64,000 nucleotides of DNA, from contig CAVQUO010000022.1 in NCBI GenBank assembly GCA_963716765.1, forward strand, positions 393,913 to 457,912, written 5' to 3'. Source of the stretch: an uncultured Bacteroidota bacterium (GTDB lineage: Bacteria > Bacteroidota > Bacteroidia > Bacteroidales > GCA-2748055). This document shows, piece after piece, positions 1 through 64,000 of the stretch. The translations under genes were made by a program, and so were the position numbers. Every line of letters starts with the position of its first letter. Position 1 is the first letter of the stretch. The notes beneath the pieces are model-generated. The model saw only the letters and a list, made by a program, of their open reading frames with translations, ran no database searches and was not told the origin of the DNA.

Positions 1-473
1 GACGGGGATAAGATCATCATTAAGAAGAAGATCAATCTGGGTATTGCAGTTTCTCTTCCCGGATAACAACCTGATTGTTCCAAATATCAAGGATGCTGAT
101 TCTCTGAATCTTACCGGGATTACCAAGAAAATGAATGAACTGGCTGCGGCAGCCAGAAGCAATAAACTGAATCCGGATGATATCAGCGGAGGAACTTTTA
201 CGGTAACCAACTTTGGAACCTTTCAAAATGATATTGGAACCCCCATTATCAATCAGCCGGAAGTGGCCATTCTTGCCGTGGGAGCCATTAAGAAAAAACC
301 TGCGGTACTTGAGACTGAGCATGGGAGATGTGATTGCCATCAGACAAAAAATGTGGTTATCCCTTACCTACGACCACAGGATTATTGATGGTGCTCTGGG
401 AGGAGCATTCCTGAAACGACTGGGAGACTATATTGAATCATTTGATCCGGAGACCGGAAATTTTAAACTATAA
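1..473 (+). CDS. 2-oxo acid dehydrogenase E2 (dihydrolipoamide acyltransferase), C-terminal catalytic domain; 5' end outside window; one frame change near 320-330
   Basis: ORFs 44..388 and 213..473 join into ...TVTNFGTFQNDIGTPIINQPEVAILAVGAIKKKPAV...LSLTYDHRIIDGALGGAFLKRL, which carries the DHRxxDG acyltransferase motif. Confidence 0.85.
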
Positions 474-480
474 CTAAACA

Positions 481-2531
481 ATGTCAGAAGAAGAAAAGAT
501 ACAGCATAAAAAAAACAGATAAGGAGACCCTGGCAAAATGGTTTAAACTGATGCTGGTGGGGAGGGCCATTGATGACAGGGCCCCCAACTACCTGAAACA
601 GGCCATCGGCTGGTCCTACCATGCACCCTATGCAGGGCATGATGGAATTCAACTGGCCATTGGACAGGTATTTGACCGGGAACATGATCATCTTTTCCCC
701 TATTACAGGGATATGCTTACCACCCTTTCTGCCGGACTTACAGCCGAAGAACTGATTCTGAACGGAATATCCAAGAGATGCAGATGTGGCAGGTGGAGGA
801 AGGCACATGTCCAACCACTTTGCCAAAGCCCGAATGGAACATTCACAATGTATCCTCCTGTACCGGAAACCATACCCTGCATGCAGTGGGTGTTGCCAGG
901 GCCATAAAAAAATACAAGGTGCCAGGCGTGGCCATTAGCTCCCAGGGAGAATCTTCAGTTTCTGAAGGCTATGTTTATGAAGCCATTAATGGAGCCAGCA
1001 ATGAAAAGTTACCTGTTATTTTTGTGTTCCAGGACAATGGTTATGGGATTTCTGTTCCCAAGGCAGACCAGACAGCCAACCGGAAGGTGGCCAATAATTT
1101 CACCGGATTCAAGAATCTGAAGATTTTTCATTGCAACGGCAAGGATGTATTCGACAGCATGAATACCATGACTGAGGCCAAGGACTATGTGGCTGAGCAT
1201 GAACACCCTGTTATTGTTCAGGCCAACTGTGTCAGGATCCATTCTCATTCCAATTCCGACCGGCATGATCTTTACCGTGATGATTATGAACTGAATTATG
1301 TACATGATTATGATCCGCTGGCAAAATTCAGGCGACTTCTGCTCAGGTATGAACGATTTACTGAAGCAGAAATTGAAGCAACTTGAGAACGAAGCAAAAG
1401 AGATTGTAAAAGCAGCCCATAAGGTGGGAATGAATGCTCCGCATCCCACTCCGGAATCCATCCATGACTTTGTGATTCCTGAACCTTATGTCAGTGAAAA
1501 GTACCCTGAGGGACTGCATAATTATGAAGGGGAACCCAAAAAACTGATCGAAGGATTGAATGAGACCCTGAAAGCTGAATTCCGTCACAATCCGGATACC
1601 TTTATCTGGGGACAGGATGTGGCCAATAAGGATAAGGGCGGAATTTTCAATGTGACCAAGGGGATGCAGCAGGAATTTGGCAAGGAGCGGGTTTTCAATG
1701 GACCCATTGCTGAGGATTTTATCATGGGAACTGCCAATGGAATGAGCCGATTTAATGATAAACTCCGGATTGTGGTGGAAGGTGCCGAATTTGCTGACTA
1801 TTTCTGGCCTGCCATGGAACAGTTCGTGGAAACCACTCATGAATACTGGCGAACCAAAGGACAGTTTTCTCCAAATATTACAGTCCGACTGGCCTCGGGA
1901 GGATATATCGGAGGCGGACTTTATCACTCCCAGACCATTGAAGGCTCCCTGACTCCGCTGCCCGGAGTCAGGGTTGTTTACCCCAGTTATGCAGATGATG
2001 CAGCTGGATTGCTGCAGAACCAGCATACGGTCCAGGGGGATGACCCTTTTCCTGGAACCCAAAGCACTCTATAATGCCCCCAAGGTGGCCACTCCCATAC
2101 CGGATGATTTTGAAGTACCCTTTGGAAAAGCCAGGATCAGGCAGGAAGGGACGGACCTGAGCATGATTACTTACGGAAATACCACTCCCATGTGTGTGGA
2201 ACTGGCAGACAAATTTCAGCAAAGAGGGAATGGCAAGCCTTGAGGTACTGGACCTCCGTTCACTTGAGTCCGCTGGATACAGATGCCATTCTGGCAACTG
2301 TTAAGAAAACCGGAAAAGTACTTGTGGTTCATGAGGACAAGGTGTTTGGAGGATTTGGAGGAGAGGTTGTCTGCACAGATCAATGATCTGGCCTTTGAAT
2401 ACCTGGACGGCCCTGTGAAAAGAGTGGGATCAACCTTTACTCCGGTTGGATTCAACCGGATCCTGGAAGCAGCAATCCTGCCCAATGTAAAAAGAATCGA
2501 AGAGGCTGCCAAGGATCTTTTGAACTATTAA
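481..2531 (+). CDS. fused E1 alpha/beta subunit of a branched-chain/2-oxo acid dehydrogenase; about 6 frame changes
   Basis: ATG at 481, then an A8 run (508-515) followed by a premature TAA at 520-522. Fragments 551..907, 778..1386, 1298..2074, 1974..2243, 2192..2386 and 2283..2531 read colinearly as a TPP-dependent E1 alpha part (VIFVFQDNGYGISVP) followed by an E1 beta part (IFNVTKGMQQEFGKERVFNGPIAE, LVVHEDKVFGGFGGE). Confidence 0.85.
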
Positions 2532-2547
2532 GTCTAAACCCAACAGC

Positions 2548-3056
2548 ATGAATAAAACCGCAATCATATATAGTTTCAATACCAAGAAAACAGGTAAAAT
2601 TGCCGAGCAGAATCAGAGAGGCATTCAATGATGATCAGGTTGAAATGGTAAATGCCGAAGAGATCACTGAAGAGCTATTTCATCTCCTTCGACCAGATCA
2701 TCATGGGTGTACCCACCTGGTTTGATGGTGAACTTCCCAATTACTGGGATGAATTTGTTCCTGCACTGGAGGATCTGGATCTGAAAGGAAAAAAGATTGC
2801 CCTCTTTGGACTGGGAGACCAAAAAGGATATCCTGAAAATTTCCTGGATGGAATGGGAATCATGGCCGAAATCCTGGAAGAACAGGGAGCCACCCTGGTT
2901 GGATTCACCTCCACAGAAGGATATGAGTTTGAAAGCTCCAGAGCCCTGCGGGGTGATCAGTTTGCCGGACTGGCCATTGACTATGAAAACCAGGGATCCA
3001 TGAACAAGGAACGGGTTGCAGCCTGGGTGGAACAGCTCAAAAAGGAGTTTGCCTGA
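2548..3056 (+). CDS. long-chain flavodoxin; about 2 frame changes in the first 120 nt
   Basis: MNKTAIIYSFNTKKTGKIAE... then ORF 2652..3056 gives IIMGVPTWFDGELPNYWDEF...KKIALFGLGDQKGYPENFLDGMG, typical flavodoxin blocks. Confidence 0.8.
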
Positions 3057-3172
3057 TGCAATTCTATCCTCATGTCAATTTGATTCCCATTTCGGACATT
3101 AATATATGTTGAATAGCATATATTGCATATATTTACTTCTTTTGTGCTTGAATGTTAATCAGATAAAACTAC

Positions 3173-4680
3173 ATGACAATGGCAAAAGATCGAGTTTACA
3201 TTTTTGATACCACCTTGAGGGATGGGGAACAGGTTCCCGGATGTCAGCTGAATACCATTGAGAAAATTGAAGTGGCCAAGGCACTTGAGGAATTGGGAGT
3301 GGATGTGATTGAAGCCGGATTTCCCATTTCCAGTCCGGGTGACTTTAATTCTGTCGTGGAGATTAGCAAGGCAGTAACCGAACCAGTGATCTGTGGTCTT
3401 ACCCGGGCAGTAAAGAAGGATATTGAAGTGGCAGCCGAGTCACTGAAATTTGCCAAAAGGCCCCGAATCCATACCGGAATCGGAACATCCTATTACCATA
3501 TTTATCATAAACTGAACAGCAATCCGGAGGAGATTCTTCAGAGGGCTGTGGAAGCGGTAAAATATGCCAAATCCTTTGTGGAGGATGTGGAGTTTTATGC
3601 CGAGGATGCGGGACGTTCGGATAATAAATACCTGGCCAAGGTGGTTGAAGCCATGATTGATGCAGGAGCCACAGTGGTCAATATTCCTGACACCACAGGT
3701 TATACCCTTCCCGATGAGTATGGGAAGAAGATCAAATACCTGGTGGATCATGTATCCAATATCGACAAGGCCATTATTTCCACCCATTGTCACAACGACC
3801 TGGGAATGGCCACAGCCAATACCATGAGTGGTGTGATTAACGGGGCCAGGCAGGTGGAGGTAACCATGAACGGAATCGGTGAACGGGCAGGAAATACTTC
3901 CCTGGAAGAGATTGCCATGATCATGAAAAGCCGGAAGCATCTGAACCTGGTAACCAATATCAATTCAAAAAAGATCTACAGCACCAGCAGGCTGGTTTCC
4001 ACCCTGATGCGCATGCCCGTTCAGCCCAATAAGGCCATTGTGGGACAGAAATGCCTTTGCCCATTCTTCCGGAATTCACCAGGATGGTGTGTTGAAAAGA
4101 CGGGAAAATTATGAGATTATCAATCCGAAAACGGTAGGGATCAATGAATCTTCCATCCTGCTTACTGCAAGAAGCGGAAGGGCAGCCTTGAAACACAGGC
4201 TGGAAAAACTGGGTTATACCTTCAGCAAAAAGGCCCTGGATAACATCTATGATGAATTCCTGAAACTGGCCGATTCCAAAAAGGAGATTGTTGATGAAGA
4301 TCTGAAGGTACTTGCCGGAGCCAGTGCACGGGATATCAAGCGAAACCTTCATCTTGCATAACCTGCAGGTAGTCTGCGGTAAAGGTACCTCACCGGTGGC
4401 CACGGTAACCCTTGAATGGGAAGGGAATTGCCATACTGCCACTGCCAACGGAAATGGTCCGGTGGATGCAGCCATCAATGCGGTAAAGGATATCCTGAAG
4501 AAAAAGGTGAGAATCGAGGAATTCCTGATCCAGGCCATTACCCGGGGAAGCGATGATATGGGAAAAGTTCATATGCAGGTGGAACATAAAAATGTGGTCT
4601 ATTATGGCTTTTCAGCCTCCACTGATATTATTACCGCATCGGTGGAAGCTTTCATTGATGCCATGAGCCAGATTGTTTAA
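3173..4680 (+). CDS. leuA: 2-isopropylmalate synthase; 2 frame changes (about 4049 and about 4350)
   Basis: [28 protein letters not shown] and [15 protein letters not shown] motifs plus a C-terminal LeuA regulatory domain. Fragments 3173..4114, 4038..4361 and 4312..4680 are colinear. Confidence 0.9.
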
Positions 4681-4785
4681 CAGAGCAATCGCACTGCTTA
4701 TTAATTATTGTTTAAGATATATATCAGATCAATGCAACAAATTGGTCTGATATTTGTCATTTCTAGCAATATCTTCGTTTCCACA

Positions 4786-7132
4786 ATGAAGATTAGATTG
4801 ACTTATACAGTGCTTTTGCTTCTGGTTGTTCTTATACTCTCCTGCCCTGGAAGCTTTGGGAAGGTCATGTCAGCGGCTATGTTCGTGATGCAGCAACCGG
4901 AGAGGAGCTAATTGGAGCCAATGTGGCCATTCTGGAGACACGGCACAGGAACCATCACCAATGCCTATGGATATTATTCCCTTTCCTTGAACCGGGATTT
5001 TATACCCTGGTTTATTCCTATGTGGGATATGTAACGGAGACCCGTCCCATTGAACTGGGTGAGGATGTTGAATTGAATATGGAACTGACGTGAATCAACC
5101 CTGGAACTGGAAGAAGTTACCGTTTCGGCCGAAGCCGGAAATGCCAATATTACCCGGGTTGAGACTGGATCCACCAGCTTCCCATTCAATCCATCACGGA
5201 AAATCCCTGCCTTCATGGGAGAAGTGGATGTGATTAAGGCCATCCAGCTGCTGCCTGGGGTGCAGGTGACCAGCGAAGGATCCTCCGGATTCAGTGTCAG
5301 GGGAGGGAGTGCTGATCAGAACCTGATTCTTCTGGATGAGGCTACGGTTTACAATGCCTCTCACCTCCTGGGATTCTTTTCAGTATTTAACAACGATGCC
5401 ATCAAGGATGTAAAACTCTACAAGGGAGATATCCCGGCCAGTTCAGGAGGACGGCTGTCTTCCCTGCTGGATATCCGGATGAAGGATGGGAATAAGAAGC
5501 AATTCACTGCCACCGGGGGTATTGGAACCATCTCCAGCCGGCTGACCCTTGAAGGGCCTCTCTTTTCTGATAAGGTCTCTTTCCTGCTGTCGGCCCGAAG
5601 AACCTATGCCGACATTTTTCTTGCCTTTGCAAAAGATTCTGCAGTCAGGGACAATTCACTCTTTTTTTATGACCTGAATGGAAAGCTGAATTATACCATT
5701 AATGAAAAAAACAGGATCTTCCTTTCAGGCTATTTTGGCAAAGATGTGTTTGCCAATGATTTTGCCGGGATGTATTTCGGGAACCGAACTTTTACCTTCC
5801 GATGGAATCACCTTTTCAGTAAAAAACTTTTCAGCAATTTCACCCTGTTAAATTCCCACTATTTCTACGATCTGGGAACCCCTGAAAATTCCCAGCCCTA
5901 TTTTAACTGGATCTCCTTCCTGGATGACTATGGCGTGAAAGGCGGATTTTATCTGGTATCCATATGCCCGAGCATACCTTTCAGATATGGGATTTCCAGC
6001 ACCTATCATGTAATCAAACCGGGAGCAGTAACGTTGAGGATGAGGGTGGTGGAACCACTACATCGGAGCTGTCCATACAACCATGCCCTGGAGAGTGGAA
6101 TTTATTTTTCAGGGGAGTCAAAATTGGGAGAAAAGCTTGCCTTCCGCTATGGACTCAGGTATTCACTGTTTCAACAATGTGGGTCCGGCAACCATATTCA
6201 CTTACGATGAGCACTACGAGGTGACTGATTCAACCACTTACCAGAAGGGCGATTTTTTTAACATCTATCATGGACTTAGAACCACGACTGGCAGCCAACT
6301 TTCTCCTGAATGAAAGGAGCTCGTTGAAAGCCAGTTATTCCAGAACCAGGCAGTACCTGCAAATGGCCAGCAATTCCACTGCAGGTACTCCGCTTGATAT
6401 CTGGTTTCCGGCTTCCCCAAATATAGACCCACAGATTTCCGACCAGGTTTCAGTCGGATATTTCAGGAATTTCCTGGATAATAAGATTGAAACCTCCGTT
6501 GAACTCTACTATAAGAAAATGAGCAATTCCATCGATTTCAGGGATCATGCTCAGCTGTTTCTGAATCCACAACTGGAAGGTGAATTAAGAATAGGGGAGG
6601 CCACCTCCTATGGTGCTGAGTTTTACTTGAAATATGATCTCTCAAAATTTTCCGGATGGATCAGTTATACCTTTCCAAAACCACCAGGGATATTCCGGAA
6701 ATCAATGAAGGGAATACCCTATCCGGCTCCCTATGATAAACCCCATGATCTTGCCATTGTATTCTAACTTATGATATTTCACAAAGGATCAGTCTGGGAG
6801 CTAACTGGATCTACAGTACCGGGATTCCATTTACACTCCCTTCTGGAAGATATGAATTTGGGGAAACATTCTTCCCCTCTATACAGGAAGGAATGAATAC
6901 AGGTTGCCTGATTATCACCGGCTTGATCTTTCTGTAACCTTCCGGGGAAAGGAAAAACCAGGGAAGCGATGGCAGGGCGAGTGGAACATTTCAGTCTATA
7001 ATGCCTATGCACGAAAAAATGTATGGACCCTCAATTTCCAACAGGATGAAACCAATCCTGAAGTTAACCTATGCCGAGATGACCTACCTGTTTTCCATCA
7101 TTCCGGCCATAACCTATAATTTCACCTTCTGA
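4786..7132 (+). CDS. TonB-dependent receptor with N-terminal carboxypeptidase-regulatory-like domain; many frame changes
   Basis: Signal peptide MKIRLTYTVLLLL. Plug region DVIKAIQLLPGVQVTSEGSSGFSVRGGSADQNLILLDEATVYN. Barrel fragments 5215..6210, 6270..6767 and 6904..7119. The repaired C-terminus ...ITYNFTF ends in an aromatic residue. Confidence 0.85.
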
Positions 7133-8005
7133 TGAAAAAGCGGCACTATTTAAATATTCCTCTGATAGTGGCTCTGCTGATGCTTGCTGAATATATCTTG
7201 CACTGAAATTGTCCAGATTGATCTGGACTCCACTTATACCAGGCTTGTGGTGCAGGGAGAGATTACCACCGATTCGGTTTACCATCAGGTTCTCCTGACC
7301 CTTTCCAGTGATTACTTCTCCAACCAGGCAGCTCCCAGGGTATCAAATGCCGAGGTATACCTGGAATTTGATGATATCAGTCTCTAGCTGGAGGAACAGG
7401 ATACCCTTCCAGGATTATACCTTACTCCCTATGCCTTTCGGGGCGTAATTGGTACTACCTATGAATTAAGTATTGATCAGGTTGATGTGGATGAAAATGG
7501 CACTTATGAATCCTACCAGGCAAGTTCCACCATGCCCGGTGGAGTGATGCTTGATTCCATTCTCTTAAACTATTCTTCCACTCCTTTTTGGAAGCGGGTA
7601 TGAGGTATACATGTTTGCCCTTGATCCTCCATACGAAGGACTGGTATGGTTTGAATTTCTGGAAAAACAGCGAGTTGCTCACCCCAGACCTTGATCGATT
7701 ATAATATACAGCCTGACGATTTCTATAATGGAAAATATCTTTTTTATGGAATACCCATTGGCTTCTATTCCGATGATGAAACCGATGAACAATTGATTCC
7801 GGGCGATACCGTAACCCTTGAACTGCACAGCATTGAAGAGTGCTTATTACAATTTTGTGGGAGATGCCCAGCTGGAGATATTTGGAAACAATCCCTTATT
7901 CTCAGGACCCCCTGCCAATATCCGCTCCAACATCGACAATGGAGCCATCGGGGTCCTTTACTGCCTATTCCATCCACCGCGCCATCTGCTATAGTTCCGG
8001 AATAA
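7132..8005 (+). CDS. DUF4249-like lipoprotein partner of the TonB receptor; several frame changes; 3' end uncertain
   Basis: The ATG overlaps the receptor stop (TGATG at 7130-7134). Lipoprotein-like MKKRHYLNIPLIVALLMLA..C, then IVQIDLDSTYTRLVVQGEITTDSVYHQVLLTLS. Confidence 0.6.
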
Positions 8006-8017
8006 ATGACATAAAAA

Positions 8018-8046
8018 AAGAGGGTGCCCTTTTGAGACACCCTCTT
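8018..8046. terminator. bidirectional intrinsic terminator between convergent genes
   Basis: Stem aagagggtg (8018-8026) pairs with caccctctt (8038-8046); A-run upstream and T-rich tract downstream. Confidence 0.6.
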
Positions 8047-8070
8047 GTTTTATTCAGTGAAGTATGCTTT

Positions 8071-8568
8071 CTAGTAGATTCCAACCTGTTGTCTGTTCTT
8101 CACAATGATCTCAGGTATACCGTCAAAGGTGGTGATCAGACCGGTGATTGTCATGTGTTCACCCAGAAAGTAGCGTCTCAGGTCTCCAGCTGAATTTTCT
8201 TGCAACACGTCCCGGAAGAACAACTGTGAATTGCTGAGCAGGGTAAGTCCCCTCCAAAGAAGAGCAGGTAATCATCGGTTTCCTTGTTGTACCAGGTTGC
8301 ATAAACCCTGCCGTATACCATTGCCACCTCACCCAGGTTGTATTTTGCATCGAAAACGGAGATGGTCTGGATTCTGTACCCGTAATTATAGTTCCAGTGG
8401 TAGTTAGGATACCATCTGTGGTAATCGCTGTACATGCTATGGTGTCCAGTAAATCTCATGGTAAGCAGGGTAGTAAAGTACATTATAATGGTGTATGTAG
8501 GTATCCTGATGATAATGGGTCCTGACCTTGTTGGCAGGATAAACATTGATGATAGTGCTTTCCGCCAT
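8071..8568 (-). CDS. hypothetical protein: His/Tyr-rich N-terminal half plus OB-fold-like C-terminal domain; 2-3 frame changes; start uncertain
   Basis: Repaired reading MAESTIINVYPANKVRTHYHQDTYIHHYNVLYYPAYHEIYW..HSMYSDYHRWYPNYHWNYNYGY...KYNLGEVAMVYGRVYATWYNKETDDYLLFFGG...GEHMTITGLITTFDGIPEIIVKNRQQVGIY. The C-terminal pattern resembles small Bacteroidota OB-fold proteins, recognised from memory only. Confidence 0.45.
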
Positions 8569-8700
8569 AGTAGTGTTTCTCTGAAAACTTATTCTCCTTC
8601 ACAGTGGCTTTTTGTATGGTTAACACCGTAATTGGATTGGATTGTGATGTACTGAATTCGCGGCTTCTTTATGCCTAACCGGCCGACTTGCAGTTTCATT

Positions 8701-9000
8701 GTAGCCTGTGCTCGTCTATACCTGGGCTGTATTACTTGCGCATGAGTCCTTGCCTGGTTTGTAGGCTTATAGCCTGGGCTGCCTTACATTGGATAGGATT
8801 GGACTGAACCTCCCTGGCTTGTCGCTTATAAGCCTGGGTTTGTCTTGCATTGGTATGATTGGCCTGGACCTCCCTGGCTTGTGGCTTATAAGCCTGGGGT
8901 TGTCTTGCATTGGTATGATTGGACTGAACCTCCCTGGCTTTTGGTTTATAAGCCTGGGATTGCCTTACATTGGCAGGATTGGACTGAACCTTTCTTTCCT
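8701..9000. repeat. 60-bp tandem repeat, four good copies (8761-9000) plus one degenerate copy (8701-8760), coding
   Basis: Consecutive 60-nt blocks align directly, e.g. cctccctggcttgt(c/g)gcttataagcctggg(t/g)ttgtcttgcattggtatgattgg(c/a)ctg(g/a)a. Confidence 0.85.
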
Positions 9001-9145
9001 GGTTCTGTTTAGACTGAACCTGCCTTGGTTGAGCCTGATTGGCTTCGCTTCTCTTTTCGGTGCGAGCCGAAGCCTGACCATTTAAAGTACTGAAACCTAT
9101 GAACAGTACTGTAATTATCGCGGTAATGTGTCTGTTTGCTTTCAT
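8732..9145 (-). CDS. secreted Gln/Arg/Asn-rich repeat protein; the 3' end may be artificially truncated
   Basis: Signal peptide MKANRHITAIITVLFIGFSTLNGQA, then about 20-aa units REVQSN(H/P)xNxRQxQAYK(P/R)(Q/K)A encoded by the 60-bp repeat. Confidence 0.6.
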   Translation of the reverse strand: MKANRHITAIITVLFIGFSTLNGQASARTEKRSEANQAQPRQVQSKQNQERKVQSNPANVRQSQAYKPKAREVQSNHTNARQPQAYKPQAREVQANHTNARQTQAYKRQAREVQSNPIQCKAAQAISLQTRQGLMRK

Positions 9146-9271
9146 GATTTCCCGGTTTTAACTGTTCAACTTCTTTGCCTGATAAAGTTCAAAATCAGTG
9201 CCAAAAACCGGAAGTGTACGAAATACACCCACTAAAAAAAATCCATAACTTGCAGAATAACAGCGATGTTT

Positions 9272-9310
9272 TAAAATAGAAAGTCCCGGCTATTTTTTTA
9301 TAGCCGGGAC
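9272..9310 (-). terminator. intrinsic terminator downstream of the BlaI-like ORF
   Basis: 11-bp stem gtcccggctat / atagccgggac (9283-9310). On the minus strand it is followed by tttctatttt. Confidence 0.6.
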
Positions 9311-9424
9311 CTTCAGTAGCAGACAAATCTTAGGGTTAGTGTCTATCTTGCATGTAATCTTTTCCTGTTCAGTGCCTCCAAATATAAAGGATTAAAATTA
9401 GATTCCAAATTATAATCCCTCTCA

Positions 9425-9754
9425 TTAAGATCCATCGCTTTCCACATTCACATCTGCATCCATATCCACTTCAATTTCACTATCTTTATCCATCTCTGAG
9501 ACGGTGGTCCGCTTATTACCCAGTGCACTCAGAACAAGTTTGGTCGTATTTCCTCTAAATGCCGTTTTTATCACATGATTCAGGATATTAGTCTGGACAT
9601 CCCCTGGATCCATTTTAGGGGAGTAGATATTTGATCGCTGACCTGTATCCCTTACGAGCATCTTCTTTTCAGTCATGATCTGCATAATCTTCAATGTGGT
9701 AGTATAGCCGACCCTGCGGTCGAGATTCAGAAAATCGTTGACATTCCTAACAAT
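9425..9754 (-). pseudogene. BlaI/MecI/CopY-family winged-helix repressor lacking its first ~20 aa, with an acidic tail
   Basis: In frame directly after the AMMECR1 stop codon: IVRNVNDFLNLDRRVGYTTTLKIMQIMTEKKMLVRDTGQRSNIYSP... matches the helix2/helix3/wing part of BlaI. There is no upstream start codon and no adjacent M56 BlaR1 gene. Confidence 0.55.
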
Positions 9755-10342
9755 CTATTCTTCCGTGCTGGAGTCAAAAATAAGGGCCTCGTAGGTATAC
9801 AGGCGGGCCGATTTCCATCCATCCCAATCAAGACCGGCTTTATTTTGGGCACAATTCCCAAGAAACTCTTCAGCGGTCCACTGCTCTCTCACAGCAACCT
9901 GGGGTAGGAGGGTGCCCCGGTTTGATCCGGATTCCAAATAGATGCCATGCTTCCCAATTTCAATTTCTTCCGGGCCCTCTATGGCAATTCTGGGAGAAAG
10001 GACACTGATCTCGATCCTTAATTGCCCCATCTCATCTGCTCTGATCGGCAGAAACCTGGTATCCTTGGTGGCAGCAGAAAGAGCCATCTTTTTTATATTC
10101 TTATGAAGGGGCTTTTCCTCTGAAAATGTACCAATACACCCCCTGAGCTTCTCACCTACATAAATGCTCACAAAGGCTCCGCACCTGGTCTTGAGTATTT
10201 GGGGGATGATTCTTTCCTTCCTGGGCTTATTATCCTTCGGCATCAGGTGATAATGAACTTCATCGCGGGCAATTTCAAGGAGTAGCCTTTTTTCTTCTCT
10301 TGATAAATTCACAAGTAATTTTTTAGTTTCATTGGTAAACAA
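9755..10342 (-). CDS. AMMECR1 domain protein (AmmeMemoRadiSam system protein A); intact
   Basis: RCGAFVSIYVGEKLRGCIGTF...LRIEISVLSP...HGIYLESGSNRGTLLPQV are classic AMMECR1 blocks. Confidence 0.9.
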   Translation of the reverse strand: MFTNETKKLLVNLSREEKRLLLEIARDEVHYHLMPKDNKPRKERIIPQILKTRCGAFVSIYVGEKLRGCIGTFSEEKPLHKNIKKMALSAATKDTRFLPIRADEMGQLRIEISVLSPRIAIEGPEEIEIGKHGIYLESGSNRGTLLPQVAVREQWTAEEFLGNCAQNKAGLDWDGWKSARLYTYEALIFDSSTEE

Positions 10343-11159
10343 TCATTGAAATGTAATCAACCACTTCCGGAGAATGGACTACCTCTCCGGAATGGCCCCG
10401 CGCCAGAATTTTGACCTGATAGTCCGGATCAGTCGCCCTGGCATACTCCATTAAAGCCATAAGGGGCCCAAAGCCGCAAATGGAAAGATTGTGTTCCATT
10501 ACCACCCGTTCAACGCCCTGGGAATTTTTTGACAAAACCTGGTCCACCACATACTGGTCCATCTTTAGGCCTATATCCGGTGGAGCAAAATGTGAGAAAT
10601 CACAGGATGCCAGCACCATGATGTTCTGCCTGCTCTTTCTTGCTGCCTTCAGCAAACTTTCTGAGACCAGCTTTGCACTCTTATAAGACTGGTCCCGCAT
10701 GCACACTGCAACCATGGAGAAAGGATGTTCCGGAAGATAATATTGGATAAATGGGATTAGCACTTCAGCAGAGTGCTCTTCTGAATGAGCCTGGTGGTCA
10801 AAGGGAAGCTCCATTTCCTCAGCAAACCGGCGATTGATAGGGACCTCCCCAATGGCATTTTTCCAAAGATCTGAGTCATCGATGGCTATGTGGGCCCCCT
10901 TGCCTCTGTGGTTTGGATGAATGATCACAAAGGTATCCGGAAGGACTTTAAGATTATTCAATAATTTAAAGAAGGGCACGGTCTGATGCCCGGAATAGAT
11001 GTGACCGGCGTGGGGCAAAACGGCCCCCAAAATTCTGCGGATCTCCAGTGATTCGGGCAAGTATCTTGCCGCTTTATCAATCAGATCGATCTGGGCAAAA
11101 ATCTTTTGTTTGGTGGAAGGATAAAACCTGCCTTCCACGGCGGGTACTCTTTTTTTCAT
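10329..11159 (-). CDS. MEMO1-family protein (AmmeMemoRadiSam system protein B); intact
   Basis: PAVEGRFYPS...GAVLPHAGHIYSGHQ...ASCDFSHF are Memo/extradiol-dioxygenase-like blocks. It overlaps the AMMECR1 start by 14 nt. Confidence 0.9.
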   Translation of the reverse strand: MKKRVPAVEGRFYPSTKQKIFAQIDLIDKAARYLPESLEIRRILGAVLPHAGHIYSGHQTVPFFKLLNNLKVLPDTFVIIHPNHRGKGAHIAIDDSDLWKNAIGEVPINRRFAEEMELPFDHQAHSEEHSAEVLIPFIQYYLPEHPFSMVAVCMRDQSYKSAKLVSESLLKAARKSRQNIMVLASCDFSHFAPPDIGLKMDQYVVDQVLSKNSQGVERVVMEHNLSICGFGPLMALMEYARATDPDYQVKILARGHSGEVVHSPEVVDYISMIVYQ

Positions 11160-12172
11160 GGCGTGGCCTTAAACACTCCTTTTATTTTTGTATGGCATTG
11201 ACTGCAGGTTCCTTGGGGGGTGAGCCCAACAATCTTTGTCTGGTATATTTCCCTTTCAATCAACAGGGAATGGCATCCGGGACAGTAAGTATTGTTGTCC
11301 AGCTGAGGGTTATTACCAGGATACACATAGTGGAGTCATTCCCTGGCAGCATCGATGAAGGTCTCCATGGTTCTGGTGGGAGTGGGGGGGCTTTTGAGAT
11401 TATGTCTTGGAAAATATTTGCTCACGTGTAAAATGGTCTCAGAGCCACAATTATCCTCGATCCATCTGATCATATCTCTCCATTCGCGGGGAGAATCATT
11501 ATATCCGGGAATAATCAGGAAGGTCAGCTCCAGATGTGCCCCGGAGGATGCCACGGTGATGATGGTCTCCAGAATCGGACGGAGTGTAGCTGATGAGCGC
11601 TGCTTGTAGAAATCGTTACGAAATGATTTCAGATCAATGTTAAATGCATCCATGTACTTCAAAAGTCCCTGAAGGGGATCCTGATTGATGAAGCCGTTAG
11701 TTACCATAACATTCGTCAATCCTTGATGGTGCAGTGCCTGGGCACACTCCATCATATATTCATAGTAAACAGTGGGCTCATTATAGGTGTAGGCGAGACC
11801 AATGTTGTCCCGGTGAAGCATTGCCTTCTGAACCATATCAGCTGGTTCCCTGAAGGGGTATTGTGAGAAAACTTCCGGATCAGGCTGGGAGATTTTACAA
11901 TTCTGGCAAAAATCGCAGGTGAGATTGCAGCCAAGTCCTCCTATGGAAAGGATTGAACTGCCGGGCATAAAATGGTAGAGGGGTTTCTTCTCCACAGGAT
12001 CGGTGGAGATGGCCGATATTAATCCATACGTCAGGGAATATAAGCTACCACCCTTATTGGTCCTGGTAAGGCACCTGCCAAGCTCACCAGGCAGCAGGTT
12101 ACAGTTGTGTGGACAAAGGGTGCACTGAACCTGTCGGCTCACTGTGTTTTTATAGTAGCTTGCAAGGTGCAT
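11156..12172 (-). CDS. AmmeMemoRadiSam system radical SAM enzyme; one frame change near 11340
   Basis: CNLTCDFCQN (CxxxCxxC, 11906-11929). N-terminal CTLCPHNC...C cluster. Repaired C-terminus ...YCPGCHSLL...CSQCHTKIKGVFKATP, whose TGA overlaps the Memo ATG (ATGA). Confidence 0.9.
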
Positions 12173-12258
12173 GATCTAAAGTTACAACGAAAAATCGGAG
12201 AATTCTATCCAAACAATTGCTTAAGAAATTGGTTAATACTAAAGGAACAATTGATAAG

Positions 12259-12886
12259 ATGGACATGATGAGACGGAATTCTCTTGCTATATTTACACTG
12301 TTATTACTTACAATAAACACAATGAGTCAAGCCAAACATAAAGGCGAGATGGAACAGGCCACTTTCGGAGCTGGATGCTTCTGGTGTGTAGAGGCTATCT
12401 TCGAAAGGGTTAACGGAGTTTCAACGGTAGAATCGGGCTATGCTGGCGGCCATGTTAAAAATCCTGACTACAAGTCGGTTTGTGAAGGAATTACAGGCCA
12501 TGCAGAGGTTATTCATCTGGAATATGATCCGGAAAAAATCACCTATGCCAGATTATTGGAGGTATTTTTTAAAACCCATGATCCTACCACTTTGAACAGA
12601 CAGGGGGCCGATGTGGGTACTCAGTATCGCTCGGTCATTCTCTACCACAATGAGGAACAGCTGGAATCTTGCTCAAAAAGTAATTAAAGAACTGGATAAA
12701 GCCGGAATTTGGAACGATCCAATTGTGACCACGCTGGAACCCTTCACTGAATTCTATGTTGCCGAACAGTATCACCAGGAGTATTTTGAAAACAATCCCA
12801 ATCAGGGTTACTGCCGATTGGTGATCCAGCCCAAGGTTGAAAAATTCGAGAAGCTTTTCAATGATCTGCTGAAGCAGGAAGATTAA
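12259..12886 (+). CDS. msrA: peptide-methionine (S)-S-oxide reductase MsrA with signal peptide; one frame change near 12665
   Basis: [32 protein letters not shown] and [18 protein letters not shown]; continues in ORF 12611..12886. Confidence 0.9.
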
Positions 12887-14909
12887 TCGTGAAGGTCGAA
12901 CCGTTGCCGGGTTGACTCTCAACTGAGATGCTTCCCTTGTTTTTTTCCAGGAACTCATTACAGATAATCAGACCAAGACCCGATCCCGATTCTCCAGTGG
13001 TACCCAGGGAGGAGATTCCCTCATTGGGGTCAAATAGTTTCTCCTGAATTTCTGGCTGGATACCAATCCCTTCATCGCTTACTGAGATAGAGCAGCCTTC
13101 AGGTGTTACTTTAGAGCTGATCCAGATCCTGCCCCCCGGAAAACTAAACTTAATTGCATTAATGATCAGGTTTCGTAATACTGTATGAATCATTGCTTTG
13201 TCAGCAAATACAATACACTGTCGTTCAACTTTCACCTGACATGTGACCTTTTTATGATCCAGATTTGCCTTTAATTGCCTCACACATTCGTCCAGCACAT
13301 CTTTCATCTTGAGCTCCTCAGGTTCATATTTAATGGCCTTCATTTGAGACCTGGCCCACATTAGAAGGTTTTCCAGGAGATTCTGGATCCGCTGGGTGCC
13401 CTGCACAATCTGAAGCAAATACTCTTTCTGTGTATCGGTTGAGAATTCACCAAAATTTTCATAGAGTAATTCGGAGAAACCCGTGACAGCAGCCACTGGA
13501 TTTCTCAGATCGTGGGCCACAACTGAAAATATGCGGTCCTTTGATCTGTTAAGACTCTCCAGTTCTTCGCCCGATTGACTAAGCTTTTCCATGGCACTTG
13601 ATAACTGAATATTACGTTCAGCAAGGATCTGGTTTGTTTTCTTTTTGGACCTAAGATTCACTGTAATAATAATGACCAGAGCGACAATTACAATGATGAA
13701 GACAATAAAAACCTTATTGAGCGTTTTCTGAACCTGCGACTGGGAATGAAGCTGTTCAATCTCCTGATCCTTTATCTGCTGCTCATAAAGCCCCCTGATG
13801 CGGGCAATCTGTTGGGACTGCTTTTCATTAAACAAATCCTTGTAAACCGTATCATATCGTAAGCCGCCAGTTGTAGGCCGATGCATAACTACCCAGACCT
13901 GCATGAAGCCCGGACAGTTCATCATATACCTCCAGTTCCAGGTGTTTGTAATTCATGTTTTTCGCTATTTTTAATGAGCGGTGCAGGTAGTAAAGTGCAG
14001 AATCCTGTTTATTCATCTTTCCATAAATGGATCCAAGATTTGTATAGACCGACCCTATGGTATAAAGATCTTCCGATCTTTTGCGCAAGATCCAAGCCCT
14101 TTAGAAGAATCTCAAGGCCCTTTTATATTCTTTCATGTCTGAATAGACCAGGGCCATATTATTGTAAAGACCCGATAAGAATGTACTGATCTGTTTCCGA
14201 CTGAGAAGGGTTAGGTTTCAGAAGTTCAATCCCTTCCATGAAAATAGACCAGGGCTGAATCATATGCCTTCCTGTCATAAAGAATCAACCCAATGTTATT
14301 AAGTGACCTGCATTCATCCGAGATGGTGCCTACGTCCTTGTAAATTTCATAGGCATTGAAGTAATGTTTTTCGGCTTCATCCAGTTTACCCATCTCGTGA
14401 GAGACCGTTACCCAGGTTATTCTCCATCTTCGCAATACCCAGCTGGTCACCATTCTGTTCATAGGCATTCAGGCTTTGCATATAGAAGAAGTAGGCTTCA
14501 CTGAAATCTCCAAGTTCATAATAGGTATTTCCCAAGTCTCAATGCACAATATCCAACCTCCTGATGATCTCCAGTTTGATAAACTCATCATAGGCTTTTC
14601 TATAATAGAAGAGGCTTCTGTCAGTGATCCTGATCTTTTCATAGATATTTCCCTTTGCTTGAAAAGGGGAGGAAGCAAACTATCGGGATCGCTTTTCGCA
14701 AGTATCAGTTCAGCCTGATTTGCAAAATAGAGTGCACTGTCGGGAAGTGTGTCCAACAATTGCTCGGACAAGTTCATAATAGGTATTGGCCAGTTCACTT
14801 CCGTTGGCTTCCATGCTGAGGGCAATCAGGCTGTCACTCTTCGATTCCTGGGCACAGGATAGTACCATAAGAAAAGCAGAACAGATATATGCAGAAGGAT
14901 TTTCTTCAT
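12858..14909 (-). CDS. TPR-repeat sensor histidine kinase; several frame changes in the TPR half
   Basis: ORF 12858..13925 holds a TM segment, HisKA (FSVVAHDLRNPV) and HATPase_c (DEGIGI...GSGLGL). Upstream fragments (13852..14088, 14226..14468, 14469..14825, 14710..14949) are TPR-like. Signal/lipobox MKKILLHISVLLFLMVLSC starts at 14909. Confidence 0.8.
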
Positions 14910-15046
14910 AGCAAGAGAAATAGGCTATTTCCAGTGGAGCTGTAGACAAATATACTTATTTTGGGATGAAATAGGTCCATAAGGGGATCGATCAAATGCA
15001 GACAGGGCTTAGCAAAGATCTACTTTTGCCTGAAAAGTATATTTAT

Positions 15047-15707
15047 ATGGAAATAACTAAGAAATTTTCAAAGGGGGAAGAGCTGGCCAATGCCTATTCG
15101 CATCTTTCTGGTGCACTTCTGGCCATGCTTGGACTGGTTTTGATGATCAGTACAATCCATGGATCATGGAAATGCCTGGCATATGGTCAGCACCTCGTTT
15201 TCGGAGCAACCATGATCATCCTCTATCTTTCATCCACCCTGACCCATATTTTGCCCATGGGCAAGGCCAAGGATCTGTTTCTTTAATTTTGACAGGATTG
15301 CCATCTACTTCTGATTGCCGGAACCTATACACCCATTGCTCTTGTTGCCATTGGAGGGTCCCTTGGATGGGTGATATTTGGAATGGAATGGGGCATGGCC
15401 CTGACTGGAACTCTTATGATCCTTATTCAAACCAGGTGATTACAACACAGGAGTCAATACTTTTTATGTGATATCCTATGCGCTGATGGGATGGCTGATC
15501 CTGATTGCCATTGTTCCGGTAATCGAGAGCATACCCACTAATGGGCTGGCTTATGGATCCTTATTGGCGGAATCTGCTATACCCTTGGCATCCTGTTCTT
15601 CAAAGTATTCAGATTTCCCTATCACCATCTGGTCTGGCATCTACTGGTGATAGCAGGACAGTCTCAGCCATTTTTTTGCAGTCTTTTTTTATATAATTCC
15701 CAGGTAA
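15047..15707 (+). CDS. hemolysin III / PAQR family membrane protein; about 4 frame changes
   Basis: EELANAYSHLSGALLA..., ...FDRIAIYLLIAGTYTP..., ...HLVWHLLVIAGS..HFFAV; seven hydrophobic segments spread over frames. Confidence 0.75.
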
Positions 15708-15755
15708 ATGTGAAAATGTTATTGAACTATTTGTGTTTTTGGTATTAAAATGTAT

Positions 15756-15763
15756 TACTTTTG
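15756..15763 (+). promoter_or_regulatory. candidate Bacteroidota sigma-A -7 box (TAnnTTTG) for csp
   Basis: tacttttg lies 28 nt upstream of the csp ATG; TTTG at 15730-15733 is a possible -33 element. Confidence 0.4.
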
Positions 15764-15790
15764 CACTGTTATTAATTATCAATTTATACA

Positions 15791-15982
15791 ATGAAAGAAG
15801 GTAAAGTAAAATTCTTTAATGAATCCAAAGGATACGGATTTATTAAGGACGTCGAATCTGACGAAGAGTATTTTGTCCATGTATCTGGCCTGATCGATAA
15901 GATCAAGGAAGATGACGATGTAACTTTTGAACTTACAGAAGGACGAAAAGGATTAAATGCAGTGAATGTCAAACTTATATAG
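15791..15982 (+). CDS. cold-shock domain protein; intact
   Basis: MKEGKVKFFNESKGYGFIKD...YFVHVSGL carries the RNP1/RNP2 motifs. Confidence 0.9.
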   Translation: MKEGKVKFFNESKGYGFIKDVESDEEYFVHVSGLIDKIKEDDDVTFELTEGRKGLNAVNVKLI

Positions 15983-16011
15983 TTGACCAGGTCATTTCGT
16001 ATTAATCTAAA

Positions 16012-16038
16012 CCCTTCGCCTTAGCGAGGGGTTTTTTT
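16012..16038 (+). terminator. intrinsic terminator after csp
   Basis: cccttcgc / gcgagggg stem, 4-nt loop, T7 tract. Confidence 0.7.
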
Positions 16039-16065
16039 GTGGTTTCCATTTTTCCAGTTAATTTT

Positions 16066-16917
16066 ATGCAAAACTCATAATCAACATGAAATAAACCGCC
16101 GAAAATTCCTGGCCAGTTCAGCCGCTAGCGCCATGGGTGCATCCCTGGGACTACAAGCCAGAGCACCAGCAATACAGTGACACTCTGCCAGGTATAATTG
16201 CAGAACTACCCTCCCTTGAAAGGAAGAAAAATACTATACACCTACGGGGGATGGGATGGACATGAACCCGCCCAATCCGTGGAACTTTTTAAACCCTGGC
16301 TGGAAAGTGAAGGAGCCACTGTGGATGTATTTAATCAGCTGGATCCCTATGCCGATGCGGCATATATGAGCAGGGATTGATCTGGTGATTCAGATTTTTA
16401 CCATGGCGAAATTTCCAAGGAGCAGGAAAAGGGACTGCTGGAAGCAGTAAAAGTGGTGTGGGCATTGGCCGGCTGGCACGGCGGACTGTGTGATTCTTTC
16501 AGGCAGAATGTGGACTACCAGTTTATGACCGGTGGACAATGGGTTGCTCATCCGGGAGGAGTGATCGACTACAGTGTTCAGGTAACTGACCATGAGGATC
16601 CGGTAACCAGCGGACTTGAATGATTTTAACATGCACAGCGAACAGTATTATCTGCATGTGGATCCCAATATGAAGGTTCTGGCCACCACCACATTCAGTG
16701 CTGATCATGCTCCATTGGATCGATGGCTGTACCATGCCTGTGGTCTGGAAAAAAATGTATGGCAAAGGGAGGGTCTTTTACTCTTCACTGGGACATGTAA
16801 TGAAGGATTTTGAGGTTCCTGAAGCACTGGAAATTATGCAAACGGGGAATCAGATGGGCCTCAGCCAGCAAGTATGAAGCTGCTGAAGCCATGGAAAAAT
16901 CCGGTATATTAAGCTAG
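16066..16917 (+). CDS. ThuA-domain protein with twin-arginine signal; about 5 frame changes
   Basis: [20 protein letters not shown] (Tat-like), [46 protein letters not shown]. Confidence 0.7.
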
Positions 16918-16997
16918 CAAATAAATTAGAGAATTAAGCTGGATCATTAGAAAATAATCTCTATTTTTCGGCAATTGAAACAGAAACAGTATCAGAA

Positions 16998-17126
16998 ATG
17001 ATAAATCGTAAGTCCATGACGCAATGCTTGGCGATGGCTTTGGTGGTACCACCATGGAAGTGCTTCGTGGATGATGAACAGACTGTAAAGAATTCATCAA
17101 ATAAATATAAACACGGGGCATGTTAA
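16998..17126 (+). promoter_or_regulatory. candidate 42-codon leader ORF ahead of TrpB2 (speculative)
   Basis: MINRKSMTQCLAMALVVPPWKCFVDDEQTVKNSSNKYKHGAC. Its stop codon lies in the loop of the 17112-17149 terminator hairpin. Confidence 0.2.
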
Positions 17127-17149
17127 GATTAACAGCCCCGTTTTTTTTT
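17112..17149 (+). terminator. intrinsic terminator/attenuator 33 nt upstream of the TrpB2 start
   Basis: cacggggc ... gccccg stem followed by a T9 tract. Confidence 0.65.
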
Positions 17150-17181
17150 GACATTATTAACACCCAAAAAATCAGAGAGCT

Positions 17182-18569
17182 ATGAGCAAAATGAGAAACA
17201 TTTATCTTGATCACAGTGAAATGCCAAAACAATGGTATAACATTGCGGCAGATCTTCCCGGAACCATCAATCCACCCCTGGGACCTGACGGAAACCCATC
17301 GGACCGGAGATGCTGGCCCCGGTTTTTCCCATGAACCTGATTGAACAGGAGGTAAGCAGCGCAGCGATGGATTGACATTCCTGAAAAAGTGATGGAAATG
17401 CTTTCCATTTGGCGACCTGCACCCCTGGTAAGGGCCTATGCCCTGGAAGAGGCTCTGGGAACACCAGCCCGGATTTATTATAAAAATGAAAGTGTTTCTC
17501 CGGCCGGAAGTCACAAACCCAATACAGCTGTTGCCCAGGCCTATTATAACAAGGAGTTTGGGATTAAGAAACTGACCACTGAAACCGGTGCCGGACAGTG
17601 GGGAAGTGCCCTTTCTTTTGCCTGTTCCCTCCTTGGAATGGAGTGCAAGGTATTTATGGTTCGGGTTAGTTTTGACCAGAAACCCTTCCGGAAAATGATG
17701 ATGCAAGCCTGGGGTGGAACTTGCATCGCAAGTCCCAGTCAATGGAAACACAGGCAGGCCGGAATGTGCTGGCTGAATATCCCGATACTCCGGGAAGCCT
17801 GGGGATCGCCATCAGTGAAGCTATTGAGGCTGCAGTTACCGATCCTACAGGTCAGACCCGCTATTCTCTGGGAAGCGTTCTGAACCATGTGATGCTTCAC
17901 CAGACCATTATCGGACTTGAAGCCAAAAAGCAACTGGAAAAGGTCAATGAAAAGCTTCCCGATGTGGTCATCGGATGTGCCGGAGGAGGCAGTAACTTTG
18001 CAGGATTAAGTTTCCCCTTTATGCAGGATAAAATCAATGGTGCAGAGATTGAGATCATTCCTGTGGAACCTGCCAGTTGTCCGACGCTGACCAAGGCTCC
18101 CTTTGCCTATGATCATGGTGATCTGGCAAAAATGACCCCCCTGCTGGCCATGAATTCACTGGGACACGGATTTATTCCTCCTCCAATCCATGCAGGCGGA
18201 TTACGTTACCATGGAATGTCACCCCTGGTGAGTCATGCTGTCAAGGAGGGACTGGCCAGGCCGGAGGCCATCCACCAACTGGAGTGTTATGAAGCAGGCG
18301 TTTTATTTGCACGCACCGAAGGGATTATTCCTGCACCGGAAACCACCCATGCCATTGCTTCAACCATCCGTGAAGCCAAAAAGGCAAAAGAGGAAGGAAA
18401 AGAGAAAGTGATTCTCTTTAACTTCAGCGGACACGGACTGATGGACCTGGTTGGATACGACAAGTACTTCAATGGAGAACTGAGCGATCATGAACTTTCA
18501 CAGGAGGATTTTGAGAAATTCACAGCGGTATTGAACAATCATCCTTCACCGGTTATTGTAGTACGTTGA
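17182..18569 (+). CDS. TrpB2-type tryptophan synthase beta-like PLP enzyme; about 3 frame changes
   Basis: [49 protein letters not shown] (PLP lysine block), [21 protein letters not shown]. Confidence 0.85.
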
Positions 18570-18585
18570 TTTTTATTCAACCTGA

Positions 18586-18620
18586 CTGGCCCGGCATCTC
18601 TATGCCGGGCCAGTTTTTTT
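18586..18620 (+). terminator. intrinsic terminator after TrpB2
   Basis: 12-bp stem ctggcccggcat / atgccgggccag, loop ctct, T7 tract. Confidence 0.75.
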
Positions 18621-18650
18621 CAGGCAAACTTTTCTTTCTATCTTGAGCAA

Positions 18651-19225
18651 ATGAAAAGAATTGCAGTTTACTGTGGTTCCAGTTCAGGAGCTCAATGGAA
18701 TTTACAGAGAACAGGCGGCAAATCTCGGGAGATTGCTGGCAGAGCGTCAAATAGAAGTAGATATTTGGTGGAGGTAAGGTTGGTCTGATGGGATATCTGG
18801 CCGATGCAGCACTTGAAGGCCGGTGGCAAGGTTACAGGTATCATTCCAGGCTTCCTGCAGGTGAAGGAGGTGGCCCAGATGGTCTTATCAGAAATGATTA
18901 CAGTGGACAACATGCATGAGCGCAAAGCCCTGATCTACGAGATGAGTGATGGATTTATTGCCCTTCCCGGGGGATTCGGAACCCTGGATGAGCTTTTTGA
19001 AATGCTCACCTGGGGACAGCTGGGACTTCACCATAAACCTGTGGGAATTCTCAATGTGAATGGATATTACGACTCCATTCTTAAAGGCAATCGACCCTAT
19101 GGTTGGAGAGGGCTTCTTAAAGAGCTGAAAACCGGGATATGATCCAGGTAAGCGGAAAGGCAGAAGACCTTCTTCAAAGGATGGAAAGCTATCATGCCCC
19201 ACCGGTTCCCAAATGGATTAAATAG
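18651..19225 (+). CDS. LOG family (TIGR00730-type) nucleotide phosphoribohydrolase; about 4 frame changes
   Basis: [13 protein letters not shown]..., [46 protein letters not shown]. Confidence 0.8.
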
Positions 19226-19241
19226 TTGATAATTCTCCTGC

Positions 19242-19634
19242 TTAAAGAAGCGTGGCATTAAGCTTGATATCTGCAGCTGCCACAAGCCTGGAGATGGGGC
19301 AACCCTCTTTGGCTGCTGCAGCCAGTTCTTTAAATTTCTCCTGACTGAGACCTTCACATTTAACCTGGCAATCCAGTTCAATGGTGGTGATAACAGGTCC
19401 CTTGTCATCTTTTCCCAGGTGAACCTTGGCTGTGGTTTCCACACTCTCCGGGACCAGTTTTTCTCCACTGATCAGGGCTGCAAGGAACATGGAGTAGCAA
19501 CCCGAATGGGCTGCACCAATCAATTCTTCAGGATTGGTTCCTTTTCCTTCTTCAAAACGGGATGCAAAGGTAAAAGGTCCACTGTAGTTGCTGAAATTCA
19601 TGGTTCCCTTTCCATGGCCAGGGTTCCGTTCCAT
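19242..19634 (-). CDS. OsmC-family peroxiredoxin; intact
   Basis: GTNPEELIGAAHSGCYSM...AKEGCPISRL contains the two conserved Cys blocks. Confidence 0.9.
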   Translation of the reverse strand: MERNPGHGKGTMNFSNYSGPFTFASRFEEGKGTNPEELIGAAHSGCYSMFLAALISGEKLVPESVETTAKVHLGKDDKGPVITTIELDCQVKCEGLSQEKFKELAAAAKEGCPISRLVAAADIKLNATLL

Positions 19635-19692
19635 TGTGATTTTGCTGTTCTGACTGACATTTTTATGGTTTTAGATATAAAAAAATTCTGTT

Positions 19693-20235
19693 TCATACAG
19701 ATAACCTGCATGAAACAGAATTGTTCAGGAATGATTGAATCCTGATTGGATCAGAGAGACTAATTCCGGCCCCGTGCCTCTTTCTGGCTGTCTTGCTCTG
19801 GCTGCCGTCGGGATTACCCTGCTGCCTCTGCTGCTGCATTTCGTTTCTGCGCTGCTCCTGGATTTCAATGAATTTTTTATACTGTTCAGGAGTCAGCACT
19901 TCCTTGTATTGCTGCATTGCGGTCATCACGCATTTTCGTCATTTTCTCCCGCATGGCATCGCGATTCTCCTCGGTCCGCTCCATATTCATCATTTTCTGG
20001 CGCTCAATCTGCATCTTGTTGTAAAAATCCATATCAATCGCCAGGATCTTTTTATGCTGTTCATCATTCAGCCCCAGGGTTTCGGCTGTATTCTCCACAT
20101 TTTCCTTGATATCCTCTTCGGTCATCTGGGATCCACGTCCTGGCCCCCCTGGTCCCTGGGCTGAAATATTCATTGAAAAAAGGATGCAACAGGATGCAGA
20201 GTCCTGCAATTTTGAAATTTTACATTGTGTTTCAT
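19693..20235 (-). CDS. DUF4890/Spy-CpxP-like periplasmic helical protein; 2-3 frame changes; 3' end uncertain (possibly 19760)
   Basis: Signal-like N-terminus, then LNDEQHKKILAIDMDFYNKM...LTPEQYKKFIEIQEQRRNEMQQQR. Confidence 0.55.
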
Positions 20236-20389
20236 TTTTTTATGTTTTATAAGTTTATCTAATCTATGATGCTGATATCTGTTAAAAGGTTTAAATTTAG
20301 ATCATAAATAATATTCTGTAACAGGTTAAACCAATAGGCGTCCAATCAGTCAAAGACAGCAGAATAATGATTCAATAACAGCTGACTCC

Positions 20390-21285
20390 TTGCAAATTGA
20401 GATTAAAAACCTGACCAAAACCTATCCGGGAGGATTTAAGGCACTGGACAATATCAACCTGACCATCACCAATGGGATGTTTGGTCTCCTGGGGCCCAAT
20501 GGAGCAGGGAAATCCACCCTGATGCGGATCCTGGTCACCCTGATGAAACCCAGCCAGGGACAGGTTCTGGTGGATGGAAAGGATATTAGCAAGCACCGCA
20601 AGGAGATCCGGAAAATGGTGGGCTACCTTCCACAGGATTTCAGGTTTTTCGCCAAACTTAAATCCTGGGAATTTCTGGATTATGCTGCCCGGCTGGCCGG
20701 AATGAACTCCAGAAAGGAACGCCTGGAGCGTGTGGATGAAATGCTGGAGAGTGTGGGGCTTTTTGAATTCAGAAACCGGATGGCCAACAAGCTTTCCGGT
20801 GGAATGAAGCGAAGACTGGGAATTGCACAGGCACTGATCGCCCACCCATCCATCATTATTGTGGATGAACCCACCACCGGACTGGATCCCGAAGAGCGGA
20901 TCCGGTTCAGGAACCTTTTGTCTGACCTGGGACGATCCGAAACCATCATCATTCTTTCCACCCACATCGTGGGGGATATCTCCAGTACCTGCAACCAGAT
21001 GGCCCTGCTGAACGAAGGTTCGCTCATCTACCAGGGTACACCCGATCACCTGGTGGAGCAGGCCAGAGGGCTTTGTCTGGAGAGCCGAAATCAGCCCAGG
21101 AGCAATATGAAATCCTGAAAAACGAGGTACCCATCATCTCCACCATCCCTTCGGGCGGAGGATGGGAAATGCAATTTGTGGGTGAAAAACCAGATGGGAT
21201 TGAGGCATCCCCGGTGGATCCCAATCTGGAACATGCCTATGTCCACTATATGGACAATAAACTTGAACACTGGAACCTGAAATGA
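20390..21285 (+). CDS. ABC transporter ATP-binding protein (ABC-2/DrrA-like), paralog 1; one frame change near 21070; TTG start in track
   Basis: Walker [10 protein letters not shown], signature LSGGMKRRL, Walker B IIIVDEPTTGLD, H-loop STHIV. Confidence 0.9.
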
Positions 21286-24200
21286 ACCTGATCAACATAT
21301 GGAATGTGGCCACCTATGAGAGCAAAACGCTTTTCAGAAGCTGGTTCTTCAGGATATTTGCCATCCTTGCCCTGTTGATTCTTTTTGGGACCAATATGGG
21401 CTTTTTCGGGGGACATTCCGATGCCAGGTGGACCTTCAGGGCCATTGCAGCCAACCTGCCCTATATCAATGTACTGTTTATCAATGTGGCACAGGCGGTC
21501 ATTGCAGTCTTCCTGGCATCCGATTTTCTGAAACGGGACAAAAAACTGGATACCACCGAGGTAATCTATGCCAGGCCCATCACCAATGGAGAGTATGTGG
21601 TGGGGAAAACCCTGGGCATCCTGGTGCTTTTTGTGGGACTGGTCCTGCTGGCTCTGGTCATGACCCTGGTTTTTAACCTGATACGCAAGGATATCCCGGT
21701 GGTGTGGGTGGCCTATCTTTATTACCCTCTGCTGATTACCATTCCCACCCTGGTTTTTATTCTGGGACTCTCCTTCTTTATGATGATCCTCTTCAAAAGC
21801 CAGGCAGTTACCTTCCTGGTGCTTGCTGGGCTACATCGGACTTACCCTCTTCTATTTTCAGGATAAGCTCTATGGCATGCTCGATTACATGGCATTTAAT
21901 CTGCCCATGGTCTAGTCCGATTTTATCGGTTTTGCCGATCCCAGGCTGATCCTGCTGCACAGGCTTGCCTACCTGCTGCTGGGCATCGGGTTTATCTTTG
22001 CCACCATACGCTTTCTGAACCGGCTGCCCCAGACCGGGCGATGGAACGGACTTAACCTGTTTGGTTTTATTGGTTTTATCGCTGGCCGGACTCTTCCTGG
22101 GATCACTGTATTATCAGTCACTACCAGGACCAGACAGCAATGACAGGGAGACATACCTGGAGCTGAATAATCTCTATGCAGGCTTACCCTGTGGCCGATG
22201 TGCTTTCCAATAAACTCAGTTGTGAGCCAGCATGGCAGCATCCCTGAATGTCATCTTCTGACCTGCAGATTCAGAATCAAAACACGGTTACAGCCTGGAT
22301 ACCCTGATCTTCTCACTGAATCCCGGGTTTTCCAGTGGACAGTATCACCAGCCGGAATGGAAAGAGTGGATTTTATCACGAAAGGAACAGCTTCTGATGG
22401 TTGTATCCTGCAGAGGCACTGAAGCCGGGAAGAAGAAGCAGTCTGAATATCTATTACTCAGGGGATTCCCGATGAGTCTGTGGCTTACCTGGATATCCCC
22501 CGGGAGCAGATGGATGCCATCAAACGAATCATGGTGGCTCCCATTGATAAAAAACCGGGGATCATTCATCCCGACTATATGTTGCTTACTCCGGAACTGA
22601 ACTGGTACCCGGTGGCAGGAGTGGGATTTAACCTGGAGACCTTTCAGCCACGGGAGCCAGATTTTGCCAGCTTCAGCCTGACTGTCAGAACCGATTCAGC
22701 CCTTACCGCCATTGCACCGGGAAGGTCAGACCGAGGATGAGGAGGGTATCCATTTTACTCCTGAACATGATCTGAATGCCTTTCCACTTGATCATTGCCC
22801 CCCTGGAGAAAAGAAGCATGGAGATCGATGGGGTGGAATACAATCTCTACCTGGATCCCGATCATGATTATTTCTCCAGACTATTTCACCAATATCCAGG
22901 ATACCATCAAGGCACTGATCACAGAAGCAAAGGATAATTATGAACTGGATGAACTGGATCTTTATTATTCCTTTAAACGGATCAACCTGGTGGAGGTGCC
23001 TATCCAGTATCATGCCTATGAAAGGCCATATAGTCAGACCGTAGAGAATATTCTTCCCGAAATGATCCTGATGCCTGAAAAAGGAGCAGGGATCAATACC
23101 CTGGATTTTGAACGTTATAAAAAGGCTGAAGAGAAACGCAGGATCGAGAACGAGGAAAACAGCAGAAGTCCACGGGAAATTGAGATCGACCAGTTCAAAC
23201 GTTTCCTGCAGAATACCTTCTTTCAGAAGTGGAATCCGGAGCAGGGGAGGAGGCTCCGGAGGCGGAGGCGGAGGAGAAGAACTGATTACTTTCCAGGGAG
23301 ATATCAACTACAACAAGAATCCCTACTGTGTGTTCCCCCTGTACTACAGCTATGTTACCGGAATCAGTTCCAGGGATTACCCGGTATTCAACTCCATGCT
23401 GGAAATTTACCTGAAGGAGGGTTTTGATGTCTCACCCAGGGAAGGATTTACAGGGGGGATTACCGATAAGGAACGGGCCAATCTCCTGCCTGAGCAGGAA
23501 GCAGTATGATTGAGCTCTTTGCCCGCTGGGATACCGAACTTACCTCTTCACTGATCAACCAGACCGGCAGTTTTATTATCTCTGCCTTGAAAAACAGGGT
23601 GGGGATGAGTGAATTTGATAATTTCTTCTATTACTACCTGGAGGATCATGCCTTTTCGGAAATTACCTTTGAACAGTTCTCCAGGGATTTTTACAAGGAG
23701 TTCGGGGTGGAGATTGCTCCCTACCTGGAGGTAATCAATGCCGGAGGGGAAATGCCCACCTTCCTTATATCTGAACCCGAATATCTGCAGACCCGGGATG
23801 ATATTGGCGATGTCTACCTGGTCAAATTCAGAATCAGCAATGTGGGAAATGCCACTGGACTGGTGGATTTCAATTTCCGGATCATGGGACAGGGCGGTTT
23901 TGGCGGCGGTGGTGGAATGAGCGAGGAAAAACGGCTCTATGAAGTGGATGCCAGGCGAAACCAGGGAGGTACAGGTGGTGCTTTATGACCGACCCATGAT
24001 GATGACTATAAATACGCTGATATCGGGAAATATACCTTCCAGCTTACAACAATTTCCTTCGCTCAGCCACGGAAGTTACCACAAGCCAACCTGGAGGAGT
24101 ATGAACGTGAGTTCAGAGCAGCCGGTCAGTTTTACATATTCAAAGATGAATATGTGGTGGACAATGAAGATGAAGGATTTTCCAGCTTTTCCATCTCCCG

Positions 24201-24751
24201 GGAGAGCAAATTAAAGCAATATATGGATTCCACGAAAGAAGAAGGACGAGGGACTGCTTTATCGAGAGCCTGAATGAATGGTGGACCCCTTCACGATGGA
24301 CCCCGGTGGCACATTCTGCCTATTACGGGGAGACAGTACGATCGGCCATGGCCATCCGAAGGGGAGATGGGACCAACTATGTGACCTGGAGCACCTTACT
24401 TCCCGAAAAAGGATTCTATGATGTTTATGTATATATCCCGGTGTCGGCCATGTATAAGCGTCCTTCCCGCAGGGAGCAGGGGAGTGACAGGGAGGACAGG
24501 GTGGCCAGGGCCAGGGCCAGGAGAGGCGGATTCGGACCAGAGTTTGCGGATAAGGGAACCGATTACCACTATACCATCTCCTCCAGTGAAGGAAGTGAGA
24601 GAGCTGGTTTTTGAATTGAATAATCCGGAAGATGGATGGAACCGTCTGGGTTCCTTTCATTTTCCGGCCGATTCGGTAACCATCCGACTGACCAATCAGA
24701 CCGATGGCCGGCGGGTTATTGCCGATGCAGTCAAATGGGTTAAAAAAGTAG
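21282..24751 (+). CDS. about 1150-aa ABC-2-type permease fused to a very large extracytoplasmic region (possibly M1-peptidase-like, no HExxH seen) with Gly-rich linkers and a golvesin-C-like terminal domain; 12 or more frame changes
   Basis: ATGA overlap with the ATPase. The N-terminal 250 aa is polytopic (ORF 21282..21866). It continues colinearly through 22480..22740, 22795..23427, 23108..23509, 23506..23988, 23939..24214 and 24306..24614, ending ...GWNRLGSFHFPADSVTIRLTNQTDGRRVIADAVKWVKK. Confidence 0.6.
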
Positions 24752-26309
24752 ATGAAGTTAAAATGTTAGAAGTTATGAGGATGACAACTGGTAAATATGA
24801 TGAAGGTAATGAGCGTATTGCTGGCATGGTGATGCTCTGGTGTCCGGATCTGTGGGAACAGCACTTCAGGGCACAGGCCCTGCTCACCATCGACCGATCC
24901 ATGGAAATTGCTGTGGAAAACAGTCCGGATATGAAACAGACCGAGCTCTCCCTGGTACGCAGCCAGGAGAGGCTCAATGCCCAGCGGGCCAGGCTGAAAT
25001 CACAGTTTTCCATTACCCTGGATCCTTTTGAATATGAAAAGACCAACCGCTTTGACCAGCAGACCAGTGAGTGGTATCTGAATGAATCGGCCTCATCAGG
25101 GGGAACCTTTGCCATCAACCAGCGGATCCTGCCCACCGATGGTGAACTGATGCTGGTGAACCGCTTTTCCTATGACTACAGCTTTACCGAATCGGCATTT
25201 GCATCGGATCCCCTTTCAAAAACCTTTAACAACCGCCTCTATCTGCAGTTTACCCAGCCCATCTTTACCTATAACAGAACCAGGATGGAGACCGAGAAGC
25301 TGGAGCTGGATTATGAAGCCTCCCTGATCAGTTACCTGCTGATGCAGCTTACCCTGGAGCGAAATGTGGCCCAGGAATTCTATGCCGTTTACTCCAACCA
25401 GATGAGCCTGGAGATTGCCCGGGAGGATCTGAAAAACAACGAGGAGAGTTACGAAATTATTAAAAATAAGGTGGAAGGGGGCCTGCTGGCCCTGGAAGAA
25501 CTTTACCAGGCTGAGGTAAACCTGGCCACCAGCCGTTCCGGAGTATTTAATGCCGAGCTGACCCTGGCCAACAGCATGGACCAGTTCAAGGTGCTTATCG
25601 GGCTTCCCCTGGATACCACCATTCTGATTGCAGCAGAAATTATGGCCGATACCGTACCTGTGAACCAGGAACTGGCCATTAGCCATGCCCTGGAGAACAG
25701 GATGGAACTAAGGGAAAGGGAGATTGATATGGAGAATGCCAATTTTGACCTGATCGTGGCCAAATCGACCAATGAATTTGCCGGTTCCAGTCACGGCTTC
25801 CTTCGGGGTACAGGGAAATAATGAACAATTTTCAGAACTGTTTGAAACACCCACCAACACCCCTGCCATTGGTCTTACATTTAATATTCCGCTGTTTGAC
25901 TGGGGGGAGCGGAAATCGGAGATCAAGGCAGCCGAAGCAAGTCTGCAAGAGCACCCAGATCAGCTATGAGGTGGAGCAAACCGATATCGTGATGAATATC
26001 CGTTCGGTGGTGCGGAGCCTGAAAAACCTGGAGAACCAGATTGAGATTCAGCGAAAAACCGTTGAAAATGCTGAACTGGCCTATGACATCAACCTGGAAC
26101 GGTATCGAAATGGCGATCTTACCAGCCTGGATCTGGGCATGTACCAGAACCAGCTTTCCGAATCGAAAATGTCGCTGACCAATGCCATTATCGATTATAA
26201 AATTGAGTTGCTTAACCTGAAAATCCAGACCCTGTATGATTTTGAAAAACAGATTCCCATCATTCCCGAAGAGCTCGATAAGCTACTGAAAATGAAAACA
26301 AATAGATAA
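24752..26309 (+). CDS. TolC-family outer membrane efflux protein; about 4 frame changes; start 24752 or 24797
   Basis: LLTIDRSMEIAVENSPDMKQTELSL..., two OEP repeats, ...LNLERYRNGDLTSLDLGMYQNQLSESKMSLTNAIIDYKIELLNL. Confidence 0.85.
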
Positions 26310-26319
26310 TCCAGAACCC

Positions 26320-27394
26320 ATGAAAACAATCCGAATTACCCTATGGTCCCTGATGATACCTGGCATTCTGCTGGTACTCATCCTGTAAACAGCCCGATAT
26401 GGAGGTAAGTACCACCATGGAAGTGCCTGTTGGAGTAATCGAAGTAACCACCTCTTCCATAGAAGAGTTTGTGAGCACCACCGGAACGGTTTACCCTCTA
26501 AAGGAGGTAACCCTTAGTCTCGGAGATTACCGGGGATATACCGGCTTCAGATCAATCCGGCCACCGGTAAACCATATGCCCTGGGTGATCGTGTAAAAGC
26601 CGGGGCAATCCTCATCAAACTGGAGGATGAGGAGTATGTGAACGATCTGAGGATCAAATCTAAAGAGGTGGATCTGGAAATCTCTAAACTGGAATATGAA
26701 AAACAGCAGGCGCTCTATGAGAAGGGAGGAGCCACCCTCAGGGATCTGAAAAATGCAGAGATTACCCTGATCAATACCGAGTATGACATGGAGAGCAGCC
26801 GGATCAACCTGGCCAAGATGTCTCTGAAGGCACCCTTTTCCGGGGTGATTTCCGAACTTCCCTATTTCACCGAGGGAACACGGGTAGCCTGCAAATACTG
26901 AGATGGTAACGGTCATCGATTATGATAAGCTTTACATGGAGGCCAATCTTCCGGAAAAATACTTCAGGAATATCGAGCAGGGGATATCAAGGTTTATGTG
27001 ACCAGTTATACCAGTACGGCCGATACGCTGCTGGGCACCATCACCCAGATTTCGCCCTCCATCGATCCCGAGGCACGAACCTTCTAAGTGTTTCGTGGAG
27101 GTGGAGAACAGGGATCAGGAATCCTGCTTCCGGGCATGTTTGTGAAAGCCGACCTGGTGGTCAATAGTGCTGAAGAGGTTATTGTGATCCCCAAGGATAT
27201 TATCATGAGCCGGAACCGGAACCAGATTGTTTACGTGGTGGAGCAGGGGGTCGCCAGTGAACGGATCATCACCACCGGGCTTGCAGAATGCAAACAGTGT
27301 GGAGGTAAAGATGGGACTACTAAAAGGGGAGAGTATTGTCAATTCAGGATTTGAAACCCTGCGGGACCAATCCAGGGTCAGGATACTCAGATAG
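26320..27394 (+). CDS. efflux RND periplasmic adaptor (MFP/HlyD family); about 6 frame changes
   Basis: TM anchor MKTIRITLWSLMIPGILLVL, coiled-coil hairpin (ORF 26638..26901), SLKAPFSGVISE lipoyl-like motif, C-terminal barrel fragments. Confidence 0.8.
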
Positions 27395-27412
27395 AACAGC
27401 AAGCAAAGAGCC

Positions 27413-30400
27413 ATGTTAAAAGCCATCACCAGATTTTCGGTCAGTTACCCGGTTTCGGTGAGCATGATCATCATTGCCACCCTCTTGCTGGGATTTATCT
27501 CCTTCGACAAGCTGGGTATCGACCTCTTTCCCAACCTTCACAGTCCGAGGCTCTATATCGAACTGGTGGCCGGTGAACGTCCGCCGGAGGAGATGGAGGA
27601 GAAAGTTTGTGGATGGGGTCGAATCACTGGCCATCAGGCAGAGTGGAGTGGTCAATGTTTCTTCCACTTCCAGGGTGGGAGTGGCGCTGGTGGAAGTGGA
27701 ATACACCTGGGAAAAGGATATGAATGAGGCCTTTCTGGACCTGTCCAAGGCCTTTCCACCTTTAACCAGGACGATGAGCTGGAGGAGATCAATATCACCC
27801 AGTACGATCCCAATTCAAGTCCTGTGATGCTGGTGGCCTTTCAGCATGCGGAAACCAACGATCTGAACGAATTGAGGAAGACTGCTGAGAATTATGTGAG
27901 AAATGAACTGATCCGCCTGGAAGGGATAGCCGATGTGGAAGTTGATGGAGCAGAAGAGCTTGAAGTACTGGTAGAAACAAATGATTACCTGCTTAATTCC
28001 TATAACCTGGATATCTCCACGCTTACCAGCAAGATTGAAAGCTACAACCAGAATATTTCAGGTGGATCCATCGTGGAAATGGGGAAGCGCTATATTGTGC
28101 GGGGAATCAGTGAACTGGAGCAGGTACGAGGACCTGGAGGAGATCATCGTAAAGATGGATGAGCCACGTGAAGAATCGGACAGGGAAACGGGTTCCTGTA
28201 CTGCTGAAGGATGTGGCCACGGTCAGCTGCAGCCTGAAGGAACAGGAAAATGCGGTCATGCTGAATGGTGAGGCCTGTGTGGGACTGAGCATCTACAAGG
28301 AGATGCGCTACAATACGGTCAAAGCGGTGGAAGATCTGAAAGAGGCCACTGGAGGATATGCAGAAGGCACTTCCCGGATTCACCTTTACCATTGTGGAGG
28401 ACCAGGGGAACTACATCTCATCGGCCATCGGTGAGGTGAGCGACAGCCTGATCGGCGGAATCCTGCTGGCAGTTTTTGTGCTTTTTCTCTTTCTGCGGAG
28501 GATTGGCCCCACCGCCATTGTCAGTGTCGCCATCCCGGTCTCCATCATTGCCACCTTTGTACTGATGTATTTTGCGGGTCTTACCCTGAATATCATGACC
28601 CTGGGTGGACTGGCCCTGGGGGCCGGAATGCTGGTGGACAATGCCATTGTGGTACTGGAGAATATTTTCCGGCATCATGAACAGGGAGACAATGCCGGTG
28701 AAGCAGCGGTCAACGGAACCTCCCAGGTGGGAGGCGCCATTATCGCCTCGACCCTGACCACCATTGTGGTCTTTATCCCCATCGTATACCTGCGGGGTGC
28801 ATCCGGTGAACTATTTAAGGAACAGGCTTTTACGGTGGCCTTTTCACTGCTGGCCTCGCTGGTTGTGGCCATCCTGATTATTCCCATGCTCTATTCCAGG
28901 ATTTACCGGAAAAAGTCACCTTTTACCGGAAACAGGCGCGAATCGGTACAGTTTAACTGGTTATGGCCGCTTTCTGGATAAAATACTGAATTACCGGGTC
29001 TGGGTGCTTCTGGCTGCACTGCTTCTGATGGTGAGGTGGCTGGTTTATGCTGCAGACAGACGGGCAGTGAATTTATGCCCAGGGCAGAAAGCCGGGAATT
29101 CTATGTGGACCTGCAGATGCCCGAGGGAACCCAGCTGGAACGAACCACCGGGGCTGTGTCACAGCCTGGAAGAATATCATCCGGGAAATCGCCGGGGAGG
29201 ACCTGGAACTGATCTACAGCGAAATCGGTCCCACTTCGGGCATCTCGTCCGGAGGGGGATAAACTCTTTGATGACCAGAACATGGCCACCATCAAGGTGA
29301 AAATGAAAGCAGACAGCAGACTTTCTACCAATAGTCTGATTGCTGTACTCACCGAGCATTTCAAGGATAATCCCAATTTCACGGCACTCTTCCGGCAGGA
29401 GGAGAGTGCACTTTCGACCATCCTGGGAACCGATGCATGCTCCCCTGGTGGTGGAGCTGATCGGGGAGGAGATGGAGGAACTGGAAGAACTCACCGAGAT
29501 TGGTCATGGCCAGACTGGAAGAAATCCCTGGCATCCGCAATATCACCTCATCCATTGAGGGAGGAGCCCCTGAAGTGGAGATTGTGATTGACCGCTACCG
29601 GGCCGGACTGATGAATGTGGATGTAAACACGCTTGATCAGCACGGGTAAGTGAAAAACTGCAGGGCTCAGATGCCGGACAGATGAACCTGAAGGGTGATC
29701 TGACCGATATTACGGTAAAACTGAACGACATCACCCTGCAGGAGCTGGAGATGCTTACCGTGGAGGTGAACAATACGGAGATCCTGCTCAGAGAGGTGGC
29801 CGATATCAGGATGGGAAACTCACCCCGGGAGATTCTGCATAACAATCAGAACCGGATTGTGGAAATCACGGCCGATCTGGATAAGGATCTTCCACTGGAC
29901 CAGGTGGCAACAGCCATTGATCAAAAGCTGGATGGAGTGGAGTTTCCCCCCAAATACAGTTATAAGATTACCGGTGAGGAGGCCATGAGAAAGGAGTCCA
30001 TGGGAAGCCTGGGTTTTGCCTTGCTTCTCTCCCTGATCCTGGTTTACATGGTCATGGCTGCCCAGTTTGAAAGCCTGGTGCATCCCTTTACCATCCTGCT
30101 GCCCGTACCCCTGGCAGTGGTGGGGGCCGTAGCTGTCTTCTATCTTCCAGGGCAAGGCTCTTGAATATCATGGCCCTTATCGGGATCATCCTGCTGGTGG
30201 GGATTGCGGTAAACGACTCCATCATCCTGGTGGATGCCATCAACCAGTTCCGGAAGGAGGGGATGAAACTGAGGGAGGCCATTGTTTCTGGCCGGACAGC
30301 GGCGGATCAGGCCCATTATCATGACCTCCCTGACCACCATCCTGGCCCTTTTCCCGCTTACACTGGGATTCGGGGAGAGTGCATCTCTGCGTTCGCCCAT

Positions 30401-30504
30401 GGCCTGGGCGGTTATCGGGGGACTGATCACTTCCACCATGCTGACCCTGGTGGTGATTCCCTGTATCTACATGGTATTTGGACAACTGGGAAAAATACAG
30501 ATAA
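27413..30504 (+). CDS. efflux RND permease (AcrB/CzcA superfamily) 1; 10 or more frame changes
   Basis: [27 protein letters not shown]..., [63 protein letters not shown]. Confidence 0.9.
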
Positions 30505-30515
30505 AGAGGAGGTCC

Positions 30516-33500
30516 ATGCTGGTGAATAAACACTTCCTCATACAGCGAAAGGTCCTGATTTCCATGCTGTTTATTGCAGCAACCCTGCTGGGCTATATCT
30601 CCTGGAAACAGTTGAAGATGGAGATATTTCCCCAATGCGGAGTTGCCCATGCTTTACATCCAGGTAAACTCCAGGATCGAAGTCACCCCGGAGTACATGG
30701 AGCAGGAGGCCATTATCCCGGTGGAGAGTATGATTGCCGGACTGGAGAATATCGAAGAGATCGCAGTCCAATGCAGGACAGGCGCATGGGATCCATCCTG
30801 ATCTCCTACGAGGAACGAACCGACCTGAAATATGCCTATCTGAAACTGGATGAACAGGTAGCATCCATCCGGGGCGATCTGCCGGATGAATTTCAGCTCT
30901 CAGGTGGTTAAAATCGACCTGGATGATGCGAATAACACCCTGATGAGCTTGCAGGCACAGGGGATCGGGAGGAGTGGACCGGGTACGGAATTATGTGGAT
31001 CAGCATATTGTCAATGAGCTGGAAAATATTGAAGGTGTAGCTGCTGTGAATGTTTTTGGCGGAAGGCAGAAATCGGTGGATATCATCCTGGACAGGGCTG
31101 CCTGTGAAGCCTACAATATTGCTCCCTCCAGGGTAAGGAACATCCTTGCCTCCAACATGAACCTGCGCCAGTATGGTGGTGTGGTCAAGGAGCAGGGACA
31201 GCGCTTCTTTGTCTACCTGAATGCCGAATATGACAACATCTCCCAGATCGAGGAACTGATCATCGGAAGAGGAAACAACCCGGTGAGGCTGAAGGATATT
31301 GCTGAGGTTTACTACGGTGAGAAGGAGGAAGAGACCATCAGCCGGGTCAATGGGAAGGATGCGGTCTCCCTGGAAGTGATCAATGATGCCCAGGCCAATA
31401 TCATTGAACTCTCCCATAAGGTGGAGGATCAGCTTGAGATGCTGAACCAGGGAGGGTAGCCCCTTCGATATTGAGGTGATTGTCCAGGAAAACAGTGCCG
31501 AAGATGATGGAGGATAATATCAACCAGATCATCCGGCTGGCACTGACCGGTGCCCTGCTGGCCATCTTTGTATTGTGGGTCTTCCTTCGCAATGTGAGAC
31601 TGGTGCTGCTGGTGGCCCTGGCCATGCCCATCTCCATCTTCACCGCCTTTAATTTCTTTTTTGCCTTTGATATATCCATTAACAGCCTGACTCTGATAGG
31701 GATTGCGCTGGCAGTGGGGATGTTGCTGGATACCTCTGTGGTGGTGCTTGAAAATATATACCGGCTCAGAAGCCTGGGAGTAAAGCCGGCAGAATCGGTG
31801 ATCCAGGGAACAGGGGAGGTCTGGCGTTCCATTGTAGCAGCCACAGGAACCACCATCGCTGTATTTATCCCCTTTATATTTTCTTCCGATTTCCTGGTTA
31901 AGCTGCTGGCCAGGCATATCGGGGTATCCATTATCTCCACCCTGGCCGTTTCCCTGTTGGTCTCTCTGCTGCTGATCCCCATGGCGGTTCATGTGATCCT
32001 GACCCGACAGAAAGAGGGAAACAAGGAGGTATACCAGGAAGTATCCCTGGATAACCGGCTGGTACGCATCTACCTGTCCCTGCTTGAAAACAGCCCTCAG
32101 AAATCCTGCTCCCACCATTATGGGGGTTCTGATCCTTTTCTTTGGGACCATCCTTACCACCCTTTCTGTTTCGGTAAATAAACTTAATGAACTGGAAACC
32201 AATCAGATTACCCTCTATGTGACCATGCCCACCGGTACAACCCTGGAGGCCACCGATGCACTGGTGGCAGGCATGGAAGAGGCCCTGATGAAGATTGAGG
32301 AGCATAAGGAGGTAATTTCCAGGATTGAAGAGGAGGAAGCCACGGTGACCATTCTGCTGCAGGATGATTACCGGAAAATCAATAATCGCTCCTTCGGACA
32401 GATCCAGTCAGAAGCCTATGAGATGGTGAAGGATCTGCCGGCATCGGATATCAGTCTGACTGCCTCTTCGGGATCCGGAAATATGCGGGGAGGAAGTGGA
32501 GGTGGAGACACAGGCAGGGGATGCAGGTTTCGAGCAATTGCTGGGAATCGGAGAGGATGAAGAATATATTGTACTGAAGGGACAGGATTTTAATCTGCTG
32601 GTGGAGGTGGGAGAGGATCTGCAATCCTACCTGGATGAACTGGATAACATCAGCTCGGCCAGGCTTTCGGTACGGGAAAACCAGCCCGAGGTCCACCTGG
32701 ACTTTAACTCCCTGACTCATGAACCGGTACGACATCAGCCGGAACCGAGGTAATGGGCGAACTGAGCAGCTTTTACCAGCGAAATCAGTTCGGGGGTCAA
32801 TTTCAGCCAGGATAATGAGGAGTATGAGATCATCATCAAGTACAATGATGCCGCTGGAGGAGGAGGATGAGGATAAAAGAATGGAGGATCTGCGAGGCCC
32901 TGCATATTCCCGATAGTGAGGATGAGAACCTTTTCGAACTCCAGGAGATCTCGGAAATCTATTATGCCACAGGTTTGCGGGATATTTCCCGGGTAAACCA
33001 GGAAAAGCAGGTGGAACTTCGGTACCAGTATAACGAGGATGTTTATGACTCCAATGACCTGCTGGACTATGCCAGAAGTGAAATTGAGGATCTGATTCAG
33101 AATGCCAATATCCCCTCCGGAGTGGCCGTGGAACTGGTACAGGAGGATTCCGGACTGGATGAGTTCAAATACATGTTCCTGATCGCCATGATGCTGGTAT
33201 ACATGATCCTGGCAGCCATATTTGAGTCCTTTGTCACCCCCTTTGTGCTGCTCTTCTCCATCCCCCTGGCTGCCATCGGTTCCTTTTTTCTGCTGACTGT
33301 TACCGGCGAATCGCTTTTCAATGCCAATACCATCATGGGATTCCTGATCCTGCTGGGGGTGGTGGTCAACAACGGGATCATCCTGATCGATTTTATCAAT
33401 GTGCTGCGAAAGAAGAGGATACCGGAAAACCAGGGCCATCCTTGTGGCCGGACTTTCCAGGGTTCGCCCCATCCTGATTACTGCAGTTACCACCTGTGCA

Positions 33501-33631
33501 GCCATGATTCCCCTGGCCCTGGGAAATGCAGAATATGTGGAAGCCATCGGACCACCCTTTGCCATCACGGTGATCGGTGGACTGAGCCTGAGTACCTTGC
33601 TGACCCTGGTTTATATTCCCATGCTTTATAA
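30516..33631 (+). CDS. efflux RND permease 2; 10 or more frame changes
   Basis: [26 protein letters not shown]..., [63 protein letters not shown]. Confidence 0.85.
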
Positions 33632-33635
33632 CGGA

Positions 33636-35260
33636 ATGGAACAGGCACTGGAGTGGATCAGGAGCCTGAAACTGGTGGTGAAAATCTTCTCTGCTGCTTC
33701 TGGAAATTGCCGGAATGCTCCTGGTGATATCTTTACCTGCAGACCTTTATCTGGAAAATGGCAGCCGGACTCCTGGTGATTGTGGGAATACCGGTGGCCT
33801 GGTGGTTTATCTCCAGCAGCCTGCGAAAAGCCTCCGAACGCATCATTGATGAAGAAAGCCCCATCCATATCCAGGTATCCAACCTGGTAAAGATTTATGG
33901 CAGAGAATCCAAAATGGTCAGGGAATTTAAAGCAGGGGGAAGAATGGCCAGAATGGCCAGGACAGCCTGGACAGGGCTCTGAAACCCAAGCTGGAATCAC
34001 TGATCTGGCAACTTCCCCTGCTGGGATTTCCTGGTCTATTTTTCCTGGTTCTACCTGGTCAGTGGATTCTGGCAGCTGGTCTCTTCGGCCGTGGCATACT
34101 ACTACCTGCTGGCCATCATGGGGGACTTCAGCAGGCTCACCGGCAAAACGGCACTTAGACTGTCTGAACAAGCTGTTCAGGTATGGAGCTCCCTCTGCTG
34201 GTGCTTGTTCTTTTCCAGATACAGGTGGGATAACCTGCCCTTAGCCTGCTGGCGGGTGTTCTCTGGTACCTGGTCATTGCCATGGGAGATGTTTCCGTCA
34301 TGGTGAAACAGAAGGATTTTGAACTGAAAAAGATCCGACCACTTATACGCTGGTTTTTCTGGTTTGTTTCTGTGCTTCCCGGACTGGGACAGGGATCCGG
34401 AACAATTTAAGGCCCTCAAAGGAGTCTCCCTGGAGATCGGTACCGGTATGTTTGGATTGCTGGGACCCAATGGTGCCGGGAAATCAACCATGATCCGAAT
34501 CATCTGCGGCATCCTGGAGCAGAGCTATGGAAAGATCTGGATCAACGGGATCGATACCCAGGAGAAGCGAGAGGAGCTGCAGGGACTTATTGGTTACCTG
34601 CCCCAGGAATTTGGCATGTATGAAAACATGTCGGCCTATGCCTACCTGGATTACCAGGCCATTCTGAAAGGAATTACGGACCAGCATGACCAGGGCAAGA
34701 CGAATCAGGGAGGTACTGGATTCGGTGCATATGTGGGACCAGCGACAGAAAAAGATCGGGGCCTATTCGGGAGGAATGAAGCAGCGGATCGGTATTGCCC
34801 AGGTGCTGCTGCACCTGCCCAGAATCCTGGTGGTGGATGAACCCACTGCCGGACTGGATCCCACGGGAACGGATCCGTTTCAGGAACCTGCTGGTGGAAC
34901 TGAGTGCCACCCGGGTGGTGATCTTTTCCACCCATATCATTGAGGATATTTCCAGCTTCCTGCAATACCATGGCAGTGATCAACAGGGGAGAGGTGCTCT
35001 TTAACGGAACCCCGGCGGAAATGACCGAAATTGCCAGAGGGCAGGGTCTGGAAATCCACTCTTCCTGCTGCAGCAATTTGAAGAAGCAAACCAGGAGATT
35101 GCTGGTGGTGCACCATATGAGAGATGGTGAAAACATCAGGTTCAGATGCATCTCTGCAGAGAAACCCTTTGAAGATGCCGTTGAGGAATCACCACTTCTG
35201 GAGGATGCCTACCTCTGGCTGCTACGTTCAGATAAAGAGAAGACAGGGAAAAGTCAATAA
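33636..35260 (+). CDS. membrane-anchored ABC ATP-binding protein, paralog 2: about 2 N-terminal TM helices plus an ~165-aa hydrophobic insertion between strand beta-1 and the Walker A region; about 8 frame changes
   Basis: [51 protein letters not shown]...[15 protein letters not shown], then hydrophobic fragments (33911-34405), then [62 protein letters not shown]. Confidence 0.7.
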
Positions 35261-35264
35261 GCAT

Positions 35265-35950
35265 ATGTCACGAAACAGATCATTCATACAAAATACATTC
35301 AGCCTGGCCAGGTACAATATGAGGATCATCTTCGGAGGGAAAGTTTATCTATTTCATCCTGGCAGCCTTTATTTTCTTCCTGGTATTTGGAACCATTATG
35401 GCACTGGACAGCGGTGATATGGACATGGAAGATATTTATGGCCTGCTGGCCTTCCCGGCCATCCTGCTGGTCTTTTTTCCCTCGGTATTCGGAATCCAGA
35501 GCGATGCCGATCAGCGGACCCTGGAGATTATTTTTGGCATCCCCGATTACCGCTACAAGGTCTGGCTGGTTCGCTACCTCATGATCCTGCTCCTGGTATT
35601 TTTGCTGCTTTTCCCCTTTGCCGGACTGGCCTACTATGCCCTGATCAGCTTTCCCGGTTCTGAAGATGATTCTCCACCTGATGGTGCTGGTTCTTTTTGT
35701 TTCTGCCCTTGGATTTTCTCTATCCACCATGGTGAGGAACGGCAATGCCACTGCGGTGATCATGGTGATTATCGGACTTGCCCTTCTGATCCTTGCCGAT
35801 GAACTGGATGAATCCAAATGGAACATCTTCCTCAATCCATTTAATATTCCCCGGAATATTAATGAGATTGTCTGGCAGGAAACCATCCGGCAGAACCGGA
35901 TCATCATGGGGATTGGAAGCGTGGTTCTGATCCTGTCTGGGTCTGTCTGA
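35265..35950 (+). CDS. ABC-2-type permease (about 228 aa); 2 frame changes
   Basis: Starts 4 nt after the ATPase stop. Six hydrophobic segments across 35265..35417, 35398..35802 and 35666..35950. Confidence 0.65.
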
Positions 35951-36039
35951 ATCTTCAGCGAAGGGAGAAGTTTCTGCGTTAGGGAAAGCAATTGTCATCC
36001 CGTAAATTTTTTCTATCTTCTGCATCAAAACCTGAAACG

Positions 36040-37555
36040 ATGCATTTCCAAAGACTATTTCTTTTATTAACGGCTTTCATGCTTATGAACTCTTCAGTCC
36101 TTATCGGCCAGCTCAGCCAACCATCCATTGGTTCTTTCCAGGCATTCACAGATATAGGTTCCCCGGGCATTCCTGGCAGTGTTTCCTACAATGAACCCCA
36201 GCAGGAATACCTGATGAGGGGTTCGGGAGAGAATATCTGGTTTGGGAAGGACTGCCTTCTCCTTCCTCTGGAAAAAAATGAATGGTGACTACATCATCCA
36301 GGCCAGTGTGGAATTTCTGCTGGAAGGAAACCACCTCCACAGAAAGGCCGGACTGATGATCCGGGAGGGACTCGCATCCGATGCAGTACATATCTCCTGT
36401 GTGGTCCATGGCGACGGATTAACTGCCCTGCAATTCCGAAAAAAGCAGGGAGCCGATATGGAAGAGCTGAAGTTTCAGACTTGAAGGCCCGGATATACTC
36501 CAGCTGGAAAAGAAGGGATCTACCTTCACCATGTCGGTGGCCCATTTCGGGGAAATCTTATGCATCTCAATCCATGGATATGGATCTAGAAGCAGAGCAA
36601 TTTGCCGGGCTCTTCATCTGCTCCCATGATGATAACTTTTCCGAAACAGCCCGCTTTTCCAATGTGCGCATCCATGGAACTGCGCCTGATGATCTGGTGC
36701 AGTATGAAACTTACCTTGGGAAGCATGCTGGAGATCATGGATGTGGAAAATGGCAGCAGGAAGGTACTGGGCGGAGCAACCGGTTCATGGCAGGCTCCAA
36801 ACTGGAGTCCGGATGGAAACTCACTCATTTACAATGCCGATGGATTGCTCTATAAGTTTTGATATTGAATCCAGTGAATCGACCCTCATCCCTTCCGGAC
36901 TGGCCGTTCGTAACAACAACGACCATGTAATTTCCTTTGACGGAACCATGATGGCCATTTCTCACCATGCAGAAGAAGACCAGGGCCGGTCGGTGGTATA
37001 CACCCTTCCGCTTGAGGGGGGAGATACCAACACGCATCACACCTCTTGAGCCCGTCCTACCTTCATGGCTGGTCGGCCGATGATAAATACCTGGTTTATA
37101 CCGCCGAGCGAAACGGAGCTTACAACATCTTCAGGATTCCATCCGGGGGAGGCGATGAAGTACAGCTTACAGACACACCCACCCTGGATGACGGTCCCGA
37201 GTACAGTCCGGACGGGAAATACATCTATTTCAACTCAGCCCGCACAGGGACCATGCAAATCTGGAGAATGGATCCCGATGGCGGAAATCAGACCCAGCTG
37301 ACCGATGATCCATACAATAACTGGTTCCCCCATATTTCACCCGATGGAAAGTGGATCGTATTCATCTCCTTTCCCCCTGAAGTCCCCGCTGACTCACACC
37401 CCTTCTACGAAAGGGTGTACCTGAGGCTGATGTCGGTGGAGCAGATGGAGCCCAAAGTTGTGGCCTATTTGTATGGCGGGCAGGGTACCATCAACGTTCC
37501 CAGCTGGTCGCCCGACAGTAAACGTATTGCCTTTGTGAGTAATGGGCTTTATTAA
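36040..37555 (+). CDS. secreted protein with lectin/glucanase-like N-domain and TolB-like beta-propeller; about 6 frame changes
   Basis: Signal peptide [16 protein letters not shown]. Propeller repeats [46 protein letters not shown]. Confidence 0.7.
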
Positions 37556-37593
37556 TTCGGGACTCTGGTTTCCAGACCCTAAAACCTCAAACC

Positions 37594-38682
37594 ATGAAAA
37601 AAAAGCTGTTTTTACCAATACTTATCTTATCCTTGTTCCCTGGCCTGCTTAAAGTTTATGCCGCAGATCCGCCACCGGTAATTGGCTTATGCATTGCTGC
37701 CCCCCGGAGCAGATGCAGTTGATCAGTTTATTAATTTCATGGAAGAAGGAACTGGGCCAGGTGGCATTAATACCCTGGTTCTGCGTGTGGATTACAATTT
37801 TGCCTATAACTCTCATCCCGAACTCAGAGACGAGAATCCTTTGAGCAGGAAGCAGGTAAAAAGCCTGTTGGAATGCGCCGACAAACAGGGAATCCGGATC
37901 ATTCCCCAGATCAACCTGCTGGGTCACCAGTCCTGGCACAGCAAGCTGGAGAAATTGCTGGAGGTTTATCCCGAATTTGATGAGACTCCCTCGGTAAAGC
38001 TTCCTGAATACTATGAATGGCCAAACGAAGACGGACTATACTGCAAAAGCTACTGTCCGCTTCACCCCGAAGTTCACGAGGTGGTCTTTTCACTGGTGAG
38101 ATGAGATCATGGAGGTATTTGAGGCCGACGCTTTCCATGCGGGCATGGATGAGGTCTTCTACATTGGCATGGATGAATGCCCCCGATGTAATGGAAAGGA
38201 TAAGGCCAAACTCTTTGCCGATGAGGTAAACCTGATTTCCGGCCACCTGCAAAGCAGAGGGCAGGGAACTCTGGATCTGGGGCGACAGGCTGATTGATGG
38301 CAAAACCACCGGAATCGGAATGTGGGAGGCCAGTGAGAATGATACCCATGGAGCCATCGATATGATTGACAAGAATGTGGTGATCTGTGACTGGCATTAC
38401 GAAAGGGCAGATCCCACGGCTGCACTATTTGCATTGAAGGGTTTCCGGGTGATTACCTGCCCATGGAGGTCGCCCTGATATTACCCGCACCCAGCTTCAA
38501 ATGACCGACACCTTTCGTGCAAATACCCGGGAAAGGCAAAGGGATCGCTATTTGGCTTCATGCAAACCGTCTGGAGTCCTGCGGAAAGCTTCCTGGAAGA
38601 ATACTATTCAGCGGATGAAGATATCTCAAACGGCGGACAGGTGGGCAGCCTGAAGGCAATTATGGGACTATTATTCAAATAG
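37594..38682 (+). CDS. glycoside hydrolase family 20-like (TIM-barrel hexosaminidase-like) protein; many frame changes
   Basis: Signal peptide MKKKLFLPILILSLF; GINTLVLRVDYNF...GIRIIPQINLLGHQSW...FHAGMDEVFYIG. Confidence 0.55.
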
Positions 38683-38691
38683 CAACTGAGT

Positions 38692-39860
38692 ATGACCCGG
38701 CTCAAATCCATTGACATCCTCAGGGCTCTGACCATGCTGTTGATGATCTTTGTAAACGACCTGTGGTCCCTGAACGATATTCCCGAATGGCTCGGACACA
38801 AGGCGGCCGATGTGGATGGAATGGGTCTGGCCGATGTGGTCTTTCCTGCCTTCCTTTTCATAGTGGGCTTATCCATTCCCTTTGCCATAAATGCCCGTTT
38901 AAAAAAAGGAGATTCCCGTAAACTGATTCTCAGACACATCATTGAGCGTACCCTGGCCCTTTTGATCATGGGGGTGTTTATGGTAAACCTTGAGAATATT
39001 GATAAGATCGGCCATGTTAATCAGTAAACCACTCTGGCAAATCCTGATGACCCTGGCCTTTTTCCTGATCTGGAATGTATATCGGGGCAAGGCTTCTGGG
39101 TAGGATTTCACCCCTGTTTATGAAAGCAATGGGGTGGGTCATGCTTGTTTTCCTTGCAATCATATACAAAGCGCCCGACCAGGGCGCCGGTACCTGGATG
39201 CATTTTCACTGGTGGGGCATCCTTGGACTCATTGGCTGGGGCTACCTGCTCAGCGCCCTTGTCTACCTCTTCATCGGGAATAAACCCGGCTGGCTATTTC
39301 TGATCCTCACCATGCTCTATGTTCTGAACGTCAACGAATTCGTAACACCATTCGGATTTTCATTAAAAATTGTGATCAGTGCTTCCTCCTACGCACTTGT
39401 AATGGGTGGCCTTCTCTCAAGCGCGGTTTTGATCCAACTTCAGGAGAAGAATAGAAGCACCAGACTGATTCCGCTTCTTCTTGCATTTGCAGCCCTCTTA
39501 CTGATCTTTGGTTTCCTGACCCGACCTGCCTGGGGAATCTCCAAGATTATGGGCACCCCTTCCTGGACAGCCATCTGTTCGGCCCTTACAGCGCTTTCCT
39601 TTGCCCTCCTGTACTTTCTGAGCGATAAACTGGGCATTTACCGCTGGGCCGATCTTCATTAAAGCGGCCGGGACAAGCACACTTACCTGTTATCTGCTTC
39701 CCTACATCGTATATGCACTATGGAACCATTTCCGGGATCAGTGTAGCTGATTTCCTGAACACGGGATTAGTGGGGCTTCTGAAATCAGCAACTTTTCGCC
39801 ATCCTGATCATACAGCTTACAGGCTTGTTGGGAAGGTGGAACATCAAATTAAAAATCTAA
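38692..39860 (+). CDS. DUF5009 / HGSNAT-like (DUF1624) transmembrane acetyltransferase family protein, copy 1; about 4 frame changes
   Basis: RLKSIDILRALTMLLMIFVNDLW...GMGLADVVFPAFLFIVGLSIPFA, then multiple TM segments, ending ...IKLKI. Confidence 0.65.
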
Positions 39861-39864
39861 GCTC

Positions 39865-40919
39865 ATGGGATTATTGTTTTTCTACCTCTTCCTGGCACTT
39901 TTTGTTTCCTTTCTGTGTTCCATTATGGAATCTGTACTCCTTTCCACACCCCAGTCTTTTGTCCTGGTGGAGAAAGATAAGGGAAAGGGCTGGGCCATAA
40001 ACTGGCCGATTATAAGCAAAATGTGGACAAGCCGCTTTCGGCCATTCTTTCCCTGAATACAGTGGCCCACACCATTGGAGCAGCCGGTGTGGGGCCCAGG
40101 CGGTTGAAGGTTTTCGGGGAAGACTATTTTGGACTTGTTTCAGTAGTTCTTACCCTGCTGATCCTTATTTTCACTGAGATCATTCCCAAAACCCTTGGAG
40201 CCAATAACTGGAGAATTCTGGCTTCATTCACTACGTCAATACCATCAGGATCATGATTATTATCACCTATCCACTGGTATGGCTCACATCCCTTATTTCC
40301 AGACTTCTCTCCCGGAAACAGAGTCAACTGTCAACCAGCCGTGAGGAGATATCTGTTCTGGCCGGAATCGCAGCTGAAGAGGGTTTATTCTCGAAAAAAG
40401 TGAGTAAAATTATCCAGAATGTGCTCAGGCTAAAGGATGTGCGGGTTTCTGAAGTGATGACTCCCCGGGTGGTGGTGGCCCGTGCCGAGGAAAACACCCT
40501 GCTTGGGGATTTTATGAAACATAAGGATTTTCTCAGATTTTCACGAATTCCTGTGTATGATACTACAGATGATAATGTTACAGGCTATGTTTTCCGGCAA
40601 GAGGTTTTTGAAGAGCTGGCTGAAGATCATCATAAAATGAAAGCTGAAAGATTTGAAAAGGGAAATCCAGGTTGTTACTGCGCCCATGACCCTCTTTTCG
40701 GTTTGGGAACAACTGCTTCAAAATAAGGAGCATATGGCTCTGGTGGTGGATGAATATGGCGGAATGGATGGTGTGGTTACCATGGAGGACATCATCGAAA
40801 CCCTGCTTGGACTTGAAATCGTTGATGAAAGTGATGCGGTTACAGATATGCAACAACTGGCAAGGGAACGCTGGGAAGCCAGGCAGGCCAAATATAAATT
40901 TTTACAGAAAAGGACTTAA
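39865..40919 (+). CDS. CNNM/DUF21 + CBS-pair membrane protein (hemolysin C/CorC-like); about 4 frame changes
   Basis: SIMESVLLS...LSLNTVAHTIGAAGVG...EIIPKTLG (DUF21); VSEVMTPRVVV and ALVVDEYGGMDGVVTMEDIIETLLGLEIVDE (CBS). Confidence 0.85.
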
Positions 40920-40930
40920 TTCACAGGTTC

Positions 40931-41582
40931 ATGAAAAAACTACCTATTTTATTTCTGACAGCAATACTACTTTTAGCGGGCATTGTTGACAACACTAGGA
41001 CAGGAAAAGACATACCGACCCGGACTGGCTTTCAGGGAAGACTGGAAGGAAATTCCTGCAGAAACACCCGTCAACCAGAAACATGTGAATCACCCCGACC
41101 TGATTTTGGGTTTGTACGGACCGGGTAAGGACAGCATAAAAAAGAGTCACCATGACACACCCGTGGATGATCCCTGGTACATCTGGTCGGGCACCACCAC
41201 ACGGAAACTGGGCTGTATCCCTGTGAATACAGAAACAAGCATCTTGACCTGTCCAGGTATGGCCGGATCAGATGGAGGAGCAAGCAATATGGATTCAGGG
41301 AGCTTGCATATCATCCTGAAGCTGGCCGATGGTACCTGGCTGGTGAGCAGGGAGTCGGACGATTATTCGGGCGACTGGCGAATCAGGGAGTTTATCATCG
41401 AAGACCTGGAATGGTACACCCTGGACATTGAAAACATTATTGAGCTTAAGCCAATTCAGGATCCGGATCTCTCCCGGGTAAGCGAAGTGGGCTTTACCGA
41501 CCTCATGCGCGGGGGAGGCAGCGCTGCCTGTTCCCGACTTGATTGGATTGAAGTTTATGCCTACCTTGTTGATGGCAATTGA
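40931..41582 (+). CDS. hypothetical secreted protein; one frame change near 40985
   Basis: Signal peptide MKKLPILFLTAILLLAG, then ORF 40983..41582. No family recognised. Confidence 0.5.
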
Positions 41583-41608
41583 TTCTAAGCGCGATAAATA
41601 CCTGAAAC

Positions 41609-42612
41609 ATGAAAAAAAAGATCACACGGAGAGAATTTGTGCAAACCAGTGCTGCTGCAGCTGCTGCAGTATCCGTTCTGCCTGCTGCGGCTTGTTCACT
41701 GAATAAGTCTCCATACGATGCCAAGGGCATGCCCACTGTAAAACTGGGAAAAACAGGCGTAAAGGTACCCAGGCTGGGCTTTGGCTGCGGAAGCAGGTGG
41801 ATGGGAGTGCAAAGTGATGACGCTGCCCTGGAAATTCTCGAATATGCCCTCCAGCAGGGCCTTTATTACTGGGATACAGCTGCCTCCTATGGCAATGACC
41901 AGATCTCCAGCGAGGAACGGATCGGAAAGATTCTGAAAAAGCACCGGGAAAGCGTTTTTCTTGTTTCCAAAACGGGAGAGCGGGATGGAGACAAGGCAAA
42001 GGAAAGTATTGAAACGAGCCTTAAAAGGCTTGCAGACCGACCATATTGATCTGCTTCATGTGCACTCCATTACCTCTGTTGAAGATGCAGAACAACTGGG
42101 AGAAAAGGGAAAAGTGCTGGATGTGCTGGAGCAGTATAAAAAAGAAGGAATCATCAAAAATATTGGTTTTACGGGTCACAGCTCTGCCGATGGCATGAGA
42201 CGGGCAGCTGAACTTTATGACTTTGATGCCATGATGATGGCCCTGAACCACCAGTCCACCGATGGATCCCAGGCATTTGAAGAAAATCCGGCCACCTTTG
42301 CCTTTGGGAAGGGAATGGGAGTCATTGCCATGAAAGTGATCCGGCCCAGGGAGAGCATTCAGGGCCTGGATGCCAGTGACCTGGTTAATTATGCCCTGAG
42401 CCTGAAGCAGTTTCACATGATTAATGTGGGTATCGACAGCATGGAGGTACTTAAATCAAACATAGCACTGGTACAGGAGTTTCACCCCGCTTGATGAACA
42501 AAAAATGAAGGATATCCGGCTGGCTCTTCAGCCATTCTACCAGGGGAAGAACCTGGCCTGGATGCAGCCAGGCTACCGGGACGGTTGGGAGCACGGAATT
42601 CGGCGAGCATGA
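41609..42612 (+). CDS. aldo/keto reductase with twin-arginine signal; 2 frame changes
   Basis: MKKKITRREFVQTSAAAAAAVSVL (Tat-like), YWDTAASYGN, LKRLQTDHIDLLHVH, IGFTGHS. Confidence 0.85.
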
Positions 42613-42650
42613 CAAAATAATGAGGCTGTCTTATTCACACTTCTGACCCA

Positions 42651-44021
42651 CTAATTCTCTGAATAAAACCTCTCCTTGTGCTTTTCCGCCAGAGAAATCA
42701 GCTCTGAGGCAACTTCCGGAAAATCTGCCAGCACATTTGTGCTTTCATAAGGATCGGCCTGCATATCAAAAAGGGCCGTGTCGATCTCCATCATGGCATA
42801 ACGGCCCGGAAAACCATCTGCTCCAGCCGAATCCAGGGTACGGTAGGGGTGGGGCAGGTGCAGTTTCCACCGGCCATCACCCGAAATAATTCCCTCGAAA
42901 TTGCGGTTGTTTGAAAAGGCATAATAGGCATGGGGATTTTTTGCTCCCTCTTTACCCTTGATCAGCTCCCATACATTCTCTCCGTCAATTTCATTCTTCG
43001 GAAGCGGAATACCTGCCAGTTCACAAAGGGTGGGAAGTAGGTCGACGGAGCCCAGGGTGCGGGTGGATACGGAACCAGGCTCAATTTCACCCGGGATATT
43101 TCATGATGCAGGCCGAGCGGATCCCACCGTCAAAGCTGGTTCCCTTGGCTTCCCTGAAAGGGGTGGCTCCCGGCATGGTCTCCATAGACCACCCAGGGTC
43201 CGTTGTCGGAGGTCAGAATCACGATGGTATTCTGATCCACTCCGGCATCCTTCAGGGCCTGGTTTATCTGTCCCACGCTCCAGTCAATCTCCAGGATCAC
43301 ATCTCCATAGAGACCCTTTCCCGATTTACCTTCAAATTCATCACTGCAAAACAGGGGTACATGGGGCATGCTGTGGGGTACATAGAGCAGAAAGGGCTCT
43401 TCGCTGTGCCGTTCAATAAAATCCACGGCATGTTCGGTATACCAGCGGGTAAGGTTTTTCTGATCGGCTTTCTCCACCTCCTCAATGATAACCTTACCGT
43501 TCTCCCAGTACCTTAAGTGGCCATTTTCCCCAGTACTCGGGATCACCCGGATGGTATTTCCACATATCGTTGGAATACATCAGTCCGCAGGTCTCATCAA
43601 ATCCCCGGGCATGGGACCTGGTTTCGGGCTGGTCTCCACAATGCCACTTTCCAAAAGCAGCGGTGGCATAACCTGCCTCCTTAAACACCTCTCCCATGGT
43701 GGCAAAGGTGGTATCCAGGCCCCATCCATTGGGTCCATGGGCTCCAAAAACTTTGGTACGACCCGGGTAACAGCCACTCATCAGGGCTGATCGGGAAGCG
43801 GAGCATATGGCCTGCGGCACATAAAAGTTTTGAAAAGCACAGCCTTCCGATGCCAGTTGAGCCACATTGGGAGTTTCCAGGACTCCCTCACCAAAGGGTT
43901 CAAAATCGGCCCACCCCGAATCGTCCAGGAAGATGATTACCACATTGGGTTTTACCGGATTGGGCCGGCAAGCCTGCAAAAACAACAGGGAAAGGGAGAG
44001 AAGGATTGGTAAATATTTCAT
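42651..44021 (-). CDS. arylsulfatase-family (formylglycine-dependent) sulfatase; about 6 frame changes
   Basis: [27 protein letters not shown] (43801-43815), [15 protein letters not shown]. Confidence 0.85.
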
Positions 44022-44187
44022 GTTTTAATTATTTTGAGTGAAATCGAAGATTGTATTGTCCAAAGCCCTGTTTTTCATCTGACCCTGGAAGCAGAAAAAT
44101 AAGGCAGATGAAAAAATATTTTTTGAAGGACTGATTCATAGTCTGTGGTCGTTTGTTTTTTAAAAACCTAAATGTAATGTTTATGAT

Positions 44188-44195
44188 TAAATTTG
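44188..44195 (+). promoter_or_regulatory. candidate -7 box TAAATTTG upstream of the FAD oxidoreductase
   Basis: Matches TAnnTTTG about 70 nt upstream of the ATG at 44266, in a divergent intergenic region. Confidence 0.3.
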
Positions 44196-44265
44196 GAGTA
44201 GATGTGCTCTTTAAAAGCAGCAACGATTCAATGAGAAAATCACCATTAATACTGATAAACCAGTT

Positions 44266-45930
44266 ATGAAAATACCTGCCATTTCCCTTGTCCTTTTGAT
44301 GCTAACCCTGGCTGCTGCTCCGGCCTGTAAGAATACAGCAGAAGAAAAAAAATCAGACGCTTATTCAGCTGATGTGGTCATTTACGGAGGCACCTCGGCA
44401 GCGGTAACAGCAGCAGTGCAGGTAGCACAAATGGGCAGGAAAGCTATAATTGTCTGTCCGGAAACCCATCTTGGGGGGCTGAGCGCTTCCGGATTAGGTT
44501 TTACTGATACTGGTAACAAGGCAGTAATCGGCGGACTGGCGAGGGATTTCTACCATCGCCTCTACCTGCACTACCAGGATGAGAAGGTTTGGAAGTGGCA
44601 AAATAAGTCTGAATATGGAAATGTGGGGCAGGGTCATGTGGCCATTGACGGAGAGTTCAGGACCATGTGGATCTTCGAACCCTCTGCAGCTGAAAAGGTT
44701 TTTGGAGATTTGATCAGGGAGCATAAGATCGCAGTCTACACGGATGAGTGGCTGGATCGGGAATCAGGGGTGGAGCTTCACGCTGGCTCTATCATCTCCT
44801 TCACGACCCTGAGTGGAAAAAAATTCATGGGGAAGAACTATATAGATGCCACTTATGAGGGTGATCTGATGGCTTCTGCGGGAGTGAGCTACACCACCGG
44901 CCGGGAAGGAAGCGATATTTACGGGGAACAGTGGAACGGCGTTCAAACCGGCATTGTGCATCATGGCCATCAATTCAGCTCCCTGATCAGCCCTTATGTG
45001 GTTCCTGGTGATCCGTCCAGTGGCATACTCCCCCGGATCTCCTCTGATGATCCAGGGGTCTATGGAAGCGGTGATCATCGGATTCAGGCCTATTGCTACA
45101 GAATGTGCCTGACCGATATTCCCGAAAACCGGGTAAGCATAAGCCGTCCTGACGGCTATGACTCCACACAATATGAATTGCTGATTCGTGTTTTTGAGTC
45201 AGGCTGGCGCGAAACCTTTAATAAATTTGACCGCATACCCAATGGAAAAACCGACGTAAACAACCATGGTCCGTTCAGCTTCGACAACATTGGAATGAAT
45301 TATGACTATCCGGAAGCGAGTTATGAGCGTAGAAAGGAGATCCTCGATGAACATATCCTTTACCAGAAAGGATTACTGTGGTTCCTGAGAAGCGATCCCA
45401 GGGTGCCCGAGGAAGTCAGACAGGAAATGGCCCGTTGGGGATACGCCGGGGATGAATTTACAGATAATGAAAACTGGCCCCATCAAATCTATGTAAGGGA
45501 AGCCCGAAGGATGATCAGTAACTTTGTAATGACTGAAAATGAAGTGCTGGGAAAAGCTCCCATTTTTCAACCCATTGGCATGGGCTCTTATACCATGGAT
45601 TCACACAATGCCCAGCGCTATATTACACCCGAGGGTTATGTACAAAATGAGGGCGATATCGGCGTTCATACACCACCCTACCAGATTGATTTGGGTTCCA
45701 TTCTACCTGCAAAAGAGGAATGTGCTAACCTGCTGGTCCCGGTTTGCCTTTCCTGCAGTCACATTGCCTTTGGATCCATCCGCATGGAACCGGTATTTAT
45801 GATTCTGGGCCAGAGTGCCGCCACCCTTGCTGTGATGGCCATCGATGATGAAAAGGGCATTCATGATGTGAGTTACGAAAGACTCAGAGCCAAGCTCACT
45901 GAAGACGGGCAGGTCCTTCATTATCCTTAA
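44266..45930 (+). CDS. FAD-dependent oxidoreductase (PF12831-like, the family often mislabelled xanthan lyase); lipoprotein signal; intact
   Basis: DVVIYGGTSAAVTAAVQVAQMG...GGLSASGLGFTD dinucleotide-binding block; 554-aa uninterrupted ORF. Confidence 0.8.
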   Translation: MKIPAISLVLLMLTLAAAPACKNTAEEKKSDAYSADVVIYGGTSAAVTAAVQVAQMGRKAIIVCPETHLGGLSASGLGFTDTGNKAVIGGLARDFYHRLYLHYQDEKVWKWQNKSEYGNVGQGHVAIDGEFRTMWIFEPSAAEKVFGDLIREHKIAVYTDEWLDRESGVELHAGSIISFTTLSGKKFMGKNYIDATYEGDLMASAGVSYTTGREGSDIYGEQWNGVQTGIVHHGHQFSSLISPYVVPGDPSSGILPRISSDDPGVYGSGDHRIQAYCYRMCLTDIPENRVSISRPDGYDSTQYELLIRVFESGWRETFNKFDRIPNGKTDVNNHGPFSFDNIGMNYDYPEASYERRKEILDEHILYQKGLLWFLRSDPRVPEEVRQEMARWGYAGDEFTDNENWPHQIYVREARRMISNFVMTENEVLGKAPIFQPIGMGSYTMDSHNAQRYITPEGYVQNEGDIGVHTPPYQIDLGSILPAKEECANLLVPVCLSCSHIAFGSIRMEPVFMILGQSAATLAVMAIDDEKGIHDVSYERLRAKLTEDGQVLHYP

Positions 45931-45940
45931 TATATCGAGC

Positions 45941-46618
45941 ATGAAAAGATCCGAGATAAACCAGAAGATCACAGAAGCGCTTGCGTTTTTTGAAGAAATG
46001 AATTTCAGGCTTCCTCCCTGGGGATACTGGTCTCCTGATGAATGGCAACAAAACGGTTCAAACTACGACGAGATTATTCAGAATCAATTGGGCTGGGACC
46101 TGACCGATTTCGGGTCTGGATCCTACAAGGAATCCGGTCTGCTTTTATTTACCCTTCGAAATGGTAATCTCCACAGGGATCATAAACCCTATGCAGAGAA
46201 AATTATGATTGTAGATGAGGACCAGTTTACTCCCATGCATTTTCATTGGACCAAGATGGAGGATATAATCAATCGGGGAGGAGGAAACCTAATGATGCAG
46301 CTTTACGCTTCCGGAGAGCATGAGGAACTGGCTGAACATGAATTTGAGGTAAGTATTGACGGGATCAGAAGAAGTTTTGGTGCGGGTGATTTTCTCAGAC
46401 TCACACCCGGAGAAAGCATAAGCTTGTATCCGGGGCTTTACCATAAGTTTTATGGAGAGAAAGGACACGGCAGGGTACTTGTCGGAGAGGTCAGTGCTGT
46501 GAATGACGACCATAATGACAACCGCTTCTACCAGGAAGTGGGCCGGTTTCCGGATATCGATGAAGATGAAGCTCCCGCCTACTTTTTAACATGTGATTAT
46601 AATTTAATAAGATTATAA
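45941..46618 (+). CDS. D-lyxose/D-mannose-family sugar isomerase (cupin); intact
   Basis: FRLPPWGYWSPDEW...QFTPMHFHWTKMEDIINRGGGNL...LYPGLYHKFYGE. Confidence 0.8.
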   Translation: MKRSEINQKITEALAFFEEMNFRLPPWGYWSPDEWQQNGSNYDEIIQNQLGWDLTDFGSGSYKESGLLLFTLRNGNLHRDHKPYAEKIMIVDEDQFTPMHFHWTKMEDIINRGGGNLMMQLYASGEHEELAEHEFEVSIDGIRRSFGAGDFLRLTPGESISLYPGLYHKFYGEKGHGRVLVGEVSAVNDDHNDNRFYQEVGRFPDIDEDEAPAYFLTCDYNLIRL

Positions 46619-46709
46619 TGTATCATTATAAAGTAAGACTCCAATGACCGGAGCTTCACTTTATAATTCAGATTATAGAGGCCATACCATATTTTGCCTG
46701 AATCGCAAT

Positions 46710-47998
46710 TTAGGTGAGCCCAAAGGCCATCAAAACGGATCCATGCCTGAGGTAAAGTACCCCCTGTGAATTACCGGGTGGGAAAAATGCTCTCTGTCGC
46801 CCGTGGTGATTTTAAATGAACTGACCTCCTTCATTTTTCCATCATCGTAAGAGATCAAGCTTCAGATCTCCCTGAAAATTATAGTAGTAGAGCATCTGGT
46901 CGGCTTCGATAACCACGCCACGTCCGACTTTCAGTGAATCCACCAGAACCCCTGTTGTGGCATCGATGGACTTTAACTGGGGCTTTTTTGTACCTCCGCC
47001 ATAGAGGTAATTATCCACTTTAACGATTCCTCCCATATAGCTGTCAAATTCCATGTTTCTCCATAGCTTCCTTGATGGATGTTCCATCTTCGGATAAGCT
47101 CCAGCTTTACACCAAAATTCCCGTCATCACCGGTGGCATAGTAAATGGCTCCCTCCTCAAAAATTACCGTATTGGCATGGGTGTCACCCATTCCGGGTTT
47201 TCTTTTATCGGGCTCGATGCCCTCCATTTCCTGCGACCACAGCAGTTCCCCGCTATCCGCGTCCAAACCCATCAGGTGATAGGCGGAAAAGGTGACCAGG
47301 ATTTTTCTTTCCGAAAGGTTAATTACCCTGGGTGGATGGTAGCCAGAACGTTCACCAAAACCCGGGATTGCTCCAGATCAGATCACCCGTAAAGCGGTTT
47401 AAGGCCACTACATTGTGCTCTTTTCCCCCCGCGGTCCAGAATACCTTATCCCCATCGATCACGGCCGATTCGGAATGACCAAAACGGGGGAGGCCTCCAT
47501 GGAATTCGCGTGGACAAATCCTTTGACCACACCACATTTCCTGTTGCTTTCTCCAGGCAGTAAAGATTCCCCATCCCTGAACCCACATAGATCAGGTCGT
47601 CCACTATCGTAGGTGCCGATCGCGATCCGGGGAAATTGACCACCCACTCATTTCCGAATTTCGATTGCCATATCATTTTTCCTTCGTGTATCAATGCAAT
47701 GCAGATATGCAATGCTGTCGATTGCTCCTGTAATATAGATCAGTCCGTCCTCAATGACCGGCGAACCATAACCACTGCCAATCCCATCCAGGAACCAGAG
47801 TTCGGCTGGACCCTCTTCAGGCCACTCTTTCAGGAGATTGTTTTCATGGTATCTGCCATTACGGTCTTCGCCACGCCACTCGACGATATTGGGTTTTTCA
47901 GGACTGCAGGAAACAAGCAGGAGTAGAATAAGAGAGCAGGAATAAGAATTTTCATTGTATGGGATGTTTTTAGGGTTTGAGGATTTAAAGATAATCAT
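46710..47998 (-). CDS. PQQ-like (BamB-type) beta-propeller repeat lipoprotein; about 7 frame changes
   Basis: GSPVIEDGLIYITG, SAPTIVDDLIYVGSGMGNLYCLEKATGNVVW, SAVIDGDKVFWTAGG, C-terminal HPVIHRGVLYLRHGSVLMAF. Confidence 0.7.
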
Positions 47999-48025
47999 TA
48001 CTGCGAATCAGGGGTCAGGACACAT

Positions 48026-49190
48026 TTAACACCACTCGCGGTCCATTTCCACCACACATTTGTTGCAGCGGTTACACGCTGTGCGGTCAATGCTTCCATC
48101 CTTCAGTTTCAAAAGGAAATCGGAGTCGTGGATCAGGGCCCTGGCAAGGGCAATGAAATCAAATCCTGCATCCAGGATTTCCATGATTCCCGCTCTGGAA
48201 TCGACTCCTCCAAGATACACAAGTGGCATTTTTACATGCGACCTGATCTCCCTGGCCTGCTTCAGGAAAAAGTTTTCTTCGAAACTTGTACTTCCTGATG
48301 ATGAAGGGACCAAAAAGAGCCATGGTCAGTTTCTCTGCAAAATTGCTTCCATTTCGGGCCATTCCAAGAAGGGGTACCTTTCCGCGCATTAGGTAGAAGG
48401 GACTCTTAGCTGGTAAATCCTCCACTCAAAACGATGGCAGTACATCCGGCTTCTTCAAGCCTTTTTGCCACATATTTGCAGTCCTCCAGCGAAAAACCCT
48501 TCCTCAGTCCGTCACTCAGGTTAAGTTTAACAAGAACAGGAAAGCCAGGTCCTGTTTTTTCCTTCACCCTGCGCAGGACCTCCAGGGGAAAGCGACTGCG
48601 GTTTTCCACACTGCCTCCATAGGCATCCCTGCGCCTGTTGGTAACAGGACTGAGAAACTGGCTGAGCAGGTAGCCATGACCCATATGGATCTCCACCGCA
48701 TCAAAGCCGGCCTCCTTTATTCCCAGTGCAGCATTTGCAAAGTCATTGGCCACTTTGTCCATCTCTTTTTCGCCCATTTCCCTGGAAAATATGATGCCCG
48801 ACAGGATGCCATAGGCATTGAGCACCCGGCTGGGTGCATCAGGGTGTCTGGTCTCTTTGTTTTTTGTGAAGTAGCCACAATGGGTCAGTTGCATGGCTAC
48901 TTTGCCTCCGGCCTCATGAACCGCTGTTGCAAGCAGGGCAAGCTTTTCCAGGCTTCTGGGATTGATATACATCTGCTCATGAAAGGTCCGGGCCTCGCGG
49001 GATACGGCCCCGTAGGAAACGGTAGTCAGACCGACACCACCTTTTACCATGGCCACATGATGCTCGGTAAGTGCCGTGGTAGGCAATCCGTCTTTCTGCA
49101 TTCCCTCATAAGCAGCCGATCTGATGAAGCAGACTCTTCAGAACCAGGTCGCTGTCACCCAGCTTGTTTTGCCTGAAAGCTTTGTTCCAT
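48026..49190 (-). CDS. NADH:flavin oxidoreductase (Old Yellow Enzyme family); about 3 frame changes
   Basis: AGFDAVEIHMGHGYLLSQFLSPVTNRRRDAYGGSVENRSRF, GGFTS..., GFDFIALARALIHDSDF. Confidence 0.8.
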
Positions 49191-49194
49191 CTTA

Positions 49195-50005
49195 CTATTT
49201 ATTTGAGGTTTTTGCCTTTCTGATTCTTTGCCGGTTTGCAAAAGCAATGACGAATCGAGGCAGCAGTGGAACCAGCAAAACGATTGCTTTATTAAAGAAA
49301 CCCGGAATGCAACGGGGCCGGTTCCGAAACATGGCCCGGATCCCTGCTCTTGCCACTGAATCCGGCTCCTTTCACAATCCCGATCTTTCTTCCAAGGCTC
49401 ATATTGGCCCCAAAGGGATCATTCAAGTGGCGTATCGGTGGTTCCGGGGATCAGACAACATACACTAACTCCGTAGGGTTTTAATTCGGTCCGTATGGCC
49501 CTGGTGAAATAACGAAGGAAGGTTTTTGTGGGCCCATAAACTGAAATGGTTGGGAAAGGGCATGACAGAAGAGATGGAAGAAACATTGAGAATATAACCC
49601 GAACGTTTTTCCTTCATCCTGGCTCCAAATAAGCGGCACAAGAGGGCAGGAGTGTTTACATGCAGGTGAAGGATGGATTTCATTAGATCATATTCCGAAT
49701 CAACCATTTCCCCATAACAGGAGCATTCCGGCATTATTTACCAGGATATCAAGCTCAATATTTTGAGCCTGACAATAATCATAAATTTCCTGTGCAGCAT
49801 TCTCCCTGGCCAGATCCTGGTAAATGGTCAGCACCTGAACCTTGTGGTTTTGTTCACAGTGCTGCTTTAATTCTTCCAGCTGAGTCTTCCTGGTTGCTGA
49901 CAGCAATGATATTATAAGCCTTTGGCTGCCAGTTGCTACTGAAATATGCCAACCGATGCCGTGAAGATGCACCTGTTACAAGTGCCCAGGGTCCGGTAGT
50001 ATTCA
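49195..50005 (-). CDS. SDR-family short-chain dehydrogenase; about 5 frame changes
   Basis: WALVTGASSGIG, ILVNNAG, GYILNVSSISS. Confidence 0.8.
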
Positions 50006-50201
50006 TTTAATTCTGCTTTGTTTTAAAAATAATAAACAAAATGAATAAATTAAGACGCTCAAACCTACATAGAAAAATGTTCAGGGCAGCATGGTCGCCT
50101 ATGCAGTGCCGGAATCAACGGTTCGGATGATATCCTAGTCCTGGAAACCGACCATAACCGTCGATGCAGTGGAAGCAATCTGTGAATAAATTTCGTCCAC
50201 G

Positions 50202-51433
50202 CTAAGCCACAAAGGTATAAGCCTTACCCACTTTGCCGGCACGTCCGGTACGGCCAATGCGGTGAATATAGCTGTCATGGGTTTGTGGAACCTGGTAGTT
50301 GATCACATGCGATACATCTGAAACATCGAGTCCGCGTGAAGCCACATCGGTTGCAACCAGAACCTGTACACGACCCTGCTTAAAAGCCTGTCAGGGCATT
50401 CTGACGGGCATTCTGACTCTTATTTCCATGAATCTGATCTGCCTTGATGCCTGCCTTGTTCAACTTCATACACAGGCGACTAACCCTGTGCTTGGTCTCT
50501 TCAAAAAGCAGTACTTTTTTAAACTCATTCTGCGACAGCATCTGCTGCAGGACCTTAAATTTGTCTTCACCGGGCTTCAGCCTGATTACTTCCTGGTCGA
50601 TGCCATCACCGGAACTGTTCCCGGTGCTCACCTTCACGGTCACTGGATTCTTTAAGATGGTGTTGATCATCGATTGCTGGGATTTATCCAGGGTCGCCGA
50701 AAAGAGCATGGTATGATTGCGCTGCTTCATGCCATCAAGGATGCGGTTTACATCACGGATGAAACCCATGTCCAGCATGCGGTCAAACTCATCCAGTACC
50801 AGGGTTTTAAATTTACCCAGATCAATGGCCCGTGCGATCTGTCAGATCCAGCAGTCTGCCAGGCGTGGCAATTACCACATGGCTGTTTCTGCGAAGGTTC
50901 TTCAGGTCTGTGTTGATATTGGTACCACCAATAAAACAGGCACTGTAAAGTCCCAAGTCCTTTGGCCATGCTTTTAAACTCCTCTTCAACCTGGAGGGCC
51001 AGTTCACGGGTGGGTACAACGACCAGTGCATAGGGATTTACCCTGTTATGCAGCAGTTTTTCGATGATGGGGATCAGGAAGGCCCCGGTTTTCCCGGTTC
51101 CTGTTTGTGCAATTCCCAGGATATCCCTGCCTTCCAACAAGGGTTTCCAGGGTTCTGTCCTGGATTTCTGTGGGTCTTTCATATCCCTTTGATAGCAAGG
51201 GCTTCTCTTCAATTTTATATCAATGGGCATATCTTTAATCAGCCGGTCAGAGCGAAAAACTTTTTCTACCACTGCATGATCTGCTTCCTTCACCAGGAGG
51301 GAAGGATCCAGCGTGGATGCTTTTTTTGCCGGACGTGCATTGTTTCTTGATTCTGATTGTTTGAACCCTGAACTCTTGTTCGTCCCGGATTTGATTGATT
51401 ACTTTGTCTGTTGTTTACTGTTGTATTACTCAT
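50202..51433 (-). CDS. DEAD-box-type RNA helicase 1 (motif II reads DEFD); about 7 frame changes; 3' end may extend to about 50135
   Basis: [38 protein letters not shown] (DEFD at 50782-50793), [15 protein letters not shown], ...[16 protein letters not shown]. Confidence 0.85.
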
Positions 51434-51656
51434 ATAATAGATTTTGAACAGCCCTAATACAAGGCTGCTATATTGTTTAAAATGACGAGCTTCAAAGAGT
51501 TCGCCGCCTTAGCTGAATCAGAAAAAAAAGAGAGGGGTCCCTGAAATGCGGGAAAACTGCCTAATTGAAAAGTCGGCTAAGAAATTTCGACAAAGGTAAT
51601 CAAATATTCCATCCTTTATCGGAAATAATGTGACCTTTGCAGTAAATCTGTAAAGA

Positions 51657-52907
51657 ATGAAGTTTGAAGAGTACCATATTGCAGAAGGAATCAAGACAAG
51701 CATTTCCAAGCTTGGATTTAAAAAGCCCACCGATATCCAGTTTAAATCCATTCCTCCCATCCTCAGGGGAGAGGATGTGCTTGCCATTGCCCAGACCGGC
51801 ACCGGCAAGACTGCAGCCTTTGCCATTCCTGTATTGCATATATTGCAGGAACGGAAAATCAAAGGGCGTCCCGATGGGGTCAAATGCCTGGTCATGGTAC
51901 CCACCCATGAACTGGCCCTTCAAACCGAAAATGTATTTCAGGGTTCTGGGAAAACACACCAGGGTCAAAGCCTTTGCCATTCACGGAGGGGTGGACCAGG
52001 ATCCACAGATTAAGCAGCTGGATAAGGGGGTGGATGTACTGATTGCCACACCCGGCAGGATGTTTGACCTGGTGAGCCAGGGTGCACTGCAAGCTGCAAC
52101 GGGTGGAGATCCTGGTACTGGATGAGGCCGATCACATGCTCGACCTGGGTTTTATCAAAGATATCCGTGATCTGATGAAACATCTTCCCAGAAAGCGGCA
52201 GACCCTCTTCTTTTCAGCCACCATCGATGAGCAGATTAAGAAGATCGCCTACTCCCTGGTAACCGATGCCATTCGCATCCAGATCTCACCCAAGGATCCG
52301 GTGGCCAAAAACATTGAACATGCCGTGGCATTCATTGAGATGGATGACAAGCGCTTTTTCCTGGAAAATGTAATCACCAACCATCCGGATCAGAAAATCC
52401 TGGTATTTGTGAGAACAAAGGTCCGGGCCGAACGGGTAAAAAAGGCCCTGGAAAGGGTGAATATCCAGTCGGAAACCATTCATGGTGATAAGGAACAGGA
52501 GCAACGTGAGCGCACCATGCAGCTGTTTCAGGACATGGAGATATTAAGGTGCTGATTGCCACGGATGTAAGTGCCAGGGGGATTGATATTCCCGATGTGG
52601 AATTGGTGGTAAATTATGACCTGCCCGAATCTCCTGAATACTATGTGCACAGGGTAGGCCGGACCGGCACGGGGAACACAAAAGGGCCAGGCCATCTCCT
52701 TTTGCAGCAAAGAGGAAAGAGAAATGCTGGCCATCATTGAGGAGCAACTGGGAAAACCCATCTACAGAACCGAAATTTCCAAAGGCTTTTACCGCGATAC
52801 CATTGAAGCCTCCAAAGAAAATGAAGAAACCGACTGGCAGTCTCTTGCTGGACCAGGAAGATGCATTTCAAAAAAGCCGAAAGAAAAAAAACAAGAAATC
52901 AAAGTGA
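51657..52907 (+). CDS. DEAD-box RNA helicase 2 (RhlE-like); about 5 frame changes
   Basis: GFKKPTDIQ (Q motif), [38 protein letters not shown] (52121-52132), [35 protein letters not shown]; basic tail. Confidence 0.85.
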
Positions 52908-53228
52908 TGATAAAACTATGCAATATTGCCATTCCTTGTCTTTGTCCTGAACATCCCTTTCGGGTACTGGAGGGCAAATGTCAGAAGGTTTTCCACCCAG
53001 TGGTTCCTGGCCATTCACATACCGGTTCCCTTTATTGTTGCCCTGAGGTTGCTATCCGGTATTGGATTTGCCTGGTACACCTACCTTTTCCTGGTGGGTG
53101 CTTTTTTCCTGGGACAACAATTTGGTTCCCTTTTAATGAAAAGGATTCATACGAATTGTCAACAGGAATCTTCCTGCATGGTGATGGATCTGATTCGTTG
53201 TGCCAGATCTCAGACCGGACAGCCATAA
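52908..53228 (+). CDS. small hypothetical membrane protein
   Basis: ORF 52926..53228 reads FLVFVLNIPFGYWRANVRRFSTQWFLAIHIPVPFIVALRLLSGIGFAWYTYLFLVGAFFLG, about 3 TM segments. The start is unclear. Confidence 0.4.
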
Positions 53229-53240
53229 ATCCCTGATTTC

Positions 53241-55647
53241 CTACTCTCTCCTCATGGACATGGCCGGATTCACATTTGCGGTTTTTAAAACCTGTGATAT
53301 GACTGTCAGGATGGTAATCATCAGTACGGTGAGGATTGGAATCATAAAGAACCACCAGCCGATACCAATCCTGTAGGCAAAGTTGTCCAGCCATCCCTTC
53401 ATGATATAATAGCCCACACCCAGACCAATGGGAAGAGCAATCGCCACCTGTATCACGAAGTAACGCAAGAGCAGCAGGACTGCATTTCCCGGGGAGGAGC
53501 CCAACACTTTTCTCAGGCCAATTTCCTGTGTCCGCTGGATCGTGGTATAGGAAGAAAGGCCGAAAAGTCCCATTCCCGCAATAAAGATTGCCATGAAAGC
53601 AAATAAGCCAAATACGGTTCCAAAACGAATCTCATTTCTGTATTGTTCATTGTAATAATCCTCCAGGAAAAAGTAGTCAAAAGGATTCTGCGGAAAGAAC
53701 TGCAGCCACAGTTCCTCTGCAAAAGAGAGAACTTCCTGGTTTTTCATGGGATTCACTTTAATGGAATAATATGAATTTGCATCTTTAAAGTATCTGAATA
53801 TCAATGGTTCCTGATCTTCCTTTAATCCTTCCTGGTGATAATTTTTTAAAACCCCCACAATGTTAAAGGTATCCCCCCAGAAATAAATGGGCACATTCAG
53901 GGCCGAGGCATTGTCTTCAAATCCCATTAACTCCACCGCAGCCTCATTGAGCAGGACCGTTTCGCTGTTCTGACCGAAATCCGCAGAAAAATTCCTGCCC
54001 TCCAGTATGCTGAGTCCGTAGAAATCGACAAAATCGAAATCGAAACCTATAATCCGGTACTGATTGCCATCCTCCTCGGCATCAGAGAGCCTTCTGATTC
54101 CGCCTGCGTTCCATGCAGGTTGTCTTCCGGGTACAGCAATTGAAGCTGTTACCTTCTCCACATCCGGATTGCGAAGCAGCTCGTCCTTAAAGGCACTGAA
54201 TTTCTCTGAATAGGTGGAATCATTCACGGTGGGACCCCTGATTACCAATACATTCTTAATATCCACACCCAGATCACCTTTTCTCATAAATGAAATTTGC
54301 GTATACACGGTCAGGGTTCCTGCCACCAGCAAAAGGGAGGTGCTAAACTGGAAAATCACCAGGATCCGGCGCATGCCCAGGCCACCGACTTTCAATTCGG
54401 ATACTCCCTTAAATACGGTGGTAGGCTTAAAGGATGAGAGAAAAAGGGCAGGGTAGATACCAGAGAGAAAAGCTCCCAGGATAAATCCCAGTAAAACAAG
54501 GGCCCAGAAGTCCGTATTAGATCCAATTGAATAGTCCAGCATCTGGCCGCTTAGTTTATTGAATGCCGGACCCAGAATCATTACCAGGATAAATGCAAGG
54601 ACCATGGCTATCATATTCATAAGAAAGGATTCCAGTAAAAATTGTCCCAGCAGCTGGGATCTCATGGGCACCGTTCACTTTCCTCATCCCCACTTCCCGG
54701 GCACGCTCCAGTGAACGGGCAGTGGAAAGATTGATGTAATTAATCCAGGCAATGATCACCAGGAAAATGGATATGGCAATCAGGGCATATACCGAACGGG
54801 CATTGCCATTGGGTTCAGCCTCAAACATAAAATCGGAATTCAAATGAATACTCCTGAGTGGCTGCAAATTAAATACAACTCCGGCTCCAAAGCTATCCAT
54901 CTCACTTCCAATTTGTTCCTCCACAAAGGCAGGGATTTTGGCTTCAAAGACCTTGTAATCGGTTTCCGGGTGAAGCTGGATGTAATAGAAAAAAGCATCC
55001 CACTGCCAGGCCGTATTAATCGCCTCTCCACGGAAACGAACAAGGGAGGCCCAGGAAGCCAGGATATCGGGTTTCAGGTGGGAGTTTGCAGGTGCATCCT
55101 CATAAACACCTGTAATCTTAAATTCCGGACCTCCATTGAAGCGCATGCTCTCGCCAATGGGACTTTGATCCCCGAAATACCTTCTTGCTGTGGACCTGGA
55201 CAACAACATTTCCATGGGATTTAACAAAGCAGTATTTGGATCACCTTCAAGGATGGTAAAGGAAAATATTTCAAAAAAAGAAGTATCCGCCAGGTAGATC
55301 TCATCTTCCCAGAATTTCTTCTCCCCGATACTGAATACGCCATTCATCTTTTGAAAACGGGTAAAATTCTCCACCTCTTCAAAATTCTCATAGAGGGCCT
55401 GACCCACAGCGGAACAGCCGGCAGCCCACTGGGTGGTCAGCTCTCCCTTGTTGTAGCGGTCCTGCTGAACTCTGTAAATCACATCTTGTTTTTCATGAAA
55501 ATTATCATAGCTGAGCTCAAAGCGAACATACTGGATGATCAGCACAAAAGCAGCCATACCAATGGCCAGTCCAAGTATATTAACGATGGAAGAAATTCGA
55601 TTCTTAAAAAGGTTTCGAAAGGCAATCAGGAGGTAATTGCGAAACAT
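53241..55647 (-). CDS. MacB/FtsX-type ABC transporter permease with two FtsX domains (about 800 aa); one frame change near 54600
   Basis: MFRNYLLIAFRNLFKNRISSIVNILGLAIGMA..., two 4-TM FtsX modules (ARSLERAREVGMRKVNGA / TTIQRTQEIGLRKVLGS). Confidence 0.85.
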
Positions 55648-55765
55648 GCTTCAGGATTTATACTTCAAAGACGAAACAGAATTGAATTTATTACAAGTTA
55701 CATTTTTCAGATGAAAGCACATATTCTGACCTTTTTTACTAATTTGGAATTCTAAAACGATAAAA

Positions 55766-56906
55766 ATGATGGCATCCCGAACGGAAAAACTGAATCCCTG
55801 AGAACACTCGACAAAAGAAAGATTGCAATCCCTTGATACCCTGCGTGGTTTTGACATGGCCATGCTGCTTGGGGGGGGATGGATCATCGTGATCCTTGCA
55901 GAGGCTACAGGTTGGAGCTGGCTGGAAGTCCTGGCAATCCAGCAGGAACATGTGGATTGGGTGGGATTTCGTTTCTACGACATGATCTTTCCTCTTTTTA
56001 TGTTTATCAGCGGGGTGGCCATCCCCTATGCCATCAATTCGAAAGTGGAAAAAGGGATCGCAAATCTGCTCTGCTGAGGAAAATCTTTATCAGGCTTCTG
56101 GCCCTGGTGGCCCTTGGGCTTATCTATAACGGAGTTCTGGAATGGGGATTTACAGATATGCGGGTTGCCAGTGTACTGGCCCAGATTGGCTTTGGATACT
56201 TTTTTGCCGCACTGATTTCGCTTTATTCCAAGAGCATCAAAGGGGTGTATTTTCTGGCTGCTGGGAATCTTAAGCGGGGTGGCTGTTCTGCAGCTATTTG
56301 TGCCGGTCCCAGGCTATGGAGCAGGGATTTTTGAACCTGCCGCCACCATCAATGCCTGGCTGGACCAACATCTTACTGCCTGGCAGGCTTTATGACAAAG
56401 TTTTCGATCCGGAGGGAATTTTATGCATCGTATCGGCAATTTCCATCACCTTACTTGGAAGCCTGGCAGGTTATGTCTTAAGAAGCACCCCCTAAAAGCC
56501 ATCACAAAAAGCCCTCTATATTGCCGCAGCAGGGTTTGGACTTTCCATCCTTGCCCTTGCTCTGAGCCACGTTTACCCCATTATTAAGAAAATGTGGACC
56601 GTACCCTATGTACTGCTTGCTGCCGGGATTAGCGCCCTTTTACTCTCTCTTTTCTACTATGTTATTGATGTCAAAGGCTCCAAAAAATGGACCTTATTCT
56701 TCAGGGTTTTTGGGATGAACTCCATTACCATTTATATGGTCACCAGGATCATTGATTTTGGGGATATCAGTCATTTCTTTCTGAACTGGTTCTCCATCCA
56801 TATCAGCGAGGCCTATGGTGCTGTTTTGATAGCCATCGGGGTTCTGGTTCTTGAATGGGCACTGCTTTACTTTCTTTATAAGAAGAAGATTTTTCTGAGG
56901 GTATAA
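55766..56906 (+). CDS. DUF5009 / HGSNAT-like transmembrane acetyltransferase family protein, copy 2; about 5 frame changes
   Basis: QSLDTLRGFDMAMLLG...FRFYDMIFPLFMFISGVAIPYA... plus multiple TM segments through ORF 56592..56906. Confidence 0.65.
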
Positions 56907-56910
56907 GGAC

Positions 56911-58308
56911 TTACCTGATCACTATCTTTTCTGCAAAACACCTGGTTTTGCCTGATAATGAAATAAATACAAGGCCTCTTGGAATGTCATTGGTATGAAC
57001 CTGAAACTCAGAGTGGCTATCCGGAGATACAAATTGTTCCGATTTCAGCACTCTACCATTACTGTCTATGATTTGCATTGACAATAATTCACCTGCCAAT
57101 CCATTATATTCAATGTTCAGGACATCGCTCCCCTCGAGGAAAATAATCTGAACGGGTAAGTTTCCCCCGCTCCTCAATTTAGTTGAAGTGAAATCCGCCT
57201 GAATCCTTCTGGTACTAGCAGGCCCCAAACCAAAACCATCTCTTTGGCACGCACGGAAAGCTCTCCACCTTCAAACTCAGTATCAAAATCCACCTCAATT
57301 AGATTTGTCGAGCTGCTACCTGAAGCTCCCGGGGGCAAAACCCAATGATAGGATTCTGCATTAAAAACCTCATCGACTGCATATTCATTCGTTGCGCTAC
57401 CCTGAAAAACTGAACCCGGACCGGAAATGCTGCCGGGTGCAGGAGGCAGGCTGTAATTCTCAATATCCGGCAGTTCGAGTGCATCATCTAAGGCCACCAG
57501 TTCAAAACCAAGCGTATCCTGAGGATGAACACAGGCCAGCAGGTAGTTCTCATCGGCCACTTCGCCCATTCCTGAGGCCAGAAGGGTAATATGGTCCCAC
57601 CGATCGTAAAAAGCAGAAATAGCATCAGGATTACCTCCCACGTCACCGGCTATTAAGAAGAATTTCTTATCTGGCCTTTCCAGCAACATAGGATGAAGCT
57701 CATCCCAATAGTTGGAATGCTCCACCATCTGGTTGTACCTTGACCGGGAATTGCTCCTCACATCAATGTACTTTTTATGACTGTTCCAAATGACCTCATG
57801 AAAGAATATAAATATGTTCTTGCATGAATCGCCCGCCTTAGAGATTTGTTCCTCCAGGAAAACCAGCTGATTTTCGGAAATGGCCCTGTCTGCTTCGATA
57901 CTATTCAAAACAATAAAGAGATCTTTATGGGAATAAAAAGCATAGTAAGTGGCCCCGAACTTATCCTAAAAAAACCTGCCTTCCGGTCTCATTATCATCG
58001 TGATTTCCCATCACGTAAAAGTAGGGCAGGGAAAGGCTATCAAGCTCGTCCTCTACCTGTTGCCAGCTTTCACTTGTGCTATGGTTGACAATATCTCCTG
58101 TAAAAACCATAAACTCAACGGTGCTGTCGATTCCTGAATATAAACGATTAAGCAGAGCAGGGTGCAGACCAATATTTTCGCCTTCATGCGAACCATAAGC
58201 ATGACCGGCAGCAATAAAGGAATAGGAGCTATCGGTCTGGGCCAAGAGGACCGTATTGATAGACAACAGGGCAACAAATATAAATCCGCTAGTCCAAAAA
58301 CGCTTCAA
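56911..58308 (-). CDS. secreted metallophosphoesterase with T9SS C-terminal sorting domain; 2 frame changes
   Basis: AAGHAYGSH, FTGDIVNH, VMGNHD, FFHEVIW; C-terminal ~80 aa ...LSMQIIDSNGRVLKSEQF...GLVFISLSGKTRCFAEKIVIR is CTD-like. Confidence 0.75.
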
Positions 58309-58323
58309 AATCAGTTTTAGCTT

Positions 58324-59098
58324 TTATTTGACGGGCACAAATTCAACATAATCCCAGAATACCATTCCTGCCATAATATTTCTGATGGTAATGGTGTGCT
58401 CAGCTGTGGTTTCAAAAACGGCATCAGCAACCTTCTGCAGGCCACCTGCCCCGGTACCATAAGCTCCGGTATACGTAATACCGGTCCCTACTCCGTCAAG
58501 AGAAACTACACAATCAGTTACATCACCCCAGGGTGGCTGCATGAGATAAATCTCGTATTTACCTTTTATCACCTTGGGAAAAGTTATGGAAACCTCCCAC
58601 CAACCGTCTACTACCTGGATCACTCCGTTGGAACAGTAAATATCCCTGTTAATAATCTTTGAATATTTAGCTATAACAATATCAGAGCCTTCAAATTCGC
58701 TGGGCAGGAAGTCACTTAGCCCATTTTCATAGGGTAGAGCATCCAGTCCGATATCACCGCTTGAAATAAAGTTGGCCACAAAATGATTCCTGCAAACTTC
58801 CTCTATAAATTCCGGACTAAATCCTTCCAATCCACTCACCCCCTTGAGGGTATAATAATCAAACATTGCATCATTGGTCGGGAGAAACACTGTATACGGT
58901 CCCCTGATTTTCAAAAGAGCTTTCATCCCTGCCAGCTCAAATTGCTGGCTAAATAATCGCCGATCACCTGTTGCTCTGAATCCACCTTCCACAATTGGGG
59001 TTCTTCCTTACATGATGGAAGTAAAAAAAGCACAGTAAAAAACAAGATTATACCGAATTTAAATCCGTAAGAAAATGAGAATCCAGGGTATAAATTCA
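58324..59098 (-). CDS. fasciclin (FAS1) domain lipoprotein, short paralog (internal ~250-aa segment absent); one frame change near 58950
   Basis: LPSCKEEPQLWKV..., GPYTVFLPTNDAM, CSNGVIQVVD fused directly to GWWEVSITFPKV...MVFWDYVEFVPVK. Confidence 0.7.
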
Positions 59099-59181
59099 TT
59101 GTTTCCTTTTGATTACCCCGGCAAATTAGCAGAATAAGTAAGGAAGTGCAATTAAATCTCTAACTATATTTCTAAGCGTAT

Positions 59182-60690
59182 TTAATTTACAGGAACAAAT
59201 TGAACATAATCCCAGAATACCATACCAGCCATGATATTCCTGATGGTAATGGTATGCTCGGTAGTGGTTTCAAAAACAGCATCAGCAACCTTCTGCAAGC
59301 CACCTGAACCTGTTCCATAGGCACCGGTATAGGTGTAACCTGTAGATACGCCATCCAGAGATACAACACAATCGGTTACATCACCCCAGTTGGGTTGAAA
59401 GAGATTCACCTCGTATGTGCCTTTCATTACCTTGGGAAAGGTGATGGAGATTTCCCACCATCCTCCTTGAATAGCAAGGCAATCTCGATTTAAAACACCT
59501 GTATTGTTCTGCTGATAATAGTATTGCAAATAATTACCTCTCCACTTGATTTTCTCCAGGTCGTTATCACCATCAAAGAATCTCATATAGTATTTCTGGT
59601 AATAATCTCCCTGCTGCAGGTCGAAAAAGTCAGTTGTTTCAAATTGGACAAAAGCTGGTTGGGGATCAATTGCCGGCAAAATATCATCAATAGAGTGCAA
59701 AGCACCATTTTTTGCGGCAGTATTGGATGCCTCAATATTAAAGCCCGTATATAACTTGGTATCACGATCGTAATTTATTTTATAATCAGTATCAATGGTG
59801 AAGGCCACGTTATTGTCCCTGGAAAGGATGGGATATACCCCGGTAAGCAAGTCGGACAGGTAATAGCTGCCATTCATACAATGATATTCTATGTAGCGGT
59901 AGAAAGGATTTTCCAGGAAAGTAACACTATCCCGGTTAGCGCCGCACCACTCAATCAAATCATCAACATTATTAATTCCATACCGATTATAAATGGTATC
60001 CGCTACTGCCAATAAGGTATACCTCGTACGTGCCACCTTGCTTCCATAAGGAAAAGTAATAATCTGAAGTGTGTCCTTCAAACCCGTAATGGTAAGCCCA
60101 TCGGAAAAAATTTTATAAGATGGATCTGAGGATACCAAACTGAAAATGTCCATAACAACCGGATCCAATACCTTATCCACAACCTGAACAACTCCATTGG
60201 AACAATAAATATCTCTCTGAGTTATTTTGGACGTTTTAGAAATAAGGATATCAGAACCCTGAAATTCACTTGACAAATAGTCACCCAGTCCGTTCACCTC
60301 TCTTAATGCGCCCAAACCTATATCACCGGTTCCTATGAAAGCATTAACAAAATGATTCCGACAAATATTCTCCTGGACCTCTGTACTAAAGCCCTCCAAT
60401 CCACTCACACCCTTTAGCGCGTAATACTCCATCATTGCGTCGTTGGTAGGGAGAAAGACAGTAAAAGGTCCCCTTATTCTCAACAAGGCTTTCATGCCTG
60501 CGAGCTCGATAAGTTTATTAAATTCTGAATACTCAGGATTACCGGCTATATAATCCCCGATCACCTGTTGCTCCGAATTCACCTTCCATAATTGAGGTTC
60601 TTCCTTACAAGAGTTGATAGCTATGACAGTAATGAACAGAAAAATGATCCGGCTTATGCAGTTTAAGTTGCAAATGGTTTTAAGCTTCAT
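59182..60690 (-). CDS. fasciclin (FAS1) domain lipoprotein, long paralog; intact 502 aa
   Basis: INSCKEEPQLWKV, GPFTVFLPTNDAM, CSNGVVQVVDKVL, second FAS1-like region, C-terminal GWWEISITFPKV...MVFWDYVQFVPVN. Confidence 0.8.
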   Translation of the reverse strand: MKLKTICNLNCISRIIFLFITVIAINSCKEEPQLWKVNSEQQVIGDYIAGNPEYSEFNKLIELAGMKALLRIRGPFTVFLPTNDAMMEYYALKGVSGLEGFSTEVQENICRNHFVNAFIGTGDIGLGALREVNGLGDYLSSEFQGSDILISKTSKITQRDIYCSNGVVQVVDKVLDPVVMDIFSLVSSDPSYKIFSDGLTITGLKDTLQIITFPYGSKVARTRYTLLAVADTIYNRYGINNVDDLIEWCGANRDSVTFLENPFYRYIEYHCMNGSYYLSDLLTGVYPILSRDNNVAFTIDTDYKINYDRDTKLYTGFNIEASNTAAKNGALHSIDDILPAIDPQPAFVQFETTDFFDLQQGDYYQKYYMRFFDGDNDLEKIKWRGNYLQYYYQQNNTGVLNRDCLAIQGGWWEISITFPKVMKGTYEVNLFQPNWGDVTDCVVSLDGVSTGYTYTGAYGTGSGGLQKVADAVFETTTEHTITIRNIMAGMVFWDYVQFVPVN

Positions 60691-60902
60691 TGAATAATTT
60701 TTTAGAAGTAGACCCTAAAAATAAGACTTTCGGGGATATGAACCATCCATTTCTTATTTATTCTCGGACAGAGTAGCAAACCAAATGTTAAATATTAAGT
60801 TAATTGTTGTTTTATTTAGACTCACTCCAGATAAGCGCCGTACCTTTCCTATAGAAATTGATAATTAGTTTCATTTTTTTTAATCCTTAAATACATTTAA
60901 CA

Positions 60903-61622
60903 ATGAAAAAGTTTCTCTTTTTAAGCGCAGTATGCTTATTATCACTGAGCCTTGTTTCGGCTCAGAAAAGTCCTTTCCCCCTTATCGGAGGCACGGCTCC
61001 ATCTTTTACAGCCACTAGCACCAATGGAAAAATACATTTTCCTGAAGATTATGGAAACAGCTGGAAAATCATGTTCTCCCACCCCAAGGATTTTACCCCG
61101 GTATGCTCTTCGGAAATGCTCGAACTAGCTTACAATCAGAAAAGCTTCGAAGAAATGGGAGTCAAACTAGTGGTACTTTCAACCGATATCCTTGATCAGC
61201 ACAATTCATGGAAAAGTGCCCTGGAAGAGATCTCCTGGAAAGACAGGGCCCCTGTAAGCATTGACTTTCCGATTATTGCTGACAATGATCTGAAGGTCTC
61301 AACCCTTTACGGTATGATTCATTCCCAGGCCAGTGTAAGTGAAAATATCAGGGGTGTCTACATTATTAATCCTGATAATGTTATCAAGGCAATCTTATTC
61401 TATCCAAATGAAGTGGGTAGAGATATTGATGAGTTAAAAAGAGCAGTAGCTGCCCTGCAAACCAACTATGAAGATAAATCTGTGGTTACTCCGGCAAACT
61501 GGCAGGTGGGTGATGATGTGATTGTTCCCGTACTGTCCCAGGCTGATAAAAATGCTTTGAGCAGCCCTGATTCTGAGTACTACCAATTGTCATGGTTCAT
61601 GACCTTTAAAAAGTCTGAATAA
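60903..61622 (+). CDS. secreted 1-Cys/Prx6-like peroxiredoxin; intact
   Basis: Signal peptide; WKIMFSHPKDFTPVCSSE peroxidatic Cys block. Confidence 0.9.
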   Translation: MKKFLFLSAVCLLSLSLVSAQKSPFPLIGGTAPSFTATSTNGKIHFPEDYGNSWKIMFSHPKDFTPVCSSEMLELAYNQKSFEEMGVKLVVLSTDILDQHNSWKSALEEISWKDRAPVSIDFPIIADNDLKVSTLYGMIHSQASVSENIRGVYIINPDNVIKAILFYPNEVGRDIDELKRAVAALQTNYEDKSVVTPANWQVGDDVIVPVLSQADKNALSSPDSEYYQLSWFMTFKKSE

Positions 61623-61651
61623 GATCCAATCGTTTTAGCTTAGGCTATTTA

Positions 61652-61692
61652 AGGCAGGTGTACACAAAGTGTGTGCGCTTGCCTTTTTTTTT
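61652..61692 (+). terminator. intrinsic terminator after the peroxiredoxin
   Basis: 15-bp stem (with G-U pairs) aggcaggtgtacaca / tgtgtgcgcttgcct, loop aag, T9 tract. Confidence 0.7.
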
Positions 61693-61751
61693 GCCCTGCC
61701 TGCAACTTCTTTAGTAGCTTAATGGTTATATTGCTGAAGCTTGATACCCGT

Positions 61752-63923
61752 ATGAGAAGATATTTTATTGCCTTTAGAATAGTATTGTTTTTTGCCCTCA
61801 CTTCCCTGGTATTTTCTGAGGCAAAAGCTCAAACAATTAGAATTATGCCACTTGGTAACTCCATTACTGCAGGTGGCATGTGTATCAATGGAGATATTGA
61901 CAGCTGTGTTCCCCTGGGAGGAAATAATGCAGTGGGATATCGCCTCAGGCTATACAATCTCCTGAATGCAGCAGGCTATAGTTTCGATTTCGTGGGAACC
62001 GAACAATATGGAAACAGTCAAATGGCAGATTCGGATTGTGCCGGATTTGGAGGAATCCGCGACTCACAGTTAGCCGATATAATGGAAACGGGGTCATCTT
62101 CGCATTCATCGGGCTATGTTACTCCGGGCCCATACATGCAAAGCATTCCTGCAGACATCATTTTGCTTCATATAGGGACCAATGACATCCTGGGAGCCGA
62201 TACAGCAAATGCTGACATAGATCGGATCCTTGATGCAGTGGATGATTATGAGACGGCCAGTGGTGATACCGTCATGGTTTTCCTGGCCAGAATAATCAGC
62301 ACACAATATGAGGCTTGCGGGGAAAATCCCCGAATCGTTGCTTATAACGGGATCATTGATAATCTGGCTGCCGCAAGGCAGGCTGCGGGTGATCATCTCA
62401 TCCTGGTGGACATGGAATGTGATGCCGGGCTGGACTATGACAATGACTTCACCGACCAGGTGCATCCCAATCAAAGCGGATACGACAAGATGGGGCAGGC
62501 CTGGTTTGACGCCATTGATTCATGGATCAAATCCATGAATATCACCTATGAACTCACTATGCAAACATCCGGTGGGGGTGGATCCGTTTCTCCCGCTGAA
62601 GGGGTGCATACTTATGAGGAAGGAAGTATTGTAGATCTTAGTGCCACACCCGCAGCCGGATACGAATTTAGTGCATGGACGGGCGATTTGGAGAGCTCTG
62701 TCAACCCACTGACAGTGACCATGGACAGCGATAAAAACATTACGGCCAATTTTAGTAAACTCAGCTATGAACTAACAGTAAGCACTGACGGTACAGCTGG
62801 GGCAACTGTAAGTCCGGCCGGAAGCATTTCAGTTGAACACGGGGAAACAACAGACATCGAGGTAAAAAATGTTCCCGAGGGGTCGGATTTCCTTGCCTGG
62901 GAGATAATAGCAGGCTCATCTGTAATTATTGCTGATACAACAGCCCTGAGCACAACTGTAAGCTTGGCATCAGGAAATGCCACAATTCGAGCAAACTTCA
63001 GGAAGATTATAAAAGTTTCAAGCCTGGATTATCCCGACCTTCCAGCTAAAATTGACGATACCATGCGCTCAACAATCACCGTGGTAAATGATCAGGGTGA
63101 AGCCCTTAGCCTGGTGTCTGGTTATATCGGGGGCTATCCCTTGTCAAATCTGATACGCATCGATTCAATCTCTTATACTGTTGATATTTTTATCAATAAG
63201 GGCGGAAACTCCTATCTGGCTGAGGAGAATATCCCTGTGAGCAACCTGGTTCTTAGCGATGGCAGCCTGTTTAGTGAAAGCTATGATGACACCATTGTAC
63301 AAAATAATGACCCCATTGATGCAGAGGCTCCTGAGGTTTTGTTACTTAGCGTACCGGATTCCGTTTTTGGTGCCGGGGATACCATTTTAATGACTATTGT
63401 GGCCGATGGTGAAGGCTATCTTGCTGAATCAGGAACTGAAATTAACGGAGTTCCTATTTCCTCGTCCAGGATTAAACTCAGCGAGATTGTTGCGGGTGAG
63501 TATCTGCTTGCCTATGCAGTGGACGGCCAGGACAGTAGCGTAAGGTCCGGACAGCTTCAGGCTTCTGTGATTCTCAGGGATGAAGCCGGGAATATTAGCA
63601 ATAGGCTTAGCGAAATAGAAGATAATTCACTGGAAATCATTTTCCCTACAACCGGAATTTTCAAAAATGAGCAAAGGGATCTTCATATTTCTCCAAATCC
63701 TGCCAGTAATCTTTTCTTCCTGGGTATGGAAAATACCTCAACAACAGGCGGAAGTCTGGAAGTATTCGATATCAGAGGCCGCTGCATGATCTCAAGTGAT
63801 CTTTCCAGAGAACAGGTGATTTCGGGTATAAGCATTTCAAACCTTGATCCCGGTATCTATCTGGTACGATTCACAAGCGAACTCGGAAGGGTGGGACTGG
63901 GGAAATTGATTATTTCCGAATAA
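61752..63923 (+). CDS. SGNH/GDSL hydrolase with two InlB-B-repeat-like domains, Ig-like region and T9SS C-terminal sorting domain; intact
   Basis: IMPLGNSITAG (block I), GFGG, DQVHPNQSGY (block V). Repeats YELTMQTSGGGGSVSP...GYEFSAWTGD...ITANF and YELTVSTDGTAGATVSP...IRANF. C-terminal ISPNPASNLFFL...GIYLVRFTS...GKLIISE. Confidence 0.8.
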   Translation: MRRYFIAFRIVLFFALTSLVFSEAKAQTIRIMPLGNSITAGGMCINGDIDSCVPLGGNNAVGYRLRLYNLLNAAGYSFDFVGTEQYGNSQMADSDCAGFGGIRDSQLADIMETGSSSHSSGYVTPGPYMQSIPADIILLHIGTNDILGADTANADIDRILDAVDDYETASGDTVMVFLARIISTQYEACGENPRIVAYNGIIDNLAAARQAAGDHLILVDMECDAGLDYDNDFTDQVHPNQSGYDKMGQAWFDAIDSWIKSMNITYELTMQTSGGGGSVSPAEGVHTYEEGSIVDLSATPAAGYEFSAWTGDLESSVNPLTVTMDSDKNITANFSKLSYELTVSTDGTAGATVSPAGSISVEHGETTDIEVKNVPEGSDFLAWEIIAGSSVIIADTTALSTTVSLASGNATIRANFRKIIKVSSLDYPDLPAKIDDTMRSTITVVNDQGEALSLVSGYIGGYPLSNLIRIDSISYTVDIFINKGGNSYLAEENIPVSNLVLSDGSLFSESYDDTIVQNNDPIDAEAPEVLLLSVPDSVFGAGDTILMTIVADGEGYLAESGTEINGVPISSSRIKLSEIVAGEYLLAYAVDGQDSSVRSGQLQASVILRDEAGNISNRLSEIEDNSLEIIFPTTGIFKNEQRDLHISPNPASNLFFLGMENTSTTGGSLEVFDIRGRCMISSDLSREQVISGISISNLDPGIYLVRFTSELGRVGLGKLIISE

Positions 63924-63933
63924 TTTGGGCCCC

Positions 63934-64000
63934 TTAGAACTCCTCACCACCTCCACCATCTGATCCCCTGTCACGGCTGCTCTGCTTGAAATTATTCAGA
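63934..64000 (-). CDS. 3' end of an unidentified minus-strand gene (partial)
   Basis: Reverse translation ...LNNFKQSSRDRGSDGGGGEEF then stop. Too short to assign. Confidence 0.2.
   Translation of the reverse strand, partial: LNNFKQSSRDRGSDGGGGEEF

What the first reader, a model, noticed from the sequence alone, without database searches (positions are those of the whole stretch)
33636..35260. ABC ATPase whose nucleotide-binding domain appears interrupted by a polytopic membrane insertion
In paralog 1 the N-terminus reads IEIKNLTKTYPGGFKALDNINL...[15 protein letters not shown], with 3 residues between KTY and FKAL. In paralog 2 the same elements are [15 protein letters not shown] (about 33865-33910) and [28 protein letters not shown] (from 34406). 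About 495 nt (165 aa) separate them. The best reading of that stretch is strongly hydrophobic: [76 protein letters not shown]. Ahead of strand beta-1 there are about 75 further residues with two TM-like helices ([33 protein letters not shown]). A soluble NBD tethered by an N-terminal anchor and also carrying a multi-TM insertion in its first beta-hairpin is an architecture I do not recognise from described ABC families. It sits 4 nt downstream of an RND permease, so the membrane parts could dock the ATPase onto the RND complex.
Basis: partly seen in the sequence, partly recalled or inferred. Interest (0 to 1): 0.7.

Follow-up and report, generated by a model that had tools for sequence, protein, structure and literature searches.

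The report
RND efflux pump fused to ABC ATPase
The "interrupted ATPase" is real, but it is the tail of one giant protein: a proton-driven RND efflux pump fused in frame to an ATP-driven ABC engine whose first beta-hairpin carries four membrane helices, a conserved hybrid for which I found no published description.

Summary
After frame correction, strand beta-1 with its A-loop ([10 protein letters not shown], 33860-33910) is separated from beta-2 (FKALKGV, from 34406) by about 160 residues containing four predicted TM helices. Two more TM helices lie upstream.

The gene boundary is wrong. The ATPase is not a separate gene 4 nt after an RND gene. In about 60 cleanly assembled relatives, including four whose records are not labelled MAG, the same region is one ORF of 1,560-1,617 aa: RND permease, 2 TM, beta-1, 4 TM, then the rest of the NBD. 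The window copy (30516-35260) needs 31 frame corrections and has no in-frame stop afterwards.

An exhaustive profile search found the TM module only in proteins of this type.

The gene sits in a conserved operon: ABC ATPase, giant ABC-2 permease, outer-membrane factor, adaptor, unfused RND paralogue, the fusion, and a small ABC-2 permease.

All NBD catalytic motifs are intact. Both RND paralogues lack the equivalents of AcrB D408 and K940.

Most likely this is an ABC-2 exporter covalently docked on a heteromeric tripartite RND pump. Whether ATP feeds substrate to the RND or drives the RND itself is open. I found no published description.

The parts
30516..35260 (+). Whole RND2::ABC fusion gene (about 1,575 codons after removal of 31 spurious frame shifts).
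   Evidence: Collinear tblastn and frameshift-aware alignment to clean 1,568-1,603-aa ORFs, with no in-frame stops after correction. ATG at 30516. Stop TAA at 35258-35260.
30516..33650 (+). RND (AcrB-type) permease domain, 12 TM, ending with TM12 ...[16 protein letters not shown].
   Evidence: In the homologue L004, Pfam ACR_tran covers residues 4-1032 against model positions 3-1018 of 1021. PDB hits are MdtB, CmeB, MexB and AcrB. Window TM4 reads GMLLDTSVV and TM10 reads VVVNNGIIL.
33688..33817 (+). Extra TM hairpin (TM13 [16 protein letters not shown]14 [20 protein letters not shown]) linking RND TM12 to the NBD.
   Evidence: AF2 helices 26-46 and 50-79 of P0002, pLDDT 85-93. W52, P65, F70, S74 and L75 are invariant.
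33860..33910 (+). NBD strand beta-1 plus the A-loop aromatic residue ([17 protein letters not shown]).
   Evidence: With the insertion spliced out, the sequence aligns contiguously and at high posterior with ABCA1 NBD1 (IQNLVKVYRDG) and NBD2. AF2 strand 91-100. L96, V97, K98 and Y100 are invariant in 100 sequences.
33911..34396 (+). Insertion in the beta-1/beta-2 hairpin. It consists of a basic amphipathic stalk, four TM helices (about 34000-34062, 34067-34129, 34164-34222, 34237-34287) and a return amphipathic helix (about 34330-34390).
   Evidence: AF2 helices 105-257 with TM pLDDT 86-91. Invariant residues Q137, P139, F143, F147, Y151, W157, P197, F204, W221, P259 and G262. No Pfam or NCBIfam model covers it. 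The profile finds it only in RND fusions.
34397..35260 (+). Remainder of the ABC-2/ABCA-type NBD (beta-2, Walker A at 34463-34489, Q-loop, YSGGM signature from 34764, Walker B/DEPT, H-switch) plus a C-terminal regulatory-type domain.
   Evidence: Pfam ABC_tran. All motifs are invariant. Foldseek hits TM_1403 (4yer), LptB, NosF and ABCA1/4/7. phmmer hits ABCA1/3/4/7. Best NCBIfam matches are GldA and DrrA, below cut-off.
35265..35982 (+). Small (about 237 aa, 6-helix) ABC-2-family permease, starting 4 nt after the fusion's stop codon.
   Evidence: tblastn. Present directly downstream in 62 of 63 loci. 23 of 71 members hit Pfam ABC2_membrane_3, best E = 8e-8, and others hit ABC2_membrane, _2 or _4.
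27413..30530 (+). Unfused RND paralogue (RND1). Its stop overlaps the start of the fusion gene.
   Evidence: Present directly upstream in 55 of 60 loci with a full-length fusion ORF. Identity to RND2 is 27%, against at least 48% within RND1 orthologues.
26381..27391 (+). Periplasmic adaptor (MFP, HlyD/CusB-type).
24817..26290 (+). Outer-membrane factor (OEP, TolC-like).
21282..24750 (+). Giant ABC-2-type permease with a C-terminal Golvesin_C domain.
   Evidence: A Golvesin_C ORF lies upstream of the OEP gene in 49 of 50 eligible loci.
20330..21282 (+). Canonical ABC ATPase ('paralog 1'), 49% identical to the fused NBD.
   Evidence: The same gene sits at the head of the operon in the distant member L084.

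Best explanation
What it is (shown). Window 33636-35260 is the C-terminal third of a single polypeptide of about 1,575 residues. The order is: a complete AcrB-type RND permease (12 TM); a TM hairpin; strand beta-1 and the A-loop tyrosine of an ABC-2/ABCA-type NBD; two more TM hairpins (4 TM) with cytoplasmic stalk helices; then beta-2 through the end of a catalytically intact NBD. That makes 18 TM in total.

Its operon is conserved: ABC ATPase, giant ABC-2 permease with Golvesin_C, outer-membrane factor, adaptor, unfused RND paralogue, the fusion, and a small ABC-2 permease.

How it most likely works (inferred). The fused NBD and the downstream ABC-2 permease form an ATP-driven inner-membrane exporter. 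It may also include the free NBD and the giant permease as the other half. The three extra TM hairpins hold this exporter against the TM domain of the RND2 protomer.

RND1 and RND2 would form an MdtB2C-like heterotrimer. That arrangement resolves the clash between a trimeric RND and a dimeric NBD: two RND2 subunits give two tethered NBDs, or one RND2 gives one tethered NBD that pairs with the free NBD.

The ABC part would move an amphiphilic substrate from the cytoplasm or inner leaflet to the outer leaflet or periplasm. There the RND, adaptor and outer-membrane factor would expel it across the outer membrane. Because the insertion starts right after the A-loop tyrosine, which stacks on adenine, movements of the TM hairpins could be coupled to nucleotide binding.
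For: One ORF:
- Homologues with PF00873 and PF00005 in the same chain cover 100% of the query.
- The sequence reads continuously from RND TM12 into the NBD.
- 60 loci carry an open frame of at least 1,500 aa, 59 of them 1,560-1,617 aa. Four of the records are not labelled MAG: Saccharicrinis, Plebeiibacterium, Carboxylicivirga and Bacteroidales bacterium 6E.
- The window is collinear with these ORFs, with no stops after correction.

Beta-1 identity.

TM count and topology:
- An even number of TM helices lies on each side of beta-1, the periplasmic turns are short, and the cytoplasmic loops are rich in K and R.

Catalytic competence: Walker A, Q-loop, signature, Walker B Glu, D-loop and H-switch are invariant in 100 sequences.

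The module is specific to the fusion:
- A profile of linker, beta-1 and insertion was run against 1.84 billion representatives and gave 129 hits.
- Nearly all long hits (about 1,550-1,590 aa) carry the module at roughly residues 1045-1305. The rest are shorter sequences that look like fragments.
- A 526-aa hit shares its 90% cluster with a 1,567-aa member.

Dedicated ABC-2 permease downstream.

RND1 upstream and ancient divergence of the two paralogues.

Full operon in distant members.

MdtB2C precedent for a heterotrimer with divided roles: PMC4338810.
Against: - No coordinates or complex prediction were available. Packing of the extra TM helices against the RND, NBD pairing and stoichiometry are all inference.
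- The downstream permease was assigned to ABC-2 only by weak-to-moderate Pfam hits. Its AF2 model was poor (pLDDT 63), so its fold is unconfirmed.
- Nothing identifies the substrate.
- A simple tether would not need an insertion inside the NBD core, so plain docking may under-explain the conserved beta-1/beta-2 insertion.
- Both RND paralogues lack the AcrB D408 and K940 equivalents. This leaves room for a different energy-coupling scheme.
Confidence: 0.5

Rival explanations
1. ATP-driven or ATP-gated RND pump. NBD dimerisation and hydrolysis act on the RND2 TM domain through the TM hairpins, one of which is wired directly to the A-loop. This would replace or gate proton-motive-force coupling. 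The small ABC-2 protein would be an accessory.
For: - The equivalents of AcrB D408 and K940, two of the essential relay residues, are replaced (N/T/C and N) in all 60 fused RND2 sequences. RND2 has no ionisable residue at positions 940/941 of TM10.
- The insertion lies immediately after the adenine-stacking Tyr.
- The TM module is strongly conserved and occurs only in RND fusions.
- The NBD is unusually conserved.
Against: - The unfused RND1 shows the same D408N and K940N changes, so this may simply be the family's normal relay.
- D407, R971 and T978 are retained in RND2 (60 of 60); in RND1 D407 and R971 are retained in all 54 and T978 in 50 of 54.
- A conventional ABC-2 permease partner is strictly conserved next to the NBD. 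That argues the ATPase drives an ordinary ABC TMD.
- I know of no precedent for an NBD driving an RND fold.
Confidence: 0.25
2. Fusion only for co-assembly or stoichiometric expression. The ABC-2 transporter and the RND pump work independently, for example on different steps of one envelope pathway, and the extra TM helices are passive linkers.
For: - Both halves look complete and self-sufficient. The RND has an adaptor and an outer-membrane factor. The NBD has an ABC-2 permease.
- Gene fusions of pathway partners are common (established knowledge).
Against: - A passive linker would not need four TM helices inserted inside the NBD's first hairpin.
- A passive linker would not be expected to keep about 20 invariant residues across Bacteroidota, Calditrichota and KSB1.
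- No unfused version of the module was found.
Confidence: 0.15
3. Two genes, as in the reader's own refutation scenario: a small polytopic membrane protein followed by an ordinary ABC ATPase, merged here by sequencing errors.
For: The window itself has many frame breaks and stops in every frame.
Against: - About 60 independent clean assemblies carry one uninterrupted ORF through beta-1, the insertion and beta-2.
- Beta-1 lies upstream of the insertion, so an ATPase starting after the insertion would lack its first strand and A-loop.
Confidence: 0.01
4. A decaying pseudogene or an assembly chimera specific to this contig.
For: 31 frame disruptions in 4.7 kb.
Against: - The neighbouring genes checked are split across frames in the same way: the giant permease, OEP, MFP, RND1 and the small permease.
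- 29 of the 31 corrections are single extra bases, many next to short homopolymers, which is a read-error signature.
- There are no in-frame stops after correction, and identity to relatives is 80-90%.
- Synteny matches L002 and L004.
Confidence: 0.02

Closest known systems
MdtABC (MdtB2C) and MuxABC heteromeric RND tripartite pumps
   Same: Two diverged RND paralogues lie in tandem behind one adaptor gene, with an outer-membrane factor. MdtB is the best PDB sequence match to RND2. The MdtB2C heterotrimer, with roles divided between energy and substrate, is an established precedent (PMC4338810).
   Different: Here one paralogue carries 6 extra TM helices and a complete ABC NBD. The AcrB D408 and K940 equivalents are absent from both paralogues. 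RND1 and RND2 are only 27% identical, against about 50% for MdtB and MdtC. The heterotrimer is not demonstrated here.
ABC-2 / type V ABC exporters with adaptor proteins (E. coli YbhGFSR, RbbA-YhhJ-YhiI; the bacterial DrrA/GldA/NatA NBD family; eukaryotic ABCA)
   Same: The NBD subfamily matches: best PDB sequence hits are ABCA1/3/4/7 and TM_1403, and the best HMMs are GldA and DrrA. There is a C-terminal regulatory-type domain. A separate 6-helix ABC-2 permease gene lies immediately downstream. An adaptor is encoded in the same operon.
   Different: In those systems, as far as I know, the NBD is soluble or fused to its own TMD. None is fused to an RND permease, and none has TM helices inserted between beta-1 and beta-2 (from my knowledge, not tested here).
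MacAB-TolC (type VII ABC tripartite pump)
   Same: An ATP-hydrolysing component belongs to a three-part envelope-spanning efflux system.
   Different: MacB is an NBD followed by 4 TM and a large periplasmic domain, and it replaces the RND. Here the RND is present and fused, the extra TM hairpins have almost no periplasmic loops, and no FtsX or MacB_PCD domain was detected.
CFTR NBD1 'regulatory insertion' (residues 404-435)
   Same: [quoted passage not shown] This shows the hairpin tolerates insertions and that such insertions can be regulatory.
   Different: The CFTR insertion is about 30 residues, soluble, mobile and phosphorylated. This one is about 160 residues with four TM helices, and it is conserved in sequence.
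AcrZ and other small TM partners of RND pumps
   Same: Extra TM helices presumed to pack on the RND TM domain and modulate it.
   Different: AcrZ is a separate single-helix protein. Here there are six helices, covalently attached and wired into an ATPase. This resemblance comes from memory and was not tested.

Membership tests
ABC ATPase (NBD) superfamily | Walker A, Q-loop, LSGGQ-type signature, Walker B with catalytic Glu, D-loop and H-switch. | tested here: met
   [28 protein letters not shown] and STH are invariant in 100 homologues and present in the window. Pfam ABC_tran E = 1e-27.
ABC ATPase (NBD) superfamily | A contiguous beta-1/beta-2 hairpin with the A-loop aromatic residue about 25 residues before Walker A. 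| tested here: not met
   Beta-1 and the A-loop Tyr are present and homologous. They are separated from beta-2 by about 160 residues with 4 TM helices. This is the novel departure.
ABC-2 / type V exporter systems (DrrA/GldA/ABCA-like) | NBD of the ABC-2/ABCA subfamily with a C-terminal regulatory-type domain. | tested here: met
   Best sequence hits are ABCA1/3/4/7, 4yer and 1vpl. Best fold hits are 4yer, LptB, NosF and ABCA. NCBIfam GldA and DrrA score best among ABC models, though below their cut-offs.
ABC-2 / type V exporter systems (DrrA/GldA/ABCA-like) | A partner 6-TM ABC-2 family permease. | tested here: inconclusive
   A conserved protein of 230-250 aa lies directly downstream in 62 of 63 loci. 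23 of 71 members hit PF12698, best E = 8e-8, but most score below gathering thresholds. The AF2 model is too poor to confirm the fold.
RND permease, HAE-1 type (AcrB/MexB/MdtB) | 12 TM with two large periplasmic loops (full ACR_tran domain), plus adaptor and outer-membrane-factor genes. | tested here: met
   ACR_tran E = 1e-162 over the full model. PDB hits run end to end. OEP and HlyD-type adaptor genes lie upstream.
RND permease, HAE-1 type (AcrB/MexB/MdtB) | Proton-relay residues D407, D408 (TM4), K940 (TM10), R971 and T978 (TM11). | tested here: not met
   D407, R971 and T978 are kept. D408 is N, T or C and K940 is N in 60 of 60 fused and 54 of 54 unfused paralogues. RND1 often has D941 (39 of 54); RND2 never does. 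All NCBIfam RND models score far below their cut-offs.
MdtBC-type heteromeric RND | Two tandem RND paralogues sharing one adaptor. | tested here: met
   RND1 lies directly upstream in 55 of 60 loci with a full-length fusion ORF, and there is a single MFP gene.
MdtBC-type heteromeric RND | A physical 2:1 heterotrimer. | not testable with these tools
   This needs co-purification, a structure, or multimer prediction.
MacB / FtsX type VII ABC | NBD followed by 4 TM with a large periplasmic domain (FtsX, MacB_PCD). | tested here: not met
   No FtsX or MacB_PCD Pfam hit. The periplasmic turns of the extra hairpins are 2-3 residues long.

The most novel reading that the evidence does not exclude
This would be the first RND pump whose transport cycle is driven or gated by ATP. 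The NBD is wired into the RND TM domain through TM hairpins that emerge right next to the adenine-stacking A-loop, in a family where the canonical AcrB D408/K940 proton-relay pair has been lost. If so, the two great energy-coupling modes of bacterial efflux would be combined in one polypeptide.
Probability: 0.2. Interest if true: 0.95.

Novelty: new variant of a known kind. Interest (0 to 1): 0.8.

Why it matters
RND pumps (proton-driven, trimeric) and ABC transporters (ATP-driven, dimeric) are treated as separate classes of efflux machine. Their known cooperation is indirect. Here a protein family conserved across at least three phyla covalently joins the two. It also threads membrane helices through the ATPase's first hairpin.

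This matters for three reasons:
- It gives a natural system for testing how cytoplasm-to-periplasm and periplasm-to-outside transport steps are coupled.
- It shows how a 3-fold and a 2-fold machine can be reconciled.
- It raises the question of whether an RND fold can be powered or gated by ATP.

It also shows that the NBD beta-1/beta-2 hairpin, the same site as CFTR's regulatory insertion, can host a whole membrane domain.

Cultured organisms appear to carry the gene (Saccharicrinis, Carboxylicivirga, Plebeiibacterium), so experiments are feasible.

Tried and rejected
- **AF2 of the small downstream permease.** The only alignment allowed was shallow (at least 78% identity). It gave pLDDT 63, and Foldseek on that model returned nothing significant; the top hit was CcmB at E = 1.2. 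I did not use it as evidence.
- **hhalign of the TM module (A2) against the small permease (A4).** No similarity, so the six extra helices are not a split ABC-2 TMD.
- **hhalign of the small permease against the N-terminal TMD of the giant permease.** E = 0.13, with only the D/E-x-x-T-x-E...P motif in register. This is inconclusive.
- **Foldseek of the ABC-module model.** It aligned only the NBD to NBD-sized targets. It therefore gives no independent fold assignment for the TM module and cannot show beta-1 pairing directly. The beta-1 assignment rests on DSSP strand 91-100 and the spliced-sequence alignment.
- **Literature.** Four searches aimed at an RND-ABC fusion and a scan of the 2021 Chem Rev review of tripartite pumps found no description. 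No NCBIfam or Pfam model is specific to the fusion, the insertion or the small permease. Database names are generic, such as "efflux RND transporter permease subunit" and "AcrB/ABC-type ... ATPase subunit".
- **Rejected readings.** Separate genes, a pseudogene, or an intein or mobile insertion. I rejected these because the region is in frame, conserved and has no mobile-element features.
Full report
**1. State of the sequence**

The window is full of frame breaks. Around the finding no frame stays open for more than about 250 codons, and the RND genes upstream are fragmented in the same way.

I aligned the window to a cleanly assembled homologue (L006) with a frameshift-aware dynamic program. 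The region 33300-35260 needs 17 frame corrections, and 30564-33367 needs 14 more. Of these 31 corrections, 29 are single extra bases, many next to short homopolymers. After correction no in-frame stop remains. This is read error of the long-read kind, not gene decay. The neighbouring genes checked (giant permease, OEP, MFP, RND1 and the small permease) are split across frames in the same way.

**2.

- Paralog 1 has the normal hairpin: [41 protein letters not shown].
- In the finding, [17 protein letters not shown] lies at 33860-33910, and [28 protein letters not shown] starts at 34406.
- The corrected intervening sequence is ...[78 protein letters not shown]...[34 protein letters not shown]...[24 protein letters not shown].
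- A rough reconstruction hit thousands of database proteins. The best hits (E as low as 1e-279, 77-80% identity) cover 100% of it as single ORFs.
- Hydropathy gives two TM helices before beta-1 and four inside the insertion.
- An AlphaFold2 model of the clean homologue P0002 (100-sequence alignment, mean pLDDT 83, pTM 0.61) shows helices 26-46 and 50-79, a strand at 91-100, helices from 105 to 257 (the four TM helices at pLDDT 86-91), and then a normal NBD.

**3. Is IYGRE really beta-1?**

Yes. I spliced the insertion out and searched the PDB sequences. The alignment runs straight across the splice at high posterior probability. "[12 protein letters not shown]..." pairs with ABCA1 NBD1 "IQNLVKVYRDG" and with NBD2 "LEIKELTKIYRRKRK", and continues into Walker A.

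L96, V97, K98 and Y100 are invariant in 100 homologues. Y100 occupies the position of the A-loop aromatic residue that stacks on adenine (position shown; role from established knowledge of NBDs). In the AF2 model residues 91-100 are a DSSP strand. All other strands of the model belong to the NBD, so this strand must be hydrogen-bonded to the NBD sheet (that last step is inference).

**4. The gene boundary is wrong: it is an RND-ABC fusion**

Many hits carry Pfam ACR_tran and ABC_tran in one chain. Their sequences read without interruption from RND TM12 (...[16 protein letters not shown]...) into the extra helices and the NBD.

I scanned one genome per species with a pattern taken from the insertion (WQLPLLGF). 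It found 186 relatives. Of the 80 loci retrieved, 60 had enough upstream DNA for an open frame of at least 1,500 aa through the match, and in 59 of these the frame is 1,560-1,617 aa. The 60 include four records not labelled MAG:
- Saccharicrinis sp. FJH54 (1,568 aa)
- Plebeiibacterium sediminum (1,579 aa)
- Carboxylicivirga sp. A043 (1,572 aa)
- Bacteroidales bacterium 6E (1,602 aa)

The window is collinear with these ORFs from 30516 to 35260. The supposed RND stop at 33631 belongs to a wrong frame.

**5. Distribution and exclusivity**

Carriers are mostly Bacteroidales and Marinilabiliales-type Bacteroidota. There are also a Calditrichaceae MAG and a KSB1 MAG.

I ran a profile of linker, beta-1 and insertion through HMMER against 1.84 billion representative proteins. 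Only 129 proteins matched. Nearly all long ones (about 1,550-1,590 aa) carry the module at roughly residues 1045-1305. The remainder are shorter sequences that look like fragments. One 526-aa hit shares its 90% cluster with a 1,567-aa member. So the module was seen only as part of this fusion. No Pfam or NCBIfam model covers it.

**6. Conserved partners**

- Directly upstream lies an unfused RND paralogue, found in 55 of 60 loci with a full-length fusion ORF. It is 27% identical to the fused one, against at least 44% within each orthologue set, so the duplication is old and both copies are kept.
- Directly downstream, 4 nt away in the window, is a membrane protein of 230-250 aa in 62 of 63 loci. 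It belongs to the ABC-2 permease family by Pfam: 23 of 71 members hit PF12698, best E = 8e-8. A few JGI entries name it as a NosY-type permease.
- Further upstream are an adaptor, an outer-membrane factor, a giant ABC-2 permease ending in a Golvesin_C domain (49 of 50 eligible loci) and a canonical ABC ATPase, which is paralog 1. This order holds in the window, in the syntenic L002/L004, in two non-MAG genome records, and in the distant member L084, where all seven genes are visible.

**7. Features bearing on mechanism**

- *NBD.* All catalytic motifs are invariant. The NBD is of the ABC-2/ABCA type with a C-terminal regulatory-type domain.
- *Topology.* The topology is self-consistent. The RND C-terminus is cytoplasmic, and an even number of TM helices lies on each side of beta-1. 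The periplasmic turns are 2-3 residues long, and the cytoplasmic loops are rich in K and R. The six extra helices are therefore three tight hairpins with no periplasmic domain.
- *RND.* Aligned to E. coli AcrB, both paralogues keep D407 and R971, and T978 is kept in all 60 RND2 and in 50 of 54 RND1. D408 is replaced by N, T or C, and K940 by N, in every sequence. RND1 often has Asp at position 941; RND2 never does. The canonical HAE-1 relay is therefore incomplete. Because the unfused paralogue shares the change, it is not by itself evidence that ATP replaces protons.

**8. Best explanation**

The architecture is shown: one 18-TM polypeptide joining a complete RND permease to a complete, catalytically intact NBD whose first hairpin is split by four TM helices, inside a conserved seven-gene tripartite-efflux operon.

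The mechanism is inferred. The NBD with the downstream ABC-2 permease, and possibly the free NBD and giant permease as the other half, forms an ATP-driven inner-membrane exporter. The extra hairpins hold it against RND2.

RND1 and RND2 would form an MdtB2C-like heterotrimer (precedent: PMC4338810). That removes the 3-fold versus 2-fold clash in one of two ways: two RND2 subunits give two tethered NBDs, or one RND2 gives one tethered NBD that pairs with the free NBD.

The ABC part would deliver substrate to the periplasmic or outer-leaflet entry of the RND, which would expel it through the adaptor and the outer-membrane factor. My confidences are:
- about 0.97 for the architecture;
- about 0.5 for the docked-exporter (relay) mechanism;
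- about 0.25 for direct ATP drive or gating of the RND;
- about 0.15 for fusion that only aids co-assembly.

**9. Comparison with known systems**

The closest known systems are:
- MdtABC/MuxABC, which have tandem RND paralogues;
- ABC-2 exporters that work with adaptors (YbhGFSR type), and the ABCA-like NBD family;
- MacAB-TolC, an ATP-driven tripartite pump with a different fold; no FtsX or MacB_PCD domain is present here;

None of these combines an RND with an NBD, and none places TM helices inside an NBD.

Four literature searches aimed at an RND-ABC fusion and a scan of the main review of tripartite pumps found no description. Database names are generic. The searchable library is incomplete, so an earlier mention elsewhere cannot be excluded.

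**10. Verdict**

The feature is a conserved hybrid of two known transporter classes for which I found no published description. I rate it a new variant of known kinds and of high interest.

Noticed in passing
window 30516-35260 (and the neighbouring genes 21282-35982): 29 of the 31 frame corrections in the fusion gene are single extra bases, many beside short homopolymers. The neighbouring genes checked are split across frames in the same way. This is the error profile of an unpolished long-read assembly, so any ORF-level reading of this window needs homologue-guided correction.
   Followed up: partly
window 30282-30911, junction at about 30516-30530: The window shows an apparent read-through from RND1 into RND2. 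In clean relatives the two genes overlap by a few bases in different frames (e.g. TAATG in L045). The read-through is probably caused by a nearby indel, such as one extra A in the GGGAAAAAT run.
   Followed up: yes
window 20330-24750: A second ABC-2 system heads the same operon. It consists of a canonical NBD (49% identical to the fused NBD) and a permease of about 1,150 aa with an N-terminal ABC-2 TMD, a large extracytoplasmic region and a C-terminal Golvesin_C domain. It is conserved with the fusion in 49 of 50 loci and in L084. It may supply the other half of a heterodimeric ABC transporter.
   Followed up: partly
window about 31700 (TM4) and about 33370 (TM10) of RND2; RND1 TM10 at about 30200; loci L004-L082: Both RND paralogues lack the equivalents of AcrB D408 (N, T or C) and K940 (N). 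D407 and R971 are kept in both and T978 in nearly all. RND1 usually has Asp at position 941; RND2 never does. Whether this is peculiar to the operon or typical of a wider Bacteroidota RND clade was not determined.
   Followed up: partly
window 12507-12599 (-): ARAGORN reports a 93-nt 'tRNA-???' with a four-base anticodon (aaaa). It is probably a tRNA damaged by an indel in the anticodon loop.
   Followed up: no
window 36600-39100: Downstream genes are a PD40/Tricorn-like beta-propeller, a GH20 hexosaminidase and a DUF5009/HGSNAT-like acyltransferase. They are syntenic with L002 and partly with L004, but not with distant members. They are therefore neighbours of this lineage only, not part of the conserved module.
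   Followed up: partly
L084 17934-24384 (-): The distant carrier L084 has a second, ordinary TetR-regulated RND/MFP/OEP operon a few kb downstream of the hybrid operon.
   Followed up: no
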